From assembly GCA_963812035.1 (NCBI GenBank), contig CAWETG010000001.1:132590-196589 (forward strand): 64,000 nucleotides of DNA. The letters are read 5' to 3'. Numbering within the stretch: position 1 is the first letter of the stretch; every line of letters begins with the position of its first letter. The notes under the pieces are model-generated. The model made no database searches and was not told where the DNA came from. It worked only from the letters and a program-made list of their open reading frames with translations. Shown piece after piece: positions 1 through 64,000 of this stretch. Origin of the DNA: an uncultured Gemmatimonadales bacterium (GTDB lineage Bacteria; Gemmatimonadota; Gemmatimonadetes; Gemmatimonadales; JACORV01). A program made the translations under genes and the position numbers.

Positions 1-359
1 TCCACCACCACCATCCCGCTCATCGTCCCGTGCTGGGGACCGCAGTCGAACGTGCAGTACCACTCCCGGCCCCCTTCCCAGTTCGCCACGAAGCTGACTT
101 CCGCCGACATGCCAGGGTACGCGGTGACATCGAACGTCTGTCCCTCGACCCGGAAGCCGTGCGCGCTGTCCATCGCCTTCAGCGTGACGTGAATCGTGTC
201 GCCGTAGTTCGCTTTGATCTCGGTCGGCGTGAAGTGCCCGAAGTGGCCCTCGATCACCACGTCCACGCGCCGCGGCGCCGCGTGGGGCGGCGCGGCCGAG
301 ACCGCAGCCGTGGTGGCCAGAGCGGCCAGACCGATGAGCAGAATGCGTGCTGCGATCAT
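1..359 (-). CDS. Secreted cupredoxin-domain protein with CuA-type Cx3Cx3Hx2M motif (partial, 3' end beyond window)
   Basis: Own minus-strand translation from ATG 357-359: MIAARILLIGLAALATTAAVSAAP (signal peptide) ... EWYCTFDCGPQHGTMSGMVVV. Open to position 1, so absent from the ORF track. Confidence 0.6.
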   Translation of the reverse strand, partial: MIAARILLIGLAALATTAAVSAAPPHAAPRRVDVVIEGHFGHFTPTEIKANYGDTIHVTLKAMDSAHGFRVEGQTFDVTAYPGMSAEVSFVANWEGGREWYCTFDCGPQHGTMSGMVVV

Positions 360-516
360 GATTGCGACTCGTATCTTGAGTGAAGTAGTCGTATTATAAA
401 TGGTGGCGGCGGCGGGCGGTAGCTCCGGCATCATTCGTGCTACAAAACGGCCTGGCGCCAACTATATTCCGCGACGGAGTTTCAACCTTCTTTCTTCAAC
501 TGCGGAGAACACTGCT

Positions 517-723
517 ATGCCGAAGAAGTCAGCCAAGCCTGCGGCGAAGAAGGCTGCGAAGAAGAGCCCGATGGCCGAGGGCGAGGGCTACTGCGTGAAG
601 TGCAAGGCGAAGCGCGCTATGGCGAACGTGAAGAAGGTGAAGATGGCCAATGGCCGGCCCGCACTGAAGGGCACCTGCCCCGAGTGCGGCACCGGCATGT
701 TCAAGATCCTTCCCCCGTCCTGA
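517..723 (+). CDS. Small Lys-rich zinc-ribbon protein (DUF5679-like)
   Basis: Frame of ORF 400..723. Internal ATG 517 gives MPKKSAKPAAKKAAKK...YCVKCKAKR...GTCPECGTGMFKI (CxxC...CxxC). Start choice inferred. Confidence 0.6.
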   Translation: MPKKSAKPAAKKAAKKSPMAEGEGYCVKCKAKRAMANVKKVKMANGRPALKGTCPECGTGMFKILPPS

Positions 724-729
724 GGCAAG

Positions 730-1962
730 ATGAGCCGGTCCGCGCAGTACCTCACCGAGGTCGTCAAGTACAGCGCCAACAACTACAAGCCGCTGCCCGT
801 GGTCCTCGAGCGCGGCGAGGGCGCATGGGTGTGGGACGTTGATGGCAAGAAGTATCTCGATTGCCTGAGCGCCTACTCCGCCGTCAACCAGGGTCACTGC
901 CACCCGGCCATCGTGAAGGCGGCGCAGGAGCAGGCGGCGCGTTTGACGCTGACGTCGCGCGCCTTCCACAACGACCAGATGGGCCCATTCCTCCACCAGC
1001 TGTGCGAGCTGGCGGGCTTCGCCAAGGCTCTGCCCATGAATTCCGGCGCCGAGGCGGTTGAGACGGCGATCAAGGCCATCCGGAAATGGGGCTACAAGGT
1101 CAAGGGCATCCCGGCCAACAAGGCGGAGATCATCGTGTCGGCCGGCAACTTCCATGGCCGCACCACCACGATCATCTCCTTCTCGACCGAAGAGCAGTAC
1201 AAGGACGGGTTCGGGCCACTGACGCCCGGCTTCAAGATCATCCCGTTCGGCGACGCTGACGCGCTCGAGAAGGCGATCACGCCCAACACCTGCGCGTTCC
1301 TCACCGAGCCGTTGCAGGGCGAGGCCGGGGTGATTGTGGCGAAGCCTGGCTGGCTCAAGAGGGTGCGGGAGATCTGCACCAAGCACAACGTCCTCTGGGT
1401 GGACGACGAGATCCAGACGGGTCTCGGCCGGACCGGCAAGATGTTCGCCTGGCAGTGGGAGGGTGCGCGCCCCGACGCGCTGATCGTCGGGAAGGCAGTC
1501 GCCGGCGGGATGTACCCGGTGTCGGCGTTCCTGGCGGACGAGAACGTGATGGGCGTCTACACGCCTGGCGACCACGGCTCGACCTTTGGCGGCAATCCGT
1601 TCGGGGCCGCGATCGGGCGGGTGGCGCTCAAGGTGCTGGTGGACGAGAAGCTGGCTGACCGCGCGCAGGAATTGGGCACCTGGTTCATGGACGAGCTGCG
1701 GAAGATCGAGACCTCCAGTGTGGTTGAGGTGCGCGGCAAGGGGCTGCTGATCGGCGTCGAGATCAAGGTCGAGGCCGGCACGGCCCGACCCTTCTGCGAG
1801 GCGTTGGCGGGGCGTGGGATACTCTGCAAAGAGACGCACGACCAGGTGGTGCGTTTCGCGCCGCCGTTGACGGTCTCCAAGGCGGACCTGCAGTGGGCGT
1901 TGCCGAAGATCGCCGAGGTGCTGGCGATGAGCTTCGGCCCGGCGATGGCCGCGGCGCACTAG
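730..1962 (+). CDS. rocD: Ornithine--oxo-acid aminotransferase (class III PLP aminotransferase)
   Basis: ORF 730..1962. YSANNYKPLPVVLERGEGAWVWDVDGKKYLDCLSAYSAVNQGHCHP and DEIQTGLGRTGK are typical of ornithine aminotransferases. Confidence 0.85.
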   Translation: MSRSAQYLTEVVKYSANNYKPLPVVLERGEGAWVWDVDGKKYLDCLSAYSAVNQGHCHPAIVKAAQEQAARLTLTSRAFHNDQMGPFLHQLCELAGFAKALPMNSGAEAVETAIKAIRKWGYKVKGIPANKAEIIVSAGNFHGRTTTIISFSTEEQYKDGFGPLTPGFKIIPFGDADALEKAITPNTCAFLTEPLQGEAGVIVAKPGWLKRVREICTKHNVLWVDDEIQTGLGRTGKMFAWQWEGARPDALIVGKAVAGGMYPVSAFLADENVMGVYTPGDHGSTFGGNPFGAAIGRVALKVLVDEKLADRAQELGTWFMDELRKIETSSVVEVRGKGLLIGVEIKVEAGTARPFCEALAGRGILCKETHDQVVRFAPPLTVSKADLQWALPKIAEVLAMSFGPAMAAAH

Positions 1963-1991
1963 CCGCGCCGGCGTACAGTGTGCAGTCGTGA

Positions 1992-2025
1992 GCGGGGCGC
2001 CGGTAACGGCGCCCCGTCGCGTTTC
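1992..2025 (+). terminator. Hairpin downstream of rocD (about 10-bp GC stem, GTAA loop, short T run)
   Basis: gcggggcgccg-gtaa-cggcgccccg followed by tcgcgtttc, 30 nt after the rocD stop. Confidence 0.45.
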
Positions 2026-2302
2026 AGCGTGGCTACGGGGGGGAACGCTAAGCTGCCGTGGAAGCGCGGCATGACGGCGCCCTAACGGCCGCCTAACGCC
2101 CGCACATTAGGCTGCGAGCCTGGCAGTGTTTCCGCGGCGGACGTTCTTGACCGAGGAGCGTGCAAGTGCGGACTTGGCTGGCGCTTGGCGGCGCATCATT
2201 CCATTGCAGCGCGGTGCTATGCTGCGAGCCTTGCATGCTTGAGTGCCGGCCGATCCCGGTCCTAGTGCTGTCCAATTGTTGTTAGACGGCAGCGGAGCCC
2301 CG

Positions 2303-2839
2303 ATGCGCATCGCGGCTGTGTTGGCTCTAGTTACGGTGAGCCTGACTGGCTGTCAGCAGCGGCTCAGTCGGATCGACCCGGTGCTCGTGTGCGATAGCGT
2401 CAGCAACCATACGGACTGGCGACCGATCGGCGTCGGCGCCAGCCTCACAGTTTCAGTCCCTTGGTCTCTGCAGCATCCGGAGCAATTCGACCAACTCGGG
2501 CCGGTTCCGAAGAGTCAGCAGTGGTACAGTCGGGACCTCAGCGTCGAGTGGGACATGAAGCCTCGCTCCGCCGATGGCTCGGTGGATTCGCTACGTCCTC
2601 TCCCTTCGCGGCCAGACTCGACGGCGGCGTCTCCAGCGTGTTCCGCGCCGGCGCCCGAGGGCTGGGTCACGCTTACCTACATATGGCAGGATCGCCGCAC
2701 TCGCGTCCTGGCCATCTACAGCATTTCGCGCGCACCCAGTCGTCAGGTCTACGGTCTGTACATTGTAGCCCGTACCGACTCGACCTTTCGGGACGCGCTG
2801 GCGATTGCGAAGTCACTCAGGATTGCCGGGGGACCTTAG
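2303..2839 (+). CDS. Hypothetical lipoprotein
   Basis: Frame of ORF 2243..2839. Internal ATG 2303 gives MRIAAVLALVTVSLTGCQQ (lipobox LTGC). Sits in a visibly less GC-rich stretch. Confidence 0.55.
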   Translation: MRIAAVLALVTVSLTGCQQRLSRIDPVLVCDSVSNHTDWRPIGVGASLTVSVPWSLQHPEQFDQLGPVPKSQQWYSRDLSVEWDMKPRSADGSVDSLRPLPSRPDSTAASPACSAPAPEGWVTLTYIWQDRRTRVLAIYSISRAPSRQVYGLYIVARTDSTFRDALAIAKSLRIAGGP

Positions 2840-2842
2840 GAT

Positions 2843-2874
2843 GGCGCTGCCGCCTAACCAGCGCCTGCAGCGGC
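2843..2874 (+). repeat. Stop-codon-in-hairpin motif, copy 1 (ggcgctg-ccgccTAAc-cagcgcc then gcagcggc)
   Basis: Similar to 6055-6082 (two substitutions and one 3-nt indel over about 28 nt) and to 3999-4018. Lies 4 nt after the TAG of gene 2303..2839, and its TAA is in frame with that gene. Confidence 0.6.
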
Positions 2875-3053
2875 CTGCGGTATGCCGCTGTGGAGAGTAC
2901 CAGATTCCACCCTGCCCGGCACGGTGCCCCCTGCCGCAAAGAACGCTGCGGAGCGCACCGGACTCGGGGGCGCGCGATGACGCCCGCCGTCGAGGCTGGG
3001 CCGCCCGTTCTGGCGGGCCGGCATCTCGACCATTCGACGGAGTAGTATTGGAG

Positions 3054-3530
3054 ATGCAGACTGCGTTCCCCGTACGCCTGCTCGTCGCCGTATCCTCGGC
3101 TCTCGTCCTCGTTGCCGCTGTGTCTACCTGCAGTGGCGAGCCGTTCGCAAATTACCCGGCCTCCTCCTCAACCTCTGCGAACAAGCTGGTCTTCGAATTG
3201 CAGCCTACGGTCGTAGCCGCCGGAGCCATCTTCACTCCCCCGGTGGTGGTGGCAGTCCAAGATGCGTCCGGGAACACATTCACGACAGCGACCACCAGCG
3301 TGACAGTGGCGATTGGGACCAACCCGGCGGCCGGCACGCTGGCGGGAACGACCACGGTCCCGGCGGTTGGCGGGCTGGCGACCTTTGTGGACCTGAGCAT
3401 TGACAAGGTGGGCGCAGGCTACACACTCACCGCGGCCGCGCCCGGGCTCACCGGCGCGACCAGCAGCGCCATCAACGTGACGATCGGCGCGGCGAGCAGG
3501 CTGACCTTCACGGCCGGCGCAGGGCCTTGA
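3054..3530 (+). CDS. Secreted Ig-like repeat protein, apparently 3'-truncated
   Basis: Frame of ORF 2805..3530. ATG 3054 gives MQTAFPVRLLVAVSSALVLVAAVSTCSG. One full domain starts ANKLVFELQP. A second repeat starts ASRLTFTAG and stops after 12 residues. Confidence 0.5.
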   Translation: MQTAFPVRLLVAVSSALVLVAAVSTCSGEPFANYPASSSTSANKLVFELQPTVVAAGAIFTPPVVVAVQDASGNTFTTATTSVTVAIGTNPAAGTLAGTTTVPAVGGLATFVDLSIDKVGAGYTLTAAAPGLTGATSSAINVTIGAASRLTFTAGAGP

Positions 3531-3657
3531 GGACGACTGTCCGGTGGTGCACGACTTGGCGCGCGATATAGACAGTCGCCATCCCACCCCTGCCGCGAAC
3601 GTGGGCGGGTTCCCCGTCGCGCAGGCGCGAGGCGTCGCGCGCGCCGCGGAGGTCCAC
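3508..3657 (-). pseudogene. Remnant of a Ser/Thr protein kinase N-terminus (subdomains I-II only)
   Basis: Tail of ORF 3508..3819: ...RGRGGMATVYIARQVVHHRTVVLKALRRP*. It matches the GxGxxxxVY ... VxLK ... LRP pattern of Hanks kinases, then stops. Overlaps the 3' end of the convergent Ig-like gene by 23 nt. Confidence 0.5.
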
Positions 3658-3659
3658 GC

Positions 3660-4007
3660 GTGACCCGACAGGGATTCTATTCCGCTGTGGTCCTCGCGTG
3701 CTTGTGGGGGGGGGTCGGGCTGGGTTGCCGAGGACAACCGAGCGCGCCGCTGGAGCAGTGCGGCCTGCCCGCTGACTCGATCGCCGTGTTTGTTCTCTTC
3801 CGGGACCGCCAGACGACACAGGACTCGGTGACGGACGTTGACCGCCGGGCCGTCACGCAGGCGGCTGGGCTGATCGCGTTCATCTATACGATCATCCCAC
3901 AGGTGTCGGTGCACCTGCCGAAGGCGAACCTGAGCCAGTTCAAAGCGAACCAGGCGGTTCTGACCGTTGATGACGCCTCGGGCTGCGTCTATGCGCAGGG
4001 CGCCTAA
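3660..4007 (+). CDS. Hypothetical secreted protein or lipoprotein
   Basis: ORF 3660..4007 (GTG start). N-terminal hydrophobic segment AVVLACLWGGVGLGC. No recognisable domain. Confidence 0.4.
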   Translation: MTRQGFYSAVVLACLWGGVGLGCRGQPSAPLEQCGLPADSIAVFVLFRDRQTTQDSVTDVDRRAVTQAAGLIAFIYTIIPQVSVHLPKANLSQFKANQAVLTVDDASGCVYAQGA

Positions 4008-4018
4008 TCGGCGCCTGG
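3999..4018 (+). repeat. Stop-codon-in-hairpin motif, copy 2 (ggcgcc-TAAtc-ggcgcc)
   Basis: GGCGCC/GGCGCC stem. The TAA stop of gene 3660..4007 (4005-4007) lies in the loop. Confidence 0.55.
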
Positions 4019-4036
4019 GCATCCGGAGAGCACACC

Positions 4037-4426
4037 ATGGCGATCCTTCCGCTTAACCTGACCCGACTCGCGCTGCTGTGCGGGCTCCTGGTGGGGACAG
4101 CTTTCTCTTCGGCATCGTGTCGTAGCCCGACCTCGCCGAGCCCTTTCGAAGTCGATGGCCTGCCCTCGCGAACGCTGGCGGTTGTTGTAGGCCAGGAGAT
4201 CCGTGTCGAGGTGGCCAATATCGGGCCGGGAGCGTACGTGAGCCCGCCGACCATATCGAGCTCCGCCGTGCGCTTCTTGGACGTGTCGCTCTGTTGCACG
4301 AACCCCGGTGGCGTGGACCAGGTATTTCGGTTCGTGGCGGCAGCTCCCGGTCTCGTGACCGTTGCGTTTCAAAACACGTGGCCAAGCCTCGACCCAGAAA
4401 TTGACGACACCATGATCGTGTGGTGA
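4037..4426 (+). CDS. Hypothetical lipoprotein
   Basis: ORF 4037..4426. Signal plus lipobox LLVGTAFSSASC. No domain recognised. Confidence 0.5.
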   Translation: MAILPLNLTRLALLCGLLVGTAFSSASCRSPTSPSPFEVDGLPSRTLAVVVGQEIRVEVANIGPGAYVSPPTISSSAVRFLDVSLCCTNPGGVDQVFRFVAAAPGLVTVAFQNTWPSLDPEIDDTMIVW

Positions 4427-4486
4427 ATGGCGAGCTGGTCGGCTCGACCGTACTCTCACGCTTGACCGCATCCAAGGAGGATTGCC

Positions 4487-5380
4487 ATGCGCTCTCGCCT
4501 CGGCCGTCGCCTGCCTCCACTCGCGGTGTTGGGCGTGGCGCTTGCTGCGGGATGCCATAGGGCGCCGCCACTGCTGACGCCGTCCGTTGCGCCGGCTCCC
4601 GAGGCCGTGCTCCTGAGACTTCACGGGCGGATCGGCCAGGCGCGGCACATCCGTCTCGCGCTGGACAATTTCGTGCACCTTGGCCCCGGCGAGCCGCCGT
4701 CTGGCGACAGCGCGCCGCCGACCATGCGCATGATCCAGTTCGCCACCGAGTCCGTGACCGCCGTGTCCGGCGATACGATAACGGTGGTACGCGTTACGGA
4801 CTCAAGCCGGATGAACATGCCGGGTCTGGATCCCTCCAGTGCCATGTTCGACAGTCTCGGCCGCGGTATGACGATTACCACGAAGATGGACAGTCGCGGG
4901 CGAGCCATCTCCACAGAGATTCGGGGATCCCCGTGGCTTGACCAGCAGATGGCGTCGCTGCGCAGGTTGCTCCCCGGTACAGACACGTCCGGCACCGCAT
5001 CCCGCGGCACGTTTACTCGCCTGCCCGACCGCCCAGTCCGCGTGGGTGAGACGTGGGCCGACACCTCCAGTCCACCGCAGGCCTTGGGAGGTCCCACCGG
5101 AGCCGTAGTCACCACCTGTCGTCTCGAGCGCATCGAGACGCGCGGTGGGCGCCGCGTCGCGATCATCGTGTTCGACGTCGTGACGCCGCCGATGCGCCTC
5201 GACACGCCGATGCGTATCTCGAGCGGACCGATGCACACAATCGGCGAGTTGCAGCTCGATCTCAACGCCGGATGGGTCGTAGGCCTCTCAATGACGATGA
5301 CCGGGTCGACGCACACTGCGATGGGGGATGTGTCCATGCGCATGGTGACCCGCCAGACGACGCTCGAGGAGAAGCCATGA
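4487..5380 (+). CDS. Hypothetical lipoprotein, paralog of 23710..24525
   Basis: ORF 4487..5380. Signal LGVALAAGC. Shares DSSRMNMPG, VRVGETWADTS and CRLERIETRGG blocks with the other copy. Confidence 0.6.
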   Translation: MRSRLGRRLPPLAVLGVALAAGCHRAPPLLTPSVAPAPEAVLLRLHGRIGQARHIRLALDNFVHLGPGEPPSGDSAPPTMRMIQFATESVTAVSGDTITVVRVTDSSRMNMPGLDPSSAMFDSLGRGMTITTKMDSRGRAISTEIRGSPWLDQQMASLRRLLPGTDTSGTASRGTFTRLPDRPVRVGETWADTSSPPQALGGPTGAVVTTCRLERIETRGGRRVAIIVFDVVTPPMRLDTPMRISSGPMHTIGELQLDLNAGWVVGLSMTMTGSTHTAMGDVSMRMVTRQTTLEEKP

Positions 5381-5471
5381 CTCGGGACCGGTTGTTGTGT
5401 GGCTGGCGGGCGGTCGCCCGCCGCTGAGGCGTGATTCGTCAAGGAGCGTCCCCCGAGCAGCGGAGAGCCAC

Positions 5472-6065
5472 GTGCCCGAGAAAGCTGTCTACTTCCTGGT
5501 CTTCCCAGGCTTCGCCGATTGGGAGGCGGCCCACGCGCTCGCCGAAGTGCGCCGGCATGGCGACTATCGGGTGCAAGTAGTTGGACTAACCCGGGAGCCG
5601 GTAGAGTCGATGGGTGGCCTAACGGTGCACCCGACGTGCAGCCTCTCCGAACTGGACCTCAACGATGTGGCTCTGTTCATTCTGCCGGGCGGGGACCGCT
5701 GGGAGCAGCAGCCGGTGGAGCAGGCGCTGGTAAGCGTCCTCGCTGCGCTCTTCGACCGAGGGGTACCGATCGCCGCGATCTGCGCCGCCACGACGGCAGT
5801 TGCCCGCGCGGGCCTGTTGCGCGGGCGTCGTCACACGAGCAACGGCTTGGCGTACCTCAAGCAGCACGCTCCGGGCTACACCGAATCCGCTGGTTATGTG
5901 GACGCTCCCGCTGTCCGGGACGGCGGGCTGATTACGGCCAGCGGCCTGGCTGACGTCGAATTTGCCCGCGAGATCATGGCGGAGCTCGGCGTGCTCACCG
6001 AGGAGGAGCGCGCATTCTGGGCGACCATGTTCCGACGGGGCCGCCTGCCGACGGACGCTGCCTGA
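5472..6065 (+). CDS. DJ-1/PfpI family (type 1 glutamine amidotransferase-like) protein
   Basis: Frame of ORF 5397..6065. GTG 5472 chosen as start. VYFLVFPGFADWE, ILPGG and the nucleophile-elbow-like IAAICAAT. Confidence 0.7.
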   Translation: MPEKAVYFLVFPGFADWEAAHALAEVRRHGDYRVQVVGLTREPVESMGGLTVHPTCSLSELDLNDVALFILPGGDRWEQQPVEQALVSVLAALFDRGVPIAAICAATTAVARAGLLRGRRHTSNGLAYLKQHAPGYTESAGYVDAPAVRDGGLITASGLADVEFAREIMAELGVLTEEERAFWATMFRRGRLPTDAA

Positions 6066-6082
6066 CCAGCGCCCGCAGCGGC
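6055..6082 (+). repeat. Stop-codon-in-hairpin motif, copy 3 (cgctg-ccTGAc-cagcg then cccgcagcggc)
   Basis: Contains the TGA stop of the DJ-1 gene (6063-6065). Near-identical to 2843-2874 apart from a 3-nt indel and 2 substitutions. Confidence 0.6.
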
Positions 6083-6204
6083 GGGCACTCGCGGCTCGAT
6101 GCTTGCTTGCCTCTTGATTGCCCCGAGGTCGCGCACCTGTGGTCAGGCTGGCGGGGCGGTCACCCGTCGCTGAGAACCAATGCGTCAGGCTGCAGGAGGA
6201 GGCG

Positions 6205-7017
6205 ATGACAAGAGACTTCCCCGGCTCGGCTCCCGAACCGCATCGGCGATTTCTCCGGAATCTGATCGAGCGGTTGAGCACGGACACGCGAATCGTGGGC
6301 GTCGCGGCCGGCGGCTCATATCTCACCGATTCCATGGACGAATTCAGCGATCTGGATCTCGTCATCGCCATCGAGCCGCGAGACTACGTGGCCGTGCTGG
6401 CCAATTGCCGGCCGATTGCCGCGTCGCTGGGGCATCTCGTTGCAGCCTTCACCGGCGAACATGTCGGCGAGTCACGGCTGCTCATCTGTCTGTACCAGGA
6501 ACCCCTCCTGCACGTCGATCTGAAGTTCGTCGACCTTCGAGAGGTCGCACCGCGAGTCGAGGACCCGGCGGTGCTCTGGGAGCGCGAGGGACGCCTTTCC
6601 CGGTCGCTCCACGAAGGGAGGCCGGACTACCCGACTCCGGATCCGCGGTGGATCGAGGATCGGTTCTGGACCTGGGTGCACTACGCCGCGACGAAGATCG
6701 GCAGGGGTGAGCTGTTCGAGGCGTTGGACGGCCTTGCGTTCCTGCGGCGGACGGTCCTGGGGCCGTTGGGCCTCATGCGGGCGGGTCGGCGTCCGGCCGG
6801 CGTGCGTAAGATCGAGACGGCAGCGCCGGAGTTCGCACGGAAACTGCGTGAGACCGTTGCGCGCTACGATGCAATCGATTGTTCTCGTGCTCTGCGAGCG
6901 TGCGTTGACCTCTATCGATCTGTGCGCCCTCCAGTGATCGGCACCGACGGCGGCGGAGAGGCGGAGCGGGCCGCGATGGAGTACGTGTCCAGAGTGGAAG
7001 CGCGATCGAGGGGCTGA
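6205..7017 (+). CDS. Nucleotidyltransferase-domain protein with ANT(6)/Lnu-like architecture
   Basis: Frame of ORF 6118..7017. ATG 6205 preceded by aggagga. GGSYLTDSMDEFSDLDLVI (NTase GS...DxD) followed by RFWTWVHYAATKIGRGELFEALDGLAFLR helical-domain pattern. Confidence 0.6.
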   Translation: MTRDFPGSAPEPHRRFLRNLIERLSTDTRIVGVAAGGSYLTDSMDEFSDLDLVIAIEPRDYVAVLANCRPIAASLGHLVAAFTGEHVGESRLLICLYQEPLLHVDLKFVDLREVAPRVEDPAVLWEREGRLSRSLHEGRPDYPTPDPRWIEDRFWTWVHYAATKIGRGELFEALDGLAFLRRTVLGPLGLMRAGRRPAGVRKIETAAPEFARKLRETVARYDAIDCSRALRACVDLYRSVRPPVIGTDGGGEAERAAMEYVSRVEARSRG

Positions 7018-7035
7018 CCCGTAGATGGAGGGGGG

Positions 7036-16169: not shown

Positions 16170-17386
16170 GGTGAGACCTCAGACGCAGTGAACAGGCGGA
16201 CCGCCGCGTCGGCGGTGCTCGCGGCGGCCAGATCGTCGATCAGGTGCCCCAACGCCTCGCGCGCCTGGCGCTGCGCCTCCAGCACGCTCGGAAGGGCGAC
16301 CGCGCCCTCCGCGTAGGCGGTGAGCGACATCGCCGCCACGCGGTCGGCGCTCGCGACCAGGCTCCGATCGCGCACTACCTTCTGGGTGGCGACGGCCAGG
16401 CCGCGCCGCGCCTGCGCGACCGCCGCGTCGCTCTCGTGGCGCGCCAGGTCCAGCTCCGCCTGGGCGCGGCCCTGCGCTGCCGCGGCTGCCGCGATTGCAC
16501 CTCCGTTCCAGCTCAGCAGCGGGAACGTCAGCCCCAGTCCGAAGGTCGGGAGCAGGCCCGGCTCGGCTCTGGTAGGATCGTGGGTATCGAACCCCAGCAT
16601 GACGCTGGGCGAAGCGAACACGCCGCGGCGGGCCAGCGCGAGTGCTGCATCGGCGGACCTGGCGTCCGCCTCGGCCGCGGCGACCTGGAGGGTGACGCCG
16701 GCCGGGCCCGCCGCGCCGCCGCCCGGCAACTCGAGCGAATCGGCGAGAGTGATGGTGGGGCGATCGGACGCGAGTCCCATCACCCGCTGCACTTCGAGCA
16801 CCGCGGCGATCGCGTCCACGGAGTCGCCGGCGGCGTCGTTCGCCAGCTGTCCCGCGTTGACGGTGGCGAGCTGCACGTCCAGCTCGCTGGCGTCCCCGGC
16901 ATCACGCCGCAGCACCGCCATCCGGAGCAGGCTGTCGGCGTCGCGCGCGGTGCGCCGCGACAGCCCAAAGTGCGCCGTCGCGGCCAGCGCCGCGGTATAC
17001 GCCTGTTCCGCGTCGAACCGCGCCCCGGCGCGCTCGAACCCGAACCGGAGTCGGGCGGAGGCCGCAGCCTCGGACGCCACCCGGATCCTGGCGCTCCGGA
17101 TCCACGGCAGGTCGACCGGCAGATCGAGGCCGGCGTGGTACTGCGGAACGTCCTTGCTGTAGCTGGCGCTCAAGGTCGGATTCTGGAAGGCGCGCGCCGT
17201 CATCAGCTCGGCGCGGGCGGCGGCGGTGTCGGTTGCGGCGATGGTGACGCGTGGCCCGCGCGCCAGCGCGGCCTGCACTACCTGCTGTCGCGTGACCGGC
17301 TGCTGGGCGTACAGGCGAGCCAGCCCGGCGCTCCACGCGGCCAGAGCCAGCGCACAGCTCGTCAGCTCCGGGGCGATGGTTCTCAT
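16166..17386 (-). CDS. TolC-family outer membrane efflux protein
   Basis: ORF 16166..17386. Signal peptide, Ala/Arg-rich coiled repeat pattern, and position ahead of the MFP-RND genes. Confidence 0.8.
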   Translation of the reverse strand: MRTIAPELTSCALALAAWSAGLARLYAQQPVTRQQVVQAALARGPRVTIAATDTAAARAELMTARAFQNPTLSASYSKDVPQYHAGLDLPVDLPWIRSARIRVASEAAASARLRFGFERAGARFDAEQAYTAALAATAHFGLSRRTARDADSLLRMAVLRRDAGDASELDVQLATVNAGQLANDAAGDSVDAIAAVLEVQRVMGLASDRPTITLADSLELPGGGAAGPAGVTLQVAAAEADARSADAALALARRGVFASPSVMLGFDTHDPTRAEPGLLPTFGLGLTFPLLSWNGGAIAAAAAAQGRAQAELDLARHESDAAVAQARRGLAVATQKVVRDRSLVASADRVAAMSLTAYAEGAVALPSVLEAQRQAREALGHLIDDLAAASTADAAVRLFTASEVSP

Positions 17387-17413
17387 CGCCTCAGAAAGTA
17401 GTTATGGAACCTG

Positions 17414-18696
17414 TCAGGAAGATGACAGCGCAGGCGGGAACCGGATCACGACGCGCGTGCCCTTGCCGGGCTCGCTGGTCACGTCGATCCGGGCTCCATG
17501 CGCGTCGGCGATCCACCGCGCGATGGCGAGACCGAGCCCCGCTCCTTCGGCACCGCTGGCACGCGCCCGGGCAGGATCACCACGGTAGAACCGCTCGAAG
17601 ATGTGGGGCAGCTGCTCCTGGCTGATGCCGATGCCCGTGTCCTCCACCACCACCTCCGCCTGCCCCCCCGGGGCCGCCGCGCTCAGGCGCACCCGCCCGC
17701 CGGCCGGCGTGAACTTCACCGCGTTGTCGAGCACGATCATCAGCAGCTGACGCAACAGCGCCGGGTCGCCTGTGACCACCGCTTCCTCAAAGGCCCCGAC
17801 CTCCAGCGCCACGCCGCGCTTTTCCGCCAGCGCCCGGGCGCCGGTCGCCGCATCGAGGGCGAGGTCGTCGAGGAACACCCGCCGGCGATCGGGCGCACGT
17901 TCTCCCGCGTCGGCGCGGGCGAGGGTCAGCAGGTCCTCGACGGTGGCGCCGAGTCGCACCGCTTCGCTCTCGACGCGACGCAGCGCCTCCGCGTATCCCC
18001 CGCTGTCCCGCTCGCGCTGCAGCGCGACCTCCGCCTGGCTGCGCAGCACGGCGATCGGCGTTCGCAGCTCGTGCGCAGCGTCGGCCATGAAGCGGCGCAT
18101 CGTCTCCATGGATCGCTCGACCGGCGCGGTGGACTTCCGCACCAAGAGCCAGCCGCCGGCGGCGACGAGCACCAGACCCGCGAGCGCCGCAGCGCCGAAC
18201 GCGCCGATCAGCGAGGCGTACTGATCCTCCAGCTCCACCACGTCGGCCACGGCCGCGCCGACGTAGGTCTTCCCCGGCACCGTGAACCGCTCGGCGTAGA
18301 GCCGGAGCCGGCGGTCGTGCCGTTCGATCTCCACCTCAACGCTCCCGTCCCGCGCCGCCGTGCGCGCCGCATCGCGGATCCACTGGTCCGCCAGCGGCGG
18401 CTTGACCGGCACGCCATCGGTGCCGAGCAGGTAGAGCGCGCGGTCGGGGATGTGCAGCTCGTCCACCGCGTCCACCACGGCGCCGGAAGTGGTGCGCGCC
18501 TCCACCTCGCGGATCCGAGCCGCGCGCATCAACTCCCCCGCCGCCTGGCGCAAGGAATCGTCCAGGTGCCGGGAGATCTGGGAGCGGATCGTGAGGAACA
18601 GGCCGCCGCCCAGAAGCAGCAGGATGAGTCCGAAGGTCGCAACGTACCACGCGGTGAGCCGCAGCCGCAGCAGGTCGAGAGGCCGTATCGCTGCCC

Positions 18697-18700
<4 letters not shown>
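17414..18700 (-). CDS. Sensor histidine kinase (2 TM, HAMP, HisKA, HATPase_c)
   Basis: ORF 17414..18700. H-box AAHELRTPIAVL. G-boxes DTGIGISQEQLPHIFERFYRGD and GAGLGLAIA. Confidence 0.85.
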
Positions 18701-19365
<665 letters not shown>

Positions 19366-19423
19366 GGGATCGGCTAGTGTGGCGCCCCCGTGGGGGCGCG
19401 GGAAAGGATGCCCCGCGGCAGGA

Positions 19424-20536
19424 TCAGTACTTCAGCCCCGCGGCGTCGGCGAAGCTCTTCACCATCGCCTCCTGCTCCGGCGAGAGCTTGGCGGGCACCT
19501 CGACCTGGGCCTCCACGATCTGGTCGCCTCGCTCCCCGCCCTTCTCGATGCCCTGCCCCTTGATCCGGAATTTCCGCCCCGCCTGCGTCCCGGCCGGGAT
19601 GCGCAGCACGACGTGCTTGCCGTCGAGGGTGCGCACCTTGAGCTTCGTGCCGAGCATCGCCTGCGCGATGTTGATCGGGACGGTGCAGTGGACGTCGAGG
19701 CCGTCGCGCTGGAAGAAGCGGTCCGGCTCCACCTGGAACGCCACCATCAGGTCGCCCGCCGCCGCGCCGCCGGTGCCGCGGGGCCCGTGGCCCTTCAGGC
19801 GGATCTTGGTGCCGTTGTCGGTGCCGGGCGGCACGTTGATCATCAGCCGCCGCTCGACCCGCACCTCGCCACCGCCGTGGCACGCCGGGCAGCTCTGCGC
19901 GGCGATCTTGCCGCGGCCCCGGCACGCCGGACACGGGCGTTTCACTGCGAACCCGCCATAGCCGAACGAGATGGTGCCCGTGCCCTTGCACTCGGTGCAG
20001 GTGGTCTGCGAAGCACCCGGCGCAGCTCCCGAGCCGCCACAGGTCCCGCACGCCTCCGTCACGGGCACCGCGATGGGCACCTTGCCGCCCAGCGCCGCCA
20101 CGCGGAACGGAATCGAGACGACGGTCTCCACGCTCTCGCCCCGCTCCGCCTCGCCTTTGCGCTTGGCCGAGCCGCCGCCGAAGATGGACGAGAACAGGTC
20201 CCCCAACCCGCCGGAGAGGTCGCCGAAATCCATCTCCTCGAAGCGCTGGCCCGTCCCGGCGCCGGCCGGTCGCCTCCCGGCGCCCTGGCCCCTCGGTCCG
20301 GGGCTCGTGAACGCCCCGTACTTCCGCAGCTGGTCGTACTGCTTGCGCTTCTGGACGTCCGACAGGATCGAGTACGCCTCCGTGATCGTCTTGAAGCGCT
20401 CGCCCGCGGTCTTGTCGCTGAGATTCGCGTCCGGATGCCACTTCTTGGCGAGCTTGCGGTAGGCGCGCTTGATCTGGTCCTGGGTGGCGTTCGACATCAC
20501 GCCGAGGACGCCGTAGTAGTCCTTCTCTGGTGCCAT
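19424..20536 (-). CDS. dnaJ: Molecular chaperone DnaJ (type I, with zinc-finger domain)
   Basis: ORF 19424..20536. J-domain DYYGVLGV...KWHPD. Four CxxCxGxG motifs ([32 protein letters not shown]). Confidence 0.85.
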
Positions 20537-20539
20537 CGG

Positions 20540-21226
20540 TTACTGCGCTGCCTCCCCGGCGGCCGGCTCCGTCCAGATGAGCACCGCGACACGCGCGGGC
20601 CTCAGGAGCAGGCCGTTCAAGCGGTAGCCGGGCTGGAGCACCGACCCGACGGTGTGATCGGCGTCGGGCGACGCCGCCGGCATCGTCATCACCGCCTCGT
20701 GCAGGTTGGGGTCGAAGGGCTGGCCCGTCGGGTCCACGCGTTCGAGTCCGACGCCCTCCAGCGCCTTCTGCAGCTTGCGTTCGACCAGGCCGGCGCCCTC
20801 GTGCAGCGCCTGCGAGGTGGTCTGCGCCGGATCGAGGGCGGCGATCCGCCCGAGGTCGTCCAGCGCGTCGAGGGCCCGCACGATCAGGTCGGCCTGCGCG
20901 CGGCTCCCAGCCTCCGTCCGCTCGCGCAGCGCTCGCTTCTTGTAGTTCTCGAATTCCGCCGCGGCCCGGAGGCACCTGTCTTTCCACTCGGCCGCCTCCT
21001 GCTCGACCCGGCGCAACGCTTCACCGCTGGCCTCGACCAGCGCGCCCGGCGCGGCATTCAGCTCGTCCCATGTGGCCGGGCCGGCCTCGGCGGGAGCACC
21101 CGCCTCCGTTGCGTCCGCGCCAGCCAATTCCTCCGCGGCAGGCTGCTCCTGCGCCGGCGACTCCGGGTGGTGGGGGGCCTGGTGCGGACGGTGCTTCCTG
21201 ATCATCTCGCCTCGAGGGTCGAACAT
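20540..21226 (-). CDS. grpE: Nucleotide exchange factor GrpE
   Basis: Frame of ORF 20540..21406. AAEFENYKKRALRE and C-terminal beta domain HEAV...GYRLNGLLLRPARV. Start at ATG 21226 (alternative ATG 21205); the longer ORF runs into a repeat array. Confidence 0.85.
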   Translation of the reverse strand: MFDPRGEMIRKHRPHQAPHHPESPAQEQPAAEELAGADATEAGAPAEAGPATWDELNAAPGALVEASGEALRRVEQEAAEWKDRCLRAAAEFENYKKRALRERTEAGSRAQADLIVRALDALDDLGRIAALDPAQTTSQALHEGAGLVERKLQKALEGVGLERVDPTGQPFDPNLHEAVMTMPAASPDADHTVGSVLQPGYRLNGLLLRPARVAVLIWTEPAAGEAAQ

Positions 21227-21263
21227 ACGTAGGTTGGCCTCTAACAATACCCTACGGGTCAAG

Positions 21264-21333
21264 CAGTTGCGAGTTGCGAGACATGAGTTGGCAGTACAGT
21301 TGCGAGACGCTGAGTTGCGAGCCGTCGCGAGAC
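21264..21333. repeat. Tandem array of about 5 degenerate TTGCGAGAC-family units upstream of grpE
   Basis: cagttgcga-gttgcgagacat-gagttggcagta-cagttgcgagacgct-gagttgcgagccgt-cgcgagac, all in one orientation, 38-107 nt upstream of the grpE start. Confidence 0.75.
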
Positions 21334-21464
21334 ATGCGGCTGCAAGGTACGGGCCAATCTCCGGGCGCCAACTTGGCAGGTCCAGTAGCGAGTACGGCGC
21401 CGGCACGCGGGCGTTGCGCGGCCCGCCTGGACGCCGGATCGGGCACTACGGCCCCTGAGGATCG

Positions 21465-21492
21465 CAGTCTACTGAGGCCAGTCTACTGAGGC
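21465..21492. repeat. Perfect 14-bp tandem duplication (cagtctactgaggc x2) spanning the stop codon of gene 21483..23693
   Basis: Copies at 21465-21478 and 21479-21492. The second contains the CTA (TAG) stop at 21483-21485. Confidence 0.85.
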
Positions 21493-23693
21493 AGAATCTC
21501 GAACCCGATCTGGGCGCGGCCGATCACCTTGACCCCCGTGGGCTCGCGCACCTCCAGCCGCAGCAGGTAACGGCCGGGCGGAATCTGGCCCGGGGCGATG
21601 TCCAACCACTCCACAGTCGGGCCGCCCTCGGACGGCTGCTGTCGTTCGAAGGCCAACCGGATGCCGCCGGGCAGCTCCGCCTGCCGCGCATCCCCCGTGA
21701 GGTCATTGCTGCGGACGATTTGGTACGAGGCGCGGTAACTCACGTAACTGTCCGCTGCGGTCTGCAAGCCATAGACCTCCGCGTAGGCTCGGAGCGTCGT
21801 GCCGGCGGGAAACGTCAGGTCGCGCTGCAGGCGGTGCAGCATCGCGCTTCGCGTGGTCACCGTATCGGTCCACACCGGGGCGAGCAGCAAGTCGCTGACC
21901 CCCCAGGTGTGGCCGAGCGTGAGCACGGAGAACGGGAGGCTCATGCGCCCAAGGGTGTCGCCCAGTTTGGCGTTGGCGACGAGCGAGTACCAGCCCTTCC
22001 GGGCCGTGAGCACCACTACGCCGCTGCTGTCCTCGCGCGGCGTCCCCTCCTCCTCCGCTGGCGCGACGAGCTGCGCTGCAGCTGCGCCGCGCGTGGTCAC
22101 CACCACGACGTCGGTGGTGCCCGAGTCGGCGCCGGCGAACTGCGCGGTCCACACGCCGAAGGTCAGGGGAGCCGGGATGGACGTGGCGTTCCGCGTCATC
22201 GCCTGTTCCATCGCCTTGAATTGCGTTTCGTTCATCGGCCGGAAGACCTGCTCTCCCGTCGTTGCCCACCCCGCCAGCGCACCGACGTTGACCGCCTCGG
22301 GCCGGAAGAAGCGCACCGTCCCGATGTCGTCGTACTGCCAGCGCTCGAGGTCGGGGAGCGCGCAGAACGGATCGCCCGCGTTCAGTGAACCGACGATTCG
22401 TTGCCGCGGCGGGCCGAACCGGAGATAGGTCAGCCCCCGGTCGTCGAGCCCGGTGCGGAGGTTGTAGCCGAGCGCTGCGGCGGTCGTGTCAATGTCCCGG
22501 ATGTCTGGGCCGTAGGGCACATCCAGCAGACCGACACGGTACTTCTGCAGGTCGATGAAAAATTCGCCCGGCGGTTGGATCCCGTGCCTCCAGCTGTTCC
22601 AGATCAGTGGATCTGCCAACAGGTCTTCCATCCTCGATGTGACGCGCGCCTGGTCCGTGGCGTGCATCGGGCCGACCTCACCCGCCTCGCAGCGCAGGTA
22701 GAAGATCTGCTCGCCCACGCTGGCCCGCGCCGCGAGGGCTCGCGTCAGGCTCCGGTTCTTGTAGCCCGCCAGCGGATGGGTCGCTTGGAACTGCTTCCGC
22801 ACCACTCGCAGCCGCGCAAAGTGCTCGGCGATCCGCCGATTGATGCCGGCGAAGAGATCCGGGTTGCGGCGCGCCCAGAAGCTGCGCAGGAAGCCGGAGC
22901 GCTGCTCCGCCGGAATCCCCGCCTCCCAGGCGCGGATCTCTGCCGGGGTCGCGATGCCGATGGCCTGCTGCCACAGCAGCTCCCCGCCCGCGCGACCGGC
23001 ATAGGCGAGCGCTTGCTCGTAGAGGGCGCTGCCGGTGACGGTGTCGCCCTTCTCGAGGGCGCTCTGACCCCGCAAGGCGAGCCAGGCTGGCTCCTTCCCG
23101 TCCAGCGCGAGCAGCGCATCGAGCACCGTGTCGGCCGCCGCGTACCGCTCGTCTTCGATCAGCAGCTGGGCGATCCGCGCCCGGACCTCCGGTATCGAGT
23201 CGTGCTGCGCCAGGATACGCCGTAGGCGCTCCCGGTCCGACTCGGCGCGATACGCCTTAAGCCAGTTTTCGAACGCAGTCGGGTACAGCGGGTCCAGTGC
23301 TAGGACTCGCTCGTAGGCCTCGTGCAGGATCAGCTCGCCGTCGGCGTTCCCCAGCTCGAGGCCTGCCCTCCCGTAGCCGTCCCACACCTCCGGCCGCTCG
23401 GGAGCAAGACGCGTCGCATGGCGGAAGGCGATGATCGCGGCGACGCGATGCGCGTTGGACGCGCCGCCCCGCCTGAGGGTGGCTTCGCCCTGGAGGAACC
23501 ATCCACGCCAATCGTCGGAGTGATGGGAGGTGTACTCGCGCGCCAGGTCTACGGCCCGGTCCATCTGGCCCCGCGCCAGGGCGGACTCCGCTACGGCCAG
23601 CTGCGCGGCCGCATCGCGCTGAGCCGACGCGGGCCGGGCACCGGCGAGCAGGAGCGCCGCCGCGAGCACGCTGACCGCCGTCGTCCGGCTCAT
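21483..23693 (-). CDS. Secreted TPR-repeat protein with C-terminal GWxTD-like domain
   Basis: ORF 21483..23693. Signal VLAAALLLAGARPASAQ. N-terminal TPR-like helices. GLDDRGLTYLRFGPP...LERWQY resembles the GWxTD core (degenerate). The gene call is solid; the family call is tentative. Confidence 0.55.
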   Translation of the reverse strand: MSRTTAVSVLAAALLLAGARPASAQRDAAAQLAVAESALARGQMDRAVDLAREYTSHHSDDWRGWFLQGEATLRRGGASNAHRVAAIIAFRHATRLAPERPEVWDGYGRAGLELGNADGELILHEAYERVLALDPLYPTAFENWLKAYRAESDRERLRRILAQHDSIPEVRARIAQLLIEDERYAAADTVLDALLALDGKEPAWLALRGQSALEKGDTVTGSALYEQALAYAGRAGGELLWQQAIGIATPAEIRAWEAGIPAEQRSGFLRSFWARRNPDLFAGINRRIAEHFARLRVVRKQFQATHPLAGYKNRSLTRALAARASVGEQIFYLRCEAGEVGPMHATDQARVTSRMEDLLADPLIWNSWRHGIQPPGEFFIDLQKYRVGLLDVPYGPDIRDIDTTAAALGYNLRTGLDDRGLTYLRFGPPRQRIVGSLNAGDPFCALPDLERWQYDDIGTVRFFRPEAVNVGALAGWATTGEQVFRPMNETQFKAMEQAMTRNATSIPAPLTFGVWTAQFAGADSGTTDVVVVTTRGAAAAQLVAPAEEEGTPREDSSGVVVLTARKGWYSLVANAKLGDTLGRMSLPFSVLTLGHTWGVSDLLLAPVWTDTVTTRSAMLHRLQRDLTFPAGTTLRAYAEVYGLQTAADSYVSYRASYQIVRSNDLTGDARQAELPGGIRLAFERQQPSEGGPTVEWLDIAPGQIPPGRYLLRLEVREPTGVKVIGRAQIGFEILPQ

Positions 23694-23709
23694 GCGGCCG
23701 CCCCGCGCC

Positions 23710-24525
23710 TCAGGGCTCGATGAGGGTGGTGGTCATCCGGCCGTAGATGGTCTGTGGATTGGTCGGTGACTCGATCCGTGTACGGTTCTCCATCACCAGG
23801 CGCGCGAGGCGCCGGTGTGCCACGTCGACGACCATTTCGCCCTCATAGTCCCCGGAGATGCTCGTCGGATGAGCGCTGTCGGCCTGCACGCCGCCGCTGC
23901 CCTTCATGGACACGGTGGCATACTGGGTACCGTCGCGAAGCTCGATGCGCTCCAGCCGGAGCGTGGCGACTATGGTGGACGTGCGAGTCTGGCCCGGACG
24001 TACGGCAGTCGTCACGCTGTCCGTCCACGTCTCGCCGACCCGCAGCGGGCGCTTCGGGAATCCGTGTTGCCCCACGGTCTCCCCGAAACTGCTGAGCTGC
24101 GGCGCAATCGTCGGCGGGGCATTGGGCCCGGGTGTTATGGTGGACGAGAGTATGTCCCCGTCGGCGTTGACCCGCTTAATCATCGTCATGCCCCTGAGCC
24201 AGTCCGCGCCCCCACCAAGCGGCGGCAGCCCTCCTCCCATCTGCATACGGGACGAATCGATGACCACGGTGATCGTGCGAGTTCCCGAATCGGCCGCGGC
24301 CACCGTCTGGGTGGAGTACATGACCTGCTTCATCGTGGGCTCAGCGCTCGTGTCGGCGGCCACGGCAGGCGAGATCAGCATCCACACCTTGCTTTCCATC
24401 CGAGAGCGCGTGACCTGGCCCACGGGCGGGTCGAGTCGCAGCACCACCGCCTCCTGCGCCGCGACGGGAAGAGCGCCGGCAACGGCGATGGCGAGGAGCA
24501 GACCTGATCTGGCAACGATGGACAT
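23710..24525 (-). CDS. Hypothetical secreted protein, paralog of 4487..5380
   Basis: Frame of ORF 23710..24609. ATG 24525 preceded by ggaggg. Signal MSIVARSGLLLAIAVAGALPVAAQ. Shared blocks DSSRMQMGG, LRVGETWTDSV and LRLERIELRDG. Confidence 0.6.
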   Translation of the reverse strand: MSIVARSGLLLAIAVAGALPVAAQEAVVLRLDPPVGQVTRSRMESKVWMLISPAVAADTSAEPTMKQVMYSTQTVAAADSGTRTITVVIDSSRMQMGGGLPPLGGGADWLRGMTMIKRVNADGDILSSTITPGPNAPPTIAPQLSSFGETVGQHGFPKRPLRVGETWTDSVTTAVRPGQTRTSTIVATLRLERIELRDGTQYATVSMKGSGGVQADSAHPTSISGDYEGEMVVDVAHRRLARLVMENRTRIESPTNPQTIYGRMTTTLIEP

Positions 24526-24640
24526 TGGTGTTCCCTCCGCACGGTGCGCCAACGACAAGGCGCGAGCGCGGCGGACGCCCCGCCCGCCAAGCCTCCGCGC
24601 ATGCCACACTGTAACGTGCCGGCGTTAGCACCTGTCTTGG

Positions 24641-25935
<1,295 letters not shown>

Positions 25936-26029
25936 CTTGCCGCTAGCCTTTGGGTCCAACCCTATCGCCTCGGGACGCCACTAAGAGACAAGGTATGACA
26001 CGCCGTCCCAGCACGCCCGAGTCCGCCCG

Positions 26030-26599
26030 GTGAATACCGGCGCGGCGCCCGACCTCACGGCCGAGCCGGATCGGCAGCTCGCCGGGCGCGTGCTGGCGGG
26101 CGACGAGGCGGCGTTCCGCCGGCTATACCGGAGGCATACGCCGCGGCTCTACCAGCTCGCGCTCCGGCTGCTCGGGGGCGACGAGACGGAAGCGGAGGAC
26201 GTGGTGCAGGACATCTGGATCAAGGCGGTGGAGAAGCTGGAGAGCTTCCGCTGGGAGTCGGAGCTGAGCACCTGGCTCCACGCCATCGCGCTGAACACGT
26301 CGCGCGAGGCGCTGCGGCGGCGCGGCAAGCGGCGCGAGGTCGAGTGGCCGGAGAACGACGAGCCCGCGGCAGCCCAGCCCTTGGAGCGGCTCGAGCCGGT
26401 GGACCTCGAACGGGCCATCGCGACGCTCCCGTCCGGCTACCGGATGGTGCTCGTCCTCCACGACGTCGAGGGCCACACGCACGAGCGCATCGCCGAGCTA
26501 CTCGGCGTGACGCCCGGCACCACCAAGTCACAGCTGTTCCGGGCACGACGCGCGGTGCGCGCGCTGCTCGCTCCCGGCAACGAAGGACGTGTCTCATGA
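26030..26599 (+). CDS. ECF (sigma-70 family, group IV) RNA polymerase sigma factor
   Basis: ORF 26030..26599 (GTG). Region 2 AEDVVQDIWIKAVEKL. Region 4 LPSGYRMVLVLHDVEGHTHERIAELLGVTPGTTKSQLFRARR. Confidence 0.85.
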   Translation: MNTGAAPDLTAEPDRQLAGRVLAGDEAAFRRLYRRHTPRLYQLALRLLGGDETEAEDVVQDIWIKAVEKLESFRWESELSTWLHAIALNTSREALRRRGKRREVEWPENDEPAAAQPLERLEPVDLERAIATLPSGYRMVLVLHDVEGHTHERIAELLGVTPGTTKSQLFRARRAVRALLAPGNEGRVS

Positions 26600-27159
26600 A
26601 CGAACCCGACGACCTCACGCCGGCCGAGCGGCGCGCGCTCGAGGCGCTCGCCAGGGAGCGCGCCCCGCGCCCGGAGCTGGAGGACCGCGTGGTGGCCGCG
26701 CTGCAGCGGCGCGGCCTGCTCCCGATTCCGCTCGCGCTGCGCACGGGACGGCGCCGCGCCCTGCCCTGGCTCGTGGGCGCCGTCGCGGCGTCGCTGGCGC
26801 TCTTCGCCGGCGGCTTCGCGGCCGGCCAGTACCTTGGCGCCCGGAGCGGCGCGGCCGCCGCGCTGTCGGGCGTGCAGGCGTCGCGCGGCTCGGCAGCCCA
26901 GGTCGCGGCGCACGCGGAACGCATCGGCACGTTGTACGTGGAGGCGTTGGCGGCCTTGAATCAGCTGAACGACTCGACCGACGCGGCGACCCGGACCAAG
27001 GCGCGCCAGGTGGCGCTCACGGCCCTGGGAGCCGTCGCCGGAGAAGTGGCCCATCTGGCACCCGACGATCCGCTCGCGGCCGCAGTGCTGAGAGGATTGA
27101 ACGAGCGGAGTGAAGAGCAGCGGCCGGCGCCGTCCACCCGGTCCGTGGTGTGGTTCTGA
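26596..27159 (+). CDS. Putative anti-sigma factor (single-pass membrane protein)
   Basis: Frame of ORF 26344..27159. ATG 26596 overlaps the sigma stop (ATGA). Central TM ALPWLVGAVAASLALFAGGFAAG. Call based on position and topology only. Confidence 0.55.
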   Translation: MNEPDDLTPAERRALEALARERAPRPELEDRVVAALQRRGLLPIPLALRTGRRRALPWLVGAVAASLALFAGGFAAGQYLGARSGAAAALSGVQASRGSAAQVAAHAERIGTLYVEALAALNQLNDSTDAATRTKARQVALTALGAVAGEVAHLAPDDPLAAAVLRGLNERSEEQRPAPSTRSVVWF

Positions 27160-27176
27160 ACCCCGGAGGCAGGAGC

Positions 27177-28253
27177 ATGTTGCGTCACATCATCGCGCTG
27201 GGCGCGCTGGCGGCCGTTACGGCGCCAGCGGCGGCCCAGGTGGACAGCAGCCGCAGCAACCGCGGCGCCGTCAGTGCCACGGTGCCGCGGCTCACCTACA
27301 GCATCACGTCCCGGGAAGGCTGGCTGGGGATCGGCGTGTCGTGCAGCCAGTGCACCCTTACGACGTCCGACTCCGGAGGGGCTCGCCGGTGGATGTTCTC
27401 GGAGCCGCCCCGGCTCTTTTCCGTCGATCGCAATGGTCCCGCGGACCGGGCCGGCCTCAGGACCGGCGACACGCTCGTGGCGATCGATCGGAAGCCGTTC
27501 ACGTCGCAGGAGGGGGGCGCCGCGTTCGCCAACATCCGCCCCGGACAGTCGGTGCGGCTGACGTATCGGCGGGACGGCGCCGAGCACGTGGTGCGCCTGG
27601 TCGCTGAGGCACGGCCCATCACTGACGCCCGCGCCCTGGCCTCGGCCGCGCGAGCGCTGCGGCTCGCATTGGCGGCACAGACCCGGCAACTGGAGGTGTC
27701 GCACGACCAGCTGGAGCGGGCGCGGGACCAGATCGAGCGAGTGCGGCAGCAGATGGCGGAGCAGCTCGCCGAGGTGGTGCAGCGTCGGGTCGGCTCCGCG
27801 GCAGACTCGGGGCAGCTCGAGGCGGTGCAGCGCGCACTGGAAGCCCAGGCGGCCGCCCTGGCCGCGGTCCTCCAGGATCGCGCCGCGCTCGAAGGTCTGG
27901 GCGATTCGGCGGGTGCCCTCGCGCCGCCCGAGCCGGCCATGCCCGCGATGCCGGCGGTTGCCCCGACGCCGCCCGCGGGCGCGTTGCCCGCCGAGCCGCC
28001 GGTGCCCGCCCTGGCGCCCCTTCCGCCGACGTCGTACGCCGAGCACCGGAGCTTCGGCCCGCTGCGCTACACCGGACGGCTCGGCCCCGTCGTCATCGAG
28101 GCACGCGGGTCCGGCTGGGCGACTGCGACGGAAGTGTCTGACAGCGAAGTGGTCGTGACGTCCGGCGACCTCAGCGTGCGGCTCGCCCTGAGGCCCAGCG
28201 CCACTCCGAAGCCAGCGGCGCCGGCACCTGCGCCGCGTCCGCCGCAGGACTAG
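27177..28253 (+). CDS. Secreted PDZ-domain protein with coiled-coil and Pro/Ala-rich regions
   Basis: Frame of ORF 27150..28253. ATG 27177 after ggaggcaggagc. Signal IIALGALAAVTAPAAAQ. PDZ-like VDRNGPADRAGLRTGDTLVAIDRKPF. Confidence 0.65.
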   Translation: MLRHIIALGALAAVTAPAAAQVDSSRSNRGAVSATVPRLTYSITSREGWLGIGVSCSQCTLTTSDSGGARRWMFSEPPRLFSVDRNGPADRAGLRTGDTLVAIDRKPFTSQEGGAAFANIRPGQSVRLTYRRDGAEHVVRLVAEARPITDARALASAARALRLALAAQTRQLEVSHDQLERARDQIERVRQQMAEQLAEVVQRRVGSAADSGQLEAVQRALEAQAAALAAVLQDRAALEGLGDSAGALAPPEPAMPAMPAVAPTPPAGALPAEPPVPALAPLPPTSYAEHRSFGPLRYTGRLGPVVIEARGSGWATATEVSDSEVVVTSGDLSVRLALRPSATPKPAAPAPAPRPPQD

Positions 28254-28292
28254 GTCCGTCGGGGCGGGTGCGGCGGGCCGTGCCCGCAGCGG

Positions 28293-29666
28293 CTAGGCCT
28301 TCGACCCGATCGGCGCCAGCCGAGCGGTGAAGTGCGGGAGCACGGGGGCCCGGGACACGATCCTGAGCCCCCGGATCGTGTCGCGGCGCGCCAGCAGCTT
28401 GATGCAGACGTCGACCACGTGATCGAGGTGCGCGTCGGTGTAGACGCGCCGGGGCACCGCCAGGCGCACCAGCTCCAGCTCCGGCCAGGTCCACTTCCCC
28501 GTGGCCTCGTCGAGCACGCCCTGCATCAGCCCGCCGATCTCGACGCCGCGGATCCCGCCCTCGAGGTAGAGCGCGCAGGTCAGCGCCTGCGCCGGGAACT
28601 CGGGCTGCGGGATGTGCGGCAGGAAGCGCCGCGCGTCCAGGTACACACCATGACCGCCGACCGGCAGCACGATCGGGACGCCGGCCGCCCGGAGCTTCTC
28701 GCCGAACCGGCCGACCTGGCCCACGCGGTGCTCCAGGTAGCGCTCGTCCAGCACTTCCTCGAGGCCGATGGAGATCGCCTCGAGGTCGCGCCCCGCGAGC
28801 CCGCCGTAGGTCGTGAAGCCCTCGATGAGGATCAGCATGTTCGACAGGCGGGTCGAGAGGTCGTCGTCGTTGGTGGCGATGAAGCCGCCGATGTTGACCA
28901 GGCCGTCCTTCTTCGCCGACATCGTACAGCCGTCCCCCAGCCTGAAGAACGCCCGCGCGATCTCCTCGATCGACATGCGGGAGCACTCCGGGTCGCGCTG
29001 CTTGCAGAACCAGGCGTTCTCTGCGAAACGGCAGGCGTCGAAGAACAGCGGAATCTTGTGCCTGCGGCACCACTCGCTCGTCTGGCGGGCGTTGCCGAGC
29101 GACACCGGCTGCCCACCCCCCGAGTTGTTGGTGACCGTGAGCATCACCAGCGGGATGCGTTCCTTCCCCACCTCGGCGAACACCCGGTCGAGCTTCGCCA
29201 CGTCCATATTGCCCTTGAACGGGTGCTCGTTCGTCACGTCGTACGCCTCGTCGATCACGCAGTCCACCGGGACGCCCAGGTTGTGCTCGACGTTGGCGCG
29301 CGTGGTGTCGAAGTGGATGTTGTTGGGCACGCGGTCACCGGGCTTCACGGCGGTCGTGAACAGCAGGTTCTCGGCCACCCGGCCCTGGTGCGTGGGGATG
29401 ACGTGCCGGTAGGTGGTGATCCGCCGGACCACCCGCTCGAGATTGAAGTAGTTGCGGCTGCCCGCGTACGACTCGTCGCCGAGCATGATGCCGGCCCACT
29501 GCCGGTCGCTCATCGCCGAGGTGCCTGAGTCGGTCAGCAAGTCGATGGTGATGAGCGAGGCGGGGACGTTGAAGAGATTGTAACCGGCGGCGGCCAGCGC
29601 GTCAGCGCGCTGCTCGCGGGTGGTGAAGGCGATGGGCTCAACGACCTTGATCTTGAACGGTTCCAT
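28293..29666 (-). CDS. Tryptophanase / tyrosine phenol-lyase family beta-eliminating lyase
   Basis: Frame of ORF 28293..29729, ATG 29666. MEPFKIKVVEPI...DLLTDSGTSAMS...IPTHQGRVAEN...SAKKDGLVNIGG (PLP Lys) closely parallels E. coli TnaA as recalled. Substrate not assignable. Confidence 0.85.
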   Translation of the reverse strand: MEPFKIKVVEPIAFTTREQRADALAAAGYNLFNVPASLITIDLLTDSGTSAMSDRQWAGIMLGDESYAGSRNYFNLERVVRRITTYRHVIPTHQGRVAENLLFTTAVKPGDRVPNNIHFDTTRANVEHNLGVPVDCVIDEAYDVTNEHPFKGNMDVAKLDRVFAEVGKERIPLVMLTVTNNSGGGQPVSLGNARQTSEWCRRHKIPLFFDACRFAENAWFCKQRDPECSRMSIEEIARAFFRLGDGCTMSAKKDGLVNIGGFIATNDDDLSTRLSNMLILIEGFTTYGGLAGRDLEAISIGLEEVLDERYLEHRVGQVGRFGEKLRAAGVPIVLPVGGHGVYLDARRFLPHIPQPEFPAQALTCALYLEGGIRGVEIGGLMQGVLDEATGKWTWPELELVRLAVPRRVYTDAHLDHVVDVCIKLLARRDTIRGLRIVSRAPVLPHFTARLAPIGSKA

Positions 29667-29668
29667 GG

Positions 29669-30466
29669 TCAGGGGGCCGCGGGACCGGCGCGCTCGCGCG
29701 CCGCCGCGCTCAACACACGGTCGAGCCACGGCTCGACATCACGGAACACCCGTGCGCGATGCGGCTCGTTGAACACTTCGTGGTAGAACCCGTCGTACAG
29801 CCGTACGCTCACGTCGCCGGCGAGCGTCCGGGCGAAGGCCTCGGTCGTGGGCCGCGAGACGATCCGGTCGTCGCCCGCCAGCAGCAACAGGAGCGGCACG
29901 CGGATGTGCCGGCCCTCCCCCACCACGGCCGCCTGGGCGGCGCGCACCTCGCGGTACGCCCGCGGCGTCATCACGCGGTGATACAGCGGATCGCTCCGGG
30001 CCGCCTGCCCGACGGCGGGGTCGGTCGAGAGATGCGCGACGTCCAAGCCGGTGCCGACGGGCATCGAGGGCATCACCTCGACCAGCACCCGGGCCAGCAG
30101 CAGCTTCCAGCGCGGCACCGGCATGGCGACGTCGAGGAACGGACTCGAGACGATGGCGCCCGCCAGGCCCTCCGGCTCGGTCTCCAGGTATCGCAGGGCG
30201 ACGGTGCCGCCGAAGGAATGGCCCAGCAGGATCTGCGGCCCGGCCTGCTCCAAGGCGACCAGCTTGCGCAGCGCGGCGACGTCGGAGAGGAACTGGGCGA
30301 AGCGCGACACGTGGCCGCGCTTGCCGGGCGAGCGCCCGTGTCCCCGCTGGTCCAGCGCGTACACCCCCAGCCCGCGCTCGGCGAACCAGGCGGCCACCTC
30401 CGCGTAGCGCCCGCTGTGGTCGCCGAAACCGTGGAGCAGGATCAGCGAGCCTCGCCATTGCCCCAC
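29669..30466 (-). CDS. Alpha/beta hydrolase (lysophospholipase / monoacylglycerol lipase-like); true start probably upstream at a non-canonical codon
   Basis: ORF 29669..30466 (GTG). LILLHGFGDHSGRY and GHSFGG nucleophile elbow. The in-frame upstream sequence encodes FGDVEFWTAADGARLALRRAQP with no ATG/GTG/TTG. Confidence 0.75.
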   Translation of the reverse strand: MGQWRGSLILLHGFGDHSGRYAEVAAWFAERGLGVYALDQRGHGRSPGKRGHVSRFAQFLSDVAALRKLVALEQAGPQILLGHSFGGTVALRYLETEPEGLAGAIVSSPFLDVAMPVPRWKLLLARVLVEVMPSMPVGTGLDVAHLSTDPAVGQAARSDPLYHRVMTPRAYREVRAAQAAVVGEGRHIRVPLLLLLAGDDRIVSRPTTEAFARTLAGDVSVRLYDGFYHEVFNEPHRARVFRDVEPWLDRVLSAAARERAGPAAP

Positions 30467-30543
30467 GGGCTGCGCCCGCCGGAGCGCCAGCCGGGCTCCG
30501 TCGGCCGCGGTCCAGAATTCGACGTCGCCGAATGCGGCCAGCG

Positions 30544-31869
30544 TCAGTTCCCTTCTCCCAGAACCCGCCGCAGCGCATCCAGCGCGGCCTGGGCCGCGCG
30601 GCGCCGGACGACATCACGCTCGCCGGGAAACACGTATTGGAAGGCCCGGACCTGCCCTCCTGAGAGTGCGCCGATCCACACCGTGCCGACCGGCTTCTCC
30701 ACCGTGCCGCCGCCGGGGCCGGCGATGCCTGTCACCGCCACCGCGACTTCGGCGCCGAACGTGCGCGCAACCCCCGACGCCATCTGCCGCGCCACCGCTT
30801 CGCTCACGGCGCCGTGGGCGGCCAGGGTATCCGCGGAGACGCCGAGCAGCCCGAGCTTCACTTCGTCGGCATACGCAACGACGCCGCCCAGGAACACCCG
30901 GGAGCTGCCCGGGATCGCGGTGAGCCGGCCGCCCAAGAGGCCGCCGGTGCACGATTCCGCCACCGCCAGGTGCGCCTTGCGGCGCTCCAACTCCGCGAGG
31001 ATCAGCGCCGCCAGGTCGGCGTCGCCTTCGCCGTAGCAGTGGGCGCCGAGCAGCGGGCGCAGGGCCGTCGCCGCCTTGGTGAGCGCCGCGCCGGCGAGGT
31101 CGGCCGAAAGCCCCCACGCTGTGAGTCGCAAGTCGGTCCCTTCGGGACTCGGCAACCAGGCCAGCGTGAGGTGCTCGCCCAGCCAGCGGGCGGGGTCGCC
31201 CACCTTGTCGGCGAGCGCAGACTCCGAGATGCCCGTCGTGCGCAGCGTCCGCGACACGATGACCTCTCCGCCCCCGTGCCCCTGTGCCCCCGTGCCCCCG
31301 TGCGTCTGAACGTCTGTGCCCCCGTGCCCCCGTGCCGCCGTGCCCGCCTGCCTGGTGAGCAGCTTCGGGATCACCTCGTGCTCCAGCAGGCCGCGCATCT
31401 CGGCCGGCACGCCAGGAAGCAGCACGGCCAGGCGCCCGCGCTCGTCCTCCAGCCAGAGGCCAGGCGCGGTGCCCCAGCGATTGGGCAGCACAGTGGCGCC
31501 GTGTGGGACGTCGGCCTGGCGCTTGTTCGCCTCCGGCATGGGACCTCGGCCCAGGCGCGTGAACCGCTCCTCCAGCGCCGTCATGATCGCTGGATCGCGC
31601 ACCAGGGCGCGGCCGAACACCGCGGCGACCGCGTCGCGCGTGATGTCATCCGGCGTGGGCCCGAGTCCTCCCGTGACGACGACCGCACCCGTGCGATCGA
31701 GGGCCGCAGCCACCGCCTCGCGCACCGCGGTGGCGTCGTCGCCCACGCTGGCGCGCCGGGTCAGCCGGATCCCGGCCGCCGCCAGGGCGCGGCCCGCCTC
31801 CGCCGCGTTCGTGTCGACCGTGAATCCGAGCAGCAGCTCGGTGCCGACGGTCAGCAGCTCGCAGTCCAC
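30544..31869 (-). CDS. cinA: CinA-family protein (MoCF-type domain plus nicotinamide-nucleotide amidohydrolase PncC domain)
   Basis: Frame of ORF 30544..32220. GTG 31869 lies 2 nt after the pgsA stop. VDCELLTVGTELLLGFTVDTNAAE at the N-terminus and AESCTGGLLGGRLTAIPGSS in the C-terminal domain. Confidence 0.8.
   Translation of the reverse strand: MDCELLTVGTELLLGFTVDTNAAEAGRALAAAGIRLTRRASVGDDATAVREAVAAALDRTGAVVVTGGLGPTPDDITRDAVAAVFGRALVRDPAIMTALEERFTRLGRGPMPEANKRQADVPHGATVLPNRWGTAPGLWLEDERGRLAVLLPGVPAEMRGLLEHEVIPKLLTRQAGTAARGHGGTDVQTHGGTGAQGHGGGEVIVSRTLRTTGISESALADKVGDPARWLGEHLTLAWLPSPEGTDLRLTAWGLSADLAGAALTKAATALRPLLGAHCYGEGDADLAALILAELERRKAHLAVAESCTGGLLGGRLTAIPGSSRVFLGGVVAYADEVKLGLLGVSADTLAAHGAVSEAVARQMASGVARTFGAEVAVAVTGIAGPGGGTVEKPVGTVWIGALSGGQVRAFQYVFPGERDVVRRRAAQAALDALRRVLGEGN
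31270..31345. repeat. GGGGCACG/CGTGCCCC octamer-type tandem repeats inside cinA
   Basis: ccgcccccgtgcccctgtgcccccgtgcccccgtgcgtctgaacgtctgtgcccccgtgcccccgtgccgccgtgccc. Encodes RGHGGTDVQTHGGTGAQGHGGGE on the minus strand. Confidence 0.75.
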
Positions 31870-31871
31870 GG

Positions 31872-32507
31872 TCAGCGCGCTGAGGCGCGGAACAGCGCGC
31901 GGTATCGGTACAGGTAGACGGCGAACGAGTAGACGGTGAGCAGCACGGCGAGCGCGAGCGTGACGGCGACGAACGCGCCATGGAACTTGTCCCAGGCGTC
32001 GCGGAGCCGCCCGGTGAAGCCGGTCTTGACCAGGAACTCCTTCCAGGCAAACCAGGCGATCGTGCCCCCGATGAACAGGTACTGCAGGATCGCCTTGAGC
32101 TTCCCTTCCCGGCCGGCGGGGATGACGACGCCGCGCTTCTGCGCCTCCCAGCGGAACGCCGTCATCAGCAGCTCGCGGCCCACCAGCATCACCGCGACCC
32201 ACAGCGGCAGGCTCCCCCACCAGGGGATGCCGTAGAGCACCGTGGGATGGCGGGTGAGCCAGTAGATCGGCACCAGGGTCGCGATCAGGAGCGCTTTGTC
32301 GGCGGCGGGATCGAGCAGCTTGCCGAGGTCGGTCACCTGCCGGCTGCGCCGCGCGAGGTAGCCGTCGATCACGTCGCTCACCGCGGCGACCACGAAGATG
32401 AAGAACGCGATGACCTTAGGCCAGTAACCCTCGATGAACGGCAGGAGCGCGATGACCGGCGCCAGGCCGATCCGCGCGAGCGTCAGGATGTTGGGCAGCG
32501 TCCACAT
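31872..32507 (-). CDS. pgsA: CDP-diacylglycerol--glycerol-3-phosphate 3-phosphatidyltransferase
   Basis: ORF 31872..32507. CDP-alcohol phosphatidyltransferase motif DGYLARRSRQVTDLGKLLDPAADK. Confidence 0.85.
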   Translation of the reverse strand: MWTLPNILTLARIGLAPVIALLPFIEGYWPKVIAFFIFVVAAVSDVIDGYLARRSRQVTDLGKLLDPAADKALLIATLVPIYWLTRHPTVLYGIPWWGSLPLWVAVMLVGRELLMTAFRWEAQKRGVVIPAGREGKLKAILQYLFIGGTIAWFAWKEFLVKTGFTGRLRDAWDKFHGAFVAVTLALAVLLTVYSFAVYLYRYRALFRASAR

Positions 32508-32513
32508 GCCCGG

Positions 32514-33191
32514 TCAGCCGAGCGACTTGAGGACCAGCTTGCTGACGGCCTTGAGCGTTTCGAAGACCCCGTCGCCGGTGATCGCCACCGCCTCGTAGGT
32601 CGGCGCCCGCTCCACCCACTCGCCGGTGGGGAGCTGCCACACCAGATACTCGCCCGACCAGTTGGAGTCCGGCGTCACACGCTGCCGGTCCGGGTTGGTC
32701 AGGGGCCAGCCGGGATTGAGCGACGCCTGGAGGTCCTTGACCGGCGAGGCGTTGGGGAGGTCGCGCTTGTTGTACTGGATCACGAACGGCAGCTTCGTCA
32801 GGTCGTAGCCGTACTCCGCCATATTGTCGTACAGGTTCTGCATGGACTCGATGTTCGCCTCCATGCGCTCGACCTGGCTGTCCGCGACGAACACGATGCC
32901 GTCCACGCCCTTGAGGATCAGCTTGCGGCTGGCGTTGTAGTACACCTGGCCCGGCACCGTGTAGAGGTGGAACCGGGTCTTGAACCCGCGGATCGTCCCG
33001 AGGTCCACGGGCAGGAAGTCGAAGAACAGCGTGCGCTCGGTCTCGGTGGCCAGCGAGATGAGCTTGCCGCGCGTGTTGGGCTGCACCTTGCCGTACACGT
33101 GCTCGAGGTTGGTCGTCTTCCCGCCCAGCCCCGGGCCGTAGTAGACGAGCTTGCAGTTGATCTCGCGCGAGGCGTAGTTGATCATCGACAT
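32514..33191 (-). CDS. mglA: Ras-like GTPase MglA (with an insertion of about 30 aa)
   Basis: ORF 32514..33191. [29 protein letters not shown]...[13 protein letters not shown]...VIQYNKRDL closely parallels Myxococcus MglA as recalled. Confidence 0.85.
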
Positions 33192-33209
33192 GGCGCGCGC
33201 TCGCTCCTG

Positions 33210-33701
33210 TCAGTCCCCGAACAGCTTGTCGATCTCATCTTCCGCCTCTTTGGTGCCGAAGCCCTCGACCTTGGTGCTCTGGGTGCCGGACCGGTTGAAC
33301 ATGTCCTCGAACACCCGGGTGAGGATCTCGACCGTTCCCTTGAACTTGAGCCGCACCAGGCCAAGCGTCGTGCGGCTGTCGAACAACGCCACCAGGATCA
33401 CGCGCCGCGCCACGTCCGCGAGGTACATCGACTCCTTCTCGCCCTGATGGAACAGCGAGGCGAACTCGTGCTCGCCGATCATCTTGGCGAGCTGGTCGTT
33501 GGCGCTGAAGTCGGCGGCGGTGAGCGACGCGAAGGCCTGCGGGTCGAACTGGGGCGGCTCCCCCACGTTCGCCACCACCTGGCCGTTGCGATCGACCAGC
33601 ATCAGGCTCTTGACGTTGGTCTCCCGCAACAGGCCATTCATGTGTTCCGTGATGGCCTTGTAATCCTCTTCGCGGAACGACCAGCTCGACGCACCCGGCA
33701 T
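33210..33701 (-). CDS. mglB: MglB (Roadblock/LC7-domain GTPase-activating partner of MglA)
   Basis: ORF 33210..33701. Roadblock-like LMLVDRNGQVVANVG...ILVALFD. Immediately upstream of mglA. Confidence 0.8.
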   Translation of the reverse strand: MPGASSWSFREEDYKAITEHMNGLLRETNVKSLMLVDRNGQVVANVGEPPQFDPQAFASLTAADFSANDQLAKMIGEHEFASLFHQGEKESMYLADVARRVILVALFDSRTTLGLVRLKFKGTVEILTRVFEDMFNRSGTQSTKVEGFGTKEAEDEIDKLFGD

Positions 33702-33714
33702 CCGTGCTCCGCTG

Positions 33715-33984
33715 CTACGAGAGTTGCGCTTCCATCCGGCGAACGATGGACTCGGCCCGGCGCCGGAGGGCGGGGTGCTCCTCCCAGGCGAGGTAGTCGC
33801 GCAGCACCTGCACCGCCTCGACCCCCGGGTGCCCGCTCAAATACCCCAACGCCGCCAGGCGGCGCAAGGGGCGGGCGCTGAACAGCGCGGTCCGCCACTT
33901 CCCCATCGAGCGCTGCGCCAGCACCGCGCCGGCCAGGAACCCTGTCGCCACGGCCGCCGCGACGTACAACGACCGGTGCCTCAC
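33715..33984 (-). CDS. Small membrane-anchored HEAT-repeat-like protein
   Basis: ORF 33715..33984 (GTG overlapping the recR TGA). TM LYVAAAVATGFLAGAVLA, then RRLAALGYLSGHPGVEAVQVLRDYLAWEEHPALRRRA. Confidence 0.5.
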   Translation of the reverse strand: MRHRSLYVAAAVATGFLAGAVLAQRSMGKWRTALFSARPLRRLAALGYLSGHPGVEAVQVLRDYLAWEEHPALRRRAESIVRRMEAQLS

Positions 33985-34586
33985 GGGCCCGGAAACCGGC
34001 GGCGCGCCGACAGGGCCTGGGCGATGGTCTCGCCGTCGGCGTACTCCAGCTCGCCCCCCACCGGCAGCCCGCGCGCCAGCCGGCTCACCACCAGCTCCGG
34101 GGCGCGCGCGCGCAGGGTCCGCTCCACGTAGTGCGCCGTCGCTTCACCCTCCACCGACGGGTTGGTCGCCACGATCACCTCGCGCACCAGCGACCCGTTG
34201 GCCAGCCGGTCCAGCAGCGCCGGAATGTTCAGCCGGTCAGGCCCGACGCCGTCCAGCGGCGAGAGCCGTCCGCCCAGCACGTGATAGCGGCCCCGGTACT
34301 CGCCCGCCCGCTCGATGGCCGCCACGTCCGACGCCTCTTCCACCACGCAGATCAGGCCGGCGTCGCGCCGCGGATCGGTGCAGATGGCGCACGGGTCGGC
34401 CTCCGTGAGGTCCCCGCAGCTCGAGCAGGCCCGGACTCGCTCGCCAAGCGCGGCCACGGCACGGGCGAGCCGCGCGGACTCCTCACCTGGCTGCTTGAGC
34501 AGGAAGTACGTCAGGCGCTGCGCCGTCTTGCGGCCGATGCCGGGGAGCTTCGCGAACTCCGCGACCAGCTCCTCGATGGCGGACAC
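33981..34586 (-). CDS. recR: Recombination protein RecR
   Basis: ORF 33981..34586. HhH LPGIGRKTAQRL, zinc finger CSSCGDLTEADPCAIC, Toprim ICVVEE. Confidence 0.9.
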   Translation of the reverse strand: MSAIEELVAEFAKLPGIGRKTAQRLTYFLLKQPGEESARLARAVAALGERVRACSSCGDLTEADPCAICTDPRRDAGLICVVEEASDVAAIERAGEYRGRYHVLGGRLSPLDGVGPDRLNIPALLDRLANGSLVREVIVATNPSVEGEATAHYVERTLRARAPELVVSRLARGLPVGGELEYADGETIAQALSARRRFPGP

Positions 34587-34588
34587 GG

Positions 34589-34903
34589 CTACAACGAGAA
34601 GGGCAGCGGAAACGGCAGGACGCTCTGGACCTTCTTGATCTCGTCCTGGGCCAGCTCCGCCGCCCGCTTCTGCACCTCCGCCACGGCGGCCACGACGAGA
34701 TCCTCGAGCATCTCGACATCGCCGCCCAGCAGGCTGGGATCAATGTGGACTTCCCGCACCTGACCCCGCCCGTCCGCCGTCACCGTGACCATCCCGCCAC
34801 CGGCCGAGCCCGTCACGGTACGCTGCGCCAGCTCACTCTGGATTGCCGCCAACCGGCCCTGCATCTGCTGCCCAAACTGCAGGAGCCCACGAAGATCAGT
34901 CAT
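34589..34903 (-). CDS. ybaB: Nucleoid-associated protein YbaB/EbfC
   Basis: Frame of ORF 34589..34939, ATG 34903. GQQMQGRLAAIQSELAQRTVTGSAGGGMVTVTADGRGQVREVHIDPSLL. Confidence 0.85.
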   Translation of the reverse strand: MTDLRGLLQFGQQMQGRLAAIQSELAQRTVTGSAGGGMVTVTADGRGQVREVHIDPSLLGGDVEMLEDLVVAAVAEVQKRAAELAQDEIKKVQSVLPFPLPFSL

Positions 34904-34941
34904 TGGAGGAAACCTAGGCCCGGGGTGGGCCCGTGGCAAGG

Positions 34942-36729
34942 CTAGTCGAGAAGCTCCAAGTCCAAGCTATCCATAGCGCTATCCAGTGTCGGATCCTTCT
35001 GACGCAGGGCCTTGAGCCGCTCGGCCCTGGCGCCGGTCGCGGTGACCCGCTGCGGCGGCGCCGGGGGGGTCGGCGATTCCTTGACCACAGCCGCCGGCGC
35101 GGGTCCCGCCGGGGCGTTCCGTGGCGCCGCCGGAGCATCGCCCAGGCCGACGCGTACGGACGCCCCCATGATGCGCCCCATAATGGCCTCGATGGAGGCG
35201 CGGGAGCGCGTGAGCCCCTCAACCGTCATCGGGTTGCCGCCGAGCGCCTGGAGGCGGACCGCCGCGCCGTCGCACGCCACCGGCGCCGTGTCCTCCAGCG
35301 CACTCGCCAGCATCGGCTTCTCGGCCTTGGCCGCGGCCACGATCTCCGGCCAGGCGGCGCGCAGCGACTCCAGCGTGAGCGGGCCGCCGGAATCCCGCAT
35401 CGCCTGGGCCTTGAGCGCCGGCGGTGGCGCTTCCGCGACCGCAGGTGCGGAGACGGCTGGCGCGGAGTTCGAGGGAGCGGGTAGGGGCGGCGCCTGCCCA
35501 CCTGCTCCCTCGTGTCTCTTAACCCCTCGCAACTCGGCGTCTCGCAACTGTCCTGCAGTGGCGTCTCGCAACTTCCCCGCACTCTGCCCACTCAGTAGTT
35601 CTGCTATCTGTACGGTGCGGTCCATAACGGTCCACCGCACCAGCAACGTCTCGACGGAGAGGCGTGGATTCGCGCCGCGCCGGATCGGCTCCTCCGTCTC
35701 CTCGAGCGCCCGCAGCATCCGCAAGAGGTCGCCCGGCTCGAACTGCGGTGCGATCCGCAGGACGTGGACGCCGAGCGCCGACGACACGCCGTCCGGCTTG
35801 CCGCCCAGCCGCGTCGCGAGCAGCGCGCGCAGCAGGTCGCCCGCGCCATCGGTGAACGCGGTGAGGTCGAGGCCCGCTTCCGCGAGCTTCGCGACGAACG
35901 GGAACACGTCGCCGGCCCGGTGCTCCGCGACGATCGCGAGCAGCTCGGCGAACAGCTCGTCGCCCACCAGGCCCAGCACCTCGCGCACCCGTTGGCTTGT
36001 CAGGGCCCCTTCGCCGAACGCGGTCGCCTGGTCGAGGACCGAGAGCGCGTCCCGGAGGCCGCCGTCGGCGACGCGCGCGATGATCTCGATGGCGTCGTCG
36101 TCCGCGTGCAGCCCTTCCTGGTTGAGCACGCCGCGCACCCGCTCGGCGATGGCCTGCGGCCCCACCCGCCGGAAGTCGAACCGCTGGAGGCGGCTCATCA
36201 CGGGAGCGGCGGTGTTGGTGATCTTGTGCGGCTCCGTGGTGGCGAAGACGAAGACGACGCCCGACGGCGGCTCCTCGAGAATCTTGAGGAGCGCGTTCCA
36301 GGCGTCGCGCGTCAGCATGTGGGCCTCGTCCACGATGTAGACCTTGTGGCGGCCCTCCTGCGATGCCGCGTACATCGCGCGCTCCCTGAGGTCGCGCGCA
36401 TCGTCCACCCCGCGATTGCTCGCGGCGTCGATCTCGACCACGTCGAGGCTCGCCGAGCCGGCCCAGATGCGCTCGCAGGAAGAGCACTCGCCGCACGGCT
36501 CGCCCGGCGCCGCGGTGGGCCGGCCGGCGTGCCGCGCCTCGCAGTTCAGCGCCATCGCGAGAATCCGCGCGGCCGTGGTCTTGCCCACCCCCCGCGGGCC
36601 CGCGAACAGATAGCCGTGCGCCACCTTGCCCTGCTCCACGGCGCCCGTGAGCGCGCGCGCGACGTGCTCCTGGGCGATCAGCTCGGAGAAGAGCCGGGGG
36701 CGATACTTACGCGCTAGCGCGAGATACAC
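34942..36729 (-). CDS. dnaX: DNA polymerase III subunit gamma/tau
   Basis: Frame of ORF 34942..36807. GTG 36729 gives VYLALARKYRP (alternative ATG 36807). Walker A GPRGVGKTTAARI and zinc module CGECSSCERI. Confidence 0.85.
   Translation of the reverse strand: MYLALARKYRPRLFSELIAQEHVARALTGAVEQGKVAHGYLFAGPRGVGKTTAARILAMALNCEARHAGRPTAAPGEPCGECSSCERIWAGSASLDVVEIDAASNRGVDDARDLRERAMYAASQEGRHKVYIVDEAHMLTRDAWNALLKILEEPPSGVVFVFATTEPHKITNTAAPVMSRLQRFDFRRVGPQAIAERVRGVLNQEGLHADDDAIEIIARVADGGLRDALSVLDQATAFGEGALTSQRVREVLGLVGDELFAELLAIVAEHRAGDVFPFVAKLAEAGLDLTAFTDGAGDLLRALLATRLGGKPDGVSSALGVHVLRIAPQFEPGDLLRMLRALEETEEPIRRGANPRLSVETLLVRWTVMDRTVQIAELLSGQSAGKLRDATAGQLRDAELRGVKRHEGAGGQAPPLPAPSNSAPAVSAPAVAEAPPPALKAQAMRDSGGPLTLESLRAAWPEIVAAAKAEKPMLASALEDTAPVACDGAAVRLQALGGNPMTVEGLTRSRASIEAIMGRIMGASVRVGLGDAPAAPRNAPAGPAPAAVVKESPTPPAPPQRVTATGARAERLKALRQKDPTLDSAMDSLDLELLD
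35521..35574. repeat. Three TTGCGAGAC-family units in frame within the dnaX linker
   Basis: Minus strand aagttgcgagacgcc / cagttgcgagacgcc / gagttgcgaggggtt encodes KLRDA-TAGQLRDA-ELRGV. Confidence 0.75.
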
Positions 36730-36766
36730 TGGGGATGGGCGCGGGGAGGCATGTTCTGTTTCCGCC

Positions 36767-36809
36767 CTCTGGCAACTGGAAACCACTGACGACTTGGCGT
36801 CTCGCAACC
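36767..36809. repeat. Partial TTGCGAGAC-family copy between ffs and dnaX
   Basis: tctggcaactggaaaccactgacgacttggcgtctcgcaacc resembles the right arm gaaaccactcgcaactccgcgtctcgcaact at 37113-37143. Confidence 0.55.
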
Positions 36810-36860
36810 GCTCTGCTCACCGCCGTCTGCTGTCTGCGTTCTATACTGGTATTGAGGAAT

Positions 36861-36963
36861 GGTGCCCCAGGCTACCCGCCGCGACGCGAGACATCACTTA
36901 GCGCTGCTGCCTTCGGGGCTCTGACGCGGTTCGTGCGCTCTCGCCCGTCGGACCTGGGGCACC
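36861..36963 (-). ncRNA. ffs: Signal recognition particle RNA (small bacterial 4.5S type)
   Basis: Minus strand GGUGCCCCAGG...CGCGUCAGAGCCCCGAAGGCAGCAGCGC...CCUGGGGCACC. 11-bp closing helix, and helix-8-like GUCAG..GAAGGCAGCAGC comparable to E. coli GUCAGGUCCGGAAGGAAGCAGC. Lies directly upstream of dnaX-ybaB-recR, a common synteny. Ends approximate. Confidence 0.7.
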
Positions 36964-36994
36964 CCCAAGGTAGCATGCCCACATCTTGGATACC

Positions 36995-37143
36995 AGTTGC
37001 GAGACGCGGAGTTGCGAGTGGTTACGAGATGCAAGCGGCGAGCAACAGAACCTGCCCCGCGGCTCGCTTTGCCGGCCCCGGGGCAAGTTCTCTTTCCGAA
37101 ACCTGAGCTCTCGAAACCACTCGCAACTCCGCGTCTCGCAACT
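36995..37143. repeat. 149-bp element with perfect 29-bp terminal inverted repeats built from TTGCGAGAC units
   Basis: agttgcgagacgcggagttgcgagtggtt (36995-37023) is the exact reverse complement of aaccactcgcaactccgcgtctcgcaact (37115-37143). Extends to 34 bp with 1 mismatch. Confidence 0.85.
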
Positions 37144-37165
37144 CCACTCAGTACTGGCAGCCTCC

Positions 37166-38194
37166 TTACCGGAGCACCTCCGCGATGATCCCGATCGCCC
37201 GCTCGATATCCGCCGCGTTGACGTCGAGGTGCGTGATTGCCCGCAGCCGCTTCGGCCCGAACGCCGTCACCAGCACACCGCGCTCGGCCAGCTTCGGGAT
37301 CACTGCGTCGGCCATGTCCCGCTCGCGCACGAGGTCGAGCATCAGGATGTTGCTCTCCGGCGCCAGCGGCCGTACCGCAGGATGCCCGTCGAGCCCGCGG
37401 GCGAGCCGCTTCGCGTTGGCATGGTCCTCGCCGAGCCGCGTGAGGTTGTGGTCCAGGGCGTACAGCCCGGCCGCGGTGAGAATCCCGGACTGGCGCATGC
37501 CGCCGCCAAAGCGCTTGCGGATCTCCCATACGTCGGCCAAGGCAGCCTTCGGGAACGCCAGGCACGAGCCGATGGGGCAGCCCAGTCCCTTCGACAGGCT
37601 CACCATCACCGTGTCGGCGGGCGCCGCCAGCCGCGCGGGCTCGATGCCGAGGGCCGCGGCGGCGTTCCACAGCCGCGCGCCGTCGAGGTGGAGCGGGAGC
37701 TTCACCTCCCGGGCCAGCTTGCCGATGGCCTCGGCCACGGCGACCGGCATCACCTTCCCGCCCGCCGCGTTGTGCGTGTTCTCGATCGCCATCGCCGAAA
37801 CCCGCGGGTAGTGCGGCGACGCGGGCCGCAGCGCCGCCCTGAGCAGCTCGGCCGTCAGCACACCGTCCGTCGTCTGCACCGGACGCACCTGCACGCCCGA
37901 ATTCGCCGCCACGCCCGCGATCTCGTAGGTCAGGATGTGTGCATTGGCCTCGAGCAGCAGCTCCGTCCCCGGGCGCGTCAGCAGCCGGATCCCGCTCTGG
38001 TTGGCCTGGGTGCCGCTCGGGAAGAAGAGCGCCGCCTCCTTGCCCAGCAGCGCGGCCACGCGCTCCTCGAGCCGCAGGGTGGTGGGATCGTGGTCCAGGA
38101 CGTCGTCGCCGACCTCGGCCTCGGCGATGGCCCGGCGCATCGCCGCCGAGGGGCGGGTGACCGTATCGCTGCGGAGGTCTATGGGCGTGGACAT
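37166..38194 (-). CDS. ltaE: Low-specificity L-threonine aldolase
   Basis: Frame of ORF 37166..38242, ATG 38194. IDLRSDTVTRPSAAMRRAIAEAEVGDDV...FFPSGTQANQ...ENTHNAAGG. Confidence 0.8.
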   Translation of the reverse strand: MSTPIDLRSDTVTRPSAAMRRAIAEAEVGDDVLDHDPTTLRLEERVAALLGKEAALFFPSGTQANQSGIRLLTRPGTELLLEANAHILTYEIAGVAANSGVQVRPVQTTDGVLTAELLRAALRPASPHYPRVSAMAIENTHNAAGGKVMPVAVAEAIGKLAREVKLPLHLDGARLWNAAAALGIEPARLAAPADTVMVSLSKGLGCPIGSCLAFPKAALADVWEIRKRFGGGMRQSGILTAAGLYALDHNLTRLGEDHANAKRLARGLDGHPAVRPLAPESNILMLDLVRERDMADAVIPKLAERGVLVTAFGPKRLRAITHLDVNAADIERAIGIIAEVLR

Positions 38195-38204
38195 GAGGAC
38201 ACCC

Positions 38205-38245
38205 AGGCTGGAGGGCACGGGGGCACAGGGGCACGGGGGCACGGG
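38205..38245. repeat. GGGGCACG octamer-type repeats in the ltaE upstream region
   Basis: gagggcacgggggcacaggggcacgggggcacgggagcgg. Same unit as inside cinA (31270-31345), in opposite orientation on the plus strand. Coordinates within about 3 nt. Confidence 0.7.
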
Positions 38246-38263
38246 AGCGGCATGGACGGGCTC

Positions 38264-39145
38264 CTAGCCAAGGACGGCGCGCTGGGCCGCTTGCCGCCGC
38301 CGCAGCTCGTAGACTTGGGCGATCTGGCCGCCGATCAGGAAGACGAACGTCATGTAGTACACCCAGCCCACGAACAGGAGAATCGCCCCCAGCGTCCGGT
38401 CGCTCACCAGTTGATCGGGCCGCACGAAGTTCCGGAAGTAGAAGCTCAGCGCTTCCTTGGCGATCTCGAACCCGACCGCGCACGCCAGGGCGGCCACCAG
38501 CGCCGTGTCCCAGCGCACGCGGTGCGACGGCGCGTACTTGAAGACCATCATGAACAGGACGATCAGGAACGCGAAGGCCAGGATCTGGGCACCGAAGAAC
38601 CCGACGAAGCCGATGTGTCCCTCGGCGTCGAGCAGACCATCGCTCAGGAGGGTGTTGGCGGCAAACAGCAGCCCCGTGGCGCAGACCAAGCCGGCGTCGT
38701 ACACCTTGCCCCGCAGGAAGGACCGCGTCTCCGGGGTGTCGAACACCTCGCACAGCGCGGCCCGCAGCGAGCCGAACAGCCGGGTCGCGAAGAACAGGAA
38801 CAACGGGAAGCCCACCAGGGTCAGCTTACCGCGCGAGCGCACCACGGTCTCGGCCAGGCGGAGGATGGGCGCGAACGGGTCGGCACCCTGCTGCGGCCCG
38901 TAGCTCGGCAGCAGCTGCCGCAGGTATGCCGCCACGTCGAGTTGCGAGGCGGAGGCCCTGGCGTTGAGGACGTAGCCGGCCAGGGCAAGCACCACGAATG
39001 CGAACGGAATGGCCGCGAGCAGGGCGTCGAAGGCGAGTCCGCTGGCGAGGAACGGGACGTTCGCCTCCATCGCGCCCTCGTACACCCGGCGGACGAAGTT
39101 GCGTACGTCATGCCAGACGAAGATCCAGCGCCGCCGCCGGTCCAC
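38264..39145 (-). CDS. YihY/BrkB-family inner membrane protein
   Basis: ORF 38264..39145. FLASGLAFDALLAAIPF and multi-TM profile. Confidence 0.75.
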   Translation of the reverse strand: MDRRRRWIFVWHDVRNFVRRVYEGAMEANVPFLASGLAFDALLAAIPFAFVVLALAGYVLNARASASQLDVAAYLRQLLPSYGPQQGADPFAPILRLAETVVRSRGKLTLVGFPLFLFFATRLFGSLRAALCEVFDTPETRSFLRGKVYDAGLVCATGLLFAANTLLSDGLLDAEGHIGFVGFFGAQILAFAFLIVLFMMVFKYAPSHRVRWDTALVAALACAVGFEIAKEALSFYFRNFVRPDQLVSDRTLGAILLFVGWVYYMTFVFLIGGQIAQVYELRRRQAAQRAVLG

Positions 39146-39158
39146 CGCGACAGCCGGG

Positions 39159-39584
39159 TTAGGCGCCCGGATCCTCGTCCGGCGCCTGGCGGGCCGCCCG
39201 GCGCGCCTCGCGCGAGTCGGCGAGCCGCCGCTCCAGCTCCTCGCGTGCGCTCTGCGCCACGTCGCGGCCGGCTTCGACCACGTCCCGCGCGGTCTGGCGT
39301 CCTTCCTTCACGCTGCGCTTCGCGCTCTCGAGGCCTTCCTCCACCCGGGCGCGGGCCTCTTCGTAGCGCCCCGCCACCAGGTCCTCCAGCTCGTCCACCT
39401 TCTGCGACGCGAGGTCCTTGAGCTTCCGGGAGCGCGAGGCGAGATCGGCGCGCAGCTCCTCGCCGCTCATCGGCGCGAACAGCAGTCCCAGGGCGGCGCC
39501 GACCGCCAGCCCCCACAGGAAGGGCACCACCGGCGAGCCATGCCGTTCCACCACCTCGTCGTCGTCATCATCGTGCCGCGCCAT
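39159..39584 (-). CDS. YtxH-domain protein
   Basis: ORF 39159..39584. GLAVGAALGLLFAPMSGEELR followed by a charged helical region. Confidence 0.7.
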   Translation of the reverse strand: MARHDDDDDEVVERHGSPVVPFLWGLAVGAALGLLFAPMSGEELRADLASRSRKLKDLASQKVDELEDLVAGRYEEARARVEEGLESAKRSVKEGRQTARDVVEAGRDVAQSAREELERRLADSREARRAARQAPDEDPGA

Positions 39585-39594
39585 GGTCCCCTCC

Positions 39595-41016
39595 CTATTC
39601 GCCGGCTTCGGCGTCGTCCGGCGCCGCGCTCATCGCGGCGGCGGGCTCCGTGCGGTGGATCACCGGCGCCTTCACGTGCCGGGCGACCAGCTCCGCGCTG
39701 TCCTTGACCTTGAGCGTCTCGAGCAGGAAGACGAACTGCTCCTCCAGCGCGGCGCCGAGCGCCGAGCGCACCACGTCGGGCAGCGCCCACCAGTCCTTCT
39801 TGAACGGGCCAAGCGCCTTCTTGCGCGTCTTGTAGAAGAACTGCTCGTCCGTCTCCCCGGCCTTGCGCTCGTTGGCCGCGTTGTCGCGCAGCCAGTCGTA
39901 GAGCTTCGCCTTGAACGCGGCCGGCGTGGCCTGGTGGTCGAACAGCAGGCTCTGGAACGCGGTCGCGAGGTGGATTTCCGCCGTCTCCACCTCGGGGAAC
40001 TTCCCGAAGGCGGAATTGGGCAGCGTCGAGGCGCCGTGCTGAACCGCGCCCGCCATCGCGTACCGCTCCCGCGCGTCGCGGGAGAGCAGCCGCAGCGTCT
40101 CGAAATCGATTTTCACGGTCGCGATCGAACCGTCGGGGAGCACCACCCCGCCGTGGCTCGTCCCAGTCTGCACGCTGATCTTGGAGATGCCGGTCAGGCC
40201 GGCGCCGCGCGCGGCGAGCGCCTTGCGGTAGCCGTCCATGAACGCGTGCTGCTCTTCGATGGTGCTGTTCTTGCCGCCCACCTCGCCGATCTCCGCGCCG
40301 ACGGAGATAGTGACGCCCTTCGGCTCCTCGCGGCGAATCGCCTCCGTCAGCTCCGCGGCGCGCTCGTAGTTCACGCGCTGCTGCGAGTCGAGCGTCGGCT
40401 GCGAGAGGTCCACCAGCGTCGAGGTGTCCACGTCGATGTTGTAGAAGCCGGCCGCGACCGCCTCCTTGATCAGGGCCTTCACCCCGCCGACCTCGCCCTC
40501 CGGATCGGACGCGTACTTCTTGGCGTTGATCTGGAAGTGGTCGCCCTGCACGAACAGCGGGCCGCGGAAGCCCTCGCGCAGCGCCGCGGCCAGCAGCACC
40601 GCCACGTACTCCGTCGGGCGCTGGTCGGTGTACGCCATCTCGGAGCGGGCGATCTCGATGAGGAAGGCGCCCGCCTTGAGGCTCCGCGCCGCGCGGAACA
40701 GCGCGCGCGCCGAGTCGTACACCAGGCCGCGGATGTTGATGGCGGGAACGGTGAAGCCGTGAATGGCCCCGCGCCCCCGCGCCATGTAGAAGTCGTGGAT
40801 GGAGGCCGGCCGGACGCCCACCACCTGGCCGATCTCCCACAGCAGCCACCGCGCGGCGTCCCGGGCCGCCGCGTCGCCGAAGACGGCGGTCCAGGCGAGC
40901 TGGTCGGTGGCCGGGCCGGTCAGGGCGTTGGGTCGGGGGACCTCGACCTTCCCGGCGGCGTTCAGGGTCACGGAACCGGCGAAAGGCGCGAGCAGCTTGA
41001 GGGCGATCTCCTGCAT
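39595..41016 (-). CDS. Class II fructose-bisphosphate aldolase family protein (long form)
   Basis: ORF 39595..41016. FTVPAINIRG, LFVQGDHFQ, GTSHGG. Exact substrate not assignable. Confidence 0.7.
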   Translation of the reverse strand: MQEIALKLLAPFAGSVTLNAAGKVEVPRPNALTGPATDQLAWTAVFGDAAARDAARWLLWEIGQVVGVRPASIHDFYMARGRGAIHGFTVPAINIRGLVYDSARALFRAARSLKAGAFLIEIARSEMAYTDQRPTEYVAVLLAAALREGFRGPLFVQGDHFQINAKKYASDPEGEVGGVKALIKEAVAAGFYNIDVDTSTLVDLSQPTLDSQQRVNYERAAELTEAIRREEPKGVTISVGAEIGEVGGKNSTIEEQHAFMDGYRKALAARGAGLTGISKISVQTGTSHGGVVLPDGSIATVKIDFETLRLLSRDARERYAMAGAVQHGASTLPNSAFGKFPEVETAEIHLATAFQSLLFDHQATPAAFKAKLYDWLRDNAANERKAGETDEQFFYKTRKKALGPFKKDWWALPDVVRSALGAALEEQFVFLLETLKVKDSAELVARHVKAPVIHRTEPAAAMSAAPDDAEAGE

Positions 41017-41191
41017 GACGGCTCCCGAAAAACGAGGTTAGAGGAGGTCAGACATCGAAATGTATGGACCCCGCACAGGCGCGTCAAAACGCAGTCATCA
41101 CGCCGGCGGTCGCAGGTTGCCCGGTCCGCTCCCCGCGGCCAGATTCCGCGCTCGGCCCCCGTCACCGCCCCACCTCCAGGATGGCCGGACC

Positions 41192-41569
41192 ATGAGCGAC
41201 ACACCCAGGTTCCCGTACGCCACGCACCTCAACGTCCTGCACGGCCCGCTGGAGCAGATCGACCTGCAGGCGCTGGTGGACGCGTGCCGCGACCCCTGGT
41301 ACAACCAGACGCTGTGCCAGGTGAACGACGCCGTGGTGCGCCTCGGAGTGGTGCAGGGGGAATACCACTGGCACCAGCACGACGAGGAGGACGAGTTCTT
41401 CTACGTCGTGTCGGGACGGCTGCTGGTGGACCTCGAGGGGCGCACGATGGAGCTGGGGCCCCGTCAGGGCGTCGTAGTCCCGCGCGGCGTGCGGCATCGC
41501 ACCCGCGCCCCGGAGCCGACGGTGATGCTGATGGTCGAGCGCGCGACCATCGTGCCGACGGGGAGCTGA
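41192..41569 (+). CDS. Cupin-domain protein
   Basis: Frame of ORF 41060..41569, ATG 41192. GEYHWHQHDEEDEFFYVVSGRLLVDL...VVVPRGVRHR. Confidence 0.7.
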   Translation: MSDTPRFPYATHLNVLHGPLEQIDLQALVDACRDPWYNQTLCQVNDAVVRLGVVQGEYHWHQHDEEDEFFYVVSGRLLVDLEGRTMELGPRQGVVVPRGVRHRTRAPEPTVMLMVERATIVPTGS

Positions 41570-41571
41570 GC

Positions 41572-41970
41572 GTGACGCGATCGCGAGGGGCCCCGGCGCG
41601 CGTGCTCGAGTATCGCCTTCCCGGCGAATGGACGGTGCTGGTCGGGCGCTCGGACACCGACAACGACCGGCTGAGCATCAAGCTCTCGCGCAATGACGAC
41701 TGGTGGTTCCACGTGCGCGGCATGCCCGGCAGTCACGTGATACTCCGCGGCCCCGAGGGTGCGGAGCCCGATCGGGAGATGCTCGAACGCGCGGCGGCGA
41801 TCGCCGCCTACCACAGCAAAGCGCGAGAAGCCGGCGTGGTGGCGGTGTCCTGCACCCGCGCCCGGTACGTCACCAAGCCGCGCGGCGCGAAGGCAGGAAC
41901 GGTGCAGATCAGCAGGGAGAAGGTGCTCAAGGTCCGGCCTGGAATCCCCGCAGCCCTGCCGGAGGCCTGA
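41572..41970 (+). CDS. DUF814 / NFACT RNA-binding-domain protein
   Basis: Tail of ORF 39418..41970. GTG 41572 lies 2 nt after the cupin stop. VLVGRSDTDNDRLSIKLSRNDDWWFHVRGMPGSHVIL. Confidence 0.7.
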   Translation: MTRSRGAPARVLEYRLPGEWTVLVGRSDTDNDRLSIKLSRNDDWWFHVRGMPGSHVILRGPEGAEPDREMLERAAAIAAYHSKAREAGVVAVSCTRARYVTKPRGAKAGTVQISREKVLKVRPGIPAALPEA

Positions 41971-41988
41971 GGCTCCACTGTCGCCGCG

Positions 41989-42771
41989 CTAGGCGCCTTC
42001 GCAGTCCACCACCAGCCCATCGTACGCCGGCTCGATGCCGGGCGGCAGCTCGGCCAGGAGCGCCGCGTGGCCCGTCTCGTGGGTGAGGTGGGTCAGGTAG
42101 CTGCGCTTGGCTCCGATCGCCCGCGCCGTCTCCACCGCCTCCGGTATAGAGAGGTGCGTGGGATGCGACCGGTGGAACAGGGCGTTCAACACCAGCACGT
42201 CGAGCCCCGCCAGGGCCGTGCGCTCAGGCGCCGGCACTTCCTTCACGTCGGTGAGGTACGCCAGCGGGCCGAACCGGAAGCCGAGCACAATGCTTGGGCC
42301 GTGCGAGAAGCCGAGCGGCAACACCGAGACTCCCGCAATGGCAGTTTGGACACCCGGCTCGAGCACCGTCGTCGTCACGTCGGGTCGCGACGAGCCGGGA
42401 ATGGGCTTCGCCAGCGGATCGAAGATGTAGCCGAATTTCCGCCGCATCCGCTCCAGCGCGTCGGCCGGCCCGTAGATCGGCACCGTGCCGCGATGCTGGC
42501 CGCTCAGCGCCCGCAGGTCGTCGATGCCGTGCGTGTGGTCGGCGTGATCGTGGGTGTACAGCACCGCGTCCACCGAGCCGATCCCGGCGGCCAGCATCGC
42601 CAAGCGCAGCTCCGTCGGCGTGTCGACCAGGATCGTGGCCCCGCCCGACTGCACGACCACCCCGCAGCGGTTGCGCTTGTCCCTGGGGTCGGTCGAGCGG
42701 CACACCGGGCACGGGCACCCGATCTGCGGGATGCCGAACGAGGTCCCCGTCCCGAGGAAGGTGAGTCGCAC
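41989..42771 (-). CDS. MBL-fold metallo-hydrolase (PhnP-like)
   Basis: Frame of ORF 41989..43164. GTG 42771 lies 2 nt after the pyk stop. LTFLGTGTSFGIPQIGCPCPVC and the HxHxDH motif YTHDHADHTHG. Confidence 0.75.
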   Translation of the reverse strand: MRLTFLGTGTSFGIPQIGCPCPVCRSTDPRDKRNRCGVVVQSGGATILVDTPTELRLAMLAAGIGSVDAVLYTHDHADHTHGIDDLRALSGQHRGTVPIYGPADALERMRRKFGYIFDPLAKPIPGSSRPDVTTTVLEPGVQTAIAGVSVLPLGFSHGPSIVLGFRFGPLAYLTDVKEVPAPERTALAGLDVLVLNALFHRSHPTHLSIPEAVETARAIGAKRSYLTHLTHETGHAALLAELPPGIEPAYDGLVVDCEGA

Positions 42772-42773
42772 CG

Positions 42774-44180
42774 CTACACCTCTTCGACCTTGACGAGGTT
42801 GGTTGTGCCCGGCACGTCGAACGGCACCCCCGCCGTCACCACCACGCGATCCCCCCGCTTCGCCAAGCCCTGCTCCAAGATCCGCCCGCGCGCCGCGTCG
42901 AGCATGGCGTCGTACTGCGGCGGGCCGTCGGCCAGCATCGGTATCACACCCCACACCAGCGCCAGCTGCCGGAACGTCGGGCCATTGTCGGTCACCGCGA
43001 GGATCGGCACCGCGGGCCGGCTCGCCGCCACCATCCGCGCACTGAACCCACTCTTGGTGAAGGTCACGATGACCGGGGCACGGAGCATCTTCGCCGCGGC
43101 GACCGCGGCGGCCGCTACCGCGTGCTCGGTCCGCGCCGGGGCGTCGGCGCGCCCGTCGAGCCACTCCGGGCCGGGCCGCCAGTGCGCATCGCCCTCGACC
43201 GCGCGAATGATGCGGTCCATCGCTTCCACCGCCCCCGTCGGATGGTCCCCGACCGCCGTTTCCGCGGACAGCATCACCGCATCGGTGCCGTCGAGGATGG
43301 CGTTGGCCACGTCGGAGGCCTCGGCCCGGGTGGGACGCGGGTTGTGGATCATCGATTCGAGCATCTGCGTGGCGGTGATGACCGGGCGGCGGTGCTCGAC
43401 GGCCACGCGGATCACCCGCTTCTGAGCGAGCGGCACCAGCTCGAACGACAGCTCAACCCCGAGATCGCCGCGCGCGACCATCACGGCGTCGCTGGCGTCG
43501 GTGATGCGTTCGAGGTCGCCGAGGGCGGTGTCCTTCTCGATCTTGGCGACGATGCGGACGGTGGCCGGCAACAGCGCGCGCAGCGCCGCGACATCCTCCG
43601 CCTTCCGCACGAACGACAGCGCGAGGTACTCCACGCCGTGCTCGAGGGCGAACGCGACGTCGGCGCGGTCCTTCTCGGTCAGCGCGGGCGCCGAGACCGC
43701 CACGCCCGGGAGGTTGATGCCCTTGTGGCTGGTCAGCTCGCCGCCGTCCTTGACCCGCGCCTCGACGCGGGGAGGGCGCACCGCGACCACGTCCAGCTCC
43801 ATGAGCCCGTCGGCCAGGAGAATCCGCGTGCCTTCCCGGACGTCCGCCGCGAGATCGTAGGTGGTGGGGATGTCACCGGCGCCCGCCGCCCCCTCCGGCG
43901 CGAAGCAGACGGTGCGCCCCGGCACCAGCACCACCGGCGCCGCGAGGGCGCCCACGCGGATCCGCGGGCCCTGGAGATCGAGCAGCACGGCGACCGGCTT
44001 GCCGGCCTGGGCCGACGCCGCGCGCGTCGCGGCGATGAGCGACGCGTGCTGCTCCGGAGTGCCGTGCGATGCGTTGACCCGGGCCACGTCGAGTCCGGCG
44101 GCGATCAGCGCGGCAACCTGCTCCCGCGACGACGTGGCGGGCCCGAGCGTGGCCACGATCTTGGTGCGGCGGATGTTCAC
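42774..44180 (-). CDS. pyk: Pyruvate kinase
   Basis: Frame of ORF 42774..44363. GTG 44180 preceded by gagggag. RRTKIVATLGPATSS, NASHG, MVARGDLGVE. Confidence 0.9.
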   Translation of the reverse strand: MNIRRTKIVATLGPATSSREQVAALIAAGLDVARVNASHGTPEQHASLIAATRAASAQAGKPVAVLLDLQGPRIRVGALAAPVVLVPGRTVCFAPEGAAGAGDIPTTYDLAADVREGTRILLADGLMELDVVAVRPPRVEARVKDGGELTSHKGINLPGVAVSAPALTEKDRADVAFALEHGVEYLALSFVRKAEDVAALRALLPATVRIVAKIEKDTALGDLERITDASDAVMVARGDLGVELSFELVPLAQKRVIRVAVEHRRPVITATQMLESMIHNPRPTRAEASDVANAILDGTDAVMLSAETAVGDHPTGAVEAMDRIIRAVEGDAHWRPGPEWLDGRADAPARTEHAVAAAAVAAAKMLRAPVIVTFTKSGFSARMVAASRPAVPILAVTDNGPTFRQLALVWGVIPMLADGPPQYDAMLDAARGRILEQGLAKRGDRVVVTAGVPFDVPGTTNLVKVEEV

Positions 44181-44202
44181 GCGCGCTCCCTCGCTGGCGC
44201 TT

Positions 44203-44475
44203 TCAGCCGCCGGCCTTCTTGTGGCGGGCACGGCGCTTGACCGCGTCGAGCGGAACACCCCGCCCGGCCGCCAGGTCCGCCCGTGCCTCCGCCACCCGGC
44301 GCAAGAACTCGGGATGGTGTTCGAGGCGATACTCAAACCAGTCCTCCTCGCCGTGAAAGCCAATGAGGACCGCCGCGGGCTGCCCGTGCCGCGTGATCAC
44401 GATTTCCTCGCGCTCCGCCTGTCGCAGATAGCGCGAGAGATCGTCCTTAACCTTCGCCAGCGCGACCGCCTTCAT
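44203..44475 (-). CDS. Phd/YefM-family type II antitoxin
   Basis: ORF 44203..44475. MKAVALAKVKDDLSRYLRQAEREEIVITRHGQPAAVLIGF. Confidence 0.8.
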   Translation of the reverse strand: MKAVALAKVKDDLSRYLRQAEREEIVITRHGQPAAVLIGFHGEEDWFEYRLEHHPEFLRRVAEARADLAAGRGVPLDAVKRRARHKKAGG

Positions 44476-44764
44476 CGGCCACCCCCTTCTTCTCGAGCCA
44501 GGCCTGCGCCTCGGCCTTCGTGACGATGGCCAGCACCTGAACCTCCGTGGCGGTCACATCATAGAAGACGCGAATCTCGCCCACTCGAAGCCGGTACTGT
44601 GGCCGACTCAGGCCCCGGAGGCGCTTGATGCGGCTCCTCGACACCTGGGCCGGCTCATGGCGCAGATGCGTTTCGAGCGCATCGCCAAGCTCCCCGCGCC
44701 GCCGGGCCGACAACGCCCGGAAGGCCATGGCTACGTTTGGAGCCAGGACGATCTCGTAACGCAT
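44447..44764 (-). CDS. RelE/ParE-family type II toxin
   Basis: Tail of ORF 44447..45100, ATG 44764. KRLRGLSRPQYRLRVGEIRVFYDVTATEVQVLAIVTK. Overlaps the downstream antitoxin gene by 29 nt. Confidence 0.75.
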   Translation of the reverse strand: MRYEIVLAPNVAMAFRALSARRRGELGDALETHLRHEPAQVSRSRIKRLRGLSRPQYRLRVGEIRVFYDVTATEVQVLAIVTKAEAQAWLEKKGVADEGGRAGEG

Positions 44765-44847
44765 TCTGGCTACAATATAGCCAGAATAAGGTCGCTGCGC
44801 CACGTCCCGGCCAAGGGTCCCGCTCCGAGCGTGGCGAGACGAGAGAG

Positions 44848-44882
44848 GAGCTCCACCCCCAGTCTCACCAGCCGCGGCGGGC
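44848..44882. repeat. Orphan copy of the TonB-receptor 3' terminus (direct repeat, left)
   Basis: gagctccacccccagtctcaccagccgcggcgggc is 33/35 identical to 47723-47757. On the minus strand it would encode PPRLVRLGVEL, with a stop 6 codons upstream, so no remaining gene body. Confidence 0.85.
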
Positions 44883-45093
44883 TCCGGCAGACGTCTCACC
44901 ACGAACATCGGCCGGCAGAGCAGCCAGTCACACCTTGCGATGATGCTCGACAGCGCATTCAACCGGCTGCTATCATTGCGATTGTCGCGCTCAGCAGCAG
45001 GCTGAGCGATCGGCCTCGAACAACTCACGGCTGAGGCGCCAGCCGCGGCCGGATGAGCCGGCTGGAGCGCCGGCGCCGTGAAGGAGGAGTTGG

Positions 45094-47685
45094 ATGACAC
45101 GGGTCATGCGAGTTCGATCTCTCGCCGTGGTCGCAGTGTTCGCGGCCGCCGCCTGGGTTCCGCTCACTCCCGCCGCGCGGCCCGCTGGCGCCACCGCCGC
45201 CGACTCGTGCCCGTGGGTGCACTCGACGGCCCCGATCGCGGCCCGGGTGGCCCAGGTCGTGTCGGCGCTGACGCTGGAGGAGAAGATCCAGCTGGTGCAC
45301 GGCGCGACGGGGACCGTCTATGCCGGGTACGTTCCCGCGATCCGGCGGCTGTGCATACCGGCGCTGAAGCTGCACGACGGTCCCGGCGGCGTGGCGGACG
45401 GCCTGACCGGCGTGACCCAGCTCCCCGCCCCGGTGGCGGTGGCGGCGAGCTGGGACACGTCGCTGGCTTTGGCATACGGCGCGGTCATCGGGGACGAGGA
45501 GTGGGGCAAGGGCGCGAACGTCAATCTCGGCCCGACCGTCAACATCGTCCGCGATCCACGGTGGGGCCGCGCCTTCGAATCGTTCGGCGAGGACCCCTAC
45601 CTGGCCGGGCAGCTCGCCGCCGCGGAGATCCAGGGCGTGCAGGGCCAGGGTGTCCTGTCCCAGGTCAAGCACTGGGACGCGTACAACCAGGAGACCTTCC
45701 GCAACACCCCGGCCGACAATGTGGTCATCGCCCAGCGAACGCTGCACGAGATCTACATGCCCCAGTTCGAGACGGCGATCAGGGAGGGTGGCGTGTCGTC
45801 GGTGATGTGCGCCTACAGCACGATCAACGGTGCGTGGGCGTGCGAAAACGACGTTACCCAGGACAGCGTGCTCAAGGGACGGTGGCGGTTCCGCGGATTC
45901 ATCACGTCGGACTGGGGGGCGACGCACTCCACAGTGGCTTCGGCCGGCCACGGCCTCGACCTGCAGATGCCGGACAGCTCCTGGTTCGGCGCGGCGCTCG
46001 AGGCCGCGGTGTTGGCCGGTCAGGTGCCGATGTCGCGGCTGGACGACATGGTTGGCCGGATTCTGGCCCAGGAATTCCGGTTCCATCTCTTCGACCGCGA
46101 GCAAAGCGGCGGGCCGTCCTCCGTCGTGACCAACGAGCAGCACGCTGCCTTCGCGCGAGCTGCCGCCGAACAGGGCACCGTGCTGTTGCGGAATTCGGGC
46201 AACGTGCTCCCCTTCGACACGGGCACGGTGCACTCCATCGCGGTGATCGGCTACGACGCCGGGCAGGGAACGATGAGCGGCGGTGGCGGCAGCGCCGCGG
46301 TGGTCGCGCCCTACGTCGTCACGCCCTTCCAGGGGATCGCGAATCGGGCCGGCGGCGGCGTGGCGGTGCGCTACGCCCAGGGCTCGCTCCAGCCGAACGG
46401 TACGCTCCCGCTGGTGCCGCCCCGGTACCTGACGCCGTCGTCGGGCGGTGGCCAGGGACTGACCGCGCAGTTCTACAACAACATGACCCTCTCGGGTGCC
46501 CCGGTGTTGACCCGCGTGGACTCGATTGTCGCCGCCGACTGGCACGACCGGTCGCCGGGGCCGGGCATGAACGCCAATCAATGGTCGGCCAGGTGGACGG
46601 GGACGCTGACCGCTCCCGCCACCGGCGAGTACACCTTCTCGCTCACCAGCGACGACGGCAGCCGGCTGCTGGTGAACGGAGCACAGATCATCGACAACTG
46701 GCGGGAGCAGGCGCCGACGACCGAGATCCGGAAGGTGACGCTCACCGCCGGCCAGGCCGTGCAGATCGAGGTGGACTACTACCAGGACGGCGGCGGTGAC
46801 TCGGTCAGCCTCGGCTGGCGACTGCCGGGCCAGCCTTCACTGATCGAGGAGGCCGCGGCGCTCGCGCGGTCCTCGGATGTCGCGGTGGTGTTCGCCAGCG
46901 ATTTCGAGAGCGAGGGCTCGGACCTGACCAGCATCGATCTCCCCGGCGAGCAGAACCAGCTGATCGACGCGGCGGCGGCGGCCAACCCCAAGACGATCGT
47001 CGTGCTGCACACGGGTTCTGCGATCACCATGCCCTGGCTGGACTCGGTCAAGGGGGTTTTGGAGGCGTGGTATCCCGGCCAGGAGGACGGCAGTGCCATC
47101 GCCGCGGTGCTGTTCGGCGATGCCAGCCCCTCGGGCAAGCTGCCGGTGACGTTCCCGAAGAGTCTCGCCGACGTTCCGGCCGCGACTCCCGCTCAGTGGC
47201 CGGGCGTGGGCGGCCAGGTGCAGTACTCCGAAGGACTGGACGTCGGGTATCGGTGGTACGGCGCCAAGGGCATCGCGCCGCTGTTTCCGTTCGGGTTCGG
47301 CCTGTCGTACACCACGTTCCGATTCGGGAACCTCCGGGTGACCAAAGCGCGGGGCCTGTCGATGAGGGTCAGCGCGGACATCACGAACACCGGCCGGCGC
47401 CCGGGTGCCGACGTGGTGCAGCTCTACGTCGGCGCTCCCGCTTCGACCGGTGAGCCGCCCCAGCAGTTGAGAGGCTTCCAGAAAGTCCAGCTCGGCCCGG
47501 GCCAGACCAGACGCGTGACCTTCCAGCTCGATCCGGTCGCCTTCGCGCAGTGGGATAGCACCGCCAATGGTTGGGTGGTCGACGCCGGCGTCTATCGGAT
47601 CGGCGTAGGGGATTCCTCGGCCAACCTCCCGTTGCGCGCCGATGTCACGCCCAAGCCTGGTCGGGTGCGCGGAAAGGGAGGGTGA
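45094..47685 (+). CDS. bglX: Secreted GH3 beta-glucosidase with inserted PA14 domain
   Basis: ORF 45094..47685. GPTVNIVRDPRWGRAFESFGEDP, GFITSDWGA (nucleophile region), PA14-like WSARWTGTLTAPATGEYTFSLTSDDGSRLLVNG. Confidence 0.9.
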   Translation: MTRVMRVRSLAVVAVFAAAAWVPLTPAARPAGATAADSCPWVHSTAPIAARVAQVVSALTLEEKIQLVHGATGTVYAGYVPAIRRLCIPALKLHDGPGGVADGLTGVTQLPAPVAVAASWDTSLALAYGAVIGDEEWGKGANVNLGPTVNIVRDPRWGRAFESFGEDPYLAGQLAAAEIQGVQGQGVLSQVKHWDAYNQETFRNTPADNVVIAQRTLHEIYMPQFETAIREGGVSSVMCAYSTINGAWACENDVTQDSVLKGRWRFRGFITSDWGATHSTVASAGHGLDLQMPDSSWFGAALEAAVLAGQVPMSRLDDMVGRILAQEFRFHLFDREQSGGPSSVVTNEQHAAFARAAAEQGTVLLRNSGNVLPFDTGTVHSIAVIGYDAGQGTMSGGGGSAAVVAPYVVTPFQGIANRAGGGVAVRYAQGSLQPNGTLPLVPPRYLTPSSGGGQGLTAQFYNNMTLSGAPVLTRVDSIVAADWHDRSPGPGMNANQWSARWTGTLTAPATGEYTFSLTSDDGSRLLVNGAQIIDNWREQAPTTEIRKVTLTAGQAVQIEVDYYQDGGGDSVSLGWRLPGQPSLIEEAAALARSSDVAVVFASDFESEGSDLTSIDLPGEQNQLIDAAAAANPKTIVVLHTGSAITMPWLDSVKGVLEAWYPGQEDGSAIAAVLFGDASPSGKLPVTFPKSLADVPAATPAQWPGVGGQVQYSEGLDVGYRWYGAKGIAPLFPFGFGLSYTTFRFGNLRVTKARGLSMRVSADITNTGRRPGADVVQLYVGAPASTGEPPQQLRGFQKVQLGPGQTRRVTFQLDPVAFAQWDSTANGWVVDAGVYRIGVGDSSANLPLRADVTPKPGRVRGKGG

Positions 47686-47713
47686 GCCTGTTCGGACGCG
47701 CGCCTTCCGCGCG

Positions 47714-50479
47714 TCAGAAGCTGAGTTCCACCCCCAGCCTCACCAGCCGCGGCGGGCCGTAAGCGAATATTGCCTGGTAGAAGTCGCGCGCCGCCGCCAC
47801 GTAGAGCGGCAGCAGCTCGGATTCGCCTGCGATGTATCCGTCGTGGTTGGTGTCGGCCCAGCCCCGGTAGCGCGGCGACTCGTACGGGATGGCCTGGGGG
47901 TTGGCCTGGTACGCCGCCAGCGCCGCCGCCTGGATGCCCGCCTCGCCCAGGCCCGGCGTGCCGGTGTCGCGCCGCACCGCGATGATGTTCCGCGTGTCGA
48001 GCAGGTTCCGCACGTCCACGTACACGCTGCCGCGCGCCGGCCCGATGCGGATGGGCCGCCGCAGCAGTGCGTCGAGCGTGTACTGCGAGGGCAACCGCTC
48101 GCCGTTGATCGGGCCGAGGAGCGTGTCGCCCGCGGCGTTGGTGAGCGTGTAGGGGAGCCCCGTGCTGAAGCGGAAGATCGCCGCGCCCTCGAGCCCCGCC
48201 AGCGGCCGCACCCCCAGCACCCGCGGCCCGAACGCGTCGTGGGCCCGCGCCTGGAAGATGGCCGTCACGCCGTGCCGCCGGTCGTAGTCGAGCGGATACT
48301 CCACGCGGCCCGGGTAGATCGTGTCGGCCCCGACGATGCTCGGCCCCTTCAGCTGGAACGCGCTGCTGGACGTGGCCGTGGCGTACTGGAGCGTGTAGGA
48401 GACCCTGAGGCCCCACCAGTCCTTCAGCTCGCGCTCCCACAGGATCTCGGCGCCCTTCACCGAGCCGTAGTCGGTGTTGCCGAAGATGGTGGAGTCGGGG
48501 TTGACCCCGTACGGGATGCTCGCCACCAGCCCGGTGAGCGCCTTCACGTAGACGTTGACCCGCAGCGACATGTCGGGCGTGGGGCGCGCGCGTACGCTGA
48601 ACTCGTACTGGGTGGACTGCTCGAAGCCGAGATCCGGATTGCCCACCCGGAACCGGCCGGTGCGGGTCGTGTCCTGGAACGCCGCGTCCACCATGTACTG
48701 AAAATCGGGCGCCTGGCTGAAGCGGCCGTAGCTGGCCACGAAGGTGGCGCCGTGCAGCACGGCCGAGATGGCGAAGCGCGGGTTGAGGCTGGAATGCGCC
48801 GTGATCGCCCCTCCCGCCACCGTGGCGTGCGGATCGAACGTGTCGTACCGCGCGCCGAAGGTGAACGCCAGATCCTGCCACCGGACCTGCGTCTCCGCGT
48901 AGGCCGCGGCGCTGGTGGGCGAGAAGTCGGCCGTCGTCGCGGGCGGCACCGTGTCGCCCACCGGCAGGAAGGCCAGCACCCGCTGGAACGTTTCGACCCT
49001 CTGCCGCACCAGCTCGCCGCCCACGTACACGTCGGCCTGGTGCGACAGGCCGAGGTCCACGTCGAGCTGCGTGCGGAACTCGCTGAAACGGTTCCAGGCG
49101 ATCTCGCCGTCCGAGGCGCCGCCCATGAAGAACGCCGGCACGCCCCACGGCGTGTTGGTGCTGAAGTCCGGGGTCGCGAAGCCCGGCACCGCCCCGAGCG
49201 CGGCCGCCGTGTCCCGCGCGCGCGCTATCGCCTCGCCCTGGAAATGGAAGGCGCGGTCGGCGAAGGCTCCGAACGGGTAGGAGACGGGCACGTCGAGCGC
49301 CCCGCGCTCGAAGTCCCGCGTGAAGTAGCCCACGCGGAGGTCCGCCAGGATCGAGGTGGGCATCGAGGGCGGTGACACCAGCTGGAGGTGCCCTGTGAAC
49401 AGGTTCCCCGTGAGGCGCTGCGCCGGCGCGAACGACTGGTCGTACTTGTACGCCTGGTCGTACAGCAGCTGCTGGCCGTCGGAGTGCAGCGCGAACAGCC
49501 GCAGCGTCTGCCGCTCCGCGAACGGCACGGTGAGCTTGGCGGCGGCGTCCACTTCCTGGCCGGCGTTGTGGGGCAGCATGTAGGGCTGCGCGGTCCGCGG
49601 GTCGCGCGGGTCGGTAGGCGCGGGGGCGTTCACCGGGTCGGCATCGAGGCGCCCCGTGGCGTCCACGGCACCCAGCAGCGTGATGCCGGCGAACAGCGGG
49701 CCGTCGGCCTCGAACACCGCGCGGTCGAGGCCGTGGTCCACCGCCGCGCCCAGGCCCCGGTCGGTTTCGTACGCCGCCCGGCCCTGCCACCGCTCGCCGC
49801 CGTCCTTGGTCACCACGTTGATGAGGCCCGACAGCGCCTGCCCGTAGCGCGCCGAGAATCCGTCGGTGACGAGCGAGGCCTCGGTGAGGATGTCGGGCGG
49901 GAGGTTGATCCCGAGCGTTCCCGTCGAGGCGTCGAGCTGGTTCTTGAGTCCCAGGCCGTCGATGATGAACGCCTGCTCGCCCAGCCGCCCGCCGCGGTAG
50001 CTGTCGCCCACCGCGCCGGCGGAGAGGGCCACGGCCTCTTCCAGCGTGCTCACGGGCAGGTGCCGCAGGTCGTCGGAGGAGATGTGCTGCACGGTGGCGG
50101 TGGCGAGCGGGTCCAGCACCGCGTCGGGCGCGACCTCGACCGAGACGGCCCCCAGCTGCACGGCCTGCGGCACCAGCGGGAAATCCAGCCGCGTCGTCTC
50201 GCCCGACCGCACCGGGACGCTGTCCCGGCTCGCGGTCGCGTAGCCGATCAGCCGCACCGTGACCCGGTGGAGGCCGCTGTGCACCCCACGTACGTCGTAG
50301 CCGCCCGAGGAATCCGTCAGCGCCGCGAGACGCCCGTCCACCAGCACCTGCGCGCTGCGCAGGGACGCCTGCGACCCTTGGTCGCGCACCTGCCCGCTTA
50401 TCGAGCCCGTGGACTGCGCGGGGAGCCGGGCCGCCGCGACGGCCAGGCACGTTGCGACCAGCGCGCCGAGCCGTCTCAT
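47714..50479 (-). CDS. TonB-dependent receptor with N-terminal carboxypeptidase-regulatory-like domain
   Basis: ORF 47714..50479. Signal, then GSISGQVRDQGSQASLRSAQVLVDG, a plug region, and a terminal aromatic ...VELSF. Confidence 0.85.
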   Translation of the reverse strand: MRRLGALVATCLAVAAARLPAQSTGSISGQVRDQGSQASLRSAQVLVDGRLAALTDSSGGYDVRGVHSGLHRVTVRLIGYATASRDSVPVRSGETTRLDFPLVPQAVQLGAVSVEVAPDAVLDPLATATVQHISSDDLRHLPVSTLEEAVALSAGAVGDSYRGGRLGEQAFIIDGLGLKNQLDASTGTLGINLPPDILTEASLVTDGFSARYGQALSGLINVVTKDGGERWQGRAAYETDRGLGAAVDHGLDRAVFEADGPLFAGITLLGAVDATGRLDADPVNAPAPTDPRDPRTAQPYMLPHNAGQEVDAAAKLTVPFAERQTLRLFALHSDGQQLLYDQAYKYDQSFAPAQRLTGNLFTGHLQLVSPPSMPTSILADLRVGYFTRDFERGALDVPVSYPFGAFADRAFHFQGEAIARARDTAAALGAVPGFATPDFSTNTPWGVPAFFMGGASDGEIAWNRFSEFRTQLDVDLGLSHQADVYVGGELVRQRVETFQRVLAFLPVGDTVPPATTADFSPTSAAAYAETQVRWQDLAFTFGARYDTFDPHATVAGGAITAHSSLNPRFAISAVLHGATFVASYGRFSQAPDFQYMVDAAFQDTTRTGRFRVGNPDLGFEQSTQYEFSVRARPTPDMSLRVNVYVKALTGLVASIPYGVNPDSTIFGNTDYGSVKGAEILWERELKDWWGLRVSYTLQYATATSSSAFQLKGPSIVGADTIYPGRVEYPLDYDRRHGVTAIFQARAHDAFGPRVLGVRPLAGLEGAAIFRFSTGLPYTLTNAAGDTLLGPINGERLPSQYTLDALLRRPIRIGPARGSVYVDVRNLLDTRNIIAVRRDTGTPGLGEAGIQAAALAAYQANPQAIPYESPRYRGWADTNHDGYIAGESELLPLYVAAARDFYQAIFAYGPPRLVRLGVELSF
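47723..47757. repeat. Direct repeat, right copy (functional 3' end of the TonB receptor gene)
   Basis: gagttccacccccagcctcaccagccgcggcgggc encodes the terminal PPRLVRLGVELSF of ORF 47714..50479. Confidence 0.85.
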
Positions 50480-51534
50480 GGCACCTGGAGCAGCCAGAGG
50501 TCCGCCGGCCGGCTCCCTCCCAGCTCGATCACCACCCGCGCCCCGGACGGCGACAGGGCGGGCCGCCGCACCGACTGCGCGGGGTCGGGCGAGGGGATGA
50601 CCGTGACGGCCGTGTCGCCCAGGGTGGCGGTGGTGAGCGTTCCGCCGATCATGGCGACCAGCACCGTGCCGCTCACCTGCACCTCGCTCGGCACGCCGGC
50701 GCTGCCGAAGTCGTACAGCACGGCCGCCGCTCCCCCGGGCCTCGGCAGCCGGTAGACGCGCGTGTCGCCCTGCAGCGTGTAGATCAGCGCGCCGCTCGAG
50801 TCCACCGCGAGCGACGTGGCGTTCGCCGTGCCCGGGACCACGGTGCGCGCCGGGGCCGCGCCCGTGAGGTCCACCAGCCCGATCTCCAGCGGGATGGTCA
50901 CGGTGTCGGCGTACACCCCGCTGGTGATGTAATTCACCTGCTCGGCGAGGTAGACCAGCGTGTCGGCGCCGATCCAGTGCAGGTGCGACGCGTCGTCGCG
51001 GAACTGCCCGTCCGTCCCGAGGTAGGGGAAGCCGACCACCACGAGGCCGGGGTCGGGCGCGCCGAGGCTCGCCACCACCAGCTCCCGGCTCTTGGGCGCG
51101 AGATCACCCGGCAGGGAGCTTTCGCGCACGTAGGCCAGCGCGCCGCCCGGCCCGACGGCGGGATCCCACAGCGTGTTGGTGGAGTCGGCGTCGTCCACCA
51201 CCGGGGTGTGGCACATCGTGCGGAGCTGGTGCCCGCCCTCCGCCGGCAGGATGGCGAGGCAGCGGTCGTTGTCGGCGGTACCGCGCGCGAAGGTGTAGAT
51301 GATGCCGGAGCCGTCGGGCAGCCACGAGGGCTCGAGGTCGGCGCTCGGGCTGAAGGTGAGCTGCCGCGGGAAGGCCGTGCTGAAGGGCACGTTGGGCTCG
51401 CCCGACACCGCGTTGAACGGCTGCGCGTGCTCGCACGCGGCCAGGCCGGCGAGCGCGAACCCCAGCGCCAGCGGCCGCAGGCGCCTCAGCGCCGCGGGCC
51501 AACGCCGCGCACGGAGATCCGGGCTACGTGCCAC
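50476..51534 (-). CDS. PD40/TolB-like beta-propeller lipoprotein
   Basis: Frame of ORF 50476..51825. GTG 51534 inferred. Lipobox FALAGLAAC. PD40-like EPSWLPDGSGIIYTF and RRPALSPSGARVVIEL. ATGA overlap with the receptor gene. Confidence 0.55.
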   Translation of the reverse strand: MARSPDLRARRWPAALRRLRPLALGFALAGLAACEHAQPFNAVSGEPNVPFSTAFPRQLTFSPSADLEPSWLPDGSGIIYTFARGTADNDRCLAILPAEGGHQLRTMCHTPVVDDADSTNTLWDPAVGPGGALAYVRESSLPGDLAPKSRELVVASLGAPDPGLVVVGFPYLGTDGQFRDDASHLHWIGADTLVYLAEQVNYITSGVYADTVTIPLEIGLVDLTGAAPARTVVPGTANATSLAVDSSGALIYTLQGDTRVYRLPRPGGAAAVLYDFGSAGVPSEVQVSGTVLVAMIGGTLTTATLGDTAVTVIPSPDPAQSVRRPALSPSGARVVIELGGSRPADLWLLQVP

Positions 51535-53065
51535 GGGTGGGGAACGTCTCCAGCAGCCAGCGGCGCCAGCGCTCGTGGCGCTGCATGGCCAGCACGAACG
51601 GCCGCTCGCGCGGCAGCTCCTTGGCCCGGAGCAGCGCGCGCAGGGCCTGCCGCTCGGCCGGCTCCCAGCGCGGCAGATCGGGCACCAGGTCGGCGACGGG
51701 CGCGAGGCGCTCGGGCACCGGGCCGCCCAGCGCGCGGGACACGCCGCGCACCGCGGCGGCCACCGCGGCCGCGCGGTCTCCGCCGTGCCGCGACCGGATG
51801 GCCCGCGTGACCGCGAAGCCCACACGCCGCACGTCCACGTCGCGGAAGTCCTCGGGCCGGGTGCCGTCGGTGGCGAGCATCATGTCGCTCTGGGCCAGGC
51901 GCCGCAGCATCGCCGGTGCGCTGCGCGAGCCCGCGCGCCGCGCCAGCCGGGCGGCCTCGACGTCGGCCAGGGCGCGCACGCCGCGGTCCAGGGAGCGGAA
52001 GCCGAGTTTGTAGTAGAACCAGAACGAGCCGGCCTCGATGCCCTCGGGATTCTGGTGGCCGATCTGGTAGCGGCGCATCACGAACTTGCGCGCGCCGAAG
52101 TGATGGTGGAACACGGCGCAGAAGCGATCGAACACGTACGGCGACTCGCCGCCGCGGTAGGTGGGGAAGATGTTGATCCCGATGTCGGCGCGGCCGAAGA
52201 GCAGCACCGCGTACCCGTAGCCGATGGGCACCCCGTTCTTCACCAGCAGCGCGCCGTAGTCGCCTTCCAGGGTGAGCCGCAGCGCCGGCGCGAGGCCGAT
52301 CACGAAGATCTCGAGTCCGCGGCCCGCGTCCACCCGGTACACCTCGGCGCGGTGCCCGTGCACGATGACGTGGAATTCGCGCTCCCGCTGCGACAGCGCG
52401 GCGCGCGCGGCGTCGATCACCCGGTCGGCGCGCTCCGGCGACAGCGGTTGCAGCGCGCCCGGCGGCCGCAGCACCTCCCGCGCGAAGTCGGCGGGCCGGG
52501 CGGAGAGGAGCCGGCGATGGTAGAACGGCCGCGCCGGCAGCCGCGCATGGGTGATCGCGTCGCGGCACCCGGCCAGGTCCCAGCGGATGGGGAGGTTCAG
52601 CGCCTCGAAGAGGTGCGCCTCCAGCTTCGGCCCCAGCCGCTGGGCCGCGAGCACGTCCAGGAGCCACGCCAGGTCGGTGCGCCGGTCGGGGCCCTTGGCC
52701 GCGCGGATCCACTCCCAGGAGGGCACCTCGTCGTCGTCCAGCCCCTCGTTCTCCGCCCAGGCCACCACCAGCGAGAGCAGGGCCGCCACGTCGTCCCACG
52801 CCCGGCGCCGGTACGCCGGCCAGTCGATGTCCGCCGCGCGGCCGTAGCGCCCGCGCAGCCAGCGCGTCATGGCGTAGTTGAAGGGATAGTGGTAGCTGGT
52901 GCCGGCGATGCCGGTGTTGCGCAGCGCATCCTTGAGCGGCGCGGCCCGGCGCTCGAACAGCGCCAGCTCGCGCTCGGCGCGCCGCAGCTCCGCGGCGTTC
53001 CGGGGGAAGGCGCGGGCAAAGCACACGCGCTCGTGACGCGCGAGCAGCGCGTCGGCCTGCGTCAC
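51524..53065 (-). CDS. Conserved-looking hypothetical protein (513 aa), no family recognised
   Basis: Frame of ORF 51524..53266. GTG 53065 lies 1 nt after the upstream stop; the longer ORF overlaps the aminotransferase gene. Coding-like composition throughout. Confidence 0.55.
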   Translation of the reverse strand: MTQADALLARHERVCFARAFPRNAAELRRAERELALFERRAAPLKDALRNTGIAGTSYHYPFNYAMTRWLRGRYGRAADIDWPAYRRRAWDDVAALLSLVVAWAENEGLDDDEVPSWEWIRAAKGPDRRTDLAWLLDVLAAQRLGPKLEAHLFEALNLPIRWDLAGCRDAITHARLPARPFYHRRLLSARPADFAREVLRPPGALQPLSPERADRVIDAARAALSQREREFHVIVHGHRAEVYRVDAGRGLEIFVIGLAPALRLTLEGDYGALLVKNGVPIGYGYAVLLFGRADIGINIFPTYRGGESPYVFDRFCAVFHHHFGARKFVMRRYQIGHQNPEGIEAGSFWFYYKLGFRSLDRGVRALADVEAARLARRAGSRSAPAMLRRLAQSDMMLATDGTRPEDFRDVDVRRVGFAVTRAIRSRHGGDRAAAVAAAVRGVSRALGGPVPERLAPVADLVPDLPRWEPAERQALRALLRAKELPRERPFVLAMQRHERWRRWLLETFPTRGT

Positions 53066-53066
53066 G

Positions 53067-53915
53067 CTACGCACACTCCCGCTCGACCACCGCGGCAAAC
53101 AGCTCCGCCAGGCGGCGCGTGACCGGCCGCTCGGCGGGGAGCTTGTGCCCGTCGAGCGTGTCGATGGACACCACGTCGTACGGCGTGCTGGTGAGGAACA
53201 GCTCGTCGGCCTCCGCCAGCTCGGTGGCGAACACCGGCGTCTCGCGGCACGGGATGCCGTGCTCACGGCACAGGTCGAGCACCACGGCGCGGGTGATGCC
53301 CGGGAGGATGTAGTTGGAAAGCGGCGCGGTGCGCACCTCGCCGTCGAACACGGCGAAGAAGTTGCTCAGCGAGCCCTCCTGCACCACGCCGTCGCGCACG
53401 AACAGGCCCTCGTGCGCTCCCAGCTCCTTGGCCCGCTGCGCCGCCATCGAGTTCGGGACCAGCGACGTGACCTTGATGTCGCAGCGCGACCAGCGCACGT
53501 CGGGCTCGAGGATCGCGGCCGCCCCGGGGCCGTCGAACGCCGGGTTCTTCGTGAACGCCCAGGCCATGCCGAACACCGTGGGATGGGTGTCGGCCGGCGG
53601 GAACACGTGCGAGCGCGGCGCGGTGCCGCGCGTGATCTGCAGGTAGATGAGCGCGTCGCCCGTCAGGCCGTTCTTCTCGAGCAGGCGACCCGGCACTTCC
53701 TCGAGCGGCGTGAGGTGGGCGCCGATCCGCATCTTGGCGCAGCTCGACGCCAGGCGCGCGAAGTGCTCGGAGAGGAGGAAGATCCTGCCGTGGTACGCGC
53801 GGATCATCTCGTACACGCCGTCGCCGTAGGTGAAGCCCCGGTCGAGCGGGCTGATGAGCGCCTTGTCTTGCGGCAGGTACTGCCCGTTGAGGTAGACGGT
53901 AGTCATGGCCAGCAA
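53067..53915 (-). CDS. Class IV (D-amino-acid / branched-chain) aminotransferase
   Basis: ORF 53067..53915. LDRGFTYGDGVYEMIRAYHGRIF and LQITRG. Confidence 0.8.
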   Translation of the reverse strand: MLAMTTVYLNGQYLPQDKALISPLDRGFTYGDGVYEMIRAYHGRIFLLSEHFARLASSCAKMRIGAHLTPLEEVPGRLLEKNGLTGDALIYLQITRGTAPRSHVFPPADTHPTVFGMAWAFTKNPAFDGPGAAAILEPDVRWSRCDIKVTSLVPNSMAAQRAKELGAHEGLFVRDGVVQEGSLSNFFAVFDGEVRTAPLSNYILPGITRAVVLDLCREHGIPCRETPVFATELAEADELFLTSTPYDVVSIDTLDGHKLPAERPVTRRLAELFAAVVERECA

Positions 53916-53927
53916 CCTAGGCCTGAA

Positions 53928-55070
53928 CTAGCGGCGCCGCCAGATCGCCCACGTGGCCACGACCTCGTCGCCGCGAACCACCTGGTAGGCGTCGAACTGC
54001 GCCGCCGTCAGGCACGAATGGTTCGGCAGGATCCGGAGCTTCTCCCCCACCGCGAAGCGCCCCTCGATGTCGTGCGCCGTGTCGCCCCCGACCATCCCGT
54101 GCTCCTGGGAGACGCCGCGCACCTGCACCCGGGGCTCGAGGTCGTGACCGGCGAGCCCGGCCAGGACCGGGCCGAGGCCCCGCGCCAGGGCGGGATCGTG
54201 GGGCCCCGGGTCCTTGGAGAGCGTCAGCGCCCCGGCGTCCACCACCGCGTGGGCCGCGCCACGCTGGTGCGAGACCACGCTCGCCAGGACGGTGACCGCG
54301 CAGTCCTCCGCCGCGCAGACGCCTCCGGCCAACTGCATGAAGTCGTAGAAGGCGTAGTTGCCCGGCCGGACCTCGCTCATGCCGTCGAGTCGCTCCACCG
54401 CCGACATCGCCGGCGTCGAGCCGACGCTGACGGCCGGCACGTTCACGCCCTCCCCCGCGAGCATCCCGGCAAGCGCGACCATCGTCGCGCGCTCCCCTTC
54501 TGCGATGGCGGCCCGCTCGGCACGGGTGCGTGCGTCATAGCTGTGCCCCGCGTGCGTGAGGAGGCCGTCGAACACCACCCCGCGCTCCCTCGCCAGCCTT
54601 CGCGCCAGGGCGACGCTCGCGGCCGCGCGCGGGTCCACACCCGAACGGTGATGCCCGGAATCCACCTCCAGCCAGGCGTGCACCTCCACCCCGGCGGCGC
54701 GAGCGGCGGCGCCGAGCGCGTCCAGCGCCTCGGGCGAGTCCAGCGTGACCCGGAACGCGATCCGGCGGGCGAGCGCGACCACCTCGTCGAGCCGGCCCAC
54801 GACCAGCGGGAACGCCCAGGTGATGTCGGTGAAACCGCCGTCGGCGAAGGCGTGCGCCTCGGGCAGCGTGGCCACGGTGATCCCGCGGGCTCCGCGCTCG
54901 AGCTGCATCCGGCCCACCTCGAGGCACTTGTGCGTCTTGACGTGCGGGCGCAGGGCGACGCCCAGCGCGCGGGCGCGCTCGGCCATCCGGTCCAGGTTGC
55001 GCTCGAGGACGTCGAGATCGAGGAGGAGGGCGGGCGTCGGCAGGTCGCCGACAACAGAGCGGCGCGGCAT
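53928..55070 (-). CDS. DSD1-family PLP enzyme (D-threonine aldolase / D-serine dehydratase-like, alanine-racemase N-domain fold)
   Basis: Frame of ORF 53928..55403, ATG 55070. LPTPALLLDLDVLERNLDRM, RPHVKTHK (PLP Lys), C-terminal ILPNHSC. Confidence 0.75.
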   Translation of the reverse strand: MPRRSVVGDLPTPALLLDLDVLERNLDRMAERARALGVALRPHVKTHKCLEVGRMQLERGARGITVATLPEAHAFADGGFTDITWAFPLVVGRLDEVVALARRIAFRVTLDSPEALDALGAAARAAGVEVHAWLEVDSGHHRSGVDPRAAASVALARRLARERGVVFDGLLTHAGHSYDARTRAERAAIAEGERATMVALAGMLAGEGVNVPAVSVGSTPAMSAVERLDGMSEVRPGNYAFYDFMQLAGGVCAAEDCAVTVLASVVSHQRGAAHAVVDAGALTLSKDPGPHDPALARGLGPVLAGLAGHDLEPRVQVRGVSQEHGMVGGDTAHDIEGRFAVGEKLRILPNHSCLTAAQFDAYQVVRGDEVVATWAIWRRR

Positions 55071-55108
55071 CAGTCGAAACTGACTCCGCGCCGCCGAAAG
55101 CTCAATGC

Positions 55109-55492
55109 CTACTTCGCGAAGCCGCTCGGCATCTGGAGCAGGAAGAACTTGTTGCCGTCCAGGTCCTCGAAGTTCGCGACGATGCCGCCCCACCGCTCCT
55201 TGCGCGGCTTCAGCGTGAACTTGACCTTCTTCTTCGTCAGGGCCTTGTAGGTCTTCTCGATGTCGTCCACCTGGAAGCTCACGCCGGTGCGCACCCCGAT
55301 CAACTTCTTGGCCTTCTTGTTCCACGGGGTCGTGAGCGAGAGCGTAGTGCGCCCTGCCCCGCAGTCGAAGCACACCCAGTCGTGCTTCTTGTCGAAGAAG
55401 CACAGCCGCAGGCCGAGCTTGTCGCGGTAGAACTTGAGGGACCGGCCGAGGTCCTCGACGACGACGGTGACGTTCCCGATCAGCGTGATCAT
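55109..55492 (-). CDS. VOC-family (glyoxalase/bleomycin-resistance fold) protein
   Basis: ORF 55109..55492. VVVEDLGRSLKFYRDKLGL...FEDLDGNKFFL. Confidence 0.75.
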   Translation of the reverse strand: MITLIGNVTVVVEDLGRSLKFYRDKLGLRLCFFDKKHDWVCFDCGAGRTTLSLTTPWNKKAKKLIGVRTGVSFQVDDIEKTYKALTKKKVKFTLKPRKERWGGIVANFEDLDGNKFFLLQMPSGFAK

Positions 55493-55507
55493 AGACCGCT
55501 CCAGCCT

Positions 55508-56881
55508 CTAGAGAAGCTTCCGTTCGTGCGCCGCCCGCTCGAGCTCCTCGCGGAACTTCGGGTGCGCGATGTCGATGAGGGCGCGGGCGCGCTGCCGCAC
55601 CGTCTTGCCGAACAGGTACGCAGAGCCGTACTCAGTCACCACCCACCGCACGTCGGCCCGGGTGGTCACGACCCCGGCGCACGGCGAGAGGCACGCGACG
55701 ATCCGGGAGAGCTGCCCGCCCTTGGCCGTGGACGGCAGCGCGATGATCGGCTTGCCGCCCCGCGAGCGCGACGCGCCGCGGATGTAGTCCGTCTGGCCGC
55801 CGAACCCGCTGTAGAAAACCGAGCCGATGGAGTCAGCCGAGACCTGCCCCGTAATGTCCACCTCGATCGCCGCGTTGATCGCCACCATGTTGTCGTTCTG
55901 GGCGATGACGAACGGATCGTTGGTGTACGAGGTCGGGTGCAGCTCCACCACCGGGTTGTCGTGCACGAAGTCGAACAGCCGCTGCGTGCCGAGCAGGAAG
56001 CCGGAGATCACCTTGCCACGGTGCAGCGTCTTCCGCTCGCCCGTGATTACCCCGGCCTCGATCAGGTCCACGATGCCGTCGGCGAACATCTCGGTGTGCA
56101 CGCCGAGCGCACGCCGGTCGGACAGGTCCTTCAATACCGCGTCGGGGATCCCGCCGATGCCCATCTGCAGCGTGTCGCCGTCGTCGATCAGCTCCGCGAC
56201 GTTGTGGGCGATGGCGTTGGTGATCTCGTCACCCGGCTCGATGTGCAGCTCCATCAGCGGGCGTGACGTCTCGATCACCGCGTTGAGCTGGCGCACGTGC
56301 ACGAAGGCGTCGCCGTGCACCCTGGGCATCCGCTCGTTGACCTCGGCGATGACGTGCCGGGCGTGCCGCGCCGCGTCAAGCGTGTGGTCCACGCCCACGC
56401 CGAGCGAGCAGAAGCCGTGCGCGTCGGGGGGCGACACCTGGATCAGCGCCACGTCGATGGGCAGCGTGCCGTCGCTGAACAGCCGGGCGATTTCCCCCAG
56501 GAAGATCGGCGTGTAGTCGGCGCGGCCCTCGTTCACCGCCTTGCGCGCGTTGGCGCCGATGAACATCGCGTTGTGGCGGAAGTGCCCTTCCATCTCCGGG
56601 GTCATGTGGGAGGCGCGACCCATCGTGAGCAGGTGCACCACCTCGACGTCCTTGAGCGAGGGGGCGCGGGCCGACAGCGCGTCCACCAGCGGCTCGGGGA
56701 CGGCGCACCCGGGATGGATGTAGACGCGGTCGCCGCTGCGGACCACCTTCACCGCCTCTTCAGGCGTGCAGATCAACGACTGGTAGAACTCGGACCAGGT
56801 CGTGCGAGCGTGCGCTGTCGTAGGGCTTGGTGCGACCGCCGGCATGTTACCTCTCCCGTGGCGACGATGAGGCGTGTTCAC
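55508..56881 (-). CDS. Acetyl-CoA hydrolase/transferase family protein (4-hydroxybutyrate CoA-transferase-like)
   Basis: ORF 55508..56881. VRSGDRVYIHPGCAVPEPL, GIGGIPDAV, GFGGQTDYIRGA. Start ATG 56881 or the internal Met 12 codons in. Confidence 0.8.
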   Translation of the reverse strand: MNTPHRRHGRGNMPAVAPSPTTAHARTTWSEFYQSLICTPEEAVKVVRSGDRVYIHPGCAVPEPLVDALSARAPSLKDVEVVHLLTMGRASHMTPEMEGHFRHNAMFIGANARKAVNEGRADYTPIFLGEIARLFSDGTLPIDVALIQVSPPDAHGFCSLGVGVDHTLDAARHARHVIAEVNERMPRVHGDAFVHVRQLNAVIETSRPLMELHIEPGDEITNAIAHNVAELIDDGDTLQMGIGGIPDAVLKDLSDRRALGVHTEMFADGIVDLIEAGVITGERKTLHRGKVISGFLLGTQRLFDFVHDNPVVELHPTSYTNDPFVIAQNDNMVAINAAIEVDITGQVSADSIGSVFYSGFGGQTDYIRGASRSRGGKPIIALPSTAKGGQLSRIVACLSPCAGVVTTRADVRWVVTEYGSAYLFGKTVRQRARALIDIAHPKFREELERAAHERKLL

Positions 56882-56981
56882 ACCTTCCTCGTGCCCGCAA
56901 TTTCTGTGCTCGGGTGGGAGGCCACGGAATCGGCCGCGTCTGCTGGCTCGAACGGATGTTCGACGCTTTACATCGTCATTC

Positions 56982-59900
56982 TCACTGCCAGTCCCCAGCC
57001 ACGGCGGACTGCGGCCCTTCCGGCCGCTGGACGTGGATCACGCGCCGATAGGTCACGCCGTTCACGGTGACGGTGAGCACGTAGACGCCGGGGTCCACGA
57101 GCGCGGCGCCACCGAAGCCACCGAAGCCGCCGCCGAACCGGCCCGATCTGAGCCCCGCGGGGGGCTCCCAGGCGCCCGGCTCGGACTGCTCCGGGTCCCG
57201 GCCAGCCGCCAGGCGGCGTCCGAACTCGGTGCTGTCGCCCTTCCATGCCGCGGCCATGCTGTCGCGCACGACCCTGGAGCGCGCGGCGGCGAGGAGGCTG
57301 TCGCGGCGCGCGGCGGGGCCGAGCGGGGAGCGGTTCTTCCTGAGATCCCACGTCACCCAGTGGAAGCCCGGGCCGCCGCTCACGCGCATCGTCCGCACGG
57401 TGTCGCCCAGCGGGCCGGTGATGACGAGCTGAAGGGTGTCGGCCCGCGCACGGCGCTGGTCCGGTCCTTCGTCGGCGTACGCCGGCCGCGCGTCGTCCTG
57501 CTCGCCCGGCTCGCCCTGCTCCGGGCCCGCCGAATCGCGAGCTGCGCTTGTATCCACGGCCGGGGAGCCGGTGCCGGGCAGCCGGTACGCGATCCGGGCG
57601 CCGAACGGCGGATTCTGGGCGGCGAACGTCTTGTTCCCCGACCAGAACTGCCCGGTGCGCTCGTTGTAGAGCAGCGCCGGATCGATGGCGAACAGGTGGA
57701 ACGGCGCAGCGAGGATCGAGTCGGTCAACTCCTCCAGCGGCCCGATGTCCATCGCGTACAGGCTGCGGCCGTGAGTCGCGGCCACCAGCACCCGGTCGCG
57801 CGGATGGATGGCCAGATCGTGCACCGGCACCGTCGGCAGGTTCCAGTCCAGCCGGTGCCAGGTCGCGCCGGTGTCGAACGAGACGTACGGGGCGACTTCG
57901 GTGCCGAGGAACAGCAGGCTGCGGCGCCGCGGATCCTCGCGTATCACGTGCACGAACACGTCGCCGGGGAGCGCAGCGGAGAGGCTCCGGAAGGTGCGGC
58001 CGAAGTCGGTGGTGACGAAGACGTAGGGGTGGTTGTTGTCGTCGCGGTGGCCGTCGAACGTCACGTAGCAGGTGGCGCTGTCGAAGTGCGACGGCTCGAC
58101 GCGCGTCACCCAGGTCCTGGCCGGCACGCCGGGGAACCGGCCCGTGAGGCTGGTCCAGGCCGCCCCGTCGGAGGTCGTGAGCCACACGTTGCCGTCGTCG
58201 GTGCCCGCCCAGATGATCCCCGCCCGCAGCGGCGATTCGGCCACCGTGGTGATGGTGCCGTGCGTCTCGGCGCCGGTGACGTCGCGGGTGATCCCGCCGC
58301 TCGTGCTGGTGCTGAGCTTGATCCGCACCGAGTCGCGGGTCGAGAGATCCTCGCTGACGGACGCCCAGTGGTCCCCGCGGTCCACCGACTTGTAGAGCCG
58401 GTTGCCGCCCAGGTAGAGCGTACGCGGGTTGTGCGGGGAGACGAAGAACGGCGTGGACCAGTTGAAGCGGGGACGGCTCACGGAGTCCACGGCGATGCGC
58501 GCCTTGTAGGCGTTCACGGCCCGCTGCTCGTCCGGCGTGATCGGCGCCGTGGTGTCGCCGCGGGCGATCAAGACCGAGTCCTCGAGCAGCCGGGACAGCG
58601 GCCGGCCGGCCGGCTGGATCTGCTTGCGGGTCCAGGTCCGGAGGTCGAGGCGCGAGATGCTGCCGCCCTGCGACTCGACGTACACGGTGTTCGGATCGGT
58701 GGGGTCGATGCCCGCATAGAAGCCGTCGCCGCCGTCCACGTTGAACCAGTCCTGATCGACGATCCCGGCCCGGCGGTTGGTGCGGCTCGGACCGCACCAC
58801 GCGCCGTTGTCCTGCAGGCCGCCGCAGATCCAGAACGGCTGCTGCATGTCGAGGGTGATGGCGTAGAACTGGCCCACCGCCATCTGCATCATCGCGTCGT
58901 AGCTGCGGCCCCGGTCATAGGTGACCGCCAGCCCGCCGTCCTCCCCCACGATGTAGTGGTCCGGGTCGTTGGGATCGACCCAGAATGCGTGGTTGTCGAC
59001 GTGGATGGTCTGCCCGACGCGCCGCGGCGTCCGGCCGCCGTCGTTGGCGAAGTAGAGCTGGGTGCCCATCCAGTACACGCGGTCGGCGTCCTTCGGGTCC
59101 ACCCCCACCTGCGAGAAGTAGAAGGGGCGGTCGTCGTCGCTGTTCATCTTCGTCCAGGTGGCGCCGCCGTCGGTCGTGCGATAGAGACCGGACTGGAGCC
59201 GTTGCCGCTTGGACGTGTCGGCCACGAAGCCCTTGCGCAGCGACTCCGGGTTCGGGTTGCTGTCGGCCTCGACCATCGCGTACACGACTTGCGGGTTGCT
59301 GGGTGCGACGGCCAGCCCGATGCGGCCGAGGGCGGTGGATGGGAACCCGCCGCCGGAGATCCGCGACCAGCTGGCGCCGGCGTCCGTGGTCTTCCAGAGG
59401 CCCGAACCGGGCCCGCCGCTCTGGAGCGAGTAAGGCGTGCGCTGCCGCTCCCACGACGCGGCCCACAGCACGGCATGATTCGACGGATCCATCGCGACGT
59501 CCACGAACCCGGCGCGGTCGCTGATGAACTTGACGTTGGTCCAGGTGTGGCCGCCGTCGGTGGTCTTGAAGAGGCCCCGCTCCTTGTTCGGACCCCAGGC
59601 GTGCCCGAGCGCGGCGACGTACACCACGTTGGCGTCGGCGGGATCGATCACGATCCGGCCGATCTGCCGGGTCTCGGCGAGCCCCATGAACGTCCAGGTC
59701 TTGCCCGCGTCGGCGGACTTGTACACGCCGCCGCCCGGCGAGATGGAGTTGCGCGAGTCCGCCTCGCCGGTGCCGGCCCACACGACGGCCGTGTCGCCCG
59801 GCGCCATGGCGAGCGCGCTCACCGTCGACACCCGCTCGTGGTCGAACACCGGGGTCCAGGTCGTGCCCGCGTTGACCGTCCGCCACAGCCCGCCAGAGGC

Positions 59901-60095
59901 GAATCCGACGAGCGCCTCCTTCGAATTGCGCGGGTTGCCGACGACCGCGCTGACCCGCCCGCTCATGTTGGCTGGCCCGAGGGAGCGCCAGGCGAACGCG
60001 GACAGGATGATAGTGTCAGGATGTGCGGCCTGGGCGCGCGCGGCGCCCAGCGGAACGAGCAGCAGAGCCGAGGTCAGAATGAAGGCGCTTCGCAT
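56982..60095 (-). CDS. Secreted BNR/Sortilin-VPS10-repeat beta-propeller protein
   Basis: Frame of ORF 56982..60257, ATG 60095. Signal MRSAFILTSALLLVPLGAARAQA. Repeated SxDxGxTW motifs (NAGTTWT, SADAGKTWT, TTDGGHTWT, TTDAGASWS, TTDGGATWT). Confidence 0.75.
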   Translation of the reverse strand: MRSAFILTSALLLVPLGAARAQAAHPDTIILSAFAWRSLGPANMSGRVSAVVGNPRNSKEALVGFASGGLWRTVNAGTTWTPVFDHERVSTVSALAMAPGDTAVVWAGTGEADSRNSISPGGGVYKSADAGKTWTFMGLAETRQIGRIVIDPADANVVYVAALGHAWGPNKERGLFKTTDGGHTWTNVKFISDRAGFVDVAMDPSNHAVLWAASWERQRTPYSLQSGGPGSGLWKTTDAGASWSRISGGGFPSTALGRIGLAVAPSNPQVVYAMVEADSNPNPESLRKGFVADTSKRQRLQSGLYRTTDGGATWTKMNSDDDRPFYFSQVGVDPKDADRVYWMGTQLYFANDGGRTPRRVGQTIHVDNHAFWVDPNDPDHYIVGEDGGLAVTYDRGRSYDAMMQMAVGQFYAITLDMQQPFWICGGLQDNGAWCGPSRTNRRAGIVDQDWFNVDGGDGFYAGIDPTDPNTVYVESQGGSISRLDLRTWTRKQIQPAGRPLSRLLEDSVLIARGDTTAPITPDEQRAVNAYKARIAVDSVSRPRFNWSTPFFVSPHNPRTLYLGGNRLYKSVDRGDHWASVSEDLSTRDSVRIKLSTSTSGGITRDVTGAETHGTITTVAESPLRAGIIWAGTDDGNVWLTTSDGAAWTSLTGRFPGVPARTWVTRVEPSHFDSATCYVTFDGHRDDNNHPYVFVTTDFGRTFRSLSAALPGDVFVHVIREDPRRRSLLFLGTEVAPYVSFDTGATWHRLDWNLPTVPVHDLAIHPRDRVLVAATHGRSLYAMDIGPLEELTDSILAAPFHLFAIDPALLYNERTGQFWSGNKTFAAQNPPFGARIAYRLPGTGSPAVDTSAARDSAGPEQGEPGEQDDARPAYADEGPDQRRARADTLQLVITGPLGDTVRTMRVSGGPGFHWVTWDLRKNRSPLGPAARRDSLLAAARSRVVRDSMAAAWKGDSTEFGRRLAAGRDPEQSEPGAWEPPAGLRSGRFGGGFGGFGGAALVDPGVYVLTVTVNGVTYRRVIHVQRPEGPQSAVAGDWQ

Positions 60096-60246
60096 GAGGA
60101 CGACCCTGGTTGTGGACGGTGTGGCGGGGAAGATGGAGCCGGCGCGCGGCTCGCGGCCAGCCCCAGAGCTACGGCCGGTCGCCCGGGCGCGTTGAAGGTG
60201 GGCCGCCCATTGCCCCGCCGGCGCCGGCCGAGCCACAATTCCCGCC

Positions 60247-60834
60247 ATGGACCCCACCTTGAGCTACGAGCTGCTCCGCAGCTTCACCACGCCGGTGGTC
60301 GCGATCACGGCGGAGCGCGACGGGAAGCGGAACGGGATGATCTCCGACGCGGCGACCCGCGCCTCGATCGTCCCCGACGTACCCCGGCTGATCGTCGTGG
60401 TGCACAAGTTCAACTACACCCACGACATGATCTTCGAGACCGGCCGCTTCGCGGTGCACGCGCTGCACCGCGCCCAGTTCGACCTGATCGAGCGGCTCGG
60501 CTTCGAGAGCGGGCGCAACCGCGACAAGCTGGCGGACGTGCCGCACCGGCTCGGCGACACGCTCGGATGCCCGATCCTGGACGATTGCTGGGCCTGGTTC
60601 GAGTGCCGCGTGGTCAACGTGATGGATACCGGCAGCTCGACCTGCTTCCTGGGCGACGTCGTGGACCTGGGGCGCGGTCCCGGGAAGGAGATCATGTCGC
60701 CGGGTTACATGCGTGCCAACCTGCCGGAAGCGTGGCGGGAATCGTACCTGGCAAGGCTGGCTGCGGCCCAGGCGTGGGCGCGGGAGCGGTCGCCCGACAT
60801 CCGCGCCGTGATCTGGAGAGGGCTCACGCCCTAG
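60247..60834 (+). CDS. Flavin reductase-like (FMN-binding split-barrel) protein
   Basis: ORF 60247..60834. FTTPVVAITAERDGKRNGMI...FAVHAL. Confidence 0.75.
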   Translation: MDPTLSYELLRSFTTPVVAITAERDGKRNGMISDAATRASIVPDVPRLIVVVHKFNYTHDMIFETGRFAVHALHRAQFDLIERLGFESGRNRDKLADVPHRLGDTLGCPILDDCWAWFECRVVNVMDTGSSTCFLGDVVDLGRGPGKEIMSPGYMRANLPEAWRESYLARLAAAQAWARERSPDIRAVIWRGLTP

Positions 60835-60848
60835 AGCCTGCCCGGTCC

Positions 60849-61019
60849 CTACTCTGCCCGGCCATGCTCCGCGACCTTGATTTCCCGATGTTCGTACTGG
60901 TTCCAGTCGCCGCACTTGGGGCACGGGATCCGCACGCCCATCGGTTCGTCCGCGATGTATCGTTCGGGAAGCAGGAACTCCACCGCGCAGGTCTTGCACC
61001 ACACCCGGTACTCACGCAT
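60849..61019 (-). CDS. Small zinc-ribbon protein (CxxC...CxxC)
   Basis: Frame of ORF 60849..61037, ATG 61019. MREYRVWCKTCAVEF...IPCPKCGDWNQYE. Confidence 0.4.
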   Translation of the reverse strand: MREYRVWCKTCAVEFLLPERYIADEPMGVRIPCPKCGDWNQYEHREIKVAEHGRAE

Positions 61020-61051
61020 GTGCAACCCTCCGAACATCCGAAGCGAGTTCC

Positions 61052-61342
61052 TCAGGTCACGACGACCGAGTTCTCACTTCCGAACGGGTTCGCGACGTAC
61101 TTGTCGGCCGCCGGATCGTTGACGCAGTAGACCCCATCGACCAGGTACCGGAAGCCGTACTCGCGCCCGGCCAGCAGCTCCACCCCCACGCGCCACGTTC
61201 CCTCCGCCGACCGCCGCATCGCTTTCGACGCCTGCCAGTCGGTGAAGTCGCCGATGACGTGCACCGTGCCCGCGTCCGGGCGCTCGAGGACAAAAGTGAC
61301 TCGGACATAGGTGTGCCTGGCGGCTCGTCGCTTGGTGATCAC
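61052..61342 (-). CDS. Small glycogen-binding-module (CBM48 / AMPK beta-like) protein
   Basis: Frame of ORF 61052..61453, GTG 61342 inferred. VRVTFVLERPDAGTVHVIGDFTDWQ...GREYGFRYLVDG. Confidence 0.6.
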   Translation of the reverse strand: MITKRRAARHTYVRVTFVLERPDAGTVHVIGDFTDWQASKAMRRSAEGTWRVGVELLAGREYGFRYLVDGVYCVNDPAADKYVANPFGSENSVVVT

Positions 61343-61704
61343 GGTCGGGGCTCCGTTCGTTCCGCTCGATGGGGCGCAGTAGCATTCGCGCCGGTGGCCG
61401 CGCCGGCCGAGGGAGGCTGCTGGCGCTGCTCGTTGGCGGGAAGCCCTTCGCACGAAACGAAATGAAACGAGCGTCCGCGGCGGACGAGGTCGTGCTGCTG
61501 CGTCTTGCCGGTACTCATACTGCCTTAGTAGGCCGGGCTAAGGGGAAGGAGTAAGGCTGCCCGGCCTGATGGGACGCTGTAATCTAGCCGGGTCCGGGGG
61601 ATTCCGCTTGACCGGTGGGAGATCCCGGCGCAGGCAAGGGGTCCCCACCGTCCGAAGCCCCGTCCCTCCGCTCAGAGATCAGGGAAACCCTGAGACGGAA
61701 CGGT

Positions 61705-62037
61705 TCAGCGCTCGAGCTGCACAACGACCGCGGTGCCGTAGCACAGCACTTCGGTGGCCGAGCCCTGCCGACTGCCAACCTCCGACGACTCGTAGCGTAT
61801 CCCGAGCACGGCGTTGGCCCCAAGCTGGCCGGCGTGCTGGAGCATCACGTCATATGCCTGCTGGCGGGTCTGCTCGCACATTTCCGTGTAGGCGCCGATC
61901 TGCCCGCCGATGATCGCCTTGAGGCCTCCCATGATGCCTTGGCCGATGGTCGGGGCGCGGACCACGATGCCACGCACCAGGCCCTTGTACTCGGCGATCC
62001 GACAGCCTTCGATCGAGAACGTGGTCGTGACCTGCAT
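61705..62037 (-). CDS. ybjQ: YbjQ-family (UPF0145) protein
   Basis: ORF 61705..62037. GLVRGIVVRAPTIGQGIMGGLKAIIGGQIGAYTEMCEQTRQQAYDVMLQHAGQLGANAVLGIRY. Confidence 0.8.
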   Translation of the reverse strand: MQVTTTFSIEGCRIAEYKGLVRGIVVRAPTIGQGIMGGLKAIIGGQIGAYTEMCEQTRQQAYDVMLQHAGQLGANAVLGIRYESSEVGSRQGSATEVLCYGTAVVVQLER

Positions 62038-62085
62038 GGTCGTGCTCCTTGCGTGGAGGTCTCGGTACGGGCCGCGACCGACTCG

Positions 62086-64000
62086 TCACGGACGGGCGGC
62101 GCGGGTCGGCTCGAAGTGGCTGTAGAAGACGTGTTTCGCCAGCTCTCCCGAGACGATGTACATCGCCACAACGACCGCCACCAGACCCAGGAAGGCGACC
62201 GGCAGCGGGGTCAGGCCCAGGAGGGGCGCGAACGGCACGTACGGCAGCACCAGTGCGGTCGCCACGACACCCAGGGTGGCCCACAGCAGGCGCTTGCCGG
62301 GCCGGCTGCGGAAGAACGGCCGGCGGCTGCGGACTACCAGGACGATGAGAGCCGCGGAGACCACCGACTCGACGAACCAGCCGGTGCGGAACTGGTCGGT
62401 GCCGGCCTTGAGGAGAAACAGCAGCGCACCGAAGGTCAGGTAGTCGAAGACCGAGCTCAACACGCCGAAGGCCAGCATGAAGGAGCGGATGAAGCCGATG
62501 TCCCAGCGGCGGGGCCGCGTGAGCATCTCCACGTCCACGCTGTCGCTGGCGATGGTCGTCTCCGGCATGTCGGTGAGCAGGTTGGTCAGCAGGATCTGCT
62601 TGGGCAGGAGCGGCAGGAACGGCAGCAGCAGCGAGGCGCCGGCCATGCTGAACATGTTGCCGAAGTTGGCGCTGGTGGCCATCAGCACGTACTTGAGCGT
62701 GTTCGCGAACGTGGTTCGCCCCTCACGCACGCCGTCGACCAGCACGTCCAGGTCCTTCTCCAGCAGCACGATGTCGGCGACCTCCTTGGCCACGTCCACG
62801 GCATCTTCGACGGAGATCCCCACGTCGGCCGCGTGCAGCGCCGAGGCGTCGTTGATGCCGTCGCCCATGTAGCCCACCACGTTGCCGGCTTTGCGCAGGG
62901 CCAGGATGATGCGCTCCTTCTGGTTCGGCTCCACCTCCGCGAAGACGGCCACCTGGCCGACGCGGGCGACGAGCGCCGCGTCGCTCATCTGCCTCAGCTC
63001 GTGGCCCGACAGCACCTGGGCGCCGCCGAGCCCGATCTCGCGCGCCACGGTCGCGGCCACCAGCGCGTTGTCCCCGGTGATGACCTTGAGGCTCACGCCA
63101 AGGTCGCGCAGCCGGCCAATGGTCGCCTCGATGCCGGGCTTCGGGGGGTCGGAGAACAGGATGAAGCCCACAAAGCTCATGCCGACTTCACTGTCCTTAC
63201 CGATCCTCGCTTCGGAGCCCAGCCTCTTGCAGGCAACGCCCAGAGTGCGCCGGCCGTTGCTGCTGTACTGGACGTACTGCGCCTCGATTCGCTCCCGCAT
63301 GCTGTCCATCGGGGCCGCGACGCCCGCCGGGTCCTCGGCGACGGTGCACACGTCGAGCACCTGGGCGAGCGCACCCTTGGTGATCATCAGGTTGCCCTCG
63401 GGGCCGGCTGCGAGAATGGAGAGGCGCTTGCGGACGAAATCGTAGGGAACCTCGTCCAACTTCTTCCAGGCCGAGATGTCGATCTTGCCGTGGTTGCGGA
63501 TGGCGGCGTCGATGGGGCTCGCGAAGCCCGACTCGAAGGAGGCGTTGAGGAAGGCGTACAGCAGGACTCGAGCGCTCGGCGCTCCGGCGAGGTCGTTGGC
63601 GGACTGGAGCGTCACCACCCCTTCCGTGATGGTACCCGTCTTGTCGGTGCACAGCACGTTCATGCTGCCGAAGTTCTCGATCGATGCCAGGCGCTTGACG
63701 ATCACCTTCCGCTCGGCCATCCGCCGCGCGCCGTGGGCGAGGTTGATGCTGACGATCGCCGGCAGGAGCTGCGGCGTGAGGCCCACCGCCAGCGCCATCG
63801 AGAACAGGAAGGAGTCGAGAACGGGACGGTGCAGGTAGACGTTGAAGGCGAAGATGCCGATCACCAGCAGCAGCGTCACCTCCAGGAGCAGGTACCCGAA
63901 GCGGCGCAACCCGTGCTCGAATTCGGTCTCGGGCGGGCGCAGCTTGAGGCGCTCCGAGACCCGGCCGAACTCGGTGTCCCTTCCGATCGCCACGACCACG
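62086..64000 (-). CDS. mgtA: Magnesium-translocating P-type ATPase (partial; N-terminal part lies beyond the window end)
   Basis: ORF 62086..63999, open at the window edge. CTDKTGTITEG, MGDGINDASALHAADVGISV, and a C-terminal TM bundle typical of MgtA/MgtB. Confidence 0.85.
   Translation of the reverse strand, partial: VVVAIGRDTEFGRVSERLKLRPPETEFEHGLRRFGYLLLEVTLLLVIGIFAFNVYLHRPVLDSFLFSMALAVGLTPQLLPAIVSINLAHGARRMAERKVIVKRLASIENFGSMNVLCTDKTGTITEGVVTLQSANDLAGAPSARVLLYAFLNASFESGFASPIDAAIRNHGKIDISAWKKLDEVPYDFVRKRLSILAAGPEGNLMITKGALAQVLDVCTVAEDPAGVAAPMDSMRERIEAQYVQYSSNGRRTLGVACKRLGSEARIGKDSEVGMSFVGFILFSDPPKPGIEATIGRLRDLGVSLKVITGDNALVAATVAREIGLGGAQVLSGHELRQMSDAALVARVGQVAVFAEVEPNQKERIILALRKAGNVVGYMGDGINDASALHAADVGISVEDAVDVAKEVADIVLLEKDLDVLVDGVREGRTTFANTLKYVLMATSANFGNMFSMAGASLLLPFLPLLPKQILLTNLLTDMPETTIASDSVDVEMLTRPRRWDIGFIRSFMLAFGVLSSVFDYLTFGALLFLLKAGTDQFRTGWFVESVVSAALIVLVVRSRRPFFRSRPGKRLLWATLGVVATALVLPYVPFAPLLGLTPLPVAFLGLVAVVVAMYIVSGELAKHVFYSHFEPTRAARP

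Follow-up and report, generated by a model that had tools for sequence, protein, structure and literature searches.

The 64-kb stretch of DNA analysed here (the window) carries on its minus strand an intact gene for a TonB-dependent receptor (TBDR; 47714 to 50479, 921 aa), the orthologues of which are 71-93 % identical within the Gemmatimonadales. The protein matches PF00593 (TonB_dep_Rec_b-barrel) and PF13620 (CarboxypepD_reg), no separate Plug-domain match was reported by Pfam, and its C-terminal strand ends in an aromatic residue (...GVELSF*, the asterisk marking the stop), as is expected of a TonB-dependent receptor. The 3' end of the receptor gene faces a plus-strand gene for a GH3 beta-glucosidase of 863 aa (45094 to 47685), with a PA14 insert, an Fn3-like domain and a signal-like sequence at its N-terminus. 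To the left, again on the minus strand, lie genes for a RelE/ParE-family toxin (44447 to 44764, 105 aa) and a Phd/YefM antitoxin (44203 to 44475, 90 aa; PF02604, 1e-10), followed by the core gene for pyruvate kinase (pyk, 42774 to 44180, GTG start at 44180). The RelE gene overlaps the start of Phd, as in type II RelE/Phd toxin-antitoxin (TA) pairs; homologues of the toxin are named RelE/StbE, some with PF05016, and the RelE ORF as a 96-aa fragment gave no Pfam match. A 5' leader (44765 to 44811, minus strand) precedes the pair and holds a 21-nt palindrome, TCTGGCTACAATATAGCCAGA (44765 to 44785), which is probably the RelE/Phd operator/promoter. No match to known RNA families was found in Rfam between 43.5 and 48.5 kb, and the larger ORFs of the window contain, according to Pfam, no recombinase and a single IS110-family transposase, 20 kb away.

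The GH3 gene is bracketed by two direct copies of a 35-mer, both on the minus strand, GAGCTCCACCCCCAGTCTCACCAGCCGCGGCGGGC on the left (44848 to 44882) and GAGTTCCACCCCCAGCCTCACCAGCCGCGGCGGGC on the right (47723 to 47757), which are identical at 33 of 35 positions and lie 2875 nt apart. The original prediction had reported these repeats, and when up to three mismatches were allowed the same two copies, and no others, were recovered from the 64 kb, against an expectation of 0.00 from 100 shuffles; the resemblance between them breaks off abruptly at either edge of the 35-mer. Translation of the minus strand bore out the assignment of the right copy to the working 3' end of the receptor gene, where it codes for PPRLVRLGVEL of the terminal beta-strand and is followed by AGC TTC TGA (SF*), giving the C-terminus ...YGPPRLVRLGVELSF*. 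It also bore out the description of the left copy as an orphan, which reads ...W*DVCRSPPRLVRLGVELLSRL..., with an in-frame stop 6 codons upstream and no gene body. That such a pair arose by chance, or by faulty assembly, is extremely improbable: short matches at 70-80 % identity are common in this GC-rich genome with its strong codon bias, but shuffled sequence yields no such match by expectation, neither of the flanking ORFs is broken, a 1.2-Mb contig carries the same set of proteins, and related structures are present in independent assemblies (loci L025 and L041).

Between the copies lie the predicted 211-nt spacer and GH3-PA14 gene, together with a further 37 nt at the right end that hold a hairpin and the last three codons of the TBDR; no recombinase lies between them, in agreement with the earlier statement that the insert has no integrase, and Pfam detected no transposase there. 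The spacer (44883 to 45093), read on the plus strand, includes the GH3 leader. Its last approximately 35 nt (the RBS region) are common to GH3 orthologues, no homologue was detected for the other approximately 175 nt, and a sigma-70-like promoter (TCGACA-18-TATCAT) is predicted at 44947-44976. The hairpin, GACGCGCG CCTTC CGCGCGTC (47695 to 47715), has a perfect 8-bp stem and a 5-nt loop, lies between the convergent GH3 and TBDR genes and overlaps the TBDR stop codon. It is probably a bidirectional terminator, and it was not found 3' of orthologous TBDRs and is absent from the empty sites described below.

The junction was compared among related Gemmatimonadales loci, about 20 of which are empty sites where the TBDR is followed by pyk within approximately 30 nt (L001, L002, L003, L009-L011, L024, L028, L030-L037, L039 and L042, in the order TBDR then pyk-MBL-NFACT) and where there is a single copy of the receptor terminus. 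Three relatives (L025, L041 and L029) have only RelE/Phd at the junction and no GH3, with pyk next where the contig extends, so the synteny check proposed with the original prediction yielded both GH3-free arrangements, TBDR-pyk and TBDR-RelE-Phd-pyk. The accessory content between TBDR and pyk ranges from nothing to TA, TA with a small outer membrane protein (OMP), and TA with GH3. A distance of 70-85 nt separates RelE from the working TBDR end upstream of it in L025 and L041, and the RelE leader of the TA-only relatives aligns to window positions 44765-44811; the 5' half of RelE is deleted in L029, where the TBDR-RelE spacing is unreadable. The left copy in the window lies 84 nt upstream of RelE. 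Because it is located at the place of the working receptor end in L025 and L041, the left copy is read as a non-coding relic, the former TBDR 3' end from a TBDR-TA-pyk stage. Its sequence equals both the orthologue consensus and that of L001 at 34 of 34 positions, and so looks ancestral.

The original prediction had offered a single-gene insertion at the receptor 3' end, with an att-like duplication, or a deletion that left an orphan terminus. The empty sites, the GH3-free intermediates and the lack of receptor remnants in the spacer favour the insertion over the deletion relic, and the att-like part was not demonstrated, there being no integrase here or at the junction in about 30 related loci and no extra nucleotide-level conservation of the 35-mer. 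The variant in which the orphan is what remains of a second, paralogous receptor gene, with its body deleted or replaced by GH3, is very improbable. Although tandem TBDR paralogues do occur in the distant relative L015, about 20 relatives hold a single TBDR directly beside pyk, the spacer at the orphan compared with TBDR 3' regions gave z of about 0 in 8 comparisons, and the orphan occupies the position of the working end of a single TBDR in L025 and L041; together these observations essentially refute it. Inspection by eye and raw local alignments had suggested a decayed receptor 3' region across the whole 211-nt spacer, which proved to be GC-rich noise (z from -0.8 to 1.0 in a scan that took every 260-nt segment of the window and of seven related loci).

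The stretch beyond the orphan (44812 to 44847, minus strand) would correspond to the former last three codons and the former intergenic region. The window keeps CTCGCCACG here, and L041 and L025 have CTCGCCCCG at the same place, right after the stop codon; taken as a whole, the orphan flank does not align significantly with the intergenic region of the TA stage, and this positional motif (8/9) is the sole support for the assignment. The codons that follow the orphan are scrambled, CTC TCT CGT against NTN TTY TGA in orthologues, so that 5-7 of 9 nt differ from every orthologue after the left copy while 0 of 34 differ within it. Under any simple conservative model the relic should have preserved its former last codons and stop; the scrambled codons run counter to this and are unexplained.

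The toxin-antitoxin pair, which lies just outside the left copy as originally described, is, by these comparisons, an earlier insertion at the same TBDR-pyk junction, and in L041 and L025 it is accompanied by duplicated receptor ends of its own. Copy B of L041 matches its copy A at 32 of 34 positions, and copy B of L025 scored above all 1000 shuffles; among approximately 80 further loci searched for second terminus copies 3' of receptor paralogues, only L041 scored. The duplication starts at -44 nt in the window; for copy B of L041 the start is -51, and for copy B of L025 it is no nearer than -27, values that come from few events and partly decayed copies. An additional locus, L040, apparently holds two termini approximately 26 nt apart and no cargo (coding part, p ~0.02), and is probably a cargo-free scar. 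The same RelE/Phd pair is found in L109 as a cassette in an attC array (RelE 77 % aa identity), with a 5' leader homologous to those of the window, L025 and L041. An integron origin was considered for the boundaries of the pair in the window and rejected despite the leader homology to L109: there is no attC and no G|TTRRRY junction, and the first bases of the L109 attC, GCCTAAC, have only GGCTGAA as their counterpart after Phd in the window.

Orthologues of the GH3 enzyme (75-81 % aa identity) are encoded at other loci of the relatives, in at least 5 different contexts, and their identity parallels that of TBDR and pyk in the same genomes. The homology stops approximately 35 nt upstream of the start codon and 10-15 nt beyond the stop codon; no repeats bracketing the orthologues were found in relatives, and no inverted repeats or attC sites flank the GH3 gene of the window. 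From these comparisons GH3 looks like a native accessory gene that relocates, and not like the cargo of a mobile element. A DDE transposon is not indicated either, as there are no inverted repeats and no transposase and the duplication is 35 nt against 2-14 bp. The idea that the receptor end (SF* and hairpin) was imported together with GH3 was also considered and set aside, since none of seven GH3 loci shows the gene facing (convergent to) a receptor terminus.

We consider it reasonably likely that the two 35-mers are the present (right) and the former (left) 3' end of one receptor gene, separated by host recombination at a recombination hot spot. The comparison of loci shows a history in four stages. 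TBDR and pyk were at first adjacent, approximately 30 nt apart, and RelE/Phd then entered the junction. In a third stage a self-contained GH3 unit (promoter, RBS, gene and hairpin) entered the TBDR 44 nt before its stop codon and left the 35 nt for the terminal beta-strand on both sides of GH3. Finally, the copy on the gene body, with the new SF* codons, kept the receptor whole, and the distal copy, situated where GH3 and RelE diverge, was reduced to a non-coding relic. Parsimony gives as the likely order first TBDR-pyk, next TBDR-TA-pyk and last TBDR-GH3-relic-TA-pyk; in L029, GH3 may have been lost secondarily.

The flanks differ in their closest relatives. For the TBDR block the nearest relative is L029 (90-94 % nt; TBDR itself 92 %), pyk is 82 % identical to L029 against 85-86 % to L024/L032, and the outer flanks are closest to L001 (90-95 %). 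Such discordant ancestries across the junction are signs of homologous recombination. A recombination tract from the TA-bearing lineages was looked for by a sliding scan and discarded, as identity at the TBDR 3' end is not raised toward L025/L041. The most likely mechanism is host recombination at the conserved terminus within a hot spot, either by a single crossover in which a circularised fragment brought a terminus-like patch, or by a join based on homology at one side and illegitimate at the other; a dedicated integrase would not be required under either route. A point against it is that 35 bp comes close to the shortest length on which RecA-dependent exchange can act.

Duplication of the same gene end in two or three separate events at one junction also fits a site-specific system, in which the receptor terminus would serve as attB for a recombinase encoded elsewhere. 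GH3 and TA would then be decayed, integrase-less elements accreted in tandem, each bringing a new gene end, like the cis-mobilizable elements (CIMEs) found beside integrative and conjugative elements (ICEs). There are three direct copies of one 3' end with two cargos between them, the newest next to the gene body; the empty sites have a single copy; and the accretion of CIMEs at gene 3' ends is documented (PMC7563491). Proximal copies in TA-bearing or scarred loci end in ELLF, ELVF or ELSF, and distal copies and empty sites in ELIF, and these non-canonical proximal codons fit a proximal end supplied by incoming DNA. We nevertheless regard this alternative as doubtful, and a dedicated att system as less likely than host recombination. 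No integrase was indicated in the insert, at the TBDR-pyk junction of about 30 related loci (gene and Pfam lists, and tblastn with the locus genes) or among the larger ORFs scanned in the 64-kb window, and the duplication boundaries appear to differ between the few events (-44, -51 and at least -27). The 35-mer shows no extra nucleotide-level constraint, ranking 7th among 35-nt windows in 20 orthologues, the cargos are tiny (0.65 and 2.9 kb), GH3 divergence parallels species divergence, and there are no repeats around GH3 elsewhere. Apart from coding by the right copy, no present function of the repeat pair has been demonstrated.

A rather unlikely alternative is that a short tandem duplication of the gene end came first, by replication slippage or template switching at the terminus, which contains a palindrome (CCCGCCGCGGCTGG), and that unrelated DNA landed later in the neutral gap so formed in the otherwise tight TBDR-pyk junction. 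The two termini that L040 seems to hold without cargo agree with this order, and an empty-site junction of only approximately 30 nt means that only insertions sparing both genes survive. Each cargo would require two steps, however, and the insert would have to fall precisely on the joint of the duplication; the coding part of L040 has a p of only ~0.02, the locus could equally be a scar after cargo loss, and the scrambled codons are left without explanation, as in the other models. A more elaborate proposal, which we rate slightly lower still, is that the last approximately 45 nt of the receptor gene act as a landing pad for the ordered stacking of single-gene units (TA, small OMP and GH3). 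Each unit would arrive with, or regenerate, the terminal beta-strand of the TBDR, through an unrecognised recombinase encoded elsewhere or a mechanism intrinsic to the cassette. The platform would be integron-like but without a local integrase, and its cassettes would be exchanged with integron arrays, as suggested by the occurrence of the same TA pair as an attC cassette in L109.

In this soil member of the Gemmatimonadales, the repeat pair marks a gene gain at a recombination hot spot, a clear scar but one of an ordinary sort. The insertion history is readable, as the empty site, the intermediate and the final state can be aligned, and it illustrates how new genes can be accommodated at a tight operon junction while the gene upstream stays unbroken: that gene retains the terminal strand which an outer membrane protein requires for assembly, and the earlier copy persists outside it. 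Orphan gene termini are a possible marker by which earlier insertions in uncultured lineages could be detected and put in chronological order. The locus does not reveal a new molecular system, and would matter more only if a dedicated recombinase for the site existed.

Among known systems, integron cassettes resemble the locus in that RelE/Phd is an attC cassette in L109 and single-gene units stand in series. They differ in that GH3 and TA of the window have no attC (RYYYAAC/GTTRRRY boxes), the repeats are the coding end of the receptor and not attC, and neither IntI nor attI was found near the junction (Pfam, larger ORFs). Integrative elements and their decayed derivatives (CIMEs), which in the ICESt1/ICESt3 family are stacked by accretion at the 3' end of fda (PMC7563491), share the direct repeats around cargo, one of them completing the target gene, the tandem cargos separated by repeat copies and the single-copy empty sites. 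Unlike them, this site has no integrase-bearing element in about 30 related loci, its cargos are single expression units of 0.65-2.9 kb, its repeat boundaries appear to vary between the few events, and the GH3 cargo looks lineage-native.

Homology-facilitated illegitimate recombination and Campbell-type single-crossover integration are known from experiments. They are similar in that DNA which is foreign or has been relocated is anchored through one short stretch of identity, and in single-crossover integration this stretch comes to lie on both sides of the insert; for both, the difference is that no donor molecule or junction microhomology was identified here. Hot spots of horizontal transfer between core genes, without mobile elements, were described by Oliveira, Touchon, Cury and Rocha 2017 (PMC5635113). 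Every insertion at the present locus duplicated the last 27-51 nt of the upstream gene, a trait not generally described for hot spots of this kind. In other respects the locus resembles them, with variable content between the conserved TBDR and pyk genes, no recognisable mobile element at their junction, and flanks of discordant affinity.

A 35-nt direct repeat occurs at 44848-44882 (left copy) and 47723-47757 (right copy) with 33/35 identity and a spacing of 2875 nt. As the original prediction had described, the two form a pair: with up to 3 mismatches allowed they are the only copies in the 64 kb (0.00 expected from shuffles), and similarity ends sharply at both edges. The right copy lies at the 3' end of a TonB-dependent receptor gene (TBDR, 47714-50479, minus strand), whose 921-aa product ends ...PPRLVRLGVELSF*, and is its functional gene end, as described. 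The left copy would read PPRLVRLGVEL; as described, it has a stop 6 codons upstream and no gene body, and it also has no stop of its own. The 211-nt spacer and the plus-strand GH3-PA14 beta-glucosidase gene (GH3, 45094-47685) lie between the copies as proposed, together with a 37-nt segment from GH3 to the right copy, in which a hairpin with a perfect stem of 8 bp (47695-47715) extends over the TBDR stop codon. Left of the left copy are a RelE-family toxin (44447-44764) and a Phd antitoxin (44203-44475), in the position predicted for this toxin-antitoxin (TA) pair, followed by the pyruvate kinase gene (pyk, start 44180). The insert makes up a complete expression unit: a sigma-70-like promoter in the spacer (44947-44976; 10/12 matches, 0.1 expected), a ribosome binding site leader that GH3 has in common with its orthologues, the gene and the hairpin. 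The other ~175 nt of the spacer matched no homologue. The proposed comparison of codon usage, made as GC3, placed GH3 (0.89) below TBDR (0.95) and pyk (0.93) and above the TA genes (0.77 and 0.82).

TBDR homologues place the window in the Gemmatimonadales. In relatives with a 71-86 % identical TBDR, pyk follows within ~30 nt, then an MBL-fold gene and an NFACT-R gene, and the flanks of the insert in the window have the same gene order. This empty state, with pyk and TBDR contiguous without GH3, was found at ~20 independent loci (L001-L003, L009-L011, L024, L028, L030-L037, L039, L042), and the window therefore carries ~3.5 kb at a junction that measures ~30 nt in its relatives. RelE/Phd alone, without GH3, occupies the junction at three further loci, L025, L041 and L029, with TBDR identities to the window of ~80 %, 71 % and 93 % (the closest relative). 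Empty sites and intermediates support an insertion at the TBDR 3' end, and the alternative reading of the left copy, as the relic of a deletion that left an orphan terminus, was rejected. At L029:3900-3945 the promoter and 5' half of RelE are deleted, leaving residues 46-105 and an intact Phd, so that the toxin at this junction has been inactivated; GH3 may never have been present at L029 or may have been lost there.

In L025 and L041 the working TBDR end is upstream of RelE by 70-85 nt, and the RelE leader and palindromic operator align to 44765-44811 of the window, where the corresponding distance, from the left 35-mer to RelE, is 84 nt; this comparison covers these two loci, as the L029 deletion removed the leader and made its spacing unreadable. 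The left copy is identical to the orthologue consensus (34/34) and to L001 (34/34); the working right copy has two synonymous differences and ends SF* versus the usual IF*. Because of this consensus match and the shared RelE spacing, the left copy is probably the former TBDR end from a TBDR-TA-pyk stage, with GH3 having entered upstream of it. The 9 nt after the left copy (CTC TCT CGT) differ from any orthologous ending at 5-7 positions, against 0/34 consensus differences in its interior, and the stop is gone, a change that no simple conservative insertion model predicts.

The TA insertion bears the same mark, a second receptor terminus. In L041 this lies 4 nt after the Phd stop; it begins at the position 51 nt ahead of the stop and matches the first copy at 32/34 as far as the contig end. 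In L025 a decayed second terminus, in which ...GCTTATCTTTTGA is still perfect, sits with the canonical pyk leader just before pyk, and scored above all 1000 shuffles. In L040 (9719-9805) ~90 nt rather than ~30 separate the TBDR stop from pyk; this stretch resembles a decayed second terminus without cargo (coding part p ~0.02, modest evidence) and could be an excision scar or a pre-insertion duplication. The junction has therefore acquired DNA at least twice, and a TBDR end was left on both sides each time. Between Phd and the decayed terminus, L025 has a small OMP-like ORF (10359-10733, minus strand) ending ...GIFVSMSWR*. In the window the Phd stop is followed by no more than AGCGCCAGC, perhaps what was left when a deletion took the OMP-like gene and second terminus.

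A RelE (105 aa, 77 % identical)/Phd (90 aa) pair forms one cassette of an integron-like array at L109:57-2800 (JGI Ga0619418_09219869), in which ~140-nt repeats recur every 500-740 nt, each with the attC boxes GCCTAAC at its start and GTTAGGC at its end. Since the 5' leader of this cassette is homologous to 44765-44811, the TA pair at the TBDR-pyk junction has the look of a cassette that escaped from an integron. The first ~90 nt of Phd (44386-44475, overlapping the RelE 3' end) are nearly invariant at the nucleotide level across the window, L025, L029, L041 and the L109 cassette, while host genes are 71-93 % identical; this synonymous-site conservation suggests that a further constraint, regulatory or structural, overlaps here.

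GH3 orthologues 75-81 % identical share a MAG or a contig with three empty-site loci, at positions away from the junction (L005 with L024, L007 with L002, L008 with L003). Their identity levels run parallel to those of TBDR and pyk, each has a different gene context, and no bracketing repeats were found at any of the compared loci. GH3 in L008 adjoins an Esterase-PepSY-AcrB-MFP-OEP cluster syntenic with window 10.2-17.4 kb, which suggests that the gene moved inside the lineage and did not come in on a foreign element. A second variable interval lies at 3500-10200 (versus L008:5200-11900), where L008 has GH3 and GH53 directly upstream of the Esterase-PepSY-AcrB cluster; in the window their place is taken by a GDE_C glucosidase and a 204-aa ORF.

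Other repeats were noted in the window. Two AT-richer, long imperfect hairpins of ~100 nt (11442-11545 and 11921-12036) each contain one copy of a 45-nt direct repeat; the copies match at 44/45 positions and are 491 nt apart. The hairpins flank a small minus-strand gene, whose L008 counterpart has a PepSY domain, upstream of the AcrB efflux operon. A dispersed family, GAGTTGCGAGACGCNGAGTTGCGAG (16125-16149, 21291-21321, 35515-35556, 36994-37029, 37109-37144), occurs in both orientations, in places as inverted pairs, is unrelated to the 35-mer and looks REP- or MITE-like. Short repeat runs of the GTGCCCCC type at 31270-31355 and 38203-38242 are inverted copies ~7 kb apart.

No recombinase was found inside the insert, in agreement with the predicted lack of an integrase, and none was indicated at the TBDR-pyk junction in ~30 related loci; the sole recombinase-like gene in a Pfam scan of the larger window ORFs was an IS110-family transposase (24641-25801, minus strand; DEDD_Tnp_IS110 and Transposase_20), 20 kb away. 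Terminal inverted repeats and attC sites were not found at the insert. The 35-mer is conserved but ranks only 7th among the 35-nt windows of the TBDR gene (20 orthologues), and nothing in these alignments suggests extra constraint such as an att core would show. The 'att-like' label fits the structure and is unproven as a mechanism. The main rival to host recombination is site-specific accretion of the type seen with cis-mobilizable elements (CIMEs), decayed integrase-less derivatives stacked beside integrative elements (PMC7563491); in its favour, proximal copies have non-canonical end codons and distal copies and empty sites canonical ones. The TBDR block (47.5-51.5 kb) is closest to L029 (90-94 % nt identity), pyk to L024/L032 (85-86 %, with 82 % to L029) and the outer flanks to L001 (90-95 %), and the junction separates these blocks of differing ancestry; across 37000-57000 ancestry is mosaic, and several recombination tracts end near the junction. 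Host recombination, which would use the conserved TBDR terminus as a short homology patch, is favoured because no recombinase, inverted repeats, attC sites or extra 35-mer constraint were found in these scans and ancestry is mixed as in known hot spots. The insertion at the TBDR 3' end is a well-documented new example of an event whose type is known. Transfer hot spots without mobile elements, with frequent homologous recombination in the flanking core genes, form a recognized class (PMC5635113), which the TBDR-pyk junction resembles in having no mobile element and flanking blocks of mixed ancestry.
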